Shown: positions 1 through 45,113 of the stretch, piece after piece
Layout: the number at the start of each line of letters is the position of its first letter
Position numbering within the stretch: the stretch's first letter is position 1
Source of the DNA: a virus
Strand: one strand, 5' to 3'
Virus genome (UHGV): UHGV-0116246
DNA: 45,113 nucleotides
Made by a program: the position numbers and the translations under genes
Notes under the pieces: model-generated
The model's database searches: none
What the model was told of the DNA's origin: nothing
What the model saw: only the letters and a program-made list of their open reading frames with translations

Positions 1-268
1 CCTTTTTTATATGAAAAACAACAAGTTATATTTGTCTTATGGGTATATAGCACTTGCTATATCACCATAAGGCAAAAAATGTTTGACTTTAAATAATTAT
101 TATGATATCATTTACATATGATATAGACTCTTACACACCTCTGACTTTTAGTTATGTGGCTCATGTTAGAGTCGATTTTTTTTATTAGGATTTCCAGAAA
201 ATTGGAAAACTTATTTAAATATTGTTTACTTAGAAATAAAAGCACAGAGTTATTTAAACTTTGTGCTT

Positions 269-1654
269 TTAAATATTTAGATAAATTTCAATGTTTTTTT
301 CATTATCTATATTTATTCTTTTTATAATTTTTCTTAATATTTTTTTTGTGTCCTCTCGATCTTCTATATTAATATTTTCTATTATTTTTTTAAACACTTT
401 TATGATATCAGTATCTATTTTTCTTATTGCTTCAACTTCAATATTTTTTTCTTTTTCTTTCACTTCAAGTAATTTTTGTTCTACTTCAAGTAATCTAGTA
501 TTGTATTCCTCTTTTTCTAGTGTACCATCTATAAGAAAATCTTTCAATCTTTTCTTTTTAGCTTCTAAGTTATTTTTTGTTTTTTCCAAGATGCTTTTTT
601 CATTATATTTTTTATTTTCATTTTTTATTTTTTTATTTAAAGCTTTTAAAGCATCACCATTTATCAATTCATCTATTACCATATTTTCTATTTCAGCACT
701 TTTAAAATGCTTTGAGCAGGAGAAACATCTGTAATAATAATTATTTAATACCGTATTACCTCTAAACTTGTCATCACACTCACTGTGAAACAAAAGTCCT
801 GATAATAAAAATTTTGAATTGTGATTAGGTTTTATTCTTAGTTCTTTATTTTTATCTCTTATAGCTTTCACTTTTTCAAATATTTCTAAGCTTATTATGG
901 GTTCCCAATCTCCTAAAGCTTCAATTATAGAACTTTTATCTTTATTTCTTACTAATTTAAATGTAGATTTATTCATTTTTGTTTTTCCAAAAATATTATA
1001 TCCTGCATAAACTTTATTATTTAGCCAATTACTTATGGTAGAATGATCCCTATTAATTTCTTTTGCAATAGTTCTAAAGCCTTTACCTTCTAGGTAGGCA
1101 TTAAATACATATCTTATAATTTCTGCTTCTTCTTCAACTATAACCATTTTTTTATCTACTATTTTATAACCATAAGGGGCACTATTCATTCTTTTCCCTT
1201 CTTTTACTCTTATAACCATATTATCCCTAACTCTACTAGAATTATCAAATCTAAAAAAATCAAATATGGCAGCTAAAATAGTTAAAATTAATTTTCCCAT
1301 AGCACTATCACTATCAAGGGTAGGGTTATTTATTAGCTTTAGTTTAACTCCTATCATATTTAGGTAATTGAATAATTCAAGGAAGGTGAAAGCATCTCTT
1401 GCTATTCTGCTTACATCATAAGCAATAAACATATCTATATTACCTTTGTTTTCTTCCATAAATTTTTTTGCCGCAAGAAAGCCAGGTCTTCTTCTATTCC
1501 CCCCAGACATGACATCAGAGAAAACCTTTATAAGTTCAATGTCATTATCTCTACAGAAAATCTCTCCACCCTGAATTTGAGTAGAGAGGCTTTCTTTTTC
1601 TTCCTGCATTTCTGTAGATACTCTATAATAAGCAATGGCTTTAAGCTTACTCAT
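269..1654 (-). CDS. Large serine recombinase (prophage integrase)
   Basis: 461 aa. N-terminal resolvase-type catalytic motif AYYRVSTEMQ with catalytic Ser. Recombinase domain, Cys cluster (YYYRCFSCSKHF, zinc ribbon) and long C-terminal coiled coil, as in large serine integrases. Confidence 0.85.
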   Translation of the reverse strand: MSKLKAIAYYRVSTEMQEEKESLSTQIQGGEIFCRDNDIELIKVFSDVMSGGNRRRPGFLAAKKFMEENKGNIDMFIAYDVSRIARDAFTFLELFNYLNMIGVKLKLINNPTLDSDSAMGKLILTILAAIFDFFRFDNSSRVRDNMVIRVKEGKRMNSAPYGYKIVDKKMVIVEEEAEIIRYVFNAYLEGKGFRTIAKEINRDHSTISNWLNNKVYAGYNIFGKTKMNKSTFKLVRNKDKSSIIEALGDWEPIISLEIFEKVKAIRDKNKELRIKPNHNSKFLLSGLLFHSECDDKFRGNTVLNNYYYRCFSCSKHFKSAEIENMVIDELINGDALKALNKKIKNENKKYNEKSILEKTKNNLEAKKKRLKDFLIDGTLEKEEYNTRLLEVEQKLLEVKEKEKNIEVEAIRKIDTDIIKVFKKIIENINIEDREDTKKILRKIIKRINIDNEKNIEIYLNI

Positions 1655-1751
1655 CTAATAATCCTTTCTTGCTTGCTAGATTTATAATTTCATTTTGTAA
1701 CATTTCTATTAATTTTTCGTCTGTTTTATCTGCATTTATAATTTTAACCAT
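1647..1751 (-). CDS. Small 34-aa protein translationally coupled to integrase (ATGA overlap), possible recombination directionality or regulatory factor
   Basis: ORF MVKIINADKTDEKLIEMLQNEIINLASKKGLLDE preceded by AGGAGG. Its stop overlaps the integrase ATG. Confidence 0.3.
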   Translation of the reverse strand: MVKIINADKTDEKLIEMLQNEIINLASKKGLLDE

Positions 1752-1957
1752 TTTTATTTCCTCCTATTACATTAATATCTTCTTTTAATCTTGATTTACT
1801 ATTAAAATTGCTGAACCTGTTTCTTGTATCCTAACTTTACCATCAATATATACTGCAAAAGGTCTATGTTTGTATTTAGAATGTTTAAAAACATTCAGGT
1901 CATATTTCCCTCTTTGTAGTTCGTCTATTTTCTTTTTAGTTTTTTTATACTTCTCTT

Positions 1958-2215
1958 TTACTCATAACTCCTCACCAACTCCACGTACTTTATTTCATCT
2001 TCGTAATTAAAATTTTTATGTATAAAATCAAATAACTCTAAACGGGTTAATTTATCAATGCTTTTCCTTAATTTGTCATTATAAAATAAATCAACAGAAT
2101 AATCATCGCAATTATATTTCATTATTAATAATTCTATTCTTCGATTATCTATCATCATAACCATATTTTGTGGATTTAAATCAATCAGTTTTGACATTAA
2201 ATCTTTTTTAGTCAT
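1958..2215 (-). CDS. Hypothetical protein; domain paralogous to N-terminus of 2716-3306
   Basis: 85 aa. Aligns with first ~85 aa of the MazG-like protein (MTKxxLxxxIxxL...DNxxxELxxxKxxxxxYxxDxxYxxxLxxSIxKLT). Confidence 0.5.
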   Translation of the reverse strand: MTKKDLMSKLIDLNPQNMVMMIDNRRIELLIMKYNCDDYSVDLFYNDKLRKSIDKLTRLELFDFIHKNFNYEDEIKYVELVRSYE

Positions 2216-2658
2216 TAAAAAACCTCTGTAACATCTTTAGTTCTTAACACTCTAAAATTATAACCTAAGTAAGAGTTATTTATATAAAAGTCTTTTAATC
2301 TATCTGGTGTTATTTTAATGCCATTGTATAAGGTTAATACAGCCACTCTACCCCTAGTTTTAGCCTCTTGTTTGTTATACTCATCAATTTTTATATTAAA
2401 TTGATTACCTATAACTCTGAAACCTTTTAGTTTTCCTTCTTCTTTTACTAATACAACGTCACCATGTCTTAGTTTTCTTAATTTAAGTTTAAACAATATC
2501 GTTTTTAAGTTCATCATTACCCTTAATTCACCATCTTTAAAATATCTTCCTTCTGCTATGTCGAAGGCACTTTTTAGCGTACCTTCAATAGTTTTAGTTC
2601 CAGGAAGGAAAATTCGATCTCCTGAAAATGAAAAGCAATATTTTTTATTTTTAATCAT
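2215..2658 (-). CDS. Hypothetical protein
   Basis: 147 aa ORF sandwiched between the two paralogous-domain genes. No confidently recognised motif. Confidence 0.45.
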   Translation of the reverse strand: MIKNKKYCFSFSGDRIFLPGTKTIEGTLKSAFDIAEGRYFKDGELRVMMNLKTILFKLKLRKLRHGDVVLVKEEGKLKGFRVIGNQFNIKIDEYNKQEAKTRGRVAVLTLYNGIKITPDRLKDFYINNSYLGYNFRVLRTKDVTEVF

Positions 2659-2715
2659 CTCCCATACCTCCCTATCTATTCAAAATATATTCTCTATTTT
2701 TCATTTTAGTCCTCC

Positions 2716-3306
2716 CTACTTTAAATATTTCTCTTTTCTTTTTTCCAGTTTCTCTTTCCAAGCTTCTATATCCTCATTAGTCATAATACCTGTTTCAATT
2801 AAATGTTGTGCAAAGCTTATAGACGCTTGTACCATATCAAGAGCTTCAAGGCATATTTTTTTTCTGTAGTCTTCTATATCTTCTGGATGCATATTTTCAT
2901 ATTTTGCTTCTTCATAATCTTCGTAAGCATTACAAAGTTCATAATATTCTTCTTCTACTTTATTAAGATGTTCATCTGTAGGTACTATCATCTTTCCAAA
3001 TTCCATTGTGAACATATTCATATCTAAATTAGCTTTATTCATTATTGCTTCCTCCACTTTAACTATATATTCTATCCCTGTTTCATTATCATAGTATAGG
3101 TCTAATCTGTCGAATTGCTCAAATAATTTGGTTAATGTAAGTTTTGTGATTGAATCTTCTAAGCCTCCATCATACCAAACATCAAGGTCATAACTGTTAT
3201 AATCTTGCTTTGTTACTACAAGTTCAACTCCTGTATTATCATTTATTCGTATAATCTCACCTTGTTTTAATTGGCTTATTCTTTTTGATAGTTCTGGTTT
3301 AGTCAT
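2716..3306 (-). CDS. Two-domain protein: N-terminal domain shared with 1958-2215 plus C-terminal MazG-like nucleotide pyrophosphohydrolase-like helical domain
   Basis: C-terminal EEEYYELCNAYEDYEE ... ICLEALDMVQASISFAQHL resembles the MazG/NTP-PPase EExxE...helical signature. This is recognition, not a search result. Confidence 0.45.
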   Translation of the reverse strand: MTKPELSKRISQLKQGEIIRINDNTGVELVVTKQDYNSYDLDVWYDGGLEDSITKLTLTKLFEQFDRLDLYYDNETGIEYIVKVEEAIMNKANLDMNMFTMEFGKMIVPTDEHLNKVEEEYYELCNAYEDYEEAKYENMHPEDIEDYRKKICLEALDMVQASISFAQHLIETGIMTNEDIEAWKEKLEKRKEKYLK

Positions 3307-3390
3307 TTGCTCCTCCTAAAATCAAAATAATATCAACTGGTTTATCTGCATCTATTCCATTAAAAATTTCTACTTGCATTATTCCTCTTT

Positions 3391-3549
3391 TTATTGTCCA
3401 AAATTTTCACAAGCATCTTCGTTTGGTAATTTGTGTTCTACTATCAATTCACAAATTTGATAATAGCAATTGTAACACACACACTCTTGACAAGTTTTAG
3501 GTTCAACTATTTTACCTTTTAATTTTTCTTTCATTTCTTCAATAGTCAT
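3391..3549 (-). CDS. Small Cys-rich protein (52 aa, CxxCxCxxC...C), putative zinc-binding
   Basis: ORF MTIEEMKEKLKGKIVEPKTCQECVCYNCYYQICELIVEHKLPNEDACENFGQ. Its ATG overlaps the stop of the upstream gene (ATGA). Confidence 0.35.
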   Translation of the reverse strand: MTIEEMKEKLKGKIVEPKTCQECVCYNCYYQICELIVEHKLPNEDACENFGQ

Positions 3550-3767
3550 ACTTTAGTCCTCCTATTTCTTATTCTTTCAAAGTAATACGCTATCTTATGA
3601 TAGTGGACAAGTACCCATTCATCTAAAAGAGTTCTATAAGCTAAGTCAGCAATTCTTCTACTATTGCTCATATCCCTCTGAACAAACCCATTCATAAATA
3701 ATAAATCTTTGTTATACCTTCCTCTTGTCACGTGCTTTGGTCTATTCCTTTTATTAAAAGCTCTCAT
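3546..3767 (-). CDS. Hypothetical small basic protein
   Basis: 73 aa, Arg/Lys-rich. Possible nucleic-acid binding. No firm family. Confidence 0.4.
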   Translation of the reverse strand: MRAFNKRNRPKHVTRGRYNKDLLFMNGFVQRDMSNSRRIADLAYRTLLDEWVLVHYHKIAYYFERIRNRRTKV

Positions 3768-3776
3768 TAATGCCTC

Positions 3777-3926
3777 CTAAATTTCATATATAACTAACGC
3801 CACCATTCGTGCGTCGTCACCTTCTATTTTTATATCTTTTAAATCAATTAGTTCAGTCCGAAGAAAACAATTTATTTGTTCTTCAATTTTAAAAATATTT
3901 CCTACAAAAAATTTTACTTTTATCAT
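3777..3926 (-). CDS. Hypothetical small protein (49 aa)
   Basis: ORF MIKVKFFVGNIFKIEEQINCFLRTELIDLKDIKIEGDDARMVALVIYEI with GGGGTGA RBS. Fills an otherwise empty gap in the operon. Confidence 0.3.
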   Translation of the reverse strand: MIKVKFFVGNIFKIEEQINCFLRTELIDLKDIKIEGDDARMVALVIYEI

Positions 3927-4003
3927 TATTTCACCCCTATTATAGTAAGCCTCATACTTATAAAACCATATAAAATCAAAATTACGAGGTCTTATTTTAA
4001 TTT

Positions 4004-4606
4004 TTATTTAATAAAACTTTCTATCTTTTTTCTTTGCTCAACACATTCTAATCTTTTCTTTTCTCTCGTATCTTTAACAACCCCTAAAAAGTCATAAGGA
4101 ATGTAGGTGCTGTAAGAACTTTTATACTGTTCACTAAATAATAACTCTAGTGATTTAAACGCTTTTTTCTCTATATAAACTATATCATTATCAATCATTT
4201 TAAGTTCTTTTTCTAATTCCTTCAACTTCTCGACAGCTTTTATAACTTCTTCTACTGTAACATCAATATCTTTATCAGGATTTTTATGTCTAAGATTAAT
4301 AATAATTTTATCTAGTGCATCAATTTTTGTCATTTCTTGTTCATCTGCATAAATATATCTATTTCCATCATATTCTCTATATTTTGACGGTATTTTTTCT
4401 ATATCAAATGATTTTATATTCATTTTAAAAAGCAATATTCCATCATATTCTTTATCCAACAGAACTGTATATCTTGTCATGTTTTTAAATCTTGGGTATT
4501 TCCATTGTTCATCGTTTATAACTACTATTCCAGTTATTACTTTACCTCTAGTTTTGCTTGAAACTATCTTAACTCTATCCCCGACATTAAAATAAGCTTT
4601 TTCCAT
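4004..4606 (-). CDS. Hypothetical protein
   Basis: 200 aa. N-terminal GDRVKIV...GKV (KOW-like) then coiled coil. Confidence 0.45.
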   Translation of the reverse strand: MEKAYFNVGDRVKIVSSKTRGKVITGIVVINDEQWKYPRFKNMTRYTVLLDKEYDGILLFKMNIKSFDIEKIPSKYREYDGNRYIYADEQEMTKIDALDKIIINLRHKNPDKDIDVTVEEVIKAVEKLKELEKELKMIDNDIVYIEKKAFKSLELLFSEQYKSSYSTYIPYDFLGVVKDTREKKRLECVEQRKKIESFIK

Positions 4607-5353
4607 TTATTCCTCCCTTTTATAATTCTCTATCCTGAAAGCCTTAAAATGTCCTGGATAGATTTTTTTAATATCTGCTACTATTGTTGGAGTAAGCCAT
4701 ACACCATAAATATGATATTTGCTTTCAAATTCTTTTTTGGTCATATTGTGTGCTTTTGCATGGCATTCTCCACAAAGACTAATCATTCTACCTTGTAAGC
4801 CATCATCTTTTTTATAAGTGCCAGTTGTAGCTCCAATAGTGTCATAATGGTGGATAGTAACATCATAGTAGCTTCCACATACTGCACACCTTTTGGATCT
4901 TATACAAGCTATTACATATTTATTTATATCAGGACATATATCCCTAGAATGTTTATATGTCCTTTTCTCTCCTTTTCCCTCTGGTATTATTAAGTTATAC
5001 CCTTGCTCTATAGAATGTTCTATAATGAATTGTATAAATTCTGTGGCTATTTCTACAGAACAAGCACTAGGTTTATGAGGAGAGATAGAAAAGTATTCTA
5101 TTTCTCTGCTACTGCAAAATTCATTTTCTAAAACTTCTCTCATTTCTTCCCTCTCATATCCTACTAATTGCCCGTACTCACCACACAAACACCAAATCAA
5201 TTTTGACTGGTCTAAGGATAGTCTATCAATTTTAATCACGTTTATTTCACTTTTCTGTAGCTTAGTTATAAGATTATATATTTCTTTTAAAGATTTATTA
5301 GAGGGAACATATAAATTTATATTCCCATTTTCTTCTTTTAATTCTAAATTCAT
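4607..5353 (-). CDS. NinG/Rap-like (DUF968-type) Cys/His-cluster protein, putative recombination-associated nuclease
   Basis: C-terminal RCAVCGS..HHxxxxG..........CGECHAKAH cluster typical of lambda NinG-like proteins. Adjacent to the Rad52-family gene. Confidence 0.45.
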   Translation of the reverse strand: MNLELKEENGNINLYVPSNKSLKEIYNLITKLQKSEINVIKIDRLSLDQSKLIWCLCGEYGQLVGYEREEMREVLENEFCSSREIEYFSISPHKPSACSVEIATEFIQFIIEHSIEQGYNLIIPEGKGEKRTYKHSRDICPDINKYVIACIRSKRCAVCGSYYDVTIHHYDTIGATTGTYKKDDGLQGRMISLCGECHAKAHNMTKKEFESKYHIYGVWLTPTIVADIKKIYPGHFKAFRIENYKREE

Positions 5354-5371
5354 TGTTCCCTCCTGTTTACT

Positions 5372-5938
5372 TTAATATTGTTCTGCCTCTTTTCTAGTTA
5401 TAAAGAAATGTATTCCAGAACTGCATTCATTCCATCTATCTTTATCAAAATCATTTATTTCAATCGTTTCCCCAACTATATATTCAAAATCTGAATCTTG
5501 TTTACTTATAGCTCTTTCAAAACTTTCTTTTTTATCTATAGATAATATTTCAAGAACTTTTACTTTGTTAGCTCTACATTTTCTTGTAGTAGCTGAACTT
5601 CTTAAAGCATCATCTGTTATTAATAATTTTACTATTCTATCTTCTCTACATTTTTTAAAACCTATAAAGCTACATTCCTCAGGACACTGCAAAGCATAAA
5701 AGCAAGTTCCTTCATTATAAGTTGGTACTACTTTTAGATCAGCCCAACTTAGATCAGCCCCACTTAGATTAGCCCAACTTAGATTAGCTCCACTTAGATT
5801 AGTCCTACTTAGATCAGCCCCACTTAGATTAGCCCAACTTAGATCAGTCCAACTTAGATTAGCCCTTTCTCCTCCATCTTCATTATTCAACCATTTATTA
5901 TGTTTTTCTAAAATTTCTTTTAATTCTAATTCTGTCAT
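5372..5938 (-). CDS. Pentapeptide-repeat protein with distinct C-terminal domain
   Basis: Residues ~25-70 are consecutive A(N/D)LSx pentapeptides. The DNA shows 8 tandem 15-bp units. C-terminal tail ends in a conserved-looking SSGIHFFITRKEAEQY motif. Confidence 0.7.
   Translation of the reverse strand: MTELELKEILEKHNKWLNNEDGGERANLSWTDLSWANLSGADLSRTNLSGANLSWANLSGADLSWADLKVVPTYNEGTCFYALQCPEECSFIGFKKCREDRIVKLLITDDALRSSATTRKCRANKVKVLEILSIDKKESFERAISKQDSDFEYIVGETIEINDFDKDRWNECSSGIHFFITRKEAEQY
5741..5860 (-). repeat. Intragenic tandem 15-bp repeats (8 units) encoding the pentapeptide repeats
   Basis: agcccaacttagatc-like units repeated head to tail, in frame. Not a CRISPR array (no spacers). Confidence 0.8.
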
Positions 5939-5952
5939 AATATCCTCCTATT

Positions 5953-6441
5953 TTATTCTTTAGGTAATGCCCAATTTGGAAGTGTTGGAGTTTTCCAGTA
6001 AATTATTTTATTGTCTTTAGTTTTACATTTATTCCAACCTTTTTCTGCTTCAAACTTACATTCTGCAAATGTTTCATCTAAGTAATATAAATATCTACCT
6101 ATGCTTAAACCACTAGCGGCAGTTCTTTTTAAAGCTCCGGATATCCCCCCTTTGAAAGGTTCTACTTGTGTTTCCGAACAACCATCTTCTTTGTATATCC
6201 ATTCATTTCTTTTATCACTCCAAAAGTATAATCTACATATAATGTTATTATCATTTTTTCCTGTTCTATATTCAACTTTCCAACCATCTATTCCAAATAC
6301 TTCATCTAATCTGTTTTGAATAGCTCTAGCAGTTACATAAGCTAAAACTTTAACCCATGGTCTATCATTACTTACACCACAACTTTGAACTCTCCATTCT
6401 ATTTCTTTTTCTTTAAAAGGTGCTTTTAATTTATTAATCAT
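5953..6441 (-). CDS. Rad52/Rad22-family single-strand annealing protein (Sak-like recombinase)
   Basis: EIEWRVQ...WVKVLAYVTARAIQNRLDEVFGIDGWKVEY matches the Rad52-type phage SSAP signature. Confidence 0.6.
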   Translation of the reverse strand: MINKLKAPFKEKEIEWRVQSCGVSNDRPWVKVLAYVTARAIQNRLDEVFGIDGWKVEYRTGKNDNNIICRLYFWSDKRNEWIYKEDGCSETQVEPFKGGISGALKRTAASGLSIGRYLYYLDETFAECKFEAEKGWNKCKTKDNKIIYWKTPTLPNWALPKE

Positions 6442-6613
6442 TTTTATTCTCCTTTCTAAAAGCTTCTATTTCAATTTCTAGTTGCTTTACTCTTTCCTCA
6501 AATCTTAACCAGCCTTCTTTATATGTTAAAGGGTATTTTTTGTCAAATTCTCTACTCTTCAATTCTTTTATAAGATCAGATAAAGATAGCATTTCTTTTA
6601 TAGTATCTTTCAT
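6434..6613 (-). CDS. Hypothetical coiled-coil protein
   Basis: ORF track 6434-6685. Likely starts at internal MKDTIKEM. Confidence 0.35.
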   Translation of the reverse strand: MKDTIKEMLSLSDLIKELKSREFDKKYPLTYKEGWLRFEERVKQLEIEIEAFRKENKND

Positions 6614-6617
6614 ATAA

Positions 6618-6887
6618 TCACCCACAACATACAGATATATAATCAGCTTCACATTGTTCTCTGTATCTTTCTTCTTCTTCTGCACCTTCCCAGTATTGTT
6701 CTATAGCTTCTTTTATTCTTCCACCTATAGTTTTATATTCTTCAATTTCACAAGAGTCTGTTTCTTCATATCCATTAACTTTAAATTTAAATTCTATTTC
6801 TTCTTCATTAAGAATATTGTAACTTGTTATTGTTCCTTGCTCTTTTGCAAAATGTAGATATTTTATAGCTTTTAATAGTTCTTCCAT
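6618..6887 (-). CDS. Hypothetical acidic protein
   Basis: 89 aa, Glu-rich, C-terminal CC. Confidence 0.4.
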   Translation of the reverse strand: MEELLKAIKYLHFAKEQGTITSYNILNEEEIEFKFKVNGYEETDSCEIEEYKTIGGRIKEAIEQYWEGAEEEERYREQCEADYISVCCG

Positions 6888-6997
6888 TCTCTTTCAACCT
6901 CCCTAAAAAACCAGCCACATTCTAAATCTTCTATCTCACTTGTATCTATTCCGTCATCTTCTGGTGGGTCATAATAGCTTCCTACTTTTCTTTCCAT
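6872..6997 (-). CDS. Tiny ORF (41 aa), acidic
   Basis: MERKVGSYYDPPEDDGIDTSEIEDLECGWFFREVEREWKNY. RBS GGAGG. Overlaps neighbours by a few nt (operon packing). Confidence 0.25.
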   Translation of the reverse strand: MERKVGSYYDPPEDDGIDTSEIEDLECGWFFREVEREWKNY

Positions 6998-7196
6998 ATC
7001 TACCTCCTAACTAAAAGCTCTTAACATAAACCATGTATCTTCAGCCGTCATTTCTTCAACTGGATAACCAAGTTTTTTTAATTTCTTAATAATTCTTTTA
7101 AAGTCTAATAATTTCATCTTGCAGCCTCCCAAACCAACATTAATATAACTAAAAATATTGTGATAACAGCTCCTATATCATAGATAAATTTCATGT

Positions 7197-7319
7197 TTAC
7201 CTCCTAAGCCATTCTAATAAGGCTAACATTAATTCTCTTCTAATAGAAATCAGCTCAATAGAATAAGCTATTGCTATTATTGCTATTATCAGCATAATAA
7301 AGTCTTTTATCTTATTCAT
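7197..7319 (-). CDS. Small hydrophobic protein (40 aa, one TM)
   Basis: MNKIKDFIMLIIAIIAIAYSIELISIRRELMLALLEWLRR. Strong AGGAGG RBS. Followed by a second 26-aa hydrophobic ORF (7114-7194) and a 36-aa ORF (7009-7117) chained by ATGA overlaps. Confidence 0.3.
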   Translation of the reverse strand: MNKIKDFIMLIIAIIAIAYSIELISIRRELMLALLEWLRR

Positions 7320-7513
7320 GCTCTCCTCCTAAATCTAAACTGTTTAAAATTTTCTATTATATTTGGTTTTTTCATAAAATCTACCAAATCATGTAAAACT
7401 AAATTTTTATTTAATATATCTTCCTCTATTTCTTTTAACGTTTTATTTTGTTCTAAACCTTCTTTTATCAAATGTATTTTAAGTTCTGTATCTCCACTAT
7501 TCATTTTTATCAC
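7316..7513 (-). CDS. Hypothetical small protein
   Basis: 65 aa. Overlaps upstream RHH gene by 17 nt. Confidence 0.35.
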   Translation of the reverse strand: MIKMNSGDTELKIHLIKEGLEQNKTLKEIEEDILNKNLVLHDLVDFMKKPNIIENFKQFRFRRRA

Positions 7514-7646
7514 CTCTTACAGCTTTTAAAAGTTTTCTAAGAATAGTTTTAATATTTAGTCCAAGATCATTAGCTTTTTCAATGTTCTCTTTCTCAATTT
7601 GTACATGTGTTCTTACCTTGTTTTTTCTTCTTTTAATCTTTCTCAT
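7497..7646 (-). CDS. Ribbon-helix-helix (CopG/Arc-like) DNA-binding protein
   Basis: Start taken at internal Met with GGAGGAATAGAT-ATG RBS. MRKIKRRKNKVRTHVQIEKENIEKANDLGLNIKTILRKLLKAV fits the RHH beta-alpha-alpha pattern. Confidence 0.5.
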   Translation of the reverse strand: MRKIKRRKNKVRTHVQIEKENIEKANDLGLNIKTILRKLLKAVRGDKNE

Positions 7647-7688
7647 ATCTATTCCTCCATTTTTATATTTGATTTTGGAGTAACAGTA

Positions 7689-7740
7689 TGATATAATAAA
7701 GTTCTCAGGCAGTATTATTATCATACTGTTACCCCATTTG
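7689..7740. promoter_or_regulatory. Palindrome with 13-bp perfect arms (TAACAGTATGATA) upstream of RHH gene; possible operator/internal promoter
   Basis: AACAGTATGATATAATAAAG...TATTATTATCATACTGTT. Contains a TATAAT. Adjacent CCCCA...TGGGG hairpin. Confidence 0.35.
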
Positions 7741-7764
7741 ACTTCGGTTGAGTGGGGATTTTTA

Positions 7765-8160
7765 TTATTTATTTTTTCTCAAAAGCCAACAATAAACTTT
7801 ATATCTATTACTGTTACCATTTACAATATCATTTAGCCATTGACTAACAACTTTTCTCTCTAAGTCCATACTTTGTACTTCTTTTAAATATTCCTTAGCG
7901 TTTGTAATACCATATATTTTTCTTTTCATATTACTGTTAAGAATAATACTTCTATCACCTATAAAATCAGCAATTTTCCAAACTAACGGTCTACAACCAA
8001 AACCGTGACGTTTCAATGATAATTTATTACCTATCTTTTTAGCTACTCCGTTTTTATCAAGAAGAGGGCTTGCCAATGATACGCTTCCTACACCTTTTAA
8101 AAATCTTACTATTAGCTTGTTTTTTCTGTTTCCACTATTAAAAGCTTTCATTCCTAACAT
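7765..8160 (-). CDS. Hypothetical protein
   Basis: 131 aa, basic. No confident family. Confidence 0.45.
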   Translation of the reverse strand: MLGMKAFNSGNRKNKLIVRFLKGVGSVSLASPLLDKNGVAKKIGNKLSLKRHGFGCRPLVWKIADFIGDRSIILNSNMKRKIYGITNAKEYLKEVQSMDLERKVVSQWLNDIVNGNSNRYKVYCWLLRKNK

Positions 8161-8161
8161 C

Positions 8162-8359
8162 CTATAACTCCATTAATTTTTGCTTTATTTCTTCAAAGTT
8201 TTTATTTGAATTTTTACTTATTACATAGAAATTTTCTTCCATTCCTGGATAAAGCTCTATTGTTTCTTCATATAAAATTATATGTTCTATCTTATTTAAA
8301 TTAATTTTTATGTCATAATTTTTTTCGTCATCTAACTTACTTTTAAATGTTATCCACAT
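8162..8359 (-). CDS. Hypothetical small protein
   Basis: ORF track 8162-8431. Start placed at MWITFKSK with GGAGGACTAG RBS. Confidence 0.4.
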   Translation of the reverse strand: MWITFKSKLDDEKNYDIKINLNKIEHIILYEETIELYPGMEENFYVISKNSNKNFEEIKQKLMEL

Positions 8360-8360
8360 A

Positions 8361-8588
8361 CTAGTCCTCCCAAACTGCTTCTTCTTCCAAAATTTCAATT
8401 TCAATATCGCAATCTTCACAATACATTCCAACTATATTTATCTTTTGTTTTACGATTTGCTCAATATCTTCTGTAGTATGAGTTATAAATTCATTTGGAT
8501 TCCCATATTTATCCAGAGAAAATTCAAACGAATCACCAGACTCAATAATTGCTATTACCTCTCCTCCACACTTTTTACATTTCCACAT
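8361..8588 (-). CDS. Small zinc-ribbon protein (CxxC...CxxC)
   Basis: MWKCKKCGGE...YCEDCD. First gene of leftward operon. Confidence 0.5.
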   Translation of the reverse strand: MWKCKKCGGEVIAIIESGDSFEFSLDKYGNPNEFITHTTEDIEQIVKQKINIVGMYCEDCDIEIEILEEEAVWED

Positions 8589-8666
8589 ATTTTTCCTCCT
8601 TTATTTTTCACTCTTTTATAAACGAGTATTTTGTTTAAAAAAAATTGCTTATTGCTTTATAAATAT

Positions 8667-8695
8667 ATTATACTTTTTAAAACGAGTTATGTCAA
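8667..8695 (-). promoter_or_regulatory. Leftward early promoter (PL-like), consensus TTGACA-17-TATAAT
   Basis: Minus strand reads TTGACAtaactcgttttaaaaagTATAAT. Shares the 20-bp core CTCGTTTTAAAAAGTATAAT with the rightward promoter. Confidence 0.6.
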
Positions 8696-8700
8696 GACTT

Positions 8701-8722
8701 TTTTTCGTTTTATCACGAAAAA
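8701..8722. promoter_or_regulatory. Palindromic operator-like site TTTTTCGT-N6-ACGAAAAA
   Basis: Perfect 8-bp arms. Core TCGTTTT..ACGA is repeated at 9596-9611 and as half-sites in both promoters. Confidence 0.45.
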
Positions 8723-8782
8723 TATTTTATATTTTTTTTAATTAATGTATAATTTTGATATAGAGTTAATAAGGGGGATAAA

Positions 8783-9289
8783 ATGTTTGGTAAACTTTTG
8801 GAAGAATTTGTTATAAGGAAATATGATAAAAAAGCCAGATTTGCAGAAGAATGCAATATATCAACAGGGCATTTAAGCGATATTATGAAAGGCAGAATAT
8901 TGCCTAGAGAAGACACATTGTACCTAATGGTTGAAAAATTATCTTTAAACTTAGAAGATAAAGAACAATTTTTAAAAGAATGGAGCTTTGACAAAACAGG
9001 TAATATATTAAGAGATAAGTATGAGAAACTTGAAAAAGAAAATTCAGAAATGTTGAAAGTGCTTAAAAGTATGGAAAATGAAAAAACTTTAATGAAAAAA
9101 ATTAACGAGATGAAAAACTATGAAGAATTTTATGAAAGTGTTTTTAAAGGACTTACACCTGAAGAAGCACAAGAAGTTCTAATAGCTATAAGTGATAAGC
9201 TTAAGTTAATCGCACTTAAAAAAGGTAAATTAGACAAATTAGATAAAGATTTCGAAAATCTTGACAATATTATAAAAAAAATAAATTAA
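8783..9289 (+). CDS. XRE-family HTH regulator with C-terminal coiled coil (repressor-like)
   Basis: N-terminal ...KARFAEECNISTGHLSDIMKGRILP is a helix-turn-helix of the XRE/Cro-CI type. Sits between the divergent promoters. Confidence 0.6.
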   Translation: MFGKLLEEFVIRKYDKKARFAEECNISTGHLSDIMKGRILPREDTLYLMVEKLSLNLEDKEQFLKEWSFDKTGNILRDKYEKLEKENSEMLKVLKSMENEKTLMKKINEMKNYEEFYESVFKGLTPEEAQEVLIAISDKLKLIALKKGKLDKLDKDFENLDNIIKKIN

Positions 9290-9303
9290 TATTTTTGAAT
9301 TAA

Positions 9304-9331
9304 ATTAGACTTTTAAAAGTCTAATTTTTTT
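9304..9331 (+). terminator. Rho-independent terminator after repressor-like gene
   Basis: TTAGACTTTTAAAAGTCTAA perfect inverted repeat followed by TTTTTTT. Confidence 0.6.
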
Positions 9332-9334
9332 CTC

Positions 9335-9363
9335 TTGACAACGCTCGTTTTAAAAAGTATAAT
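9335..9363 (+). promoter_or_regulatory. Rightward early promoter (PR-like), consensus TTGACA-17-TATAAT
   Basis: TTGACAacgctcgttttaaaaagTATAAT, 22 nt before the Cro-like gene RBS. Confidence 0.65.
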
Positions 9364-9384
9364 ATAGAAAAAGGAGGGGGTAAT

Positions 9385-9594
9385 ATGAAAACACCACAAA
9401 AATTATATGAAATTTTTGAAGAAACAAGAAAAAATAAAAAAATAACATATGCTGAATTAGGTGCTGCACTTGGAAGTAAAGACAGCACCGTATATGATAA
9501 AATGAAAAGATTAAAAGATGGAAAATCTGTACATACCAATTTTTTATTTGATCTTGAAAAAATATTAGGTAAGCCTATTTTTTTTGGGAAATAA
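9385..9594 (+). CDS. Small HTH protein, Cro-like
   Basis: 69 aa. KKITYAELGAALGSKDSTVYD helix-turn-helix. First gene after PR-like promoter. Confidence 0.5.
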   Translation: MKTPQKLYEIFEETRKNKKITYAELGAALGSKDSTVYDKMKRLKDGKSVHTNFLFDLEKILGKPIFFGK

Positions 9595-9595
9595 C

Positions 9596-9611
9596 CTCGT
9601 TTTGTTACGAG
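9596..9611. promoter_or_regulatory. Palindrome CTCGT-TTTGTT-ACGAG, operator-like
   Basis: Same TCGTTTT...ACGA core as 8701-8722. Immediately after Cro-like stop. Confidence 0.35.
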
Positions 9612-10052
9612 TTTAATTTATCAGAAATCTTTGTAATTATTTTTAAAGCTTCAATTATATTTATTTTGTTAGTTACTTCGATATTTTCATTATTTGAATC
9701 ATTATTTTTATTCATTAAATCACATCCTCGAAATACAAATTTTTATCTATAACTAAACATAGATATATACATTATAAATTTTTTTGATAAAAAAATCAAG
9801 TGATAAGTTTGAATAAAAAAGTTGCGAATGGATTTAGAAACCTTGTGAAAATTAATTTGCTTTTTAAAAAATAAAACATAATTCACCTCACAAACAACAA
9901 GTTTTGACTTTTTGTTCTATTATAACATAAAAGGTATACGTTCATAGACATAAAAGTACAAGATAAGAGTAGAATAGCACAGAAAAAATACAAAAGCAAG
10001 TTAAAATAAAATATTTCATTTCACTTTATTAAGTTAAGTTAAAAATGTGTAG

Positions 10053-10140
10053 AATTGATTTTAAAGCCTTTCGAGAAGTTTAATGAGTAAAGTATAAAGA
10101 AAGGCTTCTAAATAAGTTTTACAGGTTAATGGTAAAGCGA
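10053..10140 (+). repeat. Copy 1 of duplicated ~90-nt element with 10-bp-stem hairpin (AAAGCCTTTC...GAAAGGCTT) plus conserved TAAATAAGTTTTACAGnTTAAT tail
   Basis: Near-identical second copy at 10497-10588. Each copy precedes a small gene. Confidence 0.6.
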
Positions 10141-10170
10141 GAATAAAAAATAAAAAAGGGGGTGGAGTGA

Positions 10171-10497
10171 GTGGAGAGTGTTAAGATACTGCTTGATGAG
10201 ATAGTAGTGTTAAAAAATGATTATATATTAACTCCTTACAATTTATTAGAAAATGCAAAGCTACAAAACTATAAATATGTTAAATATTATAAAAAAGATG
10301 GTTATTTAATATGTGAAATGCAATTTGATGTATTTAAGAAAGATTATGTATTTTATTATTACTTTGATAAAAATGATAAATTACACGAAATATACAAAGA
10401 AGAAAATGGAAAGATTGAAATATATTTTTCTAGGGAAGATGAAATTTTAAAAAAGACAAAAGAGCTGAAAGAGTTACTAGAAAATAGTAATCTATAA
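10171..10497 (+). CDS. Hypothetical protein
   Basis: 108 aa. GTG start after GGGGGTGGAG. Tyr/Lys-rich. Confidence 0.4.
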   Translation: MESVKILLDEIVVLKNDYILTPYNLLENAKLQNYKYVKYYKKDGYLICEMQFDVFKKDYVFYYYFDKNDKLHEIYKEENGKIEIYFSREDEILKKTKELKELLENSNL

Positions 10498-10588
10498 AAT
10501 TGATTTTAAAGCCTTTCAATAATTTAAATTAAGAAAGTTAGCGAAAGGCTTTTAAATAAGTTTTACAGTTAAATAGTAAAGCTTAAAT
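10497..10588 (+). repeat. Copy 2 of duplicated hairpin-containing element
   Basis: AAATTGATTTTAAAGCCTTTC...GAAAGGCTTTTAAATAAGTTTTACAGTTAAATAGTAAAGC. Confidence 0.6.
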
Positions 10589-10605
10589 AAAAAAAGGAGG
10601 TCGTT

Positions 10606-10716
10606 ATGTTTGGAAGGTTTGATTTTATATTTCAAGTTGATGACAAAAAATGGTATGGTTACGGCTTTGGTAGATATGCCAAAGGTATTCCAACATCATA
10701 TTTATTCAGAAGATAA
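10606..10716 (+). CDS. Tiny ORF (36 aa)
   Basis: MFGRFDFIFQVDDKKWYGYGFGRYAKGIPTSYLFRR with AAGGAGG RBS. Followed by a 13-bp-arm hairpin. Confidence 0.25.
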   Translation: MFGRFDFIFQVDDKKWYGYGFGRYAKGIPTSYLFRR

Positions 10717-10935
10717 AAAAGAAAATAGCAGCTCACACGAGTTGAATCTATTTTAAAAAAAATGGCTGTTTTTTAAAAATAGAATTAGAAAATAGCCATT
10801 TAAAATAAAAAAAATAATAATTTTTACTTTATATCTGTTCATCACTTCAAAGCCAAACATCTTTGTTGTGGTGGGCAGATACAAAATAAAAATAAGAGAG
10901 ATGTTTGGCAACACCTCTCAAAAAGGAGGTAATAA

Positions 10936-11865
10936 ATGAGTTTTTTAAAATTGAATACCATACCATACTATCCAGAATTAGGTAAGAAACTTGGTGGAAT
11001 AACACCAGCTATTTTAATGAGGCAGTTAGAATATTGGTTTGATAAAAATAAATACAAAAATTTCTATAAATTTTTAGAGCCTTGTGATAATGGATCATAC
11101 AAAGAAGGTGATTCTTGGATAGAAGAAATAGGAATAAGTAAAGCAGAATTCAGAAATGCTTTTTCTAAAATAGGAGTAGTTTATAAATCTAAAAAAGAAT
11201 TTAAAGAAGCAGAAGATAAATTTCAAGGGAAACCTTATTGTTCTTATATAGATAGAATGGAAAGAAGAACATATTATGTAAGAAACCATGAAAAAGTTAA
11301 AGAGATATTAAATGCTGTTACAAATGAAGGTGATGAATTTCCTAGAAATCAAGAAAGTGAATTTCTAGAAATCAAGAAAGTTGATTTCGGGAAATCAAGA
11401 AACTTAACTTCTAGAAATCAAGAAAGTGAATTTCCAATAACAGTAGATTACACAGTAGATTACCAGAAGAATACTACAGTAGAAAAAGATGATGATACTA
11501 AGTTAGATAAACTAAATAAGATAGAGGATATGCATGAGAAAGAAAAAGAGGTTCGTCCTTTGGACTCATCATCAATCGAATTTAAAAATGATTTACAAGA
11601 ACTTAAAGATATAGCTATTAAATCTACAGGAATAAATAAAATGCTAATAGATAATACTATGTTACCAAGTAAATACAGAGATATAAACATTAGGGAGTTG
11701 ATAAATAAAATAAAAGAATCTAAGTTTTTACTGGGAAAACTAGACACTAAACCTAATATAAATCATTTCTCAGTTAGAAATATGATAGATAGAATTATGG
11801 CAGATGCTTATAAAGATAAACAAGAAAAAAAAGCAGCATTACCACCAAGTAGGAGGGTTATTTAA
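10936..11865 (+). CDS. Replication initiator / replisome organiser (origin embedded in gene)
   Basis: 309 aa. Position before DnaB-like helicase. Contains 4 tandem 23-bp iterons in its middle. Confidence 0.55.
   Translation: MSFLKLNTIPYYPELGKKLGGITPAILMRQLEYWFDKNKYKNFYKFLEPCDNGSYKEGDSWIEEIGISKAEFRNAFSKIGVVYKSKKEFKEAEDKFQGKPYCSYIDRMERRTYYVRNHEKVKEILNAVTNEGDEFPRNQESEFLEIKKVDFGKSRNLTSRNQESEFPITVDYTVDYQKNTTVEKDDDTKLDKLNKIEDMHEKEKEVRPLDSSSIEFKNDLQELKDIAIKSTGINKMLIDNTMLPSKYRDINIRELINKIKESKFLLGKLDTKPNINHFSVRNMIDRIMADAYKDKQEKKAALPPSRRVI
11343..11434 (+). repeat. Iteron array: 4 x 23-bp direct repeats (TAGAAATCAAGAAAGTGAATTTC) = probable phage replication origin
   Basis: Exact head-to-tail repeats, 92 bp. 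Unit length is not a multiple of 3, so this is DNA-level conservation rather than protein conservation. Confidence 0.65.
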
Positions 11866-11867
11866 AA

Positions 11868-13082
11868 ATGGATTCAGAAATTAAATTAATATATTGCTTG
11901 TTACTTCTAGGACTTAATAAAAAAGATCAAGAAAAAATATTATCAGTTCCAGATAAGATGTTTAGCAAAGAAGCTGCTGAAGTAATAAAAAAATGCAAAT
12001 CAAGAATGATTAATAATGAACTGATAGATTATTCTATCATAAGCGAGAAAGAGAGAAAAATAGGTGAAAAAATATTTAATACAGAAGCTTTTGCTGAAAG
12101 AATAGATTTATATATTAAAGAGTTAAAACATAACTATATCAAAAGAAAATTGCAAGAGGCAGCTGTAATTGAAACAAATGAAGAATTACTGAATGAAATA
12201 TCAAGCATTAGAGAAGAAATGCTTGGAGAAAGCCAAACGGTAAAAAAACTAAGTCTTAAAAATGTAGTTGAAGAATACTACAAAAATATAGAAAATCCAC
12301 CTAAAAATCCATTAAAAACAGGTTGGAAAAAATTTGATGGATTAGCACAAATGGAACCAGAAGATTTAGTTGTAGTCGAAGGTAGACCAGGAATGGGGAA
12401 AACAGCATTTATATTATCACAAGCTTTATCATTGGCTAAAAATAGTAATAAAGGGATATTTTTCAGCTTAGAAATGTCAGAAAAACAAGTTATAAACAGA
12501 ATAATGGCTCAAATGTCTAGAATTTCTTTAGGATATTTGAAAAGCACAGAAGGTTTTGGAAAACTAAAAAATGAAGCACATGGAAGGCTTAATCTTGCAA
12601 GCACAGAACTTGCAAAACTTGGAGATAATCTAAATATCATAACTGGAAATTTTACAGTAAATAAAATACTTGAGATATGCAAAATAGAGAAAGAAAAGAA
12701 TGATTTGGATTATATAATAATTGATTATATGCAACTACTAGGGTCAAATGTAAAAGGTGGAAGATATGAACAAGTTACAGACATTTCAATATCTCTTAAA
12801 AAATTAGCTAAAGAATTGGGGATAGTAGTTATAGCATTAGCTCAATTGTCGAGGGAAGTTGAAAAGAGAGTAGATAAACATCCTTTACCATCGGACTTAA
12901 GAGATTCAGGCCAAATCGAGCAAGATGCCAGTATAATAATAGGTTTATACAGAGAGGCATATTATGTTGAAGATGCTGATCCTGAACTATTAGAAGTGTC
13001 TATTCTAAAGAATAGAAATGGAGGACTTGGAACTATATATTTTAATTTTAAAGGAGAAATTCAGGAGGTAAAAGAAAGATGA
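11868..13082 (+). CDS. DnaB-like replicative helicase (C-terminal RecA-like ATPase domain)
   Basis: Walker A GRPGMGKTAF, IIIDYMQLL, ALAQLSREVE, SDLRDSGQIEQDA motifs of DnaB C-terminal domain. Confidence 0.8.
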   Translation: MDSEIKLIYCLLLLGLNKKDQEKILSVPDKMFSKEAAEVIKKCKSRMINNELIDYSIISEKERKIGEKIFNTEAFAERIDLYIKELKHNYIKRKLQEAAVIETNEELLNEISSIREEMLGESQTVKKLSLKNVVEEYYKNIENPPKNPLKTGWKKFDGLAQMEPEDLVVVEGRPGMGKTAFILSQALSLAKNSNKGIFFSLEMSEKQVINRIMAQMSRISLGYLKSTEGFGKLKNEAHGRLNLASTELAKLGDNLNIITGNFTVNKILEICKIEKEKNDLDYIIIDYMQLLGSNVKGGRYEQVTDISISLKKLAKELGIVVIALAQLSREVEKRVDKHPLPSDLRDSGQIEQDASIIIGLYREAYYVEDADPELLEVSILKNRNGGLGTIYFNFKGEIQEVKER

Positions 13083-13327
13083 TTTATAAAACAAGAAAAG
13101 AAGAAGAGGACAGAATACTTAATTCTATCTTGTTGAAAAATATAAAAATTTTACCAGATGGGAAATACAAAGTTTTTTATGAATGTTGTTTAGGATATAA
13201 ACTTGTAGACTTAGAACAAACTTTACCTAGTAAGAAACATCTTAAAACATGGTTAAAAAACAATAAGATAAATATTAGAAAATATCCTGAAATATTAAAT
13301 AATTTAAAAAAAGAGTGCATAGCATAG
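13079..13327 (+). CDS. Hypothetical protein
   Basis: 82 aa. Overlaps helicase stop (coupled). Confidence 0.4.
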   Translation: MIYKTRKEEEDRILNSILLKNIKILPDGKYKVFYECCLGYKLVDLEQTLPSKKHLKTWLKNNKINIRKYPEILNNLKKECIA

Positions 13328-13336
13328 GAGGATAAA

Positions 13337-13639
13337 ATGACTAGAGATGAATTGAGAAAGTTTTACACATTTCTAAAAAAGGAAACAGGATTAAAGGGAG
13401 CACCTTCAAGGAACTTCGGGAGTAAGGAAGAGGTTTTGAAGGAGATTAGAAAAATAATAGAAAAGACTGAAAATACATATGCTATTGATTGGCAAATAAC
13501 ATCAAAAAAGAATAATGAACTTTTATATAAAAATACTGGATTGAAACTTGAAAATAACGACTTAAAACTGGAAATTAGTAAGTTAAAATCCGAACTGGAA
13601 GAATTGAAAAATAAAAAGTGGTGGCAGATATGGAAATAG
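13337..13639 (+). CDS. Hypothetical coiled-coil protein
   Basis: 100 aa. Confidence 0.4.
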   Translation: MTRDELRKFYTFLKKETGLKGAPSRNFGSKEEVLKEIRKIIEKTENTYAIDWQITSKKNNELLYKNTGLKLENNDLKLEISKLKSELEELKNKKWWQIWK

Positions 13640-13708
13640 CATTAATAATAGTGGCTGGTGCTTTTATAGCACTAGCTGCATTAGAAAGAAAGATAAGGGA
13701 GGGTATAA

Positions 13709-14056
13709 ATGACTAATTTATGGACAGAAACAGTAGCTAAATTAATATATAATGAAAAAACATTTGAAGATGTTATAGCGATATACGGAAATGATTTCCA
13801 AATAACTAAAGATAATTTTGAGAAAGTGGCAAAAAAAACTAATTATTATTCTGGATATGGTAGCCCAGCAGTTGCTACAGATTTAACGATATTAGGGAAA
13901 GGTTTTATAATGAAAAGAGAAGAGTATGACGGAGCTGAAAATTGGGAATATATAGTTTTACCAGATTTATCTAGCCTTAACAAAAAAACAGTAAATATTA
14001 AAGCTTTGGCAACAGATGGGATAGGATGGAAAAAACTGAAAGAATTGAATGAGTAG
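13709..14056 (+). CDS. Hypothetical protein
   Basis: 115 aa. GGGATAAATG RBS. Confidence 0.4.
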   Translation: MTNLWTETVAKLIYNEKTFEDVIAIYGNDFQITKDNFEKVAKKTNYYSGYGSPAVATDLTILGKGFIMKREEYDGAENWEYIVLPDLSSLNKKTVNIKALATDGIGWKKLKELNE

Positions 14057-14091
14057 ATTAGTAGAGTGGAAATAAAGATGAGGAGAGAGAT

Positions 14092-14295
14092 ATGGAAAGA
14101 AAAATAGGAGAGATATTTGAATATGAAGGGAAAAAGTATAAAGTAGTAGAAAATCTAAAATCATTAGCAGGTTGTGATAATTGTTGTTTTGGAGGTGAAA
14201 GTTGTTTTGATGTTATAGGTCGTAATGGTGGATATTGCATGAGACAGCTTAGAACAGATGGCAAAAGTATATATTTTGTAGAGGTGAAAGAATGA
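14092..14295 (+). CDS. Small Cys-rich protein (CDNCCF...C...C)
   Basis: 67 aa. Confidence 0.4.
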   Translation: MERKIGEIFEYEGKKYKVVENLKSLAGCDNCCFGGESCFDVIGRNGGYCMRQLRTDGKSIYFVEVKE

Positions 14296-14447
14296 AGAAA
14301 AAACAAAAACAAGCAGTTGAGATATTAGTAAAAACTCTTGCGATGATTTTTATAGCGGGTGCCTTAGGAATTTCATTATACATAATGGTTGATAGTTTCA
14401 AAGATATATTCAAAGACGTAGTTAAAATAGAGATAATTAAGAAGTAG
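14292..14447 (+). CDS. Small membrane protein (51 aa)
   Basis: MKKKQKQAVEILVKTLAMIFIAGALGISLYIMV... one TM. Confidence 0.3.
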   Translation: MKKKQKQAVEILVKTLAMIFIAGALGISLYIMVDSFKDIFKDVVKIEIIKK

Positions 14448-14455
14448 GGTGAAAA

Positions 14456-14791
14456 ATGAAAGAAAGTGAAATTCAATCAAGCATAATAGACTATTTACAG
14501 TTATTAGAAAATAAAGGGAAAATATTTATGCAGAGAATAAATAATACCGCAATATATGACCCTGTAGGCAAAAGATGGAGATCTTTAGCAAAAGGAACTA
14601 AAAAAGGTTTCCCAGATATTCTAGTACTAAAAAATGGTAAGTGTATAGGATTAGAAGTTAAAACAAATGTAGGGAAACAATCTAAAGAGCAAAAAGAAAT
14701 GGAAAAATTAATGAAGGAACATGGAGCTGATTACTATGTTGTAAGAAGCTTAGATGAAGTGATAGAGATAATAGGGATGGGGATGAGATGA
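14456..14791 (+). CDS. VRR-NUC domain nuclease (PD-(D/E)xK)
   Basis: GFPDILVL...GLEVK motif. Confidence 0.6.
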   Translation: MKESEIQSSIIDYLQLLENKGKIFMQRINNTAIYDPVGKRWRSLAKGTKKGFPDILVLKNGKCIGLEVKTNVGKQSKEQKEMEKLMKEHGADYYVVRSLDEVIEIIGMGMR

Positions 14792-15006
14792 GTAAATGTA
14801 TAGAACATGAAGGATTGAGATGTGATCTAATTTATTCAAGTTGGTATTCGTCTATATTCAAGATAGTAGAAAATCCAAAAAAACTTTCATTACCAGAAAT
14901 TGCTATTATCTTAAATAAGAAAACTGGTAATAAAGATATTTACTATTATATAGATTTAGGTAATGATAGAATTAAAATCGTTGATGATTGGTGGACCGGA
15001 ATATAG
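14788..15006 (+). CDS. Hypothetical protein
   Basis: 72 aa. Confidence 0.35.
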   Translation: MSKCIEHEGLRCDLIYSSWYSSIFKIVENPKKLSLPEIAIILNKKTGNKDIYYYIDLGNDRIKIVDDWWTGI

Positions 15007-15147
15007 GATGATGTAATAGAGATAGTGGGAGGTAGAATATGAGTTTTGAAACATTTGTGGTTATTGTATTCGGTGTAATACTTGGAAATGTAGCACAAGC
15101 AATATTTGCAATAAAAAGAAGTTTGAAAAATATAGAAAAGAAAATTT

Positions 15148-15333
15148 GTGAAAATAATGGAGGAAATAATGAAAAATAATATAGAAATTGATAAAGAGAT
15201 TATTATTCTTGCTGAAAGGATTTCTAAACTAGGAAAGAGAGATCAAAAGGCTTTAAAGTGTTTGCTTTATTATTTTGAAACTGTAAACAAGAAAGAAAAA
15301 AATGTTAAAAAACAGGAGGCGGAATATGAATAA
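15148..15333 (+). CDS. Hypothetical protein
   Basis: 61 aa. Confidence 0.35.
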   Translation: MKIMEEIMKNNIEIDKEIIILAERISKLGKRDQKALKCLLYYFETVNKKEKNVKKQEAEYE

Positions 15334-16117
15334 TTTAATAAAAATAGAGGAAAGAAAAAATATAGTTACAAGTTTAGAGTTGGTTGAACAGATTAATATT
15401 TTTAGAAGTCAGGAAGATAATAGATCAGAACTTCAACACAAAGATTTATTGAAAGTGATTAGAGATGAATTTGAAGATGAAATAGGTGAGGGAAAAATTT
15501 CGCTCGGGTCATATAAAGATAAGCAGAATCAAGAAAGACCTATGTTTGAACTAACATTTAATCAAGCAAGGCAAGTGTTAGTAAGAGAAAGTAAATTTGT
15601 AAGAAAACATATAATGTCTTACATTGAAGAATTAGAAAAACAATTAGGAAATATAATTTCCTATGAAGATAGATTAAAACTAGGTTTATTTTCAAATGAT
15701 CCTGATATAGTAGCTAGATCTCATAAAGCTTTATTGAAATTAGAGCTTAAACCTTTAAAAGAAGAATTGGAGTATAAAACAAAAGAAATAGAGTATAAAG
15801 AAGATGTTATTATTGGACTTACAGATAAAATAGAATTAATGGATATGAGGCAGATTCTTAATACAGTTGTAAGATATAAAGGAGCAGATTTTCAAGAAAG
15901 GTGGAGATTATTATATTTTGAATTTGAAAGAAAATATCATGTTGATATAAAAAGAAGAATAGAAAACTATAATAAAAATAATAAACCTAAACTGAAAAAT
16001 AAACTTGAATATATAGATAAAATAATGAACAAATTACCACAATTATATGAAATAGCATGTAAATTATTTGAAGGAGATATAGAGCAAATAATAGAAAATT
16101 ACAAAAAGGTATGTTAA
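15326..16117 (+). CDS. Rha-family phage regulatory protein (antirepressor-like)
   Basis: Start at MNNLIK after AGGAGG. VTSLELVEQINIFRSQEDNRSELQHKDLLKVIRDEF matches the Rha N-terminal signature. Confidence 0.55.
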   Translation: MNNLIKIEERKNIVTSLELVEQINIFRSQEDNRSELQHKDLLKVIRDEFEDEIGEGKISLGSYKDKQNQERPMFELTFNQARQVLVRESKFVRKHIMSYIEELEKQLGNIISYEDRLKLGLFSNDPDIVARSHKALLKLELKPLKEELEYKTKEIEYKEDVIIGLTDKIELMDMRQILNTVVRYKGADFQERWRLLYFEFERKYHVDIKRRIENYNKNNKPKLKNKLEYIDKIMNKLPQLYEIACKLFEGDIEQIIENYKKVC

Positions 16118-16129
16118 TAGGAGGAGCAT

Positions 16130-16288
16130 ATGGCAGATAATTCTAAATTAGATAGACTAATAAAAAAAATAGTAGATAGTGGAGAGTATAAAGATGGATG
16201 GCTTAAAATAAAAATAAATAATTCTGGAATTATAGTGGATGCCAAGTTCGAAAAAGCTATTCCACTTATAAAAAATCAAGAGAAATAA
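16130..16288 (+). CDS. Tiny ORF (52 aa)
   Basis: MADNSKLDRLIKKIVDSGEYKDGWLKIKINNSGIIVDAKFEKAIPLIKNQEK with GGAGGAGCATATG RBS. Confidence 0.3.
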   Translation: MADNSKLDRLIKKIVDSGEYKDGWLKIKINNSGIIVDAKFEKAIPLIKNQEK

Positions 16289-16290
16289 TA

Positions 16291-16319
16291 TTGCATAATA
16301 CCGCTAATAGTGGTATAAT
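16291..16319 (+). promoter_or_regulatory. Orphan consensus-like promoter TTGCAT-17-TATAAT
   Basis: TTGCATaataccgctaatagtggTATAATATAGAAAA. Shares the TATAATATAGAAAA tail with PR-like promoter. Confidence 0.5.
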
Positions 16320-16324
16320 ATAGA

Positions 16325-16430
16325 AAATATAATATATAATATAGAATTTCTGATTTGCGACCCTAAGAGGTGGATTAGATAAACTTTAGATGAAAAGTCT
16401 AAGGCTTATTTAGTCCACCTTTTTTATTTT
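16325..16430 (+). ncRNA. Candidate ~105-nt small RNA (promoter to terminator, no ORF)
   Basis: No ORF >7 codons. Ends in 12-bp-stem hairpin GGTGGATTAGAT...TTTAGTCCACC + TTTTTTATTTT. Confidence 0.35.
16369..16430 (+). terminator. Rho-independent terminator
   Basis: 12-bp stem with two G-U pairs, inner hairpin, T-run. Confidence 0.55.
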
Positions 16431-16656
16431 ATCTTGATTAAAACACATAACTCTGTACATGAAATAATAAAGGCTAAAGATAGCAGTATTGAAGTTATGT
16501 GTTTCAATGAGGGTATACCTCATGGTCGATGTCTACCCCATACTAATTTTTTTTCATATAAATGTCCTCCTTCCCTCACACGAGTGGATAAAAAGCCGCT
16601 AATAAAATTAATATAAACCAAAACTGTCACAAACATCAAATAAAAAAGGAGGAAAA

Positions 16657-17121
16657 ATGATATCAGAAAATTATATTCACAGTCATGATGAAACAGCTAA
16701 ATTGATAAAAATACCTGAACATTTGGGAGTATTAACAATAGATGGTTGCTTAAAAAATGGAGAAGTGCATATAGATGATGAGATGGTAGATATAATAAGC
16801 ATACTTTGGAATAAATATAAAATAGGAACTGTAGGTTGTTGTAAAGGCTATAAGGAAAATAAGACATTGAAAGATAATATAGCATGGATACAAATTGGTT
16901 CTGGTTGGAGTGAAAGAGAATATCCTAAATGGATAATAGATATTTTAATAAGAGAAACTATGAAAGCTATAAGTAAAGAAGCTAAATTTCCAATATTGCT
17001 ATATGATCCAAGATGTGTACCTTGTTACACTCCGAAAGGATACTTAACAGAAAAGCATTATGAGGAATTAGTAAAATCAGGGTATGAAATAGATATACCA
17101 ATAGAGGTTATAAAAATATAA
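16657..17121 (+). CDS. Hypothetical Cys-containing protein
   Basis: 154 aa. AAAAGGAGG RBS. GTVGCCKGY, CVPC motifs. Confidence 0.45.
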   Translation: MISENYIHSHDETAKLIKIPEHLGVLTIDGCLKNGEVHIDDEMVDIISILWNKYKIGTVGCCKGYKENKTLKDNIAWIQIGSGWSEREYPKWIIDILIRETMKAISKEAKFPILLYDPRCVPCYTPKGYLTEKHYEELVKSGYEIDIPIEVIKI

Positions 17122-17147
17122 AAAAGAAAAAGAGGGAATATCCCTCT
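17119..17147 (-). terminator. Hairpin AGAGGGAATATCCCTCT with flanking A/T runs; terminator for the minus-strand small gene (also caps + strand gene)
   Basis: Perfect 7-bp stem. T-run on minus strand. Confidence 0.5.
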
Positions 17148-17159
17148 TTCCATGAAGTT

Positions 17160-17366
17160 TTAGCCCTTGTGTGCTTTGTTACAACAATAGTAGCATCCAT
17201 CAGCATTGTATCCTAAATTTTTAGCAGCTTTTACAGCTTCTATCTCATTCAGATGATATCCAATAGAAGTTGTATGAAGTGCTTTTTTCCCATGAGTACA
17301 ATCAGTAGTATGAACTTCGTTATAACCTTTGTTATCTTTTGTTAGGTTAACTATATAATTAGGCAT
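17160..17366 (-). CDS. Small His/Cys-rich (metal-binding-like) protein; opposite-strand moron
   Basis: 68 aa, HTTDCTHGKKALHTT...DGCYYCCNKAHKG. Own RBS and terminator. The only minus-strand gene in the rightward region. Confidence 0.45.
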   Translation of the reverse strand: MPNYIVNLTKDNKGYNEVHTTDCTHGKKALHTTSIGYHLNEIEAVKAAKNLGYNADGCYYCCNKAHKG

Positions 17367-17500
17367 ATTTTTACCTCCTTTCTTTTATAAAATGTAGTAG
17401 CAACATATTATAACTTTTTGGAGAGAATATTTTAAATAAAAAATAGAAATAGTGGGTATTTTAACTACGTAAAGATAATTATTGAATGAATAATTTCCTG

Positions 17501-17531
17501 ATTAATACTCTTACATGATAAGAGTAGTAAT
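17501..17531. promoter_or_regulatory. Palindrome ATTAATACTCTTA-catga-TAAGAGTAgTAAT upstream of terminase genes
   Basis: 8-bp perfect arms extended to 13 with one mismatch. ~40 bp upstream of terS start. Confidence 0.3.
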
Positions 17532-17566
17532 GAGGTAAGGAGCAACAAGGAGGTGTCACAGATGGT

Positions 17567-18265
17567 GTGAAAGATCATGAATTAGCAAAAATAGATTATT
17601 TAGCTGGAATAAATATAAAAGAAATAGCAGCTAAATATAATGTAACAGAAGCAGCAGTAAGAAAATGGAAGTCACGCCATAAGTGGGGCGTCACAAAAGG
17701 AGTGTCACAGTGTGACAATGTGACAACTAACAAAAAGAACAAAATAGATTGGTTAAAGCTAGAAACTGAATATGTCACAGATATATCTGAAAAACCTGTC
17801 ACACTCAAAGCGTTAAGTGAAAAATATGATATCAGTTTCAATACCATTCAAGATTATTCAGCTGAAAAAGATTGGAGCAACAAAAGAAAGGAATATTACA
17901 TAAAAGTCACGGAAAAAACCAAAGAAAAATTATCTGATGAAATATCTGATGTAATGGCTAGTGTATTAAATAATATTAATACAGCCTTGCTACAAGCTAC
18001 AGAAGAGCTGAATATCTATGAAGAAGTTAATGGCTTTGGAAAGCTCGTTACTCACGAGACTGATACAGTGAGAGTGAATAAACTAGGAACATTAGTAAAA
18101 GCTTTAACTTCATTGCAAAAGATAGAGATAGAAAAGCAAAGGCTGGAGATTGAAAAGGAAAAAGTATATGGAACAGGAAATGAAGAAGGTAAGACTTCAG
18201 GCAGCATAGAAAAAGCTAAAAGTATTCTAATTAAACTAAGAGGTAGCAATGAAAGCGATAGATAA
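17567..18265 (+). CDS. terS: Terminase small subunit
   Basis: N-terminal HTH (EIAAKYNVTEAAVRKWKSRHKW). Immediately precedes large terminase with overlap. Confidence 0.5.
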   Translation: MKDHELAKIDYLAGINIKEIAAKYNVTEAAVRKWKSRHKWGVTKGVSQCDNVTTNKKNKIDWLKLETEYVTDISEKPVTLKALSEKYDISFNTIQDYSAEKDWSNKRKEYYIKVTEKTKEKLSDEISDVMASVLNNINTALLQATEELNIYEEVNGFGKLVTHETDTVRVNKLGTLVKALTSLQKIEIEKQRLEIEKEKVYGTGNEEGKTSGSIEKAKSILIKLRGSNESDR

Positions 18266-19841
18266 CCTTATAAGATTATTTAAAATAAATAACCAACCTG
18301 AATATGCAGAAAGTGATATATTCCATAAGTTCATAGAAGAAAAAAAACTAGAACATGAGCTTGAGGAAATGACGCAGGATTTAGAAAAGTATTCAGATGA
18401 TGAGCTTTTAGAATTAGTTGAAGCTAATAATATTCTATGTCAGAACTCTTATTATTCATACTTTAAGCAAAGTTTTACAACTAATAATCCTCTTGTTATT
18501 GGTGAACATATAGAACTTATTTGTGATGTCCTCACTTTAGCAGAAAGAGGTTTATTTAAAGATAAAGATACTAAAACAAGGATAGCTATATCAGTCCCAC
18601 CTAGACATCTTAAAAGCACATCTATAACAAATTGTTTTCCTAGCTGGTTTATGGGAAAAGATGACTGGCGAAATTGCATAGTAACAAGTTATGGAGATAA
18701 TCTAGTCCAAAAAGCAGGACAAAAGAATAGAGAAAAAATATTTGAGCTAGCAGGACCATTATTTGGGGTTAAAGTTAGAACAGATGTATCTCAAAAATCT
18801 ATGTGGGAATTAAAAGGTGGTGGAAGATTTAAGGGAGCTACAATAAGAGGGGGAGCAACAGGAGAAGGGGCTGAACTTCTTATAATAGACGATCCAGTAA
18901 AAAATAGAGAAGAAGCAAATTCAAAGAATATTCAAGAAAGAAATTGGGACGAATACAATGATACTTATTTAACAAGAGTACATAATAACGGTATTATAAT
19001 CCTGATAATGACAAGATGGCATAATAGTGACCTAAGAGGAAAGATTGAAGAATCTGAAAAACATTTAAAATGGCTAAAACTAGACTTAATGGCTATATGT
19101 GAAACAGAAGAAGAAACAGCATTAGACCCATTAGGGAGAGAAATAGGTCAAGCTCTATATCCACAAAAGTATGATGAGAAATATTTTGAGCCTTTTAAAG
19201 CTAATCCTAGAACTTGGTGGAGCTTATACAAGCAAAAACCACAAGTTGATAGTGGTGAATACTTCCAAAGAAATTATTTTAGATATTTTGAATGGGATAA
19301 TAACTTTGTGTATTTGTATGATGAAACAGGAATAAAGAAGTTCCTACATGATAGTTGCTATGTATTTCAGACTATAGATACAGCTCAAAAAGATGGTAAA
19401 GCAAATGATGAAACAGTTATCTTAACTGTTATAGTAACACCTGAAAAGGATTTACTCATAGTTGATTGTTATCATGGAAGAATAAAAGTTCCAGAACAGG
19501 AAAAGATGATTGATAAATATTGGAATAAATGGACTTGTAGTTTCCAAGCTATAGAAGATAAACAATCAGGAACAGGAATAATACAAAAACTTGTATCACA
19601 GGGTAGACCTATAGAAACTCTTAAAGCTGTAGGGGATAAGATAGAAAGAGCAACAACAGCAATTCTGTATTATGCAAATTCTAAAATATATCACCTTAAA
19701 AACGCTGAATGGTTAGGAAGTCTTGAAAATCAATTACTGGAATTTCCAAATGCAAAACATGATGATATAGTAGATTGCGTTTCATACTCTGCTTTAGTTG
19801 TAGCTGATAGAAGTAATAAATCTAGTATAGGAGGTGAATAG
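18249..19841 (+). CDS. terL: Terminase large subunit
   Basis: 530 aa. Walker B-like LLIIDDP, C-terminal RNaseH-like nuclease residues (HDDIVDCVSYSALVV). Confidence 0.8.
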   Translation: MKAIDNLIRLFKINNQPEYAESDIFHKFIEEKKLEHELEEMTQDLEKYSDDELLELVEANNILCQNSYYSYFKQSFTTNNPLVIGEHIELICDVLTLAERGLFKDKDTKTRIAISVPPRHLKSTSITNCFPSWFMGKDDWRNCIVTSYGDNLVQKAGQKNREKIFELAGPLFGVKVRTDVSQKSMWELKGGGRFKGATIRGGATGEGAELLIIDDPVKNREEANSKNIQERNWDEYNDTYLTRVHNNGIIILIMTRWHNSDLRGKIEESEKHLKWLKLDLMAICETEEETALDPLGREIGQALYPQKYDEKYFEPFKANPRTWWSLYKQKPQVDSGEYFQRNYFRYFEWDNNFVYLYDETGIKKFLHDSCYVFQTIDTAQKDGKANDETVILTVIVTPEKDLLIVDCYHGRIKVPEQEKMIDKYWNKWTCSFQAIEDKQSGTGIIQKLVSQGRPIETLKAVGDKIERATTAILYYANSKIYHLKNAEWLGSLENQLLEFPNAKHDDIVDCVSYSALVVADRSNKSSIGGE

Positions 19842-21134
19842 GTGAGTAAAAAAAATAAAAAACAAAATTTTCTACAAAGTGATAATCCAAACTCTACCAA
19901 AGGAGATACAATCCTTGACCCAGTAGCCTCACAAGTAGTAGGAGAAGAACGGAGATTACAACAAAAAGAAATAGATGTTATGCATAATGACTATGCTTTT
20001 TGTAAAAGGATATTGAGAGAAATTGCTGGAGCTAGTTTAAAGTCTGGCTTTATTGTTAAAAGTGGTAATGAAGAACTTGATTTAAAAGTAATGAAGAGAT
20101 TTACAGAATTGGAGTGTAGTGATTATATAGTTGAGCTTCTTATAAATGGATTAAAAGATGGAATTTGTTTTATGTTTCCAATAGTAGAAGGTTCTAGTTT
20201 AGAAACTGGGAAAGAACTTGATTTAAGAAAGATAAACAGGATAAGAGATATTAATTTGTTTTATGCCAGAGATATAAACCAAATTCAAAGACAAATGGAT
20301 AAGACAATAGAAAGGTATGGAGAATGTAAGAATGTAGATTTTAAAAATCCCTATGGAAAAGTTCAAAATATAAAAATAGATTCTTCATGGCTAATCATAT
20401 ATGAGCCTTATCCAAGAGTTGATAAGTACACGCCTTTATCCTCAGAATATGGAGATTCCTTCTATAAAGCTTTATGGGATTTATTAATAGTTAAAGATAA
20501 TGGGATATGGAGCGTAGGGCAGTTAGCTTATGCTATGTTACTAAAAAAATTAAAAATAGGAGATCAGACTAAATTAGATTCCATTTTAAATAGGATAGGA
20601 AAAGATAAATACCAAGTAAAAAAAGAAATGGAAATAAATTCAAGCACTCTTATAACTTTAGGAAAAGATGATGACTTGCAAGCTGTAGGTTTTACGCAAG
20701 GACTAAATATAAAGGACCTAAAGGATTATATATACAATGAGTTGTCAGCAGCGTTAGGAATACCAATGTCAAAGCTTGTAGGAAGTTCACAAGGAGCTTT
20801 AGCAAGTGCAAAAGAGGATTCTAATAGATGGTATGAATATATAGAAGCTTTTCAAAAAGATAACTTAGATGAGATATTGAGAAAGATTATAAAACTACTC
20901 TATGCAGAACAAAAAAAATATGATATTGAATTTGAGTTAGAATTTAACTCTATAAGAGCTGTTGATGAAAAAGAGAAAGCTGAAATAGGAAAAATAGAAG
21001 CAGAAGCATTAAAAATAAATGTAGAAGCATTAGTTCAAATGCAGAAGATGATAGAAGGTATTGAAATAGAAAAAGCTACATTAGAATCTCTTAAAGACAC
21101 ATTACTTAATAAAATTAAAGATTTGAGTATATAG
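19842..21134 (+). CDS. Portal protein
   Basis: 430 aa, GTG start. Position between terminase and head morphogenesis gene. Confidence 0.6.
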   Translation: MSKKNKKQNFLQSDNPNSTKGDTILDPVASQVVGEERRLQQKEIDVMHNDYAFCKRILREIAGASLKSGFIVKSGNEELDLKVMKRFTELECSDYIVELLINGLKDGICFMFPIVEGSSLETGKELDLRKINRIRDINLFYARDINQIQRQMDKTIERYGECKNVDFKNPYGKVQNIKIDSSWLIIYEPYPRVDKYTPLSSEYGDSFYKALWDLLIVKDNGIWSVGQLAYAMLLKKLKIGDQTKLDSILNRIGKDKYQVKKEMEINSSTLITLGKDDDLQAVGFTQGLNIKDLKDYIYNELSAALGIPMSKLVGSSQGALASAKEDSNRWYEYIEAFQKDNLDEILRKIIKLLYAEQKKYDIEFELEFNSIRAVDEKEKAEIGKIEAEALKINVEALVQMQKMIEGIEIEKATLESLKDTLLNKIKDLSI

Positions 21135-21143
21135 AGGTGAAAT

Positions 21144-21896
21144 ATGAAAGATAATTTCCCTTTTCATATAGAACTTGCATATTCTAAAACTTTAAAAAAG
21201 TTAGTAACAGAAATAGAGGATAAATTCAAAGAAATATTTTTAAAAGGTAAAACAAATAGTATTGATTATAAATTTAACTCAAATTCTGATAAAGAAAAAG
21301 AGTTCCTAGAATATTTTGAGGAACTTTTAACAACAGAATATGCTTTTGATTTATGTATAGATTACATACTAGAAACAGTTGAATACTCTATAAATACAGT
21401 CAATTCATCAGTTTCTGAAATACTAGGAGTAGCTTTTAAAGAACAGCCTTATTACAATGAGGAAATTATAAAAAATCTATTAGAAGAAAATATAAAGCTT
21501 ATTAAAGCAGAGCCTACTAAATATCTTAGAACATATGATAAACAAGTAACTAAACTTGTAAAAGAAAAAATAGAAGAGGGCTTAACTTTAGATGATTTAG
21601 TACAAGCAATACAAAATACAACTGGAATAGAAAAGAACAGAGCCGCTTTAATAGCAGCAGATCAAGTTGGGAATGTGTTCGCAGAATCAACCAAAGCCCA
21701 ATTTAAGGGAATAGGATTAAAAAAATTCATTTGGGTAACCGCAGGAGATGCAAGGGTGAGACCAACTCACGCTGAAAGAAATGGAAACATTTATGAATGG
21801 GATAACCCACCAGATGGAGAGATACCAGGTAGACCGATAAGGTGTAGATGCACAGCAGATATAGTTGAATCAGAAGTATTGATGTTAGCAGCATAA
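21144..21896 (+). CDS. Head morphogenesis protein (SPP1 gp7 / Mu F-like)
   Basis: C-terminal GDARVRPTHAERNGNIYEWDNPP...RCRCT hallmark. Confidence 0.8.
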   Translation: MKDNFPFHIELAYSKTLKKLVTEIEDKFKEIFLKGKTNSIDYKFNSNSDKEKEFLEYFEELLTTEYAFDLCIDYILETVEYSINTVNSSVSEILGVAFKEQPYYNEEIIKNLLEENIKLIKAEPTKYLRTYDKQVTKLVKEKIEEGLTLDDLVQAIQNTTGIEKNRAALIAADQVGNVFAESTKAQFKGIGLKKFIWVTAGDARVRPTHAERNGNIYEWDNPPDGEIPGRPIRCRCTADIVESEVLMLAA

Positions 21897-21912
21897 AAGG
21901 AGGTGATAAAGG

Positions 21913-22989
21913 TTGAGTATGCTAAAGAAAAATGCAATGTTTCAGGTCCAAAAAACCAATGAAACAACAGAAGGATTTTTAAAAGTTACTGGTTATATTT
22001 CTGAAGCTGATAAAGTTATGGAATATGTCGATTGGTGGAATGAAACTATAACTAGAGAAATTATTCCATTAGAAGAGCTTGAAAAAGTTATTCCGCAAAC
22101 CAATGGACTTATAATGACCGATTTACACCCTTGGGAATTTATTGATGCTAAAAATGCTAAAGAATATATAAGAGGGTATGTTACTAATGTCTATGGAATA
22201 GAAGAAAATAAACTAAAAGTAGATTTATTAGTAATAGATTCTGATTTAATAAATGATATCAGAAGCGGAAAGAAAAATCAATTCAGTATAGGCTATTGGT
22301 GTGAAATGCTTAAAGAAAGTGGATATACAGCTTCAGGAGAAAGTTATGATTACAAGCAAGTGAATTTAACACTTAATCATGTAGCTTTAGTACCACAAGG
22401 ACGAGCAGGAGAAGAAGTCGGAGTAATAACAATGAACTCTAAAGATGAGAACATAAGTTATCAAAAAGGAATGTATAAAAAACAAAATACAAGAGGAGGA
22501 AAAATGGGAATAAAATACAACGGAAAAGAGATGGAAGCGCATGAACTGCACTCTGAATTAATATTAAGAGATTCACAATTGACAGCAGTTAAAAATGAGA
22601 AAGGAATTTTAGAAGGTAAATTAGCAGCTAAAGAAGTTGAACTTCAAGAAGCAAATACAAAGTTAAATGGATTTGAAGAAAGAATAAAAAATGAAGTAGC
22701 AGCAAAAATAAATGCTATTTCTGAAGTTTCTAAATTAACAGGAGAAAATCCAGAGGAACTTGTAAAACTAAACACAATGGAACTTAAAAAGAAAGTTATA
22801 AATAAAGCTTTTTCAGGTATAGACCTTGAGAACAAAGAAGATTCTTATATAAATGGAGTATATGAAGCCTCAATTGTTAAATTAAATTCTTCTCTCCCAG
22901 TAACAACAGAAGGAGAAGGAAAAAAAGAAAAAGAAAATGGAATGGATAAATTAAAAAAAGCAGTAGAGAATATGGGAGGTGCTAAATAA
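21913..22989 (+). CDS. Putative capsid scaffolding protein (DUF2213-like N-terminus + coiled-coil C-terminus)
   Basis: Position before capsid gene. Long coiled coil after residue 200. Confidence 0.4.
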   Translation: MSMLKKNAMFQVQKTNETTEGFLKVTGYISEADKVMEYVDWWNETITREIIPLEELEKVIPQTNGLIMTDLHPWEFIDAKNAKEYIRGYVTNVYGIEENKLKVDLLVIDSDLINDIRSGKKNQFSIGYWCEMLKESGYTASGESYDYKQVNLTLNHVALVPQGRAGEEVGVITMNSKDENISYQKGMYKKQNTRGGKMGIKYNGKEMEAHELHSELILRDSQLTAVKNEKGILEGKLAAKEVELQEANTKLNGFEERIKNEVAAKINAISEVSKLTGENPEELVKLNTMELKKKVINKAFSGIDLENKEDSYINGVYEASIVKLNSSLPVTTEGEGKKEKENGMDKLKKAVENMGGAK

Positions 22990-23399
22990 TGAATGTTAGA
23001 AAAGATGGAATGTTAGCTAAAACACTATCTACATATGACCAATTCGGATATTTTTACAATGAAGAAGTAATTCCATTTGGAACTGGAGTTATGAGAGGAA
23101 CAGATAAAGAAACACAATGTAAATTAATGACAACAGGGGGCTCATTTTTAGGTGTTGCAGGGTATAGAGGTGTAAATGTAACTGATGCAAGAGAATACCC
23201 AATTAAGTCAACTGTTGAAGTAATAACAAAAGGACATGTTTGGGTAAAAGCTGCTTCTACTGTTGTAGCTGGAGATAAAGCAGCATGTGGAGAAAATGGA
23301 AAGTTTGCAAAGACAGGAACATTAAATTATGATGATATAGATGGAGTTTTTGAAACTTCTGCTAATTCTGGTGAATACGCTATATTATGGTTAAAATAA
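22989..23399 (+). CDS. Small head protein (DUF2190-like, decoration/structural)
   Basis: 136 aa, Gly-rich. Position between scaffold and major capsid. Confidence 0.35.
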   Translation: MNVRKDGMLAKTLSTYDQFGYFYNEEVIPFGTGVMRGTDKETQCKLMTTGGSFLGVAGYRGVNVTDAREYPIKSTVEVITKGHVWVKAASTVVAGDKAACGENGKFAKTGTLNYDDIDGVFETSANSGEYAILWLK

Positions 23400-23409
23400 G
23401 GAGGAATAG

Positions 23410-24327
23410 ATGAAAGATATTGGAAATAAACAAATTAAAATAAATGCTATGGGGGTCCCTGTAGATGGAATAAGAGATGTTTATGCTGGAGCATTGGCTG
23501 ATGTAATAGAGGCTAAAAGAACACCATTAGAAGCAAGAGAAATAATTCCAAGAATTACAAATTTAGATGGAGTTGACATCTCAACAAGACACATAACTTA
23601 TACAAGATATACGTTTGATGGGAAAGCAGTTATAACTGATTTGAAACCTAAGACAGTACCAACTGTTGTTGGAGATGCAAAACTAGAAACATTCCCATTA
23701 AAATGGATTTCTGTTGGAGTAGAAACAGATGTAAATGAGTTAGATGATATAAGAACTGGTAAGGTATACCCATTAAATAGAACTGAAAAAGCTTTCAGAA
23801 TAGTAGCTGAAACAGAAAATAATTTTCTATTAAATGGATTTAAGGCTTTAGGAATAGAAGGTATCAATAATCAAACTGCTGGAATTAATACAGTAGCTGC
23901 TGGGGCTCAATGGGCAACCGCCACAGGATCACAAATTGTGGAAGATATTAGAAAAATGAAAGAAGCTATGGAAACTGGAAAAAAATTTGTTGCTAGAACT
24001 TTAAACTTGCCACAAAAATTAGACTTTATATTAGATAGACCATATACAGATAAAGATGGAAAAGAGATATCTGATGCTAAGTCTATAAGAGAAGTATTAG
24101 AGGGTAAAAAATACTTTGAAAGAATTAAATCTGTAATAGGGATAGATACTCCTATTGGATTGGATGATATTCCAAGCAATATGGGATTTGTTGCCGTACA
24201 AGATATTACAATTGGAGAGGAATACATGGAGGGTAGAAGCAGAATAACACCAATTGAAGAAAAAATATCTCCATTCGTAGTATTAGAGCCAGAAGCAATA
24301 GTAAAATTAACAGGAGCGACAGCATAG
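23410..24327 (+). CDS. Major capsid protein (DUF2184-like)
   Basis: 305 aa. Canonical position. Confidence 0.5.
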   Translation: MKDIGNKQIKINAMGVPVDGIRDVYAGALADVIEAKRTPLEAREIIPRITNLDGVDISTRHITYTRYTFDGKAVITDLKPKTVPTVVGDAKLETFPLKWISVGVETDVNELDDIRTGKVYPLNRTEKAFRIVAETENNFLLNGFKALGIEGINNQTAGINTVAAGAQWATATGSQIVEDIRKMKEAMETGKKFVARTLNLPQKLDFILDRPYTDKDGKEISDAKSIREVLEGKKYFERIKSVIGIDTPIGLDDIPSNMGFVAVQDITIGEEYMEGRSRITPIEEKISPFVVLEPEAIVKLTGATA

Positions 24328-24336
24328 GAGGAAATA

Positions 24337-24570
24337 ATGAAAATAAAATTTGAAAATAATAGCAATAGTAAAATTTGGATCTCTGATTTTTGTTTTATAC
24401 CAGGGACATCAATCGCAGATGTAACGTTAACACAAAAGGAAGAAATTGAAAGAATTGTAAAAAATAACAATTCTATAGCAAAAGCAATTAAAGAGAAATT
24501 GTTAAAAATTGAATTTGCTGAAAGCTTTGAAGAAAAAGAAAGTAAAAAAGATAAAAAAAATGATTACTAG
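24337..24570 (+). CDS. Hypothetical protein
   Basis: 77 aa. Confidence 0.35.
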   Translation: MKIKFENNSNSKIWISDFCFIPGTSIADVTLTQKEEIERIVKNNNSIAKAIKEKLLKIEFAESFEEKESKKDKKNDY

Positions 24571-24579
24571 GAGGTAAAA

Positions 24580-24954
24580 ATGTCTTTATCACCAATAACA
24601 ACTGTTGAAAAAATAAAAAAAACATATAGAGAAGTAGGTGAAGAAACGGAAGATGTTATTCAACTTCAGATGGAATATGCAGCTCTTTTGGTTGATAAAG
24701 ACATCAAAAATGGAGCTTTAGATGCTGACTATAGAGAGATGGCAGAAACATATATGACTTGCCATCTCCTATATATGAATTATCTAAAAACTTCTGAAGA
24801 TAAAATATCTGATACACAGGATAAAAAGCTTACTCCTAAAATGGGTACTGGATTGCAAGGAAGTCCATATGGACAAATGTATTTATCGTTTTACAGTATG
24901 ACAGGAGCAGTTGATGCTGATAGACCTGTAAGTGGAGTGGGATTCTTATCATGA
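24580..24954 (+). CDS. Putative head-tail connector protein
   Basis: 124 aa. Position. Confidence 0.35.
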   Translation: MSLSPITTVEKIKKTYREVGEETEDVIQLQMEYAALLVDKDIKNGALDADYREMAETYMTCHLLYMNYLKTSEDKISDTQDKKLTPKMGTGLQGSPYGQMYLSFYSMTGAVDADRPVSGVGFLS

Positions 24955-25439
24955 AATTTAAAGTAAAAATTAAAGAAACTCAATTAGGCAAAGCTTTAAA
25001 AAAGCTTAATAATGAAGGAAATGTATCTTTTAAAGTTGGAGTTTTTGGAAGCGACAACAAAATGGTAGATAAAAAAGGAAAGAAAAAAAACATGGTGCTT
25101 ATTGGAAGTGTACATGAATTTGGAACAAGTAAAATACCAGCTAGAAGATGGCTAAGCTTAGCATTTACAAGAAATGAAAAGTTTTATAAAGAATTAATAA
25201 AAGCAAATCTTAAAAAAATAGCAGAAGGTAAAATGACAATTGATAAGAGTAATGATATTATAGCTTTCACTTTAGCAAGCAGAACAAAAGCTGAATTAGG
25301 TAAAGATATGCCCCCTCCTCTTAAATATAGAAATGGGACACCATTAGTAGATAATGGAGATTTAAGAAGGAGTATAGGAACAAAAGTAGTTACTAGCAAG
25401 GGTATTTCAGAAACTAAAAAGTATGGTGATGATCTATGA
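24951..25439 (+). CDS. Putative head-tail joining / neck protein
   Basis: 162 aa. Position. Confidence 0.3.
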   Translation: MKFKVKIKETQLGKALKKLNNEGNVSFKVGVFGSDNKMVDKKGKKKNMVLIGSVHEFGTSKIPARRWLSLAFTRNEKFYKELIKANLKKIAEGKMTIDKSNDIIAFTLASRTKAELGKDMPPPLKYRNGTPLVDNGDLRRSIGTKVVTSKGISETKKYGDDL

Positions 25440-25789
25440 AAACATTCATGCATTCTCATATCATTAACAAATATTCTAAGGAATTTACCTTTACAAGAAA
25501 TAATAAAGGTGAAATAGTGGATGGAGTTCCTAAAATTAATAAAGAAACTTTTATCGGAAAGGCAGCAGTATTGCAACTGAATCCACTACAATTACAAGAT
25601 ATGAGTGATTATATAATAAGTGATAAAGTAGCGTATTTTTCTAAAAAACAAGATTATATCCCTAAAATAGGAGATACTTTTATATTAAATGGAAATAAAT
25701 ATATACTTCATAGACCATTAGATAATGATTATTTAAGTGATTATATAAGATTTATAGCAAGGAGGGACGTAGTTGGAGGCAGCGATTAA
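25436..25789 (+). CDS. Putative neck / tail completion protein
   Basis: 117 aa. Position. Confidence 0.3.
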   Translation: MKTFMHSHIINKYSKEFTFTRNNKGEIVDGVPKINKETFIGKAAVLQLNPLQLQDMSDYIISDKVAYFSKKQDYIPKIGDTFILNGNKYILHRPLDNDYLSDYIRFIARRDVVGGSD

Positions 25790-26309
25790 AAAAGAATTAA
25801 TTTCTTTTTGGTATAAATATCTAAGCGACAGAACATCTTATCCTTGCTTTTTAGATACTGTGGAACTGTCAGATGAAGATATAAAGGCTTATGGTGGTTA
25901 CCCTATAATAAAGTTCAATATCATTGAGGTAGATAGTACAAGCGAGGGAATATTGCCTATATCAAAAAAGAATGAAGAGATAGAAGAAATATACAAATTT
26001 CAAGCAAGGTATATGTTAGAATTTAATGTTTATTCAAGAGGAGATAAACCAGCAAATGTAGATAAACTTCTATATGAGCTATCAAATTCTAATATATTTT
26101 CAAGATATGCCAATAGCATAGATAAAACAAATTTAAGATTTAAAGATTTGGTTTTGAGAGATGAAATTAATATTACAAATGTTAATGAGTTTCTACAAGA
26201 CCAATCAGTGGCAAGATATAGATATCAACAACAATTTTTAGCTGAAGTGGTTACAAATTATATTATACCTAAAGCTAAAACAGCAATTATAGAGGAGGTT
26301 AAAGAGTGA
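25773..26309 (+). CDS. Putative tail completion protein
   Basis: 178 aa. Position. Confidence 0.3.
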   Translation: MEAAIKKELISFWYKYLSDRTSYPCFLDTVELSDEDIKAYGGYPIIKFNIIEVDSTSEGILPISKKNEEIEEIYKFQARYMLEFNVYSRGDKPANVDKLLYELSNSNIFSRYANSIDKTNLRFKDLVLRDEINITNVNEFLQDQSVARYRYQQQFLAEVVTNYIIPKAKTAIIEEVKE

Positions 26310-27391
26310 GGCTAGTAAATTCAAATATACTATCAGATACTAAGGGGATAACACCAATAGACTTTAGTAGAACTTTGATAGTATCCACTGAAAAGAAAAT
26401 AGATTACCAGACAGTAACAGCAGCTGGAGAAATAACAGGAGCTGTTTCTTCAGATAAAGTTTACAAAAAAGTTGAAGCCTTTTTTGGAGGGTCTAATAGA
26501 GTTGATTCTGTAGACGTAGTTGGAGAAACAAGTTCAGTTTTAACTGATGGAGAGGCTTTAAAAGCATTTCTAGATAAAGTTAAAGCAGAAAATACAGACA
26601 TAGATACATTATTTGCAATGCTTGATAAATATGATGAAACATTGACAAAATCTTTCTGCGAATGGTGTATTGCAAATGGCAAAATACCAGTATATACAAC
26701 AACAGAGGACATTAATATAGATACTGTTGCAGCATTAAGTAAAAGTTTTAATTCCTTGGCAATACCTTTTGATGGTGAAGAAAATTTAGATGCTAAAGTT
26801 TTGGGATTTATGACTACAACAGTTCCTGGATATCTTCCATGGAGTTGGAGAGAAATACAAGGTACAGTTGTTAATAGCAGATTAGCAGCTGACCAACAGA
26901 AACTTCTTGCAGCTAATATAAATTTTATAAATCAAGAGAGAAGAGGACTAAATGTATTAATACCTGGTAAAACATCTTTTGGAGAATTTATAAAAAATGA
27001 ATGGGGTAAAGCAAACATGAATGATGATATGCATATTGCAGTTTGCAACCTATTAAAATCAAACGATCCTTTAGCACACCCAGGAGCTGATTTATCAGCA
27101 GCCAATAGAATTGATCAAGCTGTTTTTTCTGTAATAATAGATTATGCAGGAAGTGACAGAAAGTTTATAGCTACTTGGTCTGAAGCAGAAGTAACAGCAG
27201 GTGAAACAACTAGAAAGGCAGGAGATCCTAAAGGGTGGGCTAGAACTAAAACCACATACACAGTTTCAGACATACAAAATGGTAAATTTGTAGTTGAATG
27301 GGCTGCAATGCCAAGAGGTGAATGCTTGACAGGAGAAATAACAGGACTTTTAACATTTGATATAAATAAAATAACAGAAGGTGAGGCATAA
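26306..27391 (+). CDS. Tail sheath-like protein (DUF3383-type)
   Basis: 361 aa. Immediately upstream of the tube-size protein. Confidence 0.4.
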   Translation: MRLVNSNILSDTKGITPIDFSRTLIVSTEKKIDYQTVTAAGEITGAVSSDKVYKKVEAFFGGSNRVDSVDVVGETSSVLTDGEALKAFLDKVKAENTDIDTLFAMLDKYDETLTKSFCEWCIANGKIPVYTTTEDINIDTVAALSKSFNSLAIPFDGEENLDAKVLGFMTTTVPGYLPWSWREIQGTVVNSRLAADQQKLLAANINFINQERRGLNVLIPGKTSFGEFIKNEWGKANMNDDMHIAVCNLLKSNDPLAHPGADLSAANRIDQAVFSVIIDYAGSDRKFIATWSEAEVTAGETTRKAGDPKGWARTKTTYTVSDIQNGKFVVEWAAMPRGECLTGEITGLLTFDINKITEGEA

Positions 27392-27803
27392 AATGTATGA
27401 TAAAGACAGGGATTTTATAACAATAGATGGAACTGATTTTTCTGGCATACTTGATGGTGATGGAGCTTTCACTACATCAAGATCAGGAGATTCTGTTATA
27501 ACAAGGGTTGATTCTTCTGGTAAACTGATAACTTTTAAAGCTTCAGACAATACAATAACAGGAAGTATAACAGTAAGACCAGACGCAAAAACAGCTCTAA
27601 AAAAACTAAGACAACTTATGAATACTTACAAGTCATTTAAAATAAGTAGAGATAATAGAAATCCAGGAGGAGAAAAAGAAACATATCTTAACTGCTATAT
27701 GGTTAATGATGGAGAAAATGGAAAAAATTCTTCTGGTGAAAAAAATGCAAGAACATTTAATTTTATATGTGAAAGTAAAATAGTTGAGGAGGGTGCATAT
27801 TAA
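27381..27803 (+). CDS. Tail tube protein
   Basis: 140 aa. Position between sheath-like and chaperone. Confidence 0.4.
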   Translation: MRHKMYDKDRDFITIDGTDFSGILDGDGAFTTSRSGDSVITRVDSSGKLITFKASDNTITGSITVRPDAKTALKKLRQLMNTYKSFKISRDNRNPGGEKETYLNCYMVNDGENGKNSSGEKNARTFNFICESKIVEEGAY

Positions 27804-28147
27804 TGAGCAAAGAAAATGAAGAAAAAATATTAGATTTTAAAGATTATACACCAATAAAAATAGAAGATGATTTAGATTATGATGAAGTTGTTCTGGAAGA
27901 TATAAAAGGAACTAAATTTAAATTTAAGTTTAGAAAGCCTAGTACTTCTGAACTTATAAGAGTAAGAAGAGAAGGAACTATATTAAAAGCTGATGATTCA
28001 GGTAAAAAGTTTACAATGTTTGCAATAGAAAAAATGTTTGATATAATTGCAAAAGATTTTGATTGTTTGCCAAAGAACATAACATCAGACATATTGACAG
28101 AGGAATCTGTAAATCTCCTTGTAGATAAATTTTGTAGCAGGGTTTAG
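27803..28147 (+). CDS. Tail assembly chaperone (gpG-like)
   Basis: 114 aa, acidic. Followed by +1 open frame (see next). Confidence 0.5.
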   Translation: MSKENEEKILDFKDYTPIKIEDDLDYDEVVLEDIKGTKFKFKFRKPSTSELIRVRREGTILKADDSGKKFTMFAIEKMFDIIAKDFDCLPKNITSDILTEESVNLLVDKFCSRV

Positions 28148-28322
28148 GTTAGATGAAAAGGGCTGTATAGATTATGAAAGTTATAAATTAACTGATTTTG
28201 AATATATAGCCCATATAATAGCCTATCATTTTCACCTGAACCCTTGGGAAGTTCTAACATGGAATTGTGAGAAGTTATTCAAAACTTACAGTGTTATTCC
28301 TAAAAATAGAACAAAAAAATAA
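28125..28322 (+). other. +1-frame extension (66 open codons) of tail chaperone; candidate programmed frameshift (gpG/GT-like)
   Basis: Frame opens at 28125 and lacks any start codon. Overlaps chaperone end. Candidate slip sites: AAA-TTT-T at 28127-28133 or GTT-TAG-G at the stop. Confidence 0.4.
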
Positions 28323-28338
28323 GAAAATCTGGACATTG

Positions 28339-28362
28339 GCAATTGAATACTGAGGGATAAAA
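28339..28362. repeat. Left 24-bp inverted repeat (GCAATTGAATACTGAGGGATAAAA) bounding accessory cassette
   Basis: Perfect reverse complement of 32109-32132. Confidence 0.8.
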
Positions 28363-28410
28363 TAAGGAAGTAAACTTATTCATTTTTATTATACAAAAGG
28401 AGTGATGTTA

Positions 28411-28989
28411 ATGAGATTAAACCCTGATTGTATAAGAGATATACTAATTAGTTTTAATGATAAAATTGATTTAAGTATACCTTATATAGTAAAAGAGATA
28501 AACTGTAAAGATATTTGTGATAAGTATTCTTCTAAAGAACTCTGTTATCATATGAAGCAATGTTTATATCATGATTTTCTTACTGGAACAGACAAAGGAA
28601 ATTGTATTGAAGTAAAAGGAATTTCTCTAGTAGGTAATGATTTTTTAGCTTATTTTTATGATGAAAAAGATTGGATAGAAATCAATAAAATTGCTGATAA
28701 AGTAGGATCACGTTCTATAGAAACTTTAAAACATATATTCATTCTTAGAAAGATAAAAGAAACAGAAATGAAGAATAGCAAAGGAGGAAAAAAGATGGAA
28801 TACCATTTTTATGATGAAAATTTAGAAAGAAAAGTAGTAACCAAAGAAGAAAGAATAGAACATTTAAAAAATTTATCTAAAAAATTAAGAGAGCAATTAT
28901 TTGAAAAACCAAAAACATTGCTCCCTGACGAAGTAGAATACTTTATTTCTATTTTTAAAGCCGAATTAGAGCATTTGTATAAGAATTAA
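28411..28989 (+). CDS. Hypothetical protein (first gene in cassette)
   Basis: 192 aa from MRLNPDCIRDILISF. AAAAGGAG RBS. Confidence 0.45.
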   Translation: MRLNPDCIRDILISFNDKIDLSIPYIVKEINCKDICDKYSSKELCYHMKQCLYHDFLTGTDKGNCIEVKGISLVGNDFLAYFYDEKDWIEINKIADKVGSRSIETLKHIFILRKIKETEMKNSKGGKKMEYHFYDENLERKVVTKEERIEHLKNLSKKLREQLFEKPKTLLPDEVEYFISIFKAELEHLYKN

Positions 28990-29008
28990 CTCAAATGGAG
29001 GTGGCAAG

Positions 29009-29167
29009 ATGCCAAGAATAAACTTTAAAGAAATAGATGAAATTTCAGAAGAAATAATGAAACTCTTAGAAGAAAGAGGAATTAGATATGAAGAATTTCA
29101 AATGATAGTTGAGTTGTTAGTATTAAAAACTAAACACAAAGAAGATTACACTGTAGATAGGTGGTAG
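29009..29167 (+). CDS. Tiny ORF (52 aa)
   Basis: MPRINFKEIDEISEEIMKLLEERGIRYEEFQMIVELLVLKTKHKEDYTVDRW. GGAGGTG RBS. Confidence 0.3.
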   Translation: MPRINFKEIDEISEEIMKLLEERGIRYEEFQMIVELLVLKTKHKEDYTVDRW

Positions 29168-29179
29168 CAAAACTACCAC

Positions 29180-29374
29180 TTATCCTGAATATTTTTCAAT
29201 ACTAGAAATGAAAAGCTTATTTAAAAGCAATCCTTTTCCAGTATTTTCTTCTACAAGAATGAAATTATTATCAATTTCTTTAATAACTTTACAATAACAA
29301 GGTTTGATACTGTTTTGTTTTTCAAAGTAATAGATAATGACTTTTTCATCTTTTAGAAATTCTACCAAGTTCAT
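29180..29374 (-). CDS. Hypothetical small protein
   Basis: 64 aa. GGAGG RBS. Confidence 0.4.
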   Translation of the reverse strand: MNLVEFLKDEKVIIYYFEKQNSIKPCYCKVIKEIDNNFILVEENTGKGLLLNKLFISSIEKYSG

Positions 29375-29529
29375 ATTTTACCTCCTTGTTATAAAAATGA
29401 GTCGCATTATTATTATAACTTTTTGGAGGGCTAAAATCAAACTTGTATGATTGACAAATTGAATAATATCTTTAAATAGAAGATTTAAAAAACACAACTT
29501 CCCTTTCTCCAAAAAAAATAAAAAAAAGC

Positions 29530-29558
29530 TTGACTTTTTGGGCGTACTAATTTAATAT
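29530..29558 (+). promoter_or_regulatory. Cassette-internal promoter TTGACT-17-TAATAT
   Basis: Upstream of RHH/Rha genes. Confidence 0.45.
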
Positions 29559-29588
29559 TAGTGTAAGGACAAAAAGTGAGGTGATGGA

Positions 29589-29771
29589 ATGAGTCCAAGA
29601 ACTGGTAGACCAAAAGCAGATAATACCAGAAATAAAAAATTAAATATTAGGTTAAGACAAGATGAGTTAGAACTAATTCAGGAATGTGCTAATAAACTTA
29701 ATAAAACTAGAACAGATACGATTATGGAAGGTATTAAATTGCTAAAGGTAGAACTAGACAATAAAAAATAG
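29589..29771 (+). CDS. Ribbon-helix-helix (CopG-like) regulator
   Basis: RTGRPKADNTRNKKLNIRLRQDELELIQECANKLNKTRTDTIMEGIKLL. Confidence 0.55.
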   Translation: MSPRTGRPKADNTRNKKLNIRLRQDELELIQECANKLNKTRTDTIMEGIKLLKVELDNKK

Positions 29772-29881
29772 AGTGTTAATCCACCGACCAAGAATTCTTA
29801 ACACTCTACACACCAATCAGAGATTGATAAATCTATTATATCATTTTTTGATTGGAATATCAATAATTTGGAGATGATATT

Positions 29882-30601
29882 ATGGATGAAATATTAAATT
29901 TAAATTTAGAGTTCGATGAAAATATAGGATATTTTGTTAGTAGTAGAACTTTAGCCGTTGGATTAGGGAAAGAACATAAACATGTGCTTGAAAGCCTTGA
30001 TAACATTAGAAAAAATAATAGAGCCGAAATTTCGACCCTATTAATACAAAGCGAATATAAGGCAAAAAATGGTAAGGTGAATAGAGAATATAAACTCACA
30101 AAAGATGGATTTACTTTATATATGTTCCATATACAAGGCTTTACAGAATTTAAAATGGCATATATAAATAGATTTAATGAAATGGAAAGTTTTATCAAAG
30201 AAGCTCATACCAAGTTAAAAGAAATAAAAATTGATAAAAAGTCTGATTGGTTAATTAATAGAGTAAGAACCAGATTAGACCAAGCTGAATATTTAGAAAA
30301 CCAAATAGCATATCTATTTGAGAAATTAAATGAAATATATTCTAAAGCAGAAATAGAACTAGAAACAAAAACAAAACAGGTAACAAGTAATTTCTGGGAT
30401 TTTAAAACTCCTAGTGATTATGACCCTGCAAAAGAGAAATTACCAGTACTTTATGAAGTTGAAATAGAAAAGGAAAATCTAGAAGAAATGGAAAAACTTG
30501 GAATAAATAAAGATGATGCTTTAAATGACATTGTTGAAAATAAAACTTTAGAAAAAACAGTAAAAATTTTAGGTCAACAAAAACTTACAACTAAAGAATA
30601 A
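29882..30601 (+). CDS. Rha-family phage regulatory protein (second copy, antirepressor-like)
   Basis: YFVSSRTLAVGLGKEHKHVLESLDNI ... YKLTKDGFTLYMFHIQGFTEFKMAYINRFNEME matches Rha family. Confidence 0.6.
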   Translation: MDEILNLNLEFDENIGYFVSSRTLAVGLGKEHKHVLESLDNIRKNNRAEISTLLIQSEYKAKNGKVNREYKLTKDGFTLYMFHIQGFTEFKMAYINRFNEMESFIKEAHTKLKEIKIDKKSDWLINRVRTRLDQAEYLENQIAYLFEKLNEIYSKAEIELETKTKQVTSNFWDFKTPSDYDPAKEKLPVLYEVEIEKENLEEMEKLGINKDDALNDIVENKTLEKTVKILGQQKLTTKE

Positions 30602-30714
30602 AATCATTCCCCTAGTAGAATTACTGGGGGAATACAATTAATAAAACGACTTGACTTTTTAAAATTGTGAAGTAATAATATATTAGACTAAAATTTAAAA
30701 AGGAGAGATTTTAT

Positions 30715-31131
30715 ATGAAAAAATTAATTTTATTTATGGCTTTAGCTTCCATTTTAACAGGGTGCAATCCTATGAAACCTGATGAAATTATATCAGAAAT
30801 CAGCAACCCATTTAAAGAATATAAGGTGATAGAACCTGAAGTGGTTAAAATGTTAGAAGAAAGTATATTAGAAACTGAAATTGAAAATAAAGGTTTAGAA
30901 AAGATAGAAACATCAGCTCATGTTATAAGTTTAAAGAAAACTGGTAATTATGCAACAGGAGAAGTAAAAATATTAGGAAAAATAACTCCTGAAAAATTAG
31001 AAAAGATGAATGAAAAAAGAACTGAAAGAAGAAAAATAAATGGTTTGGTTTCATATGAATGTATTTATGAATATAGTTATACTACTGGTAAAATGATGTG
31101 GACTAGTAATTTTAAATTAAAATATGAATAA
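30715..31131 (+). CDS. Lipoprotein (signal peptide + lipobox LTGC)
   Basis: MKKLILFMALASILTGC. Confidence 0.6.
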   Translation: MKKLILFMALASILTGCNPMKPDEIISEISNPFKEYKVIEPEVVKMLEESILETEIENKGLEKIETSAHVISLKKTGNYATGEVKILGKITPEKLEKMNEKRTERRKINGLVSYECIYEYSYTTGKMMWTSNFKLKYE

Positions 31132-31142
31132 GGAGAGAGCTT

Positions 31143-31472
31143 ATGAGATTTAAAGTTAAATCGGATTTAAGTATTAGTGAAATGTTAATGTACATATTAG
31201 CAATAGTATTCGGCTTTGGTATTTTAGGATTCTTTATTTTTGCTATAATAGAAGTCGGAATTGGACAGAGAATATCAGAATTGTTTTTAATATTTTATGT
31301 AATTGTATTAATAGCATTAACAATATCTTATATTATAAAATTGGCTCTTAATAGTATAACCTTTGGAAGTTTAAAAGAAGAAACTAATATAGAAAAACTC
31401 TTAAAAGAAGTATTAGAAGAACTTAGAGAACTAAAAAATAGTCAAAATAAGGAGAGTTCATATGGGAAATGA
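31143..31472 (+). CDS. Small membrane protein (2 TM + C-terminal coiled coil)
   Basis: Hydrophobic stretches MLMYILAIVFGFGILGFFIFAII and LFLIFYVIVLIALTISYII. Confidence 0.5.
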   Translation: MRFKVKSDLSISEMLMYILAIVFGFGILGFFIFAIIEVGIGQRISELFLIFYVIVLIALTISYIIKLALNSITFGSLKEETNIEKLLKEVLEELRELKNSQNKESSYGK

Positions 31473-32091
31473 AGAATACAACGTTCTTAAATATATTCTT
31501 GGTGGGTTCATTGTCATTTTACTTATTCTCGGAAAAATCGTAATGAATATGACAAAAGATAATAATTCAAAAGTTTCTAAAGTTAATACAGACCCAATGA
31601 ATAACTATCGAAATAATAAATTCTATGATCTCAAAAATGGTGGAATATTTGAAACTTATGTAAAGATTGGAAATTATTTTAGATATGATAAGATTAATCA
31701 AAAGATAATGCTTATATATAGCTATCACAGGGCAGATAAAAAGAAATATGCTGTATATAAATTAAGTGACATTTTAGAATTTGAATATATTGAAAATGGA
31801 ACTTCCCAAGTTAAAGGTGGTTTAGGTAGAGCTTTAGTTGGTGGAGCATTGTTTGGTGGAGTCGGTGCTATTGTAGGAGGAATTACTGGAACAAGGAATA
31901 CAAAAAAAGTTATTAACGAAATGAAGATAAAATTTGTAATTAAAGGCGATATACCAATTGTAGATTATCTTAATTTAAAAAATATATCATCTGTAAAAAG
32001 TGACAGCCAGCAATACAAATTATACATCAAACAACTCAATGAAATATTAGCGATATTAAATTATGCAGAACCTAAAGAAAATATAAAATAA
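31462..32091 (+). CDS. Membrane protein with N-terminal TM and glycine-zipper segment (GGLGRALVGGALFGGVGAIVGGITG)
   Basis: 209 aa. Overlaps upstream gene by 11 nt (coupled). Confidence 0.5.
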   Translation: MGNEEYNVLKYILGGFIVILLILGKIVMNMTKDNNSKVSKVNTDPMNNYRNNKFYDLKNGGIFETYVKIGNYFRYDKINQKIMLIYSYHRADKKKYAVYKLSDILEFEYIENGTSQVKGGLGRALVGGALFGGVGAIVGGITGTRNTKKVINEMKIKFVIKGDIPIVDYLNLKNISSVKSDSQQYKLYIKQLNEILAILNYAEPKENIK

Positions 32092-32108
32092 AAATAATAA
32101 ATATTTTG

Positions 32109-32132
32109 TTTTATCCCTCAGTATTCAATTGC
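32109..32132. repeat. Right 24-bp inverted repeat (TTTTATCCCTCAGTATTCAATTGC) bounding accessory cassette
   Basis: Perfect reverse complement of 28339-28362. Its distal part plus CTGGGGG forms a hairpin followed by ATTTTTTT (terminator-like, 32115-32146). Confidence 0.8.
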
Positions 32133-32173
32133 TGGGGGATTTTTTTATACAAAAATTCAAGAAAGGAGGAGTA

Positions 32174-33982
32174 ATGTCAGGTAAAATTGCAGGATTATTT
32201 TATGAGGTTGATTATAAAGTTAATCAACAAGGGCTTAAAAGAGCAGAAACTGGAATAAAGCAAATCGGAGATAATGCTAAAGGAACTGTTAATCAAATTG
32301 GATTTTTAGATCAAGGAATGGGTAGTTTAATCGGAAAAGCTGCTGGGATAGTAAGTGTTGGATACGCTTTTAAAAAAACAACAGATTTAATAGGACAATC
32401 AGTTGTAGCTTATACAGAGTTCGATGATTCTTTAAGAAAAACAGGTTCTAAATTAAATTTAACTGATGTAGAAATGAAAAGCTTAGCCAACTCAACAAGA
32501 AGTGTAGCATTAGAATTTAATTCTACAGGTAAAGCGGTTTCAGATGCTCAAGAGTATTTAGCATTAGCAGGTTATAATTTAAAAGAAATTCAAGCAGCAA
32601 GTCCAACAGTTGTAGCAGCCCAAAGGGCTACTGGTGAATCTATGCAGCTTGTATCAGATATAGCGACAGATACAGCATCTTCTTATGGTTATATGGCTAA
32701 TGAACTTAATTTTGTAACAGATAGAATGGTATATACTACAACAGCTTTTAATACTAACTTTGCTCAAATGGGTGAAGCTATGAAATATGTTGCTCCAGTT
32801 GCAAAAAATGCAGGTCTAGAGTTTGCTGATTTAAATGCTTACATAGGAGTTGCAGCTAACAGTGGTATAAAAGCAAGTCAAGCAGGGACAGCATTAAGAG
32901 CTATGTTTTTAAGAATACAAGCACCATCAAAAATGGCGGAAAAACAATTAAAAAAATACAATATTCAGTTATATGATAATAAAGGTAAATTCATTGGTGT
33001 AAATAATGCTTTAGCTTTAATGGAAAAGAAAATGGGAACAATGACAGAAAAACAAAAAGCATTTTTTATGCAACAAGTTTTTGGAACAGAAGCAATGTCT
33101 ACAGCTAATATTATATTTAAAGAAGGAATTGATAATATAATAGCTTATGGTGATGCAATAGACGGAGCGACAGGAAAAACAGAAGCTATGGCTAAGTATA
33201 TGGATGCTGGAATAGGTGGAATGTTACGTTCTCTTGATAGTCAAAAAGATGCTATAAAATTGACATTAGGTGAAGCATTTGAGCCTGTAGCCTATGAATT
33301 TGTTAGAATTTTAAGAGATGGAGCTAAAGATTTTAATGAAGTTTTAGAAAATTCAGAAGGGCTAAACAATATAATTAGAGTTGCAATGGGACTGACTGAA
33401 GTTATTGAAGGTATTAAATGGGTAGGACAAAATATTGATTATATAGCAGAAGGTTTAAATTTAGGACCTACATTTAAAGTTGGGAAAGGAATAGCTAATC
33501 TTTGGTGGAAAACTATGAATCCTTTAGGAAGTACTGCAAGTTTTTTGTCAAAAAGAGGAGAGAGAAGATTAATAGAACAAGGTATAGATAGAAGATGGTT
33601 GAGAGAAGATAAAGGTTTGTTGGATAAAAGTGCTACTGAAATGGACAAATATATTGCTGAAAACTTTAATCTGTTTGGAACTTTTTCAGAAACTCCTCTT
33701 AAAGAAAATGAAACTTATTTAAAGATAGGAGATCAAGAAACTAAAATAGATAAAGACCTTTTATCACAACTTACAGCAACAGAAAGAGCAACTTATTTAA
33801 ATCAAACAGAAACTCAAAAAGCTTTAAGATTTAATCCAACAATAACTTTAAATATAAATGGTATTACAAATTTGAATAATGAAGCTGTAGAAAATTTAAA
33901 AGAATCAGTTGCGGAGATTGTAAGAAAAGAATTTGAAAAACAATGGGCTTTAGAAAGAGTTCTAATTGGAGGTGATTATTGA
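32174..33982 (+). CDS. Tail tape measure protein (TP901-family core)
   Basis: Start at MSGKIAG with AAGGAGGAG RBS. ...ASQAGTALRAMFLRIQAPS... core motif, Ala/Gly-rich helical. Confidence 0.8.
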   Translation: MSGKIAGLFYEVDYKVNQQGLKRAETGIKQIGDNAKGTVNQIGFLDQGMGSLIGKAAGIVSVGYAFKKTTDLIGQSVVAYTEFDDSLRKTGSKLNLTDVEMKSLANSTRSVALEFNSTGKAVSDAQEYLALAGYNLKEIQAASPTVVAAQRATGESMQLVSDIATDTASSYGYMANELNFVTDRMVYTTTAFNTNFAQMGEAMKYVAPVAKNAGLEFADLNAYIGVAANSGIKASQAGTALRAMFLRIQAPSKMAEKQLKKYNIQLYDNKGKFIGVNNALALMEKKMGTMTEKQKAFFMQQVFGTEAMSTANIIFKEGIDNIIAYGDAIDGATGKTEAMAKYMDAGIGGMLRSLDSQKDAIKLTLGEAFEPVAYEFVRILRDGAKDFNEVLENSEGLNNIIRVAMGLTEVIEGIKWVGQNIDYIAEGLNLGPTFKVGKGIANLWWKTMNPLGSTASFLSKRGERRLIEQGIDRRWLREDKGLLDKSATEMDKYIAENFNLFGTFSETPLKENETYLKIGDQETKIDKDLLSQLTATERATYLNQTETQKALRFNPTITLNINGITNLNNEAVENLKESVAEIVRKEFEKQWALERVLIGGDY

Positions 33983-33985
33983 TAC

Positions 33986-34846
33986 ATGGTAAAAATAAAA
34001 GGTAGTATATTCTATAATTCATCAATACCACCATCTTTTACAGCCTATTCTCCCAGTGAAATAATGGAAGATAAGACAGTAGCAACAGATAATAACACTC
34101 TTAATCCTGTAGAATTTAATTTTGATGTTTATTACAAGATACAAACAGAGGGAGAAGATCCAAGGGAGAAAAGAAAGTTTCTTGAAGATATTTTCTATAG
34201 TCCTGAAAATCTTGTGACAGTAGAGGACTTACAAGAGGGAATAATATATGAAAATATGATGTTGCAAAAATTAACAGACTGGGAAACTTTTGAAGATGGA
34301 TTTATAGTTAAAATTGGATTTAAGCAAGCTCTATTGACCCAAAAAGCAGAAGCAGGACAGACAGCCGAAGCTAAACAGCAAAGAAATATGAAATACGTAG
34401 AAAAGCCATTAAAAACGGTTACAGTAGGTGGTACTTTTCTACCTGATATGACATTAGGAGCTTTAGAAGGTATGGGAATAAAAACAGATACAAATGGCTT
34501 ATTTAATCTAAAGTGTCTTGACTTTGGAAATTTAGAAAATATAAAAAATAACATATCAGAGAGTATATTAACACCATTAGGAGATAAATTTTTGAACTTT
34601 AATATTTTAGTTGATGGAACATTAGAAATCTTAGATGGAGCAGGGCAATATTTAGCAGCAGGTCAAAACCTTTTAGGAAATGTTGAACTGTTAGCGAATA
34701 TGATACCTGGTGTAGATTTTAGTTTAAAACTGCTTCCAATGACAGAAAAGGCTATTGATGCTTACTTTGATATATTTAGTCTAGGTAAGGACTGGCAAAT
34801 GGTAGTAGGAGAAATAAAAGGAGGGTTAGAACAGCTTGGTAACTAA
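33986..34846 (+). CDS. Tail/baseplate protein (distal tail region)
   Basis: 286 aa. Position after tape measure. Confidence 0.4.
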   Translation: MVKIKGSIFYNSSIPPSFTAYSPSEIMEDKTVATDNNTLNPVEFNFDVYYKIQTEGEDPREKRKFLEDIFYSPENLVTVEDLQEGIIYENMMLQKLTDWETFEDGFIVKIGFKQALLTQKAEAGQTAEAKQQRNMKYVEKPLKTVTVGGTFLPDMTLGALEGMGIKTDTNGLFNLKCLDFGNLENIKNNISESILTPLGDKFLNFNILVDGTLEILDGAGQYLAAGQNLLGNVELLANMIPGVDFSLKLLPMTEKAIDAYFDIFSLGKDWQMVVGEIKGGLEQLGN

Positions 34847-35660
34847 TTTTATTCCAGATGTGGAAATAAGAATAAATGATAAAGTATATACAAACTTTAA
34901 TAATACAATAAGCTTTTCAATTAAAAGAAATTCTAAAATTGAATCTAACACTGCTTTAGTAAATATAAGCTATTTAAATAAGAATACTAAATCTATGCTT
35001 ATAAAATTAGCAGATGTTCCTGAAGGAAAAACACCAGCTAAAATAACAATAATGGCTGGGTATAAAACAGATGCAAAAGGGATAATCTTTTATGGAGAAA
35101 TAGACAAAGCAGAAGAAAATAGCAGTGATGGAGTTGAATTGACTTGCACTGAAGGGAATAGAGGCTGGTCAAGTGAGGTAGTAAATAAAAACTTTGCTCC
35201 TGGAACTTCATTGAAAGAGATAGTGAAAAATATAATGGTATCTAGTAGCTTTGGATTAGGAGTTATAAATTGTAAAGATTATGTATATACTAGAGGATTT
35301 AATGCACAAGGAACTTTAAAATCTGAACTTAGTAAATTAGCTTTACAGGTAAACGCACAAGTTTCTATTAATAAAAATAAGATATTCTTTGTAAAAAAAG
35401 GATATGAAAACCTTACAACAGAGATATCAGCAGACACAGGACTTAAAAGTATTAGAAAGACTAAGAAAGGATATATTTTTGTAACTTATTTGAATAATAT
35501 TTTACAGGAGAATATGAAACTTAAAGTAAAAAAACATGATGGTGAAGTACTAGAAACCACTATAACAGCAGTAGAACATTACTATAGTAGGTTAAAATTT
35601 GAAACTACAATAGAATGTTTTAACTTTGATGATGAATATGAGGAAGATTATTATGACTAA
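34836..35660 (+). CDS. Putative baseplate hub-like protein
   Basis: 274 aa. Position. Confidence 0.3.
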   Translation: MVTNFIPDVEIRINDKVYTNFNNTISFSIKRNSKIESNTALVNISYLNKNTKSMLIKLADVPEGKTPAKITIMAGYKTDAKGIIFYGEIDKAEENSSDGVELTCTEGNRGWSSEVVNKNFAPGTSLKEIVKNIMVSSSFGLGVINCKDYVYTRGFNAQGTLKSELSKLALQVNAQVSINKNKIFFVKKGYENLTTEISADTGLKSIRKTKKGYIFVTYLNNILQENMKLKVKKHDGEVLETTITAVEHYYSRLKFETTIECFNFDDEYEEDYYD

Positions 35661-36363
35661 TAAAAATGAAAGTAATCCTACAACTTTATATGAAATATTG
35701 GATAATTGGCAATTAGTTACATTAAATAATATACATACAACTATACCAGGAACTATATTATCATTTGATCCAGTTAAAATGGAAGCTTCTGTTTTACCAT
35801 TAGCTAGACCAGTTATAGCAGGGCAAGAAGTACAGCCACAACCTATAGATAGATGTCCAGTATGTTTCTTAAATGATTCTACTTTTGCAGTAAGACATCC
35901 ACTCCAAAAAGGAGATTTAGTAGTAATAGGCTTCTCTGAAGTAAGCTTAGAAAAAATATTAACTACAAAAAAGCCAGAAAGTGTAACTAAAAACGGCAGA
36001 TTTAATATGAGTGATGGAATAATAATTGGAACTATAGATGGAGAATATGACAATATGCCTTCTGATAACATTGCTGATTTATTGATAATAAACAAGAAAA
36101 CAGGACATAAAATAGTATTTAAAGCAGACGGAAGTATAGATACTACAGTTGAGATTATAACAGCTTTAAATGCTACATCTATAAAAGCACCTAATGCGGT
36201 AATAGAATGTAAAACTGTAATAGCATCTGAAAAAGTAGAAGCTCCAATGGTAAATGGAACAACAGATGTAACTTTTGCAGGAATATCAGGGAAAGGACAT
36301 ACACACAGTTATAGACCAGGAGATGGAAGCCCAACAAATACAGGAGCTCCAAGCAAAAACTAA
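35653..36363 (+). CDS. Baseplate spike (gpV-like)
   Basis: Start at MTNKNES (ATGA overlap). C-terminal GKGHTHSYRPGDGSP resembles spike tip. Confidence 0.4.
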   Translation: MTNKNESNPTTLYEILDNWQLVTLNNIHTTIPGTILSFDPVKMEASVLPLARPVIAGQEVQPQPIDRCPVCFLNDSTFAVRHPLQKGDLVVIGFSEVSLEKILTTKKPESVTKNGRFNMSDGIIIGTIDGEYDNMPSDNIADLLIINKKTGHKIVFKADGSIDTTVEIITALNATSIKAPNAVIECKTVIASEKVEAPMVNGTTDVTFAGISGKGHTHSYRPGDGSPTNTGAPSKN

Positions 36364-36374
36364 AGGGGTGAATA

Positions 36375-36743
36375 ATGGCATTAAAATTAAATTTAAATAC
36401 AAGAGATTTAGAATTTGACAATTCCAAGCACCTTAAAATAGCAAATAAAACAGAAGATGTACAGCAAAGATTGATACTTAAAACTGAATTAATGAAAGGT
36501 GAATGGTTTTTAGATAAAAATGAGGGTATTCCTTGGAAAGAAATATTTTCAGAAACAGGAGAAGACCAAATAAAAATGGCAAAAACTGCTATAAGAGATA
36601 TGTTAAATAATGATAAAGGAGTAAGTGAGATAAAAGAATTGAACGTTTATCAAGATTTAACAAAAAACTCTTTAAATATAAATTTTAAGGTTATAGCTAC
36701 AGATGAGAATGAATATACTATAGAAGTGAGTAAAAGGGGGTAG
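36375..36743 (+). CDS. XkdS-like small baseplate protein
   Basis: 122 aa. Precedes baseplate J-like gene as in PBSX xkdS-xkdT-xkdU. Confidence 0.4.
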   Translation: MALKLNLNTRDLEFDNSKHLKIANKTEDVQQRLILKTELMKGEWFLDKNEGIPWKEIFSETGEDQIKMAKTAIRDMLNNDKGVSEIKELNVYQDLTKNSLNINFKVIATDENEYTIEVSKRG

Positions 36744-37936
36744 TGATGTCATTTGGAGTTACAGAACAAGGATTTGTATTAAAAACCTATTCAGATATAC
36801 TCAAAAGTATGGAGGAAAAATTAAAAATAAAGTTTGGATTAGAATGGGAATTTGATATTTATACTCCAGAAGGAGCAATAATGGCAGTAACAGCCGACGA
36901 AATATCAAACGCATGGGAAGGAATAAAACAGGCATATTTTTCAGCTTATTTAGATTCATCAACTGGTATTCAGTTGGATTATCATGGAAAAAATGAAGAG
37001 CCTCCAGTTCCTAGAAGTCAAGGTAAATATTCTGTCACAACATTAGAATTTATAACAGATAGGGAAATGAGTATTCCTAAGAATACATTGGTCAAGAAAA
37101 GAGATACTGAATTAACTTATATGACTACTCAAAATTTAACTGTTGGAAGTTCACTTAAAGGAGAGGTTCAAGCTATAGCTACAGAATACGGAAATGATTA
37201 TAACTCTATAATAGGAGAAATATCTGAACTTGTAAACAATATTGTAGGAGTTGTATCTGTTTCAAATATAACGCCAGCAAGTGGAGGAGAAGGAATTGAA
37301 AAGGATATATATTATAGAGAAAGAATAAGAACAAGCCGACAGAGTAAAGGAGGATCTACATCTGATACGATAACAGCAGAACTATTGAAATCAGAAACAA
37401 TAAACAATGCTTTGGTTTTAGAAAATACAACAGATGAAATTGATTTAAACGGAATTAAACCAGGGCATATAAGAGCTTATATAGATGGAGTGGATTCTGA
37501 AGAAGTAGCAAAAATAATACATAAATATAAAAGTGCTGGAATAGAAAGTGAAGGGGATAGAATATATAAAATTGAAAACTCTGGAGGACAGGTTACAACG
37601 GAAAGATTTTATATGATGACTAAGGTTCAATTTTACATAAAAATAAATATAACTGATACTGCTGCTGTTGGAACTGTAACAGAACAATTAAAAGCAGACA
37701 TAAAGAATGTAATTATAGATTATATAGAATCTATTCAAAAGGGAGGAATGAAAAGCCAAGCTAGGAGAATAGTAGTAAATCAAATAGAATCTCGAGCATA
37801 TAGTGTATCTAATAATATTTTAGAATTAAATGCTACTGTTGGTTTAAGCCCTAATCCTGTTGGAACTGCAAATGTAGATATTCCGATAGGAGAATATTAT
37901 TACTGTGATGCAGATACAATTGAGGTGGTAGGATAA
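36743..37936 (+). CDS. Baseplate J-like protein
   Basis: 397 aa. Position and size. Confidence 0.5.
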   Translation: MMSFGVTEQGFVLKTYSDILKSMEEKLKIKFGLEWEFDIYTPEGAIMAVTADEISNAWEGIKQAYFSAYLDSSTGIQLDYHGKNEEPPVPRSQGKYSVTTLEFITDREMSIPKNTLVKKRDTELTYMTTQNLTVGSSLKGEVQAIATEYGNDYNSIIGEISELVNNIVGVVSVSNITPASGGEGIEKDIYYRERIRTSRQSKGGSTSDTITAELLKSETINNALVLENTTDEIDLNGIKPGHIRAYIDGVDSEEVAKIIHKYKSAGIESEGDRIYKIENSGGQVTTERFYMMTKVQFYIKINITDTAAVGTVTEQLKADIKNVIIDYIESIQKGGMKSQARRIVVNQIESRAYSVSNNILELNATVGLSPNPVGTANVDIPIGEYYYCDADTIEVVG

Positions 37937-38526
37937 TGCCAGTAAGTGATGTATTAAAGAAAATAGAAAAAGGAGAATTGGCTTATAAGCTGCCATCTTC
38001 ATATAATATTAATAATAATATTATAGCTGCAATTATGGAAGCTATAACAGATGAATTAAATGAACTTTTTAAAGCTATAGAAGATACTGAAAAAGTAAAA
38101 GATATAGATTTTATTTTCGGAAAGTCTATTGATTATTATGGATCTGACTATGAAGAATATAGGCAAGGGGATAATGATATTGATTATTTAAACAGAATAA
38201 GAAGTCTAAAATTAGCCTTTGGAAGTCTTGGAGATACAGATACTATAATAAGAGGCTTATCTGGTTATTTTAATTACGATTCTGAAAGAATAAATGTAAA
38301 TAATGTAGGAACAAGAAAAATAGAAGTTGTCTATCCTACAGAATTGCAAGAAGAGAGCGTAAAAAAAATATTATTGAGGTTAAAAGCTGCTGGAATAAGA
38401 TTTGAACTTACAAAAGATCAGTACTGGGAAGATTTTACATATGAACAATTAGAAGAAAAAACATATGAAGAACTAGAAAAATTAAGATATGAAAGAGGTG
38501 AAATTAATGCAAGGAGTATTTACTAA
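37936..38526 (+). CDS. XkdU/gpI-like baseplate wedge protein
   Basis: 196 aa. Position. Confidence 0.4.
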   Translation: MPVSDVLKKIEKGELAYKLPSSYNINNNIIAAIMEAITDELNELFKAIEDTEKVKDIDFIFGKSIDYYGSDYEEYRQGDNDIDYLNRIRSLKLAFGSLGDTDTIIRGLSGYFNYDSERINVNNVGTRKIEVVYPTELQEESVKKILLRLKAAGIRFELTKDQYWEDFTYEQLEEKTYEELEKLRYERGEINARSIY

Positions 38527-39490
38527 ATTTCTTCAATTATGGATTCCAAATAAAACAGATAAAGGTAGTGTAGTAACAGATGTTTTTGAACCTAACTTTA
38601 CAAAACTAGACCAAAATGCGGAAACTACTAACCAGACATTAACCAAATTAAGCGAAAATAAACTTGATAAAGGCACATATCCAGGAAAAGCGTCTGACTT
38701 AAAAACAGAAATAGATGGTAAAGTCAATAGAGTGGGAGATACTATGTTAGCAATGTTGAACTTTCAGGGTGAAAATATAGGAATTGCACTTTTAAAAAAA
38801 GATAGAACATATATAGGATCAGTTTATGGAACTGAAACAGGAACTGTTTATATAACAAATAATATTTCAGATAAATCCATAGCTTTATATCAAGATGGTG
38901 GAATGTCTATACAAGCTAAGAACTTAACGACACCAGAAAAAGAAGTTATATCAGCTGTAAATAATTTAAATAATGGAAAAGCAGGTTTATTTGTATGGAA
39001 TAAAACAACCGGATCTCCAATTATAGACAATTTAAAAGAACCTGGAATATATTATTTAGCTAATGATAATCTAAGTCCAGGAAGTCCAGACGCCAACAGG
39101 GCTATGATGATAGTAAATAACAAGGATTATCCATATCAGGAATGGTTTCCATATTTTAAACCAGGAGTAAGATATACAAGATATTGGAATGGAACAACAT
39201 TTTCCAACTGGGAGAAAGGCTCATGTATAACAAGTTCTAGAGATAAATTAATCATAAAAGACATGACAATTCAATTCACTACTGGATCACCTCAAACATT
39301 TTATTTTGATAGTGCATTTCCTACAGCTTGTTTAGGAGTTATGGTAGGAGATACCCAAAACCTTGTAAGCAATATAGAAAATGTTCAGATTTACAATACT
39401 ACAAGAACAAATTTTACAGGAACAGCAGTATCGATCCCGGAAATTTCACCAGTGGCTATTGCAGTGAAAATTATAGCTATAGGATATTAG
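38507..39490 (+). CDS. Tail fibre protein
   Basis: Start at MQGVFTKFLQLWIPNK. Gly/Asn/Thr-rich beta-type sequence. Confidence 0.5.
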   Translation: MQGVFTKFLQLWIPNKTDKGSVVTDVFEPNFTKLDQNAETTNQTLTKLSENKLDKGTYPGKASDLKTEIDGKVNRVGDTMLAMLNFQGENIGIALLKKDRTYIGSVYGTETGTVYITNNISDKSIALYQDGGMSIQAKNLTTPEKEVISAVNNLNNGKAGLFVWNKTTGSPIIDNLKEPGIYYLANDNLSPGSPDANRAMMIVNNKDYPYQEWFPYFKPGVRYTRYWNGTTFSNWEKGSCITSSRDKLIIKDMTIQFTTGSPQTFYFDSAFPTACLGVMVGDTQNLVSNIENVQIYNTTRTNFTGTAVSIPEISPVAIAVKIIAIGY

Positions 39491-39499
39491 GAGGTAGGA

Positions 39500-39907
39500 A
39501 TGACAGAGATGGAAATAAACAAATGGCAAAGATATTATAAAGTAGAAGATGGCAAATTTGTAGGGTTTTACTTAGAAAAAGAAGGAACTAGCAAAGAGAA
39601 AAATCAATTTTATGAAATAAGTAAAGAAGAGCATGAGAGATTAATGAAAGGCCAAGCTGAAGGGAAAAGTATTGTTTATGAAAATGGAAAATTAACTTTA
39701 ATTGAATTTGAAGAAACATTGAATAAGGATCAATTAATAAATCTTAGAAAAAACAAAATTATTCAATTTGAAAAACTGGAAGAAGAGAAAAAGCTATTAG
39801 AAAAAAGTAAATTTTCTTCTGAAGATGAAATGAAAGCTATTACAGAAAAAATGGCTGTTATTGAAGAAGATATAAACAGCCTAGCAGAAAAGATAAAAGG
39901 TTTATAA
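39500..39907 (+). CDS. Hypothetical coiled-coil protein (possible fibre assembly factor)
   Basis: 135 aa. Confidence 0.3.
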   Translation: MTEMEINKWQRYYKVEDGKFVGFYLEKEGTSKEKNQFYEISKEEHERLMKGQAEGKSIVYENGKLTLIEFEETLNKDQLINLRKNKIIQFEKLEEEKKLLEKSKFSSEDEMKAITEKMAVIEEDINSLAEKIKGL

Positions 39908-39952
39908 TTGAAATTATTAATGCAAATAAATAATTTTTAAGGGGGGTAAATA

Positions 39953-40390
39953 GTGAAAATATCTGAAAAAGGGATTAATTTTTTAATTCAGGAAGAAGGA
40001 GAAAGATTAAAGGCGTATAAGTGTGCTGCAGGAGTTTGGACAATAGGGGTAGGACATACAGGACCAGATGTAAGAGAAGGAATGGTAATAACAAAAGAAA
40101 AATCAAGAGAACTTTTAAAACTTGATTTAAGTCGTTTTGAAAAAGCTATTGACACTTATATCAAAGTTCCGCTTGAACAATATCAATTTGATGCTTTGGT
40201 AAGCTTAGCTTTTAATATAGGAGTTGGAAACTTTTCTAAAAGTACTCTAGTAAAAAAGATAAATGCAAATGCTCCTATTGAGGAAATAGAATTTCAATTT
40301 AAGCAGTGGAGACTAGCAGGCGGAAAACCTATATTACTACCTAGAAGGGAAAGAGAAGCTAAATTATATAGAGGAGGAAAGTATGAATAA
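39953..40390 (+). CDS. Endolysin, GH24 phage lysozyme (catalytic domain only)
   Basis: EGERLKAYKCAAGVWTIGVGHTGPDV: catalytic Glu and the TIGxGH motif of T4/lambda-type lysozymes. No cell-wall-binding domain. Confidence 0.8.
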   Translation: MKISEKGINFLIQEEGERLKAYKCAAGVWTIGVGHTGPDVREGMVITKEKSRELLKLDLSRFEKAIDTYIKVPLEQYQFDALVSLAFNIGVGNFSKSTLVKKINANAPIEEIEFQFKQWRLAGGKPILLPRREREAKLYRGGKYE

Positions 40391-40871
40391 GGAGACAATA
40401 TTTTTAATAATAACAATTATCCTAGTTATGGTGGGGATATATTACTTATATAAGTATAAAAAAGAAAGTTTATGGGTAATAGCCTGTTATGTGGTAACAA
40501 GAGCAGAGGAGGAATTTATATCAGGACAAGGGAAACAAAAACTTGAGTATGCTATAAAAGAATTCAAAAAAAGAATCCCTAGATATCTATCTTGGCTTAT
40601 ATCAGAAAATTTTATTATAAATTTAATTGAAGATGTCCTGGAAGGACTACAAGAAACATTTAAAAGCAGCAAAGAAAAACAGCTAACAGTTGTAAATAAA
40701 GTTCTTGAAACAGTTACTAACGGAGCACAACAAGATGTATTAAGAGTTACAAAGAAAATGGAGCAAGATATAAATAGTAAGGGATATGTAGAAGGATACT
40801 TAGAAGGAAGAACAGATTTAAAAGGTAACAATAATATAGTTGGAGGAATAAAAGCAGGAATAAAACTATAA
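40383..40871 (+). CDS. Membrane-anchored lysis-associated protein (holin-like, N-terminal TM)
   Basis: IFLIITIILVMVGIYYLY TM then 130-aa soluble part. Overlaps lysozyme stop. Confidence 0.35.
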   Translation: MNKETIFLIITIILVMVGIYYLYKYKKESLWVIACYVVTRAEEEFISGQGKQKLEYAIKEFKKRIPRYLSWLISENFIINLIEDVLEGLQETFKSSKEKQLTVVNKVLETVTNGAQQDVLRVTKKMEQDINSKGYVEGYLEGRTDLKGNNNIVGGIKAGIKL

Positions 40872-40920
40872 TATTATAACAACAATCTGGGATACTGCCA
40901 TTTCCCAGTAAGGAGACCGA

Positions 40921-41220
40921 ATGACTTTGAAGAAAATAAAAGAAAATATGATATCTATTATTTTGAGTTTAACTCTAGGTTTTACTTGGTCCTATATAAT
41001 AGGATTAGGAAAGGAACAAAAGATAGTAAATACAGAAATAGAAATAATAAAATTAAAGATAGTAAATCACAGGGAAGTGATAGATAAATTAGAAAAAAGT
41101 AGAGAAAATTTAAGTAATTACTATGTTACAAGAATAGAGTTTAACAGAATAACAGAAGAACAAGCAAAAAAACTGGATAGAATAGAAACAAAGCTAGATA
41201 AAATAATAGAAAATAAATAA
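40921..41220 (+). CDS. TM + coiled-coil protein (holin or spanin-like)
   Basis: MISIILSLTLGFTWSYIIGLG then coiled coil. Confidence 0.3.
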   Translation: MTLKKIKENMISIILSLTLGFTWSYIIGLGKEQKIVNTEIEIIKLKIVNHREVIDKLEKSRENLSNYYVTRIEFNRITEEQAKKLDRIETKLDKIIENK

Positions 41221-41237
41221 ACTCCAGGAGGGAGCTG

Positions 41238-41462
41238 ATGAAACAAAAAGAATATATAAAAATTAGCTTCAACACGACCAAAGAAATAGCCGAAGAATTA
41301 GAAAGATTAAAAGATACATCTGAAAGCTTTGGGCTTACACAGACCTACATTATAAATGAAGCTTTAAGAAAGTATCTAGATGAATATAAAAATGGTAAAA
41401 AAGGAGTGCTGGAACAGGCAGTTGAAGTCCTTAACAGTATTTCAAAAAGCATAGAAAAATAG
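41238..41462 (+). CDS. Ribbon-helix-helix protein (CopG/antitoxin-like)
   Basis: KISFNTTKEIAEELERLKDTSESFGLTQTYIINEALRKYL. Last gene of lysis operon. Confidence 0.5.
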   Translation: MKQKEYIKISFNTTKEIAEELERLKDTSESFGLTQTYIINEALRKYLDEYKNGKKGVLEQAVEVLNSISKSIEK

Positions 41463-41465
41463 AAA

Positions 41466-41490
41466 AGAGGGATTAACTCCCTCTTTTTTA
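41466..41490 (+). terminator. Rho-independent terminator
   Basis: AGAGGGATTAACTCCCTCT + TTTTTT. Confidence 0.6.
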
Positions 41491-41502
41491 ATATCCATAA
41501 AA

Positions 41503-41522
41503 TAAAAAAGCCCCTAAGGGCT
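41503..41522 (-). terminator. Rho-independent terminator for MazF-like gene
   Basis: AGCCCCTAAGGGCT stem with T-run on minus strand. Confidence 0.55.
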
Positions 41523-41537
41523 TTGGTTATAAATTAT

Positions 41538-41894
41538 TTATTCGTCATCAAATATTTTTATTGTTTTTTTTATGCTATCAATTAGTTTTTGTTTATCTTC
41601 ATTGTCTAAATCATAAATTTTATTTCCGAAAATTCTGCTTCTATGAATTTCTCTCATTTTTCTAACTTTAACAAAAGCACTTTGACAAGTTGGATTTGTT
41701 TGATATTTATTACAATCTATTGTGAAACCACCTCTATATTTTGTACCTTTCTTTTTACTTGTTATAGGGGCAGCTAATAAAGTTTTATCTTTGCAAGAAA
41801 GTTCACTTAATATTACAGCGTAGTGTTTTCCATTAAACTCTCCACCTATATTTATTTTGAAATCTACAAGATACACACCTAAAATATCAAACAT
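41538..41894 (-). CDS. MazF/PemK/Kid-family endoribonuclease toxin-like protein
   Basis: Start at MFDILG after AGGAGG. VYLVDFKINIGGEFNGKHYAVILSEL...LLAAPITSKKKG matches the MazF/PemK fold signature. Confidence 0.55.
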   Translation of the reverse strand: MFDILGVYLVDFKINIGGEFNGKHYAVILSELSCKDKTLLAAPITSKKKGTKYRGGFTIDCNKYQTNPTCQSAFVKVRKMREIHRSRIFGNKIYDLDNEDKQKLIDSIKKTIKIFDDE

Positions 41895-42194
41895 CAAGCC
41901 TCCTAAAAAATTAAGCACATCATTTCTGATGTGCCTGCATGTCCTTAACGAATAAGGCTTTTTTTCCTCCGTGATCCCCGTATCCTTAAACTAAGATAGA
42001 AAGGCTTTTAGGTTACTTAATGGTAACATATTTATATGACTTTGTCAATAAAAAGTTGAACTTTTACAACCAAATAAATATATTATAAGGTATTATTTAG
42101 GTATATTTTTAGATTTATTTTGCTATAAAAGATAAAATATAGTTATCAAAGTCAAAGGTGAAAAATGGCAGAAATAAATCTTTGAGGTGAGAAA

Positions 42195-42845
42195 ATGAAT
42201 ATTGAAAAAATGGCTTGTCCACATTGTGGAAATGATAACATTAACGAAATGATTTTTAATTCTGTGGACTATATGAACCCACAAAACAAGCAGAATCCAA
42301 TTTTAAATGGTTATAGTTATGAATGGAAACCTAAAATTCCTATAGGCTTTCATTTTAAATGTAGCAAGTGTGGAAAGGATACCTTTATAATTCCAGAGAA
42401 TGGAAAGTATGGAAGTATAGAATGGGGAGAAGATATTCCACAGCAAGTGATTTTTACACCTGTATATAAACAACCTGAATTTTCGGCAACAGCATTTATT
42501 ATGTATAACGAAGAGAGAAAGGGCGGACATTTAGACCAGGTAGTAACAACTAACCAAAATACCATTTTATCTCTTATAACTAGAGAAGTTATAACAGAAG
42601 ATGGAAGTTGGAAAGTAATTGACAAAAAAATGTATGAACTATTAAAAAGCAAAGGGTTTAAGGAGGTAGGCTATGAATCCAATGATGATGATGTTACAAA
42701 AAGCATTAGGGCCACAAGCAGCACAGATGATGAAACAATGGCAGCAAATGACACCGCAGCAACAACAGGAAATGATGCAAAAGGTACAGCAAATGACACC
42801 AGAGCAGAGAAACAACATTTTACAACAAAGGGGAATAGACCCTAA
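42195..42845 (+). CDS. Zinc-ribbon protein (CPHCG...CSKCG); C-terminal ~55 codons overlap next gene and are probably not real
   Basis: First ~160 aa look protein-like. Tail is out-of-frame read of the Gln-rich gene. Confidence 0.35.
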   Translation: MNIEKMACPHCGNDNINEMIFNSVDYMNPQNKQNPILNGYSYEWKPKIPIGFHFKCSKCGKDTFIIPENGKYGSIEWGEDIPQQVIFTPVYKQPEFSATAFIMYNEERKGGHLDQVVTTNQNTILSLITREVITEDGSWKVIDKKMYELLKSKGFKEVGYESNDDDVTKSIRATSSTDDETMAANDTAATTGNDAKGTANDTRAEKQHFTTKGNRP

Positions 42846-42924
42846 TAGTATACAGCCAAGTAGTCCAGTAGGACCAGGAGCAACGCCAACAGTTCAAGGC
42901 GGAGGTAGAAAATTTAATTACTAG
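42673..42924 (+). CDS. Gln/Met-rich small protein
   Basis: AAGGAGGTAGGCTATG RBS. MNPMMMMLQKALGPQAAQMMKQWQQMTPQQQQEMMQKVQQMTPEQRNNILQQ. Confidence 0.4.
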   Translation: MNPMMMMLQKALGPQAAQMMKQWQQMTPQQQQEMMQKVQQMTPEQRNNILQQRGIDPNSIQPSSPVGPGATPTVQGGGRKFNY

Positions 42925-42976
42925 GTAATAACACGGGGGTGTTTTACAAATAAAAAAACAATAGGAGGTATAAACT

Positions 42977-43678
42977 ATGGCAGGATTTAGCACAGAGGGC
43001 GTAATGCCTATGATGCCAACTGGAATGGCTGGCGGAGACGGTTTCGGTTTTGGAGCTGGTGGAGGTTGGATTGTTTTCCTAATTATAGCGATGATGTTTG
43101 GTTGGGGTAGAAATGGATTCGGAGCTGGTGGAGCTGGTGGATTTGCAGGTGGAGAACTAATGGCAGATCAATTTGCTTTACAAGACCTTAAAAACGGACA
43201 TAGAGCTATAGAGTCTGGAATAACAGGATTGGGAAATGGAATCTGTGATTCTACTTATGCAATGGCCCAACAAAACAGTCAAACAAGAGAACTAATAGGT
43301 TTAGGATTTGCTAATCTAAATTCAAACCTAGATAGCTGCTGCTGCACTACTAACAGAAATATAGATTCTGTTAGATATGAAAATGCTAAAAACACATGTG
43401 ATATAATCACAAATGCTAACATGAACACTAGAGATTTAATAGCTGCTGGAAATGCAAATACACAAAGAATCGTGGATATGATGACAGCTAATACTATTCA
43501 GGAACTTAGAGACAGAAACCAAGATTTAACACTTTCTGCAACTCTACAAGCTCAATCTAATAACATTATAAATGCTATTAGACCTACACCAGTACCAGCA
43601 TACCAAAGCTGTAACCCATGGGGAACACCAGTATTTGGTAATGGCTGTGGTGGATTTAACGGTTGTGGAAATATCTAG
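42977..43678 (+). CDS. Gly-rich membrane protein with YjcZ-like N-terminus and Cys-rich C-terminus
   Basis: GFGFGAGGGWIVFLIIAMMFGWG resembles YjcZ-type small sporulation proteins. C-terminal multiple Cys. Confidence 0.4.
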   Translation: MAGFSTEGVMPMMPTGMAGGDGFGFGAGGGWIVFLIIAMMFGWGRNGFGAGGAGGFAGGELMADQFALQDLKNGHRAIESGITGLGNGICDSTYAMAQQNSQTRELIGLGFANLNSNLDSCCCTTNRNIDSVRYENAKNTCDIITNANMNTRDLIAAGNANTQRIVDMMTANTIQELRDRNQDLTLSATLQAQSNNIINAIRPTPVPAYQSCNPWGTPVFGNGCGGFNGCGNI

Positions 43679-43752
43679 TTAATTATTCCGACTAATTGTC
43701 GTGACTTTAAGGTGGGATAATTCCCACCTTTTTAATTAAAGGAGGTAAAAAT

Positions 43753-44196
43753 ATGAATTGCAATTTAAATGCTAGTTGTAGATGTAATAGATGCAGACAT
43801 CTAATAACTGTAACAACAGCAACAATAACAGGAGGAAAACTCGTATTAAATGTACAGCCTAGCCAATCTTTTAACAATAATGAAAATGTATGTTTATTAA
43901 TAGCCACTACTCTTCCAAGCTCTACAACACCTATTCCAGTAGTAATAACTATAGGAAGTTCTACAACACAGATACCACTAATTAATAAATGTGGAAATAA
44001 TGTGTATAGCGATCAGATAAGAAATAGGAGAATATATCCAACAAGATTTAAAACAGATGTTACTTCTTTAAACTATGTAGGAACTTGTAATTTGCCTTGT
44101 ACGAGCTTTGTATTCCCTGTGTATACTCCAACTACACCTACAGAAACAACAGCTGTAGAAACAAGTATAACTAAAAAAGGAGAGGTGACTAAATAA
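43753..44196 (+). CDS. Cys/Thr-rich protein
   Basis: 147 aa. CNLNASCRCNRCRHL N-terminus, Thr/Pro-rich C-terminus. Confidence 0.35.
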   Translation: MNCNLNASCRCNRCRHLITVTTATITGGKLVLNVQPSQSFNNNENVCLLIATTLPSSTTPIPVVITIGSSTTQIPLINKCGNNVYSDQIRNRRIYPTRFKTDVTSLNYVGTCNLPCTSFVFPVYTPTTPTETTAVETSITKKGEVTK

Positions 44197-44546
44197 TGAA
44201 AGAAAGATTGGAAAGAATGATAGATATGTTGAAAGATGATTATAATGATGCTGAAATGGCATATGAGTATGCAAAAGAAGAAAAGGAAGCTGAAAATATG
44301 GATATGGCATCTTGGTACTTAACAAGAGCAAGAACTCGCTTAGACATGTTCCAAAAAGATGATGAAAAGATACAAAACATGATGAGAGAACATGAGAGTA
44401 AAACAAGAAGTTATGATACAGAAAAACACCATGAGCATGAGGAACATAAACATCACAGCATGGCTGAACTCTGGAAATGCTTCTATGAAGATTTAATCGA
44501 GGAAGCGCATGAGTTATCACAAAAAATTAGTAAATTTAAGATGTAA
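44196..44546 (+). CDS. His/Glu-rich small protein
   Basis: 116 aa. HHEHEEHKHH. Confidence 0.35.
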   Translation: MKERLERMIDMLKDDYNDAEMAYEYAKEEKEAENMDMASWYLTRARTRLDMFQKDDEKIQNMMREHESKTRSYDTEKHHEHEEHKHHSMAELWKCFYEDLIEEAHELSQKISKFKM

Positions 44547-44662
44547 AAAGCAGGGAGAAATCCCTGTTTTTTTTATTTTAAAAATATTTTAAAAAAGTTG
44601 TTGACATAATCTTGAGATTATGTTAAAATAAATTATAAGAAAAAACAAATGGAGGTTTTAAT

Positions 44663-44896
44663 ATGACAAAATATGATGTTTTAGAAAATTTACACAATCT
44701 TATAGGAGCAGAATTTGATTACAATGAAGTAGTTTGTGCATTTGAAGATTTTGAAGAAGAAGGAGTGAATGAAGTAATTGTAAATGAAAGTAATAATAAT
44801 GGCTATGATTACATAGCTTATATTAACACTCCTAATTCTACACAATTTTTATTTAAAGTAGAAGATAACATTATAGAAGATGTATGGATTGCATAA
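44663..44896 (+). CDS. Hypothetical protein
   Basis: 77 aa. GGAGG RBS. Confidence 0.35.
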   Translation: MTKYDVLENLHNLIGAEFDYNEVVCAFEDFEEEGVNEVIVNESNNNGYDYIAYINTPNSTQFLFKVEDNIIEDVWIA

Positions 44897-45108
44897 TGGG
44901 AAAGAGGAGAGGTTATGCTTCTAATGAACAACAAGTAGAGGCAAATAAAAGATATCTGGAAGCAAATCCAGGTGCAAAAGAAAGGAAAAAAATCCTAAGC
45001 ATGAAAAGTGCTGGTAAAAACTTTATTAAAAATCATTCTTCTTTAGAAGATTTAGAGATGTTTAAATCTTTAATAGAAGAAAGAGAAAAAATTTTAAAAG
45101 GTGATTAA
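44884..45108 (+). CDS. Hypothetical protein
   Basis: 74 aa. Confidence 0.3.
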   Translation: MDCIMGKRRGYASNEQQVEANKRYLEANPGAKERKKILSMKSAGKNFIKNHSSLEDLEMFKSLIEEREKILKGD

Positions 45109-45113
45109 TTTCA

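Follow-up and report, generated by a model that had tools for sequence, protein, structure and literature searches.

HK97 gene 15, the first moron described (Juhala/Hendrix definition), is additional DNA that brings along a promoter and a terminator and sits between the chaperone (G/GT) and tape-measure genes (PMC3594210). Here we analyse a segment in the same slot of a tail operon, contained in a viral DNA of 45,113 nt (UHGV-0116246; the whole stretch is hereafter referred to as the window). We identify the segment as an island of several accessory genes, a multi-gene moron, in a Fusobacterium ulcerans-type myovirus prophage; as in HK97, it encodes membrane or exclusion-type products. However, HK97 carries one gene on ~250 bp, whereas here eight genes occupy 3.8 kb and the slot ranges from 1.9 to 5.5 kb. 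A complement of the HK97 terminator was looked for upstream of it and none was found; the inverted repeat described below, being absent from the prototype, is thus not generic to morons.

In lambdoid phages, late transcription passes such terminators by Q antitermination. In lambda sib retroregulation, which needs N antitermination, a local hairpin completed past tI triggers RNase III decay of int RNA. The arrangement proposed here resembles sib in that RNA fate would be set by the promoter, the read-through transcript alone having both halves of a terminator-overlapping structure, and differs in that 2–5 kb separate the halves and that termination would be prevented by the upstream one. Complementary sequences 1.5–3 kb apart on either side of 16S and 23S rRNA pair into RNase III processing stems, and the long duplex would likewise bracket a functional unit in one transcript. 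By contrast, the rRNA stems are not parts of terminators and flank structured RNA, whereas the RNA here is translated mRNA and cleavage is a proposal. As in attenuators and riboswitch antiterminators (trp, T-box), an upstream strand complementing the 5′ arm of the terminator would compete with the 3′ arm. In trp and T-box, however, that strand lies within ~200 nt, is made just before the terminator, and the choice is taken by ligand, tRNA or ribosome; here the two lie kilobases apart, and the proposed 'signal' is no more than the inclusion of the strand in the transcript.

An accessory-gene island between tail genes

The chaperone ORF upstream of the island (Table 1) follows sheath-like (361 aa) and tube-like (140 aa) ORFs. 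It has no match in Pfam, and its homologues in relatives are always directly upstream of the tape-measure gene. The original prediction placed the end of the +1 chaperone extension 17 nt before the left repeat; the extension does end cleanly there, but the position of its TAA sets the gap to the left arm at 16 nt. Eight ORFs lie between the arms, none of them structural, as had been predicted and as ORF and family annotation confirms. The GC content of the island is ~26%, compared with 32–33% in the flanks.

The predicted promoter upstream of the ribbon-helix-helix-type (RHH) regulator gene was recovered by a consensus scan. The 60-aa RHH protein has weak NikA/TacA matches in Pfam, and the 239-aa Rha protein has BLAST matches to Rha genes of Fusobacterium phages. 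The N-terminus of the 138-aa lipoprotein weakly matches the Cor lipoprotein signal region of phrog_1119, and the protein, judged by its sequence, resembles a superinfection-exclusion protein; L082, a related island at another insertion site, carries a homologous promoter and lipoprotein unit. Mu-like Pseudomonas phages have anti-CRISPR (Acr)/Aca operons inside their structural operon, and the island is similar to these in being an accessory operon that has a promoter, encodes a small repressor and is set among late structural genes, in a phage with Mu-F-type head genes. No Acr or Aca homology was found in the island, and Acr/Aca loci are not known to have a terminator and its complement as their borders.

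Table 1 Positions of features at the island and its borders, numbered along the window
Feature	Position	Strand	Remarks
Tail assembly chaperone ORF, 114 aa	27803..28147	+	upstream backbone gene
+1-frame chaperone extension (GT-like product)	28125..28322	+	open frame to TAA 28320-28322
Left boundary module	28323..28372	+	holds GAAAATC, motif GGACATTGGCAATTGAATA (28331-28349) and left arm
Promoter-like TTGGCA-16-TAAAAT	28336..28363	+	overlaps left arm; consensus match only, 10/12
Left inverted-repeat arm	28339..28362	+	complements 5′ flank, 5′ arm and loop of terminator
DUF2513 protein, 192 aa	28411..28989	+	PF10711 at 7e-11, phrog_585
52-aa ORF	29009..29167	+	no family match
64-aa ORF	29180..29374	-	no family match
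Promoter-like TTGACT-17-TAATAT	29530..29558	+	upstream of RHH gene; consensus scan 9/12
RHH-type regulator, 60 aa	29589..29771	+	phrog_876 transcriptional repressor, 4.5e-13
Rha-family regulator/antirepressor-like, 239 aa	29882..30601	+	PF09669 at 4.7e-18, phrog_518
Promoter-like TTGACT-17-AATAAT	30651..30679	+	upstream of lipoprotein gene; consensus scan
Lipoprotein, 138 aa	30715..31131	+	signal peptide ends LTGC
Membrane protein, 109 aa	31143..31472	+	
209-aa protein	31462..32091	+	phrog_888; homologues have PH_gly_zipper domain
Right inverted-repeat arm	32109..32132	-	4-nt 5′ flank, 5′ stem arm, loop and 3 nt of 3′ arm of terminator
Intrinsic terminator	32113..32147	+	11-bp stem (AUCCCUCAGUA / UGCUGGGGGAU), 6-nt loop, U7
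Tape-measure protein, 602 aa	32174..33982	+	PF10145 at 1.5e-39, phrog_1533 at 2.6e-76

Empty sites, in which chaperone and tape-measure genes abut, are found in distant relatives (L013–L019). In these relatives, whose chaperones are ~50% identical, the extension ORF runs into the ribosome-binding site of the tape-measure gene, and there is neither repeat nor terminator between the two. Together with the low GC content, the promoter-like sites, the terminal terminator and the accessory content, the empty sites bear out the original view of a self-contained moron between intact tail genes.

Close relatives (~25 Fusobacterium ulcerans-type prophages) carry very different islands of 1.9–5.5 kb between the same arms, with at least 10 architectures in the 14 complete ones; the repeats stay while the gene content varies. 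Sequence divergence starts just inside each arm (inside the left arm in L083), and the slot may hold toxin–antitoxin pairs, a cI/Cro-like pair or a defence-type ABC ATPase. The accessory block is swappable.

The island terminator and its upstream complement

The two 24-nt arms (GCAATTGAATACTGAGGGATAAAA on the left) are exact reverse complements, as originally claimed, and both lie in untranslated spacers. With up to three mismatches allowed, this pair is the only one in the 45 kb, and none of 100 dinucleotide shuffles contained any arm match. The repeat structure, which the original prediction could not assign to a known element, does not mark an end for recombination or transposition. On the right, the repeat forms the 5′ half of the terminator of the island; on the left, it lies within a conserved boundary module and complements that sequence.

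The hairpin previously noted to include the right repeat spans 32113–32140 and is followed by T7; its predicted energy (−17 to −19 kcal/mol) and z score (−5.25) are those of a strong terminator-like structure. It is the sole strong + strand terminator in the 24-kb late operon (~16 kb to 41.4 kb), and the 26 nt from the T-tract to the tape-measure ATG are too short for a promoter. Late transcription must therefore pass this terminator to reach the tape-measure and downstream genes. In the empty-site relatives, no strong + strand terminator was found in 15–16 kb.

The complementarity between the ends continues past the 24-mer as an interrupted duplex, in which GAAAATC, on the 5′ side of the left arm, pairs with the GATTTTT in the tail of the terminator. 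An unbroken run of 29 pairs is predicted, together with an outer helix set off by an asymmetric internal loop (−48 kcal/mol in total). The left module reproduces the entire terminator as its reverse complement, apart from the outer stem arm, in place of which it carries GGACATTGG. This arm is swapped so that the module cannot fold on itself, and no significant structure is predicted for the left region alone (z = 0.57). The module is kept in 24 related loci, in which the sequence inward of it changes, and homologous modules are present at other insertion sites (L012, L051 and L082). The island promoters are all downstream of it; in L082 the module is immediately followed by a TTGACT-17-TATAAT promoter, and L051 likewise has a promoter after the module. 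The invariance of the left arm is no proof of selection, because the close relatives are too similar and the upstream coding region is almost equally conserved. The complementarity outside the 24-mer and the promoter-like TTGGCA-16-TAAAAT over the left arm are both additions to the original prediction; the spacing of the latter is not kept in the L012 and L082 modules.

Co-variation of the left and right ends

We compared three island families: the window type (chaperone|tape measure), L012 (between head genes) with L051 (sheath|tube), and L082. Across the three sites the arm sequences differ between families, with matching insertions of 0, 4 and 2 nt. In each family the highest score of the left module is that with the cognate terminator: 49 compared with at most 27 for the others in the window type, and 34 compared with at most 28 in L082. 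The L012 module scores 31 against its own terminator, 30 against that of L051, which is of the same type, and at most 26 outside the type. The cognate duplex is stronger than all 300 shuffles for the window, L012 and L082 (p = 0.017 for L051). Of the four fixed arm differences, G–U pairing would accommodate three in + strand RNA but none in minus-strand RNA. Uncompensated variants comprise three in the right arm (loop) and one in the left arm (L083). The related islands L065 and L020 have complementarity of just 7–9 nt. Internal + strand terminators, present in the L082, L024 and L026 islands, match the left module over 6–7 nt only.

Possible roles of the complementary ends

The copy upstream may let late phage transcripts read through the stop signal of the island. 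As the best explanation, held tentatively and at rather less than an even chance, we propose that in this moron island late read-through RNA pairs the left arm with the terminator, blocking or processing it. Transcripts from the island promoters, as in the lysogen, would not include the left arm and would stop at the terminator, so that the tape-measure and baseplate genes stay off. Late transcripts entering from the chaperone gene would include the arm, which would pair across 2–5 kb with the 5′ flank, 5′ arm and loop of the terminator; this long-range pairing would compete with the hairpin and lead to read-through, and may also yield an extended duplex open to RNase III processing. We infer both the pairing in RNA and its effect on termination. 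The complementarity spans the flank, 5′ arm, loop and U-tract and leaves out the core of the 3′ arm, and the predicted duplex (−48 kcal/mol in full, −35 kcal/mol in nascent RNA before the 3′ arm) compares with −17 kcal/mol for the hairpin. Against pairing count the 2–5.5 kb that separate the arms, the local 11-bp hairpin, which should outpace a long-range duplex, the merely average predicted accessibility of the left arm, and the conserved GGACATTGG, which pairing leaves unexplained. The left arm would be superfluous if the phage had a processive antitermination factor; none was found, though one may nonetheless be present.

The DNA-level roles raised in the original prediction, which is supported in part, fare less well. 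Perfect 24-bp inverted repeats a few kilobases apart, in or near phage tail genes, recall the invertible segments of Mu (G), P1 (C) and Salmonella (H, hin), and the window does encode a serine recombinase (269–1654). However, that gene, 27 kb away, encodes a large serine integrase (461 aa); no invertase is adjacent, no dyad symmetry or dyad-symmetric half-sites were found in the arms, and the segment holds accessory genes, not alternative tail fibres. The interior runs the same way in all 14 complete assemblies, which come from independent samples, the exception in L008 being the DUF2513 gene alone, and inversion would turn the terminator and genes against the late operon. Site-specific inversion is thus largely refuted, and we give it almost no credence. 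It is very unlikely that the segment is a non-autonomous mobile cassette, with the arms as terminal inverted repeats and a transposase acting in trans. Homologous end modules do surround cassettes at three genomic sites, and the L012 insertion has the 8-nt TTTAAAAT on either side. Yet the L012 junction, the sole one mappable against an empty site (L013), lies ~100 nt outside the left arm, and no duplication was found flanking the island of the window. Moreover, the 24-mer has no match in 185,579 species-representative genomes, every IMG/VR match is at the chaperone/tape-measure locus, and no transposase was found in any island examined. The ends stay fixed while the content changes, the right arm is built into the terminator, and within-arm spacing differs between families, which ill suits a protein-binding end. 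Nor does much speak for the arms as an operator pair, at which one island- or backbone-encoded DNA-binding protein would loop or roadblock the island, a reading to which we assign a very slight chance. RHH, HTH or DUF2513 proteins are frequent in islands and the left arm overlaps a promoter-like site, but no single protein recurs in every island (L020 encodes a membrane protein only and L079 begins with an ATPase gene), the distance between conserved blocks within the arm varies by 0–6 nt between families, and GGACATTGG, the most conserved block, is missing from the right arm.

Two further readings carry more weight. The arms may form a long-range RNase III processing stem, a ~40-bp interrupted duplex in late read-through RNA, at which cleavage would excise the island RNA and part the upstream from the downstream late mRNAs, with its main effect on RNA stability and expression and not on termination. 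A long helix with an asymmetric internal loop, as predicted here, is the typical shape of phage and rRNA RNase III sites; the arms are in untranslated spacers, and duplexes of at least 17 bp are predicted also for L012 and L082. We regard this as improbable: read-through is still required, because polymerase must pass the terminator before the right half joins the longer transcript, and the matches in L065 and L020 are too short. Unlikely, though a contender, is that the arms are boundary ('linker') short homologies through which co-infecting phages and prophages would swap cassettes at the DNA level. Exchange would proceed by relaxed homologous recombination, for example through a phage Rad52-like annealing protein, and the inversion would be a historical by-product of terminator-derived sequence. 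Consistent with this are the mosaic content between invariant ends, with divergence within a few nucleotides inside the arms, the same end modules in different phage lineages and sites, a Rad52/22-family protein encoded in the window (5953–6441), and the motif GGACATTGGNAATTGAATA, which occurs in several contexts among 35 IMG/VR contigs. However, exchange accounts neither for the ends being reverse complements nor for their cognate co-variation with matching insertions in three families, and long homology is already available in the flanking chaperone and tape-measure genes. The exchange role and the RNA-pairing role that we favour are compatible and not mutually exclusive.

A moron island at the chaperone/tape-measure site

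The accessory segment between the tail chaperone and tape-measure genes of the window is a moron island at the classical site. The two 24-nt arms that end it lie exactly where the original prediction placed them, the right arm as the reverse complement of the left, and no further copy of the 24-mer occurs in the 45-kb window at up to 3 mismatches (0 of 100 shuffles gave even one match). The eight ORFs expected between the arms were recovered, as were a promoter-like site (by scan) and a terminator-like hairpin followed by T7 (see table). The +1-frame extension of the chaperone gene is indeed open to a stop codon just before the left arm; the gap between this codon and the arm is 16 nt, not 17. 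That the segment is a moron placed between normally adjacent genes is borne out by relatives L013-L019, with chaperones about 50% identical to that of the window, in which the chaperone extension runs directly into the RBS and start of the tape-measure gene and the site contains neither repeat nor terminator. In the slot of L020, there is one gene only, for a 101-aa membrane protein.

The island carries its own terminator and is lower in GC (25–28%, about 26%) than the adjoining tail genes (32–34%). Promoter consensus matches are found at three sites of the island region, in which the total match count equals the shuffle expectation; homologous promoter–gene units (promoters by consensus) recur in relatives. 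HK97 gene 15, the first described moron, occupies the same slot, in agreement with the HK97 GenBank annotation, so that both the kind of element and its position were already known. What is new here is a left boundary complementary to the terminal terminator, with co-variation of the two across island families. The gene 15 moron of HK97 has a terminator only, whereas the window's island also has its complement upstream.

The window is a prophage of 27–33% GC, with a large serine integrase, a Rad52-like annealing protein, a DnaB-type helicase, a terminase, a Mu-F-type head module and a contractile tail. Close homologues of its chaperone are annotated in Fusobacterium ulcerans, and the Rha gene of the island matches Fusobacterium phages. 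Searched by BLAST against phages and plasmids, the island matched Rha and SHOCT gene fragments only, a chaperone search of a genome contig collection returned no relative, and PADLOC gave no significant match for the eight island proteins. The DUF2513 ORF corresponds to two genes (120 aa and 60 aa) in some relatives and to a single 192-aa ORF in others; residues 2–99 alone of the window protein match DUF2513, so that this version may be a fusion. The strongest sigma-70-like match of the region (TTGATA-17-TATAAT with TG, 11/12) is on the minus strand between the RHH and Rha genes and, with a minus-strand terminator hairpin (−14 kcal/mol) about 40 nt after it, would give a predicted small RNA of roughly 60–70 nt. 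Within the Rha gene, the palindrome TAATAGAGCCGAAATTTCGGCTCTATTA has a perfect stem and is scored as a minus-strand terminator.

Coordinates of features in the window and in related loci
Locus	Feature	Position	Strand	Details
Window	Large serine integrase	269-1654		461 aa
Window	Tail chaperone			114 aa; upstream neighbour of island
Window	Chaperone +1-frame extension	28125 to TAA 28320-28322		
Window	Left module	28323-28372		contains left arm
Window	19-nt motif	28331-28349		GGACATTGGNAATTGAATA
Window	Left arm	28339-28362	+	
Window	Promoter consensus matches	28336, 29530, 30651		29530 as predicted
Window	Island ORF	28411-28989		192 aa, DUF2513
Window	Island ORF			52 aa
Window	Island ORF		−	64 aa
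Window	Island ORF			60 aa, RHH regulator
Window	RHH–Rha interval	29760-29863		
Window	Sigma-70-like match	29863-29835	−	
Window	Terminator hairpin	~29799-29762	−	
Window	Island ORF			239 aa, Rha family
Window	Palindrome	30016-30043		inside Rha gene
Window	Island ORF			138 aa, lipoprotein
Window	Island ORF			109 aa, membrane protein
Window	Island ORF			209 aa, phrog_888
Window	Right arm	32109-32132		reverse complement of left arm
Window	Terminal terminator	32113-32140	+	followed by T7
Window	Tape-measure protein			602 aa; downstream neighbour of island; PF10145, 1.5e-39
Window	Other terminators	41484, 43729, 44567		
L012	8-nt flanks of insert	2768-2775, 4733-4740		TTTAAAAT
L013	Empty site	about 4727-4745		TTGAAAAAT
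L020	Shared-stem terminator	8885-8908		
L023	cI-like/Cro-like pair, KilA-N	8845-10722	cI-like −	212 aa, 68 aa
L031	Split DUF2513 counterpart	8612-9153		
L039	Motif and second arm pair	9796-10630		
L055	Motif and second arm pair	1954-2760		
L079	ABC-type ATPase	343-1752	−	469 aa
L082	Toxin–antitoxin cargo	7575-8282		
L082	Shared-stem terminators	8288-8316, 9228-9256		
L083	Toxin–antitoxin cargo	8642-9138		

The left boundary complements the terminator

The right arm belongs to an intrinsic terminator with an 11-bp stem (5 G-C pairs), a 6-nt loop and U7. It starts with the 5′ flank (UUUU), runs through the 5′ stem arm (AUCCCUCAGUA) and the loop (UUCAAU), and ends 3 nt into the 3′ arm. The hairpin (−17 to −19 kcal/mol, z = −5.25) was the sole strong plus-strand intrinsic terminator in a scan from about 16 kb to 41.4 kb, which spans the whole structural operon. 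No such terminator was found in 15–16 kb of the empty-site relatives.

The left module, a conserved boundary sequence containing the left arm, begins right after the stop codon of the chaperone extension. It reads AAGAAAATC-TGGACATTG-GCAATTGAATA-CTGAGGGAT-AAAA, which is the reverse complement of the entire terminator, U tract included, with the single exception of the outer stem arm CCCCCAG, in place of which it has GGACATTGG; because of this replacement, neither strand of the module forms a hairpin by itself. The predicted interrupted duplex between the module and the terminator region has an energy of −48 kcal/mol, and that with the portion of the terminator made before the 3′ arm −35 kcal/mol, versus −17 kcal/mol for the hairpin. 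As in an attenuator, the upstream strand is complementary (24/24) to the flank, 5′ arm and loop, and its pairing and the hairpin are mutually exclusive. However, the competing strand of an attenuator lies immediately upstream in the same leader, whereas here the two are 3.7 kb apart (0.6–5.5 kb in relatives). The predicted accessibility of the left arm is average and carries no weight either way.

Other functions of the left arm were rejected. It is not a minus-strand terminator, as it forms no hairpin (z about 0). A promoter match (TTGGCA-16-TAAAAT) exists, but its spacing is 19 nt in L012, and the predicted promoters of L082 and L051 sit downstream of the module, so that promoter activity is not what is conserved. 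No Rfam family reached its gathering score in the window, the left module giving only noise. BLAST of the module against isolated phages found none, and a literature search for the motif strings returned primers and unrelated text only.

A 19-nt motif, GGACATTGGNAATTGAATA (loci L039-L071), was observed in 35 IMG/VR contigs and about 10 sequence contexts (two of them GC-rich, which may be chance matches), its apparent invariance being partly ascertainment since it was the search query. It usually starts at most 15 nt from an upstream stop codon and often lies before small cassettes (HicAB, RHH genes). Sigma-54, sigma-H, IHF, RAT and CRISPR-handle sites were rejected for wrong spacing or want of a stem. 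In ParA-encoding, plasmid-like Fusobacterium-type phage contigs (L039, L045, L049, L050, L054, L055, L056, L061, L064 and L069), the motif is followed by a different 22–24-nt sequence, TTTACAGTATTTTATAGAGGAGG, with its reverse complement 240–820 nt downstream; a variable minus-strand gene lies between the two copies, each of which contains an RBS. These contigs are a second case of a motif, a variable arm and a distant complement.

The two ends co-vary across island families

Islands with the same design are present at other sites. L012, a phage of the empty-site group, has a different island (RHH, 131 aa, Bro-N/ANT and 43 aa) between two head genes, a site of which the empty counterpart is seen in L013. 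The L051 group has a small RHH-gene island between its sheath and tube genes, and in L082, an island with HicAB and a lipoprotein occupies the chaperone/tape-measure slot of another lineage. All of them share the design of the left module and end in a terminator with a CCUCAG/CUGGGG stem. A metagenome scan for further island families returned only the three already known.

Every left module matches its own terminator best in pairwise local alignments, which were used because MAFFT of the joined arms misaligned insertions: cognate versus foreign scores were 49 versus at most 27 for the window type, 31 versus at most 26 outside its own type for L012 (with 30 for the L051 terminator, which is of its type), and 34 versus at most 28 for L082. 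Between GAATA and CTGAGG of the left arm, the families carry insertions of 0, 4 and 2 nt, and the terminator loop has insertions to match. Of the fixed differences between cognate arms, 3/4 are G-U compatible on the plus strand and 0 on the minus strand, a sample too small for significance. Among close relatives, three right-arm loop variants and one left-arm variant (L083) are uncompensated, and in L065 and L020 complementarity extends over only 7–9 nt.

The stem CCUCAG/CUG(G/A)GG is common to all island terminators (those of the window, L082, L065 and L020, and internal ones in L024 and L026), whose loops are quite different. The window's other terminators, including the minus-strand ones, lack it. 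The shared stem could stem from common descent or shared constraint.

A possible role for the paired ends

Only 26 nt, including the RBS, separate the T tract from the tape-measure ATG. As this leaves no room for a promoter, transcription must cross the terminator to reach the tape-measure gene and every tail gene downstream of it. The left module is upstream of every predicted island promoter, so that only transcripts entering from the late operon would contain it. We infer from these facts together that a promoter-of-origin switch is their simplest explanation. Island-initiated transcripts would stop at the terminator and so keep the tail genes insulated in the lysogen. In late transcripts, the left strand would be present and would pair over kilobases with the 5′ half of the terminator as it is made, letting polymerase through; the same duplex could serve as an RNase III site, as in rRNA operons. 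In its general form, that moron islands of these Fusobacterium phages carry portable ends (a 3′ terminator and, ahead of the promoters, its complement) that make termination depend on where the transcript started, the proposal is a tentative one that we consider rather unlikely. It would also explain the stem CCUCAG/CUGGGG common to all island terminators.

The inverted arms had suggested an invertible or mobile cassette. The interior lies in the same orientation in 14/14 complete assemblies, which contradicts an invertible segment; as a Hin/Gin/Cin/Pin-type crossover site, the 24-mer fails because its halves (GCAATTGAATA and GAGGGATAAAA) are unrelated and have no dyad symmetry, and no small serine invertase lies in or beside the island. 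The sole recombinase in the scanned left and early region is the large serine integrase. Mobility as a cassette was also rejected: no island has a transposase, and the content changes while the ends stay. A transposon or MITE was rejected since the repeats are not the exact ends of the insert (the left junction of L012 versus L013 is about 100 nt outside the arm) and the 24-mer is not multi-copy, with 0 matches in 185,579 GTDB representative genomes and none in plasmids. The absence of exact matches in the GTDB genomes also disposes of a REP-like genome-wide motif, which had been named as one finding that would overturn the prediction; the matches in IMG/VR are all at this chaperone/tape-measure locus. 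No target-site duplication was found at the window's island. At L012, the 8-nt TTTAAAAT flanks the insert on both sides where the empty site of L013 reads TTGAAAAAT; this pair could be a target duplication or microhomology in AT-rich DNA. An integron cassette was rejected because no tyrosine recombinase is present among the scanned proteins (island, chaperone, tape measure and ORFs 269-18265), the island genes have their own predicted promoters and the arms are kilobases apart.

Two further readings concern the ends themselves. Use of the modules as short DNA homologies for cassette exchange is compatible with the data and fits both the mosaic pattern and the phage's Rad52-like protein, but gives no reason why the ends must be complementary. 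The arms could instead form a long-range RNase III processing stem, for which an in silico duplex of at least 20 bp is predicted from sequences flanking a kilobase-sized unit in one transcript. Against the RNA-pairing switch, the kilobase distance is a real kinetic objection, some islands have internal terminators that are matched over only 6–7 nt, and a processive antiterminator, if present, would make pairing unnecessary. Were the switch to operate, genes bearing promoters and terminators could be inserted into an essential operon independently of protein and without polarity.

Morons account for a large part of prophage cargo for lysogenic conversion and defence. How those with their own terminators can lie in essential late operons with downstream genes still on is a standing question for phages without a lambda-Q-type system; HK97 has lambda-type Q antitermination. 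If the pairing works in RNA, it would be a simple solution in cis and one of the rare cases in which RNA pairing over kilobases controls bacterial transcription, and insulated insertion cassettes could be built on it as a ready-made design.

A conserved hotspot with variable cargo

Even without a mechanism, the locus defines a hotspot that is conserved and easy to recognise in prophages of gut and oral Fusobacterium, and its fixed ends make it convenient for mining accessory and anti-phage genes. An island occupies the chaperone/tape-measure slot in every one of some 25 closer relatives, drawn from IMG/VR, ENA and Logan assemblies. Among the 14 that are complete, the arm-to-arm distance is 1.9–5.5 kb and the content is strongly mosaic. 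Cargo in the relatives includes DUF2513 in either orientation, SAP-domain, Rha, lipoprotein and membrane proteins, and ParE/DUF6290; across various relatives, the hotspot holds toxin–antitoxin pairs, a second cI/Cro-like switch, exclusion-type lipoproteins and a defence-type ATPase.

In L079, the first island gene encodes an ABC-type ATPase with matches to ATPases of defence systems (HEC-02A, 2e-28; PD-T4-4_A; AriA; PtuA) and is followed by a second gene; judged by sequence, the two are a candidate two-gene anti-phage system at the hotspot. Toxin–antitoxin pairs (DUF6290/ParE, HicA/HicB) recur directly 3′ of the left module (L083, L082, L040 and L065). In several islands (L023-L030), a divergent pair of cI-like and Cro-like HTH genes with KilA-N lies in the middle of the tail operon, and the pair looks like a second immunity-type switch.

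Follow-up and report, generated by a model that had tools for sequence, protein, structure and literature searches.

Separately shuffled accessory envelope genes, possibly serving phage exclusion, in a variable tail-operon island of an apparent Fusobacterium myophage

Three small envelope-protein genes (p1, p2, and p3), located in the variable island that separates the tail assembly chaperone and tape-measure genes of virus genome UHGV-0116246, very probably make up a single accessory (moron) transcription unit of separately shuffled genes rather than one system, judging from their layout and their distribution across related phage loci. The best overall explanation for the unit, which we put forward tentatively, is that it consists of independent envelope genes that likely act in phage exclusion. 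The window referred to throughout is the complete 45,113-nucleotide stretch of DNA analyzed, and its relevant features are listed in Table 1. The phage appears to be a temperate myophage of a Gram-negative Fusobacterium, a host assignment from one protein cluster, given that the capsid protein encoded in the window belongs to the same 90% cluster as a Fusobacterium ulcerans protein; GTDB genomes, scanned with the sheath protein, contained no close relative. An apparently Gram-negative host alters where the p1 lipoprotein would be located.

Table 1. Features of the variable island and its flanks (positions in the window)
Feature	Position	Strand	Description
Left repeat arm, GCAATTGAATACTGAGGGAT	28339..28358	+	Untranslated gap 3′ of the tail chaperone gene; unstructured alone
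RHH-type repressor-like regulator	29589..29771	+	60 aa; phrog_876 "transcriptional repressor," E 4.5e-13; weak RHH-type Pfam matches
Rha-family regulator/antirepressor	29882..30601	+	Pfam PF09669, E 4.7e-18; phrog_518
GC-rich terminator-like hairpin	30606..30633	+	Directly 3′ of the Rha stop codon; conserved; -18.2 kcal/mol, z -5.5
Promoter-like element	30651..30679	+	TTGACT-17-AATAAT or TTGACT-16-TAATAA
p1, lipoprotein	30715..31131	+	138 aa; lipobox LTGC at nt 30754-30765, disordered linker, cystatin/NTF2-like alpha+beta domain
p2, predicted inner-membrane protein	31143..31472	+	109 aa; two transmembrane segments, charged C-terminal helix
p3, PH_gly_zipper protein	31462..32091	+	209 aa; PF27000/phrog_888
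Intrinsic terminator	32113..32147	+	11-bp stem, -17.2 kcal/mol, z -5.85, then U7; closes the p1-p2-p3 unit
Tape-measure protein	32175..33982	+	Pfam PF10145, E 1.4e-39

The three open reading frames delineated in the initial annotation are intact and, as proposed there, tightly coupled, with p1 and p2 separated by 11 nt and p2 and p3 overlapping by 11 nt. Intact homologs occur across numerous independent metagenomic contigs (15 clusters for p1, 12 clusters for p2, and 249 proteins for p3), indicating that these are real genes rather than chance open reading frames. All three lie on the same strand within the late tail operon, where the unit runs from the hairpin that follows Rha through a sigma-70-like promoter, p1, p2, and p3 to the terminator and the ribosome-binding site (RBS) of the tape-measure gene. 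The start codon of the latter was corrected from TTG at 32129 to the ATG at 32175, which is positioned 3′ of the terminator and of the RBS AAAGGAGGAG. Both upstream regulators were borne out, the Rha protein by a match to Phage_pRha (E 4.7e-18) and its neighbor by the match to phrog_876, with only weak RHH-type Pfam matches; the gene for this 60-aa regulator is preceded by a promoter-like CTTGACTTTTT element of its own. The lysis cassette is separate (39953-41220; ~8 kb from the unit), with membrane-protein genes adjoining that of the endolysin.

The block located 3′ of the antirepressor gene, comprising the hairpin, TTGACT, TAAAAT, and an RBS, is retained in nine related loci, irrespective of whether the next gene is p1, p2, p3, or SNIPE. 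The promoter-like element of the relatives reads TTGACT-16-TAAAAT, and its -35 and -10 hexamers show no variation across the nine loci, whichever gene lies downstream. Because this AT-rich region does not contain an excess of promoter-like matches over shuffled sequences (33 found versus 28.5 expected), the promoter is called from conservation alone. At the other end of the island, the terminator and RBS block 5′ of the tape-measure gene is invariant in relatives, again regardless of the preceding gene. The unit combines the hallmarks of a moron, namely, a conserved promoter-like block (promoter activity being predicted), a terminator, and presence/absence polymorphism among relatives. The cassette is also repeat-bounded, as originally described, by a perfect 20-bp inverted repeat (28339-28358 and 32113-32132; 0 matches expected by chance), the right arm of which constitutes the 5′ half of the intrinsic terminator. 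A role of this repeat as an invertible switch is ruled out by the identical orientation of the island genes in all loci.

To what extent p1, p2, and p3 belong together was assessed by a census of the island in 24 related phage loci, with scans of IMG/VR and JGI using the chaperone adding 4 and 6 loci, respectively. The contents of the slot vary from p2 alone to p1 with p2, p3 with p2 in reverse order, p3 alone, and all three genes. Nearly all loci (23/24) carry p2, which is missing only from L001; p1 is present in 12 of the 24, each time followed by p2 but with nonmatching alleles; and p3 is found in 11, preceding p2 in eight, following it in two, and lacking it in one. The complete trio is limited to two loci, the window and L013. 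A p3 gene 100% identical to that of the window lies directly 3′ of Rha in L001, without p1 or p2, and behind a decayed SNIPE gene in L002. These arrangements, along with the solitary occurrence of p2 and the mismatch between p1 and p2 alleles, contradict the original proposal of a three-gene module. By contrast, the assignment of the three products as accessory (moron-type) envelope proteins held, and none showed homology to housekeeping or virion proteins. In sister phages, the island carries genuine or typical defense cargo, namely, HicAB, regulatory proteins of the Rha/KilA-N/P22_AR_N type, and a full-length SNIPE nuclease; the gene for the latter, encoding a TM-DUF4041-GIY-YIG protein, lies 16 bp upstream of p3. 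Searches of PADLOC-DB v2 returned no match for p1 or p3 at E <= 0.1, and for p2 only a 14-bit match to PDC-M18B.

The p1 product is a predicted periplasmic lipoprotein with a small cystatin/NTF2-like domain. Its lipobox LTGC, which conforms to the pattern [LVI][ASTVI][GAS]C and lies within the signal peptide at the N terminus MKKLILFMALASILTGC, was recognized correctly at the outset: Cys17 is invariant in all 26 homologs, including members only 35-48% identical, and there is a weak LPAM_1 match. The folded domain (~120 aa) is not followed by a C-terminal transmembrane segment and adopts a generic periplasmic binding fold, for which no functional match was found; the family is limited to this phage lineage. 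As a small phage lipoprotein, p1 is reminiscent of Cor (phi80/N15), Llp (T5), and Ltp (TP-J34), and here it would be co-transcribed with an inner-membrane protein. Cor and Llp act by receptor masking, and the lipoprotein TraT and the inner-membrane protein TraS form an exclusion pair of F-like plasmids. However, the mature domain of p1 has no sequence or fold homology to the Cor, Llp, and Ltp families, its cystatin/NTF2-like roll being distinct from the helix-turn-helix repeats of Ltp, and no co-variation between p1 and p2 alleles was seen. The candidacy of p1 as a Cor-like exclusion lipoprotein was rejected, the match to phrog_1119 (E 4.7e-4) spanning only the signal peptide (residues 1-24). 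Ltp is reported to block tape-measure-dependent DNA entry (PMC3952083).

The two transmembrane segments originally noted in p2 are apparent as hydrophobic stretches around residues 9-45 and 38-74 (Kyte-Doolittle >1.6), and the protein would be inserted into the inner membrane with both termini inside (N-in/C-in). Confined to this phage lineage, p2 is distinguished by a transmembrane core (about nt 31158-31390) that behaves as an exchangeable allelic cassette of at least four discrete types. The window and L013, for instance, are ~100% identical in DNA except for the p2 core, where identity drops to about 50-60%; p1 is 99-100% identical and p3 identical, yet the p2 membrane cores paired with them share only about 26% identity. 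The codons of the C-terminal helix are part of a conserved DNA block running into the terminator and are near-invariant at synonymous sites as well, which weakens the argument for constraint at the protein level. [quoted passage not shown] No PHROG match at E <= 0.01 and no holin Pfam or PHROG match were obtained for p2. The layout of p2, two transmembrane segments and a charged tail, is holin-like, but its gene lies away from that of the endolysin, the flanks of which carry other membrane-protein genes, and a role as the principal holin is disfavored by position and by the absence of p2 from L001. A spanin or u-spanin role for p1 and p2 is likewise ruled out by position, fold, and presence/absence, p1 missing in 12 of the 24 relatives.

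None of the three proteins had been recognized as a member of a named system, which proved incorrect for p3: it belongs to Pfam family PF27000 (PH_gly_zipper), with a precomputed match for its exact sequence and for all relatives, and to phrog_888 (E 4.3e-24 over residues 54-201); all its PHROG matches are to PHROGs of unknown function. The AlphaFold2 (AF2) model consists of a PH-like sandwich (residues 53-171) and a C-terminal helix (residues 183-201), with the glycine zipper inserted within the domain, as is characteristic of the PF27000 fold. Both features reported initially for p3 were confirmed, namely, an N-terminal hydrophobic helix (AF2 helix 4-28; transmembrane anchor at residues ~8-30, nt ~31483-31551) and the zipper, the exact string GGLGRALVGGALFGGVGAIVGGITG at residues 119-143 (nt 31816-31890). 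All invariant residues of the family fall within the zipper, and p3, which can be aligned with other members across the PH-like core, has every one of them (G120, G122, A124, G127, G128, L130, G133, G135, A136, G139, G140, and T142). AF2 cannot place the zipper (pLDDT 38-56), the surrounding PH fold being modeled confidently. The N-terminal modules of the PF27000 family vary and include zinc ribbons, a transmembrane helix, and a TM2 domain; p3 has the transmembrane helix in place of the usual zinc ribbon (DUF4428) and lacks SHOCT. It ends directly after the C-terminal helix of the PH domain, the SHOCT alignment columns being empty for p3 and its closest relatives, and no PF09851 (SHOCT) match is listed for proteins P0001 (p3) through P0012. 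The positive charges that follow the transmembrane helix place the PH domain in the cytoplasm, so that p3 can be modeled as an inner-membrane-anchored protein whose PH-like domain faces the cytoplasm and whose N-terminal helix provides the tether.

Most PF27000 members come from Firmicutes, in contrast to p3, with its apparent Gram-negative Fusobacterium host. A PDB sequence search with the family profile yielded nothing meaningful, and neither megablast of the cassette nor tblastn of p3 against 50,697 phage records produced a match. Given that PH_gly_zipper members of typical architecture match 33-47 phage records, the failure to retrieve p3 probably reflects divergence and low-complexity masking rather than absence of the family; matches of family members in Staphylococcus phages involve the SHOCT tail only. 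All genomic contexts sampled were prophages or phages, with the gene for the most part immediately 5′ of a tape-measure gene or adjacent to the repressor and integrase genes. In particular, PH_gly_zipper genes directly precede tape-measure genes in three myophage lineages, and in two phage lineages besides that of the window a terminator lies directly 3′ of the gene. In Enterocloster phages, the order is tube, PH_gly_zipper, tail assembly chaperone (TAC), tape measure (TMP), and in Clostridioides difficile phage phiCDHM1, gp21 is encoded between a Bro-N gene and the tape-measure gene, in a locus resembling the window in its succession of chaperone, small open reading frames, antirepressor-like gene, PH_gly_zipper, terminator, and tape measure. 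Other sites include positions after holin and amidase genes and beside a cI-like HTH gene with an integrase fragment, and the pneumococcal prophage protein IPP36_00002, annotated as a "LIM domain protein," is encoded between repressor and integrase. An unbiased family sample from IMG/VR (114 contigs in 28 clusters; neighbors counted within two genes) gave TMP (8), HTH_3-type (8), XkdN-TAC (5), and integrase (4) neighbors, as well as Peptidase_M78 (4 upstream and 2 downstream).

The presence of SNIPE in the same slot calls for comparison with this system. SNIPE (DUF4041 + GIY-YIG) cleaves phage DNA at injection and contacts tape-measure proteins, and its homologs that lack a transmembrane segment carry PH or DUF4428 N-terminal modules (Nature 2026, PMC13190303). 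Like p3, SNIPE has an N-terminal transmembrane anchor, and sister phages carry it in the same slot of the island; the N-terminal domain types of the homologs without a transmembrane segment (PH and DUF4428) also build PH_gly_zipper proteins. Unlike SNIPE, p3 contains neither the nuclease nor DUF4041, and the window has no SNIPE gene. The link between p3 and SNIPE is one of adjacency and shared domain types, not of functional homology. The possibility that p3 serves in trans as a membrane anchor for SNIPE proteins devoid of one was ruled out, because the phage SNIPE has its own N-terminal transmembrane helix.

On balance, we lean toward an anti-phage function for the p1-p2-p3 unit, with entry exclusion being a possible, if uncertain, mode of action and abortive infection an unlikely one. 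In the lysogen, its own promoter could drive expression of the unit, and the products would then render the envelope refractory to incoming phages. Each gene would act separately, albeit p1 always occurs with p2: p1 in the periplasm or outer membrane, and p2 and p3 at the inner membrane, at the moment of genome injection or shortly after it. HK97 gp15 is a moron embedded among tail genes. HK97 gp15, P22 SieA, and T4 Imm-type exclusion proteins prevent genome entry as small inner-membrane proteins encoded by prophages, to which p2 and p3 are comparable in size and membrane location but show no sequence similarity; SieA is reported to be necessary and sufficient for SieA exclusion (PMC10883804). 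[quoted passage not shown]

A broader and more doubtful proposal is that PF27000 represents a widespread single-gene prophage defense family, combined with gating of the island by the inverted repeat. PH_gly_zipper proteins, kept on the cytoplasmic side of the membrane by the transmembrane helix or by a zinc ribbon and SHOCT (SHOCT-like domains being predicted inner-leaflet anchors; PMC11237479), would intercept injection, whether by obstructing the entry channel that depends on the tape measure or through depolarization of the membrane by the zipper. Such an injection defense would explain the recurrence of these genes near tape-measure, SNIPE, and repressor-integrase slots. The 20-bp inverted repeat, in turn, might serve as a long-range antiterminator, such that late transcripts containing the left arm read through into the tape-measure gene, whereas lysogenic moron transcripts stop at the terminator.

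Several alternatives to independent, exclusion-related envelope genes have to be weighed. An unlikely one is that p3 by itself is an abortive infection effector with a latent zipper that, upon an infection cue, forms a pore, depolarizes the inner membrane, and kills the cell. The only invariant residues of the family make up a 21-residue (G/A)xxx(G/A) zipper, its low pLDDT amid a confident PH fold fits this scheme, and the variable N-terminal modules resemble sensors or adaptors joined to a constant effector; a glycine zipper is reported to be the toxic element of the depolarizing toxins TelE and EsxX (PMC10434224, PMC12744356). A precedent is PdpSau, a prophage protein that is anchored in the membrane, brings about abortive infection on its own with altered membrane permeability (PMC10127798), and, like AbiP and p3, combines an N-terminal transmembrane helix with a cytoplasmic domain. 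However, this domain in PdpSau is OB-fold/AbiP-like and has no glycine zipper, in contrast to the PH-like domain of p3, and PdpSau was dismissed as a p3 homolog, no homology being detectable to PdpSau, AbiP, or any PADLOC Abi model. Furthermore, a membrane-spanning zipper would split the predicted PH fold, making a re-entrant or peripheral arrangement more likely, and the sites near tape-measure, SNIPE, and repressor-integrase genes fit entry exclusion equally well.

It also seems improbable that the genes are lysogenic-conversion factors that aid the Fusobacterium host, in the manner of lambda Bor and Lom, rather than defense genes; candidate functions would be serum or bile resistance, adhesion, bacteriocin immunity, or envelope-stress buffering. 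Bacteriocin immunity proteins come in discrete allele types, as does the small two-transmembrane p2, the promoter-gene-terminator layout is that of a classical moron, and the periplasmic binding fold of p1 is generic and lacks a functional match; in addition, SHOCT and PH modules have been linked to envelope-stress systems (PMC11237479). Nevertheless, the cargo of sister islands (SNIPE, HicAB, and Rha/KilA-N/P22_AR_N-type proteins) is related to defense and conflict, and PH_gly_zipper proteins are almost wholly phage-borne, recurring at repressor-integrase and tape-measure slots.

Participation of the genes in the lytic cycle of the phage itself, with p2 as a holin or antiholin, p1 as a spanin-like protein, and p2 and p3 as tape-measure or genome-delivery helpers, is very improbable. 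Location of all three genes on one strand of the late tail operon, the generic holin layout and near universality of p2 in the lineage, and the placement of PH_gly_zipper genes immediately before the tape-measure gene in three myophage lineages would suit such roles, but the lysis cassette is separate and a strong terminator stands between the unit and the tape-measure gene. Moreover, half of the relatives lack p1, whose folded domain of 120 aa sets it apart from the short proline-rich o-spanins, p2 is missing in L001, and p3 is missing in more than half of the relatives and found in the lysogeny module of other phages. Weakest of all is the suggestion of the initial annotation that the three proteins cooperate in one three-component exclusion or abortive infection system, which, despite the short gap and overlap, the common promoter and terminator in the window, and the same trio in L013, is largely refuted by the distribution, with the trio in two loci only, p3 often upstream of p2 or found without it, 99%-identical p1 paired with highly divergent p2 cores, and PH_gly_zipper genes solitary in unrelated phages.

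If the reading of independent envelope genes with a likely role in exclusion fails, the region is ordinary prophage cargo. If it is correct, the island would be a compact natural test bed, its slot holding p2, p1 with p2, p3, SNIPE with p3, or all three genes. The exchange of the p2 transmembrane core, as a discrete cassette, among phages that are identical in other respects is the pattern expected of an arms-race specificity determinant. Prophage envelope exclusion would then become dissectable in Fusobacterium, a genus of clinical relevance with next to no phage-defense biology, and PF27000, with its hundreds of members in Firmicute and Fusobacterium prophages, would gain a functional hypothesis.

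The three ORFs singled out by the initial annotation, encoding the lipoprotein p1, the two-helix membrane protein p2 and the PH_gly_zipper protein p3, were found intact in the window with the features ascribed to them (see the table), and are genuine genes, as shown by intact homologues on many independent contigs. The lipobox Cys of p1 is invariant across all homologues, even those at 35-48% identity. The tight coupling (a p1-p2 gap of 11 nt and a p2-p3 overlap of 11 nt), the upstream regulators (a repressor-like 60-aa gene and a Rha gene) and the bounding of the cassette by a perfect 20-bp inverted repeat, with a chance expectation of none, were likewise confirmed. The grouping of the trio into one module was an over-interpretation, however, as p1, p2 and p3 reassort separately among related loci.

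Features of the window and of two related loci
Feature	Position	Size	Description
Major capsid protein	23410-24327		
Stretch without a called gene	28148-28322	~260 bp	3' of the tail chaperone
Left repeat arm	28339-28358 (+)	20 bp	perfect inverted repeat
Rest of island	28402-30601		mosaic
Hairpin	30606-30633		directly 3' of Rha stop codon; -18.2 kcal/mol, z -5.5
Promoter-like element	30651-30679		TTGACT-17-AATAAT, then AAAGGAGAG and p1 start codon
p1	30715-31131	138 aa	N-terminus MKKLILFMALASILTGC
p2	31143-31472	109 aa	two strongly hydrophobic segments, charged C-terminal helix
p2 divergent segment	~31158-31390		two TM helices
p3	31462-32091	209 aa	hydrophobic N-terminal helix; GGLGRALVGGALFGGVGAIVGGITG at residues 119-143
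Terminator	32113-32140		3' of p3, then U7; 11-bp stem, -17.2 kcal/mol, z -5.85
Right repeat arm	32113-32132 (-)	20 bp	perfect inverted repeat
Mechanical start of tape-measure ORF	32129		TTG, within terminator
Tape-measure start	32175		ATG, after terminator; RBS AAAGGAGGAG
Lysis region	39953-41918		
Cluster of unusual ORFs	42195-44196		GC 36.5%
SNIPE homologue, L003	6674-7984		same slot as the window unit
Split SNIPE gene, L002	97-1406		three ORFs; p3 intact

Related hotspots between the tail chaperone and tape-measure protein (TMP) genes (24, recovered by exact-protein look-ups and chaperone-based scans) differ in what the slot holds: p1 and p2 (10 loci), the membrane nuclease SNIPE or another gene with p3 and p2 (8 loci), p2 alone (4 loci), all three genes (2 loci, the window and L013) or p3 alone (1 locus, L001). 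The p3 of L001 is 100% identical to that of the window, as is the p3 of L002, which lies behind a decayed SNIPE gene. Across these hotspots p1 never occurs without p2, and p1 alleles at 99% identity precede p2 alleles of 98%, 49% or 45% identity. The window and L013 share ~100% DNA identity over p1, p3 and both flanks; only across the TM helix pair of p2 does this fall to about 50-60%. Judged from these sequences, p1, p2 and p3 are three cassettes reassorting independently. Family searches with p2 gave no match of any weight. Its cores sort into four or more discrete types with 26-38% identity between types. The conserved ends of p2 are conserved at synonymous sites too, and the 3' end merges into the invariant terminator block. 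Beyond the linkage expectation, p2 type shows no correspondence with the TMP of the same phage. p2 behaves like a specificity determinant that may be under diversifying or frequency-dependent selection.

The island as a whole is a moron or defence hotspot within the tail operon. Its remainder is likewise mosaic among relatives (L001-L021), which carry DUF2513, KilA-N, HicA/HicB, YjcQ and DUF1883 genes, HTH repressor pairs and Rha or P22_AR_N antirepressors in varying combinations. Analogous hotspots are present in Clostridioides difficile phage phiCDHM1 (gp18-gp21) and in Enterocloster prophages, the latter having additionally acquired an IS110 element and AntA.

A ~110-bp block extending from the hairpin to the RBS region is kept in nine related loci, with invariant -35/-10 positions, no matter which gene comes next (p1, p2, p3 or the SNIPE nuclease), and the 60-aa regulator gene is preceded by a similar CTTGACTTTTT element. 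Promoter-like matches in this AT-rich DNA are not enriched over shuffles, so the candidate promoter rests on conservation and not on the scan. At the other end, the block comprising the terminator and the TMP RBS and start is invariant among relatives, whatever gene precedes it. Flanked by the candidate promoter block and the terminator, p1-p2-p3 thus probably form a single promoter-to-terminator unit in the window phage, the classical moron layout. The mechanically called TTG is not the true TMP start; the conserved RBS and alignment with relatives place it at the downstream ATG.

The inverted repeat brackets the entire variable island. Its right arm coincides with the 5' stem and loop of the terminator, upstream of the TMP gene, and its left arm falls within a gap 3' of the chaperone that is neither structured nor translated. 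Both arms are exact in 17 related loci despite differing island contents, and one exact arm is present in 12 further loci, some of them short contigs; the second arm of L018 has a single-base difference. No inverted island genes were seen among related loci. In late transcripts, the left arm could pair with the 5' half of the terminator as a long-range antiterminator, and transcripts from internal moron promoters would still stop there; the conserved repeat could in this way gate read-through to the TMP gene. The stretch without a called gene, found in all relatives, ends in an A run and a stop codon right before the left arm, and resembles the frameshift extension found in G/GT-type chaperone pairs.

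The window (GC ~29%) encodes a serine recombinase, a DnaB-type helicase and a lysozyme lacking a cell-wall-binding domain, and its contractile-tail module runs sheath, tube, 114-aa chaperone, 3.9-kb island and TMP. Related phages are absent from the INPHARED collection, in which the best sheath match is a Bacillus phage at 24% identity. Because the major capsid protein clusters at 90% identity with WP_008698234.1 of Fusobacterium ulcerans 12-1B, the sole link from this phage to a cultured host, the host is most likely a Gram-negative Fusobacterium, in which case p1 would be a periplasmic lipoprotein. In the lysis region, next after the 145-aa lysozyme come two membrane proteins with N-terminal anchors (162 aa and a helix-rich 99 aa), with no obvious o-spanin lipoprotein there, and then 74-aa and 126-aa ORFs on the opposite strand; these may be an antitoxin/toxin pair, since L001 has a PemK_toxin gene at the position of the 126-aa ORF. 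Farther on, the cluster of unusual ORFs, locally richer in GC (36.5% against ~29%) and possibly additional cargo of foreign origin, encodes a Cys-pair protein with a low-complexity tail, an 83-aa Q/M-rich protein, a 233-aa Gly/Met/Cys-rich protein with a hydrophobic segment and a 147-aa Cys/Thr-rich protein; the two ORFs tested gave no Pfam match.

The initial annotation assigned none of the three proteins to a named system, but p3 already falls into named families, carrying Pfam PF27000 (PH_gly_zipper; precomputed annotation) and matching phrog_888. Most members combine a DUF4428 zinc ribbon, PH_gly_zipper and SHOCT, whereas p3 and its near relatives have a TM helix in place of the ribbon and lack SHOCT. 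Positive charges following this helix, together with the absence of a signal peptide or TM segment from typical relatives, suggest that the PH domain is cytoplasmic. All invariant residues of the family lie within the zipper, in a continuous (G/A)xxx(G/A) series (G120-G140). Because the PH-fold halves must share one membrane side, the resting zipper would more likely be re-entrant or peripheral than membrane-spanning.

Exact look-ups placed PH_gly_zipper in a phage or prophage in every case sampled: as a lone insertion between tail tube and chaperone/TMP in Enterocloster-type myophages, 3' of a holin-amidase cassette, at a prophage end, and, in Sporosarcina, four bases 3' of a cI-like HTH gene, with an integrase fragment nearby. 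Deposited phages carry it as well. phiCDHM1 gp21 is flanked by TMP and, on its other side, by an XkdN-like chaperone, small ORFs and a Bro-N gene, the same layout as in the window, and in pneumococcal prophage IPP36 the gene lies between repressor and integrase. The Enterocloster and phiCDHM1 lineages likewise have a terminator immediately behind the gene. An unbiased IMG/VR scan yielded 114 contigs, forming 28 clusters at 90% identity, in which the proteins encoded within two genes on either side matched TMP families (8, downstream), LysM, which typifies the gene after TMP (7), XkdN-type chaperones (5), Gp15 proteins (PF06854; 3), HTH_3-type regulators (8), Peptidase_M78 (ImmA/IrrE; 4 upstream, 2 downstream) and integrases (4). 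Two slots dominate, directly 5' of the TMP gene and in the lysogeny module, where the sie/ltp-type genes of Gram-positive phages classically reside. Ltp itself is described in PMC3952083.

In sister Fusobacterium phages (L003-L008, L043, L047 and L051), a complete SNIPE (N-terminal TM, DUF4041, T5orf172/GIY-YIG; 436 aa) is encoded 16 bp upstream of a p3 homologue and about 1 kb 5' of the phage's own TMP gene. TM-less SNIPE homologues carry N-terminal PH or DUF4428 modules, read as membrane-targeting adaptors (PMC13190303), and SHOCT-like domains have been independently predicted to be inner-leaflet anchors (PMC11237479). Taken together, these contexts and domain relationships place PH_gly_zipper proteins at the cytoplasmic membrane face, among prophage-expressed, conflict-related neighbours.

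Going beyond what is shown, namely the anatomy, independence, family and fold assignments and contexts of these genes, we propose that each works autonomously as an accessory gene, one that the lysogen could express from the island promoter, the products most likely altering the envelope to counter incoming phages. Like Cor/Llp/Ltp or TraT, p1 would interfere with a receptor or with periplasmic transit, from a site in the periplasm or outer membrane; p2 would serve as an allele-specific entry-exclusion factor of the inner membrane, akin to HK97 gp15, SieA, Imm or TraS; and p3, a membrane-tethered PH-zipper protein, would act at or just after genome injection. Entry exclusion is the reading we tentatively prefer. 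An abortive mechanism based on a p3 zipper pore is rather unlikely. The region represents a kind already known, prophage morons for envelope proteins, and lysogenic conversion unrelated to phage is an unlikely account of it. A phage-lytic role and a true three-component system are each very improbable. The discrete allelic cassettes of p2 deserve follow-up, as do the conserved inverted repeat overlapping the terminator and PF27000, a possible single-gene defence family tied by genomic position to SNIPE and tape-measure genes.
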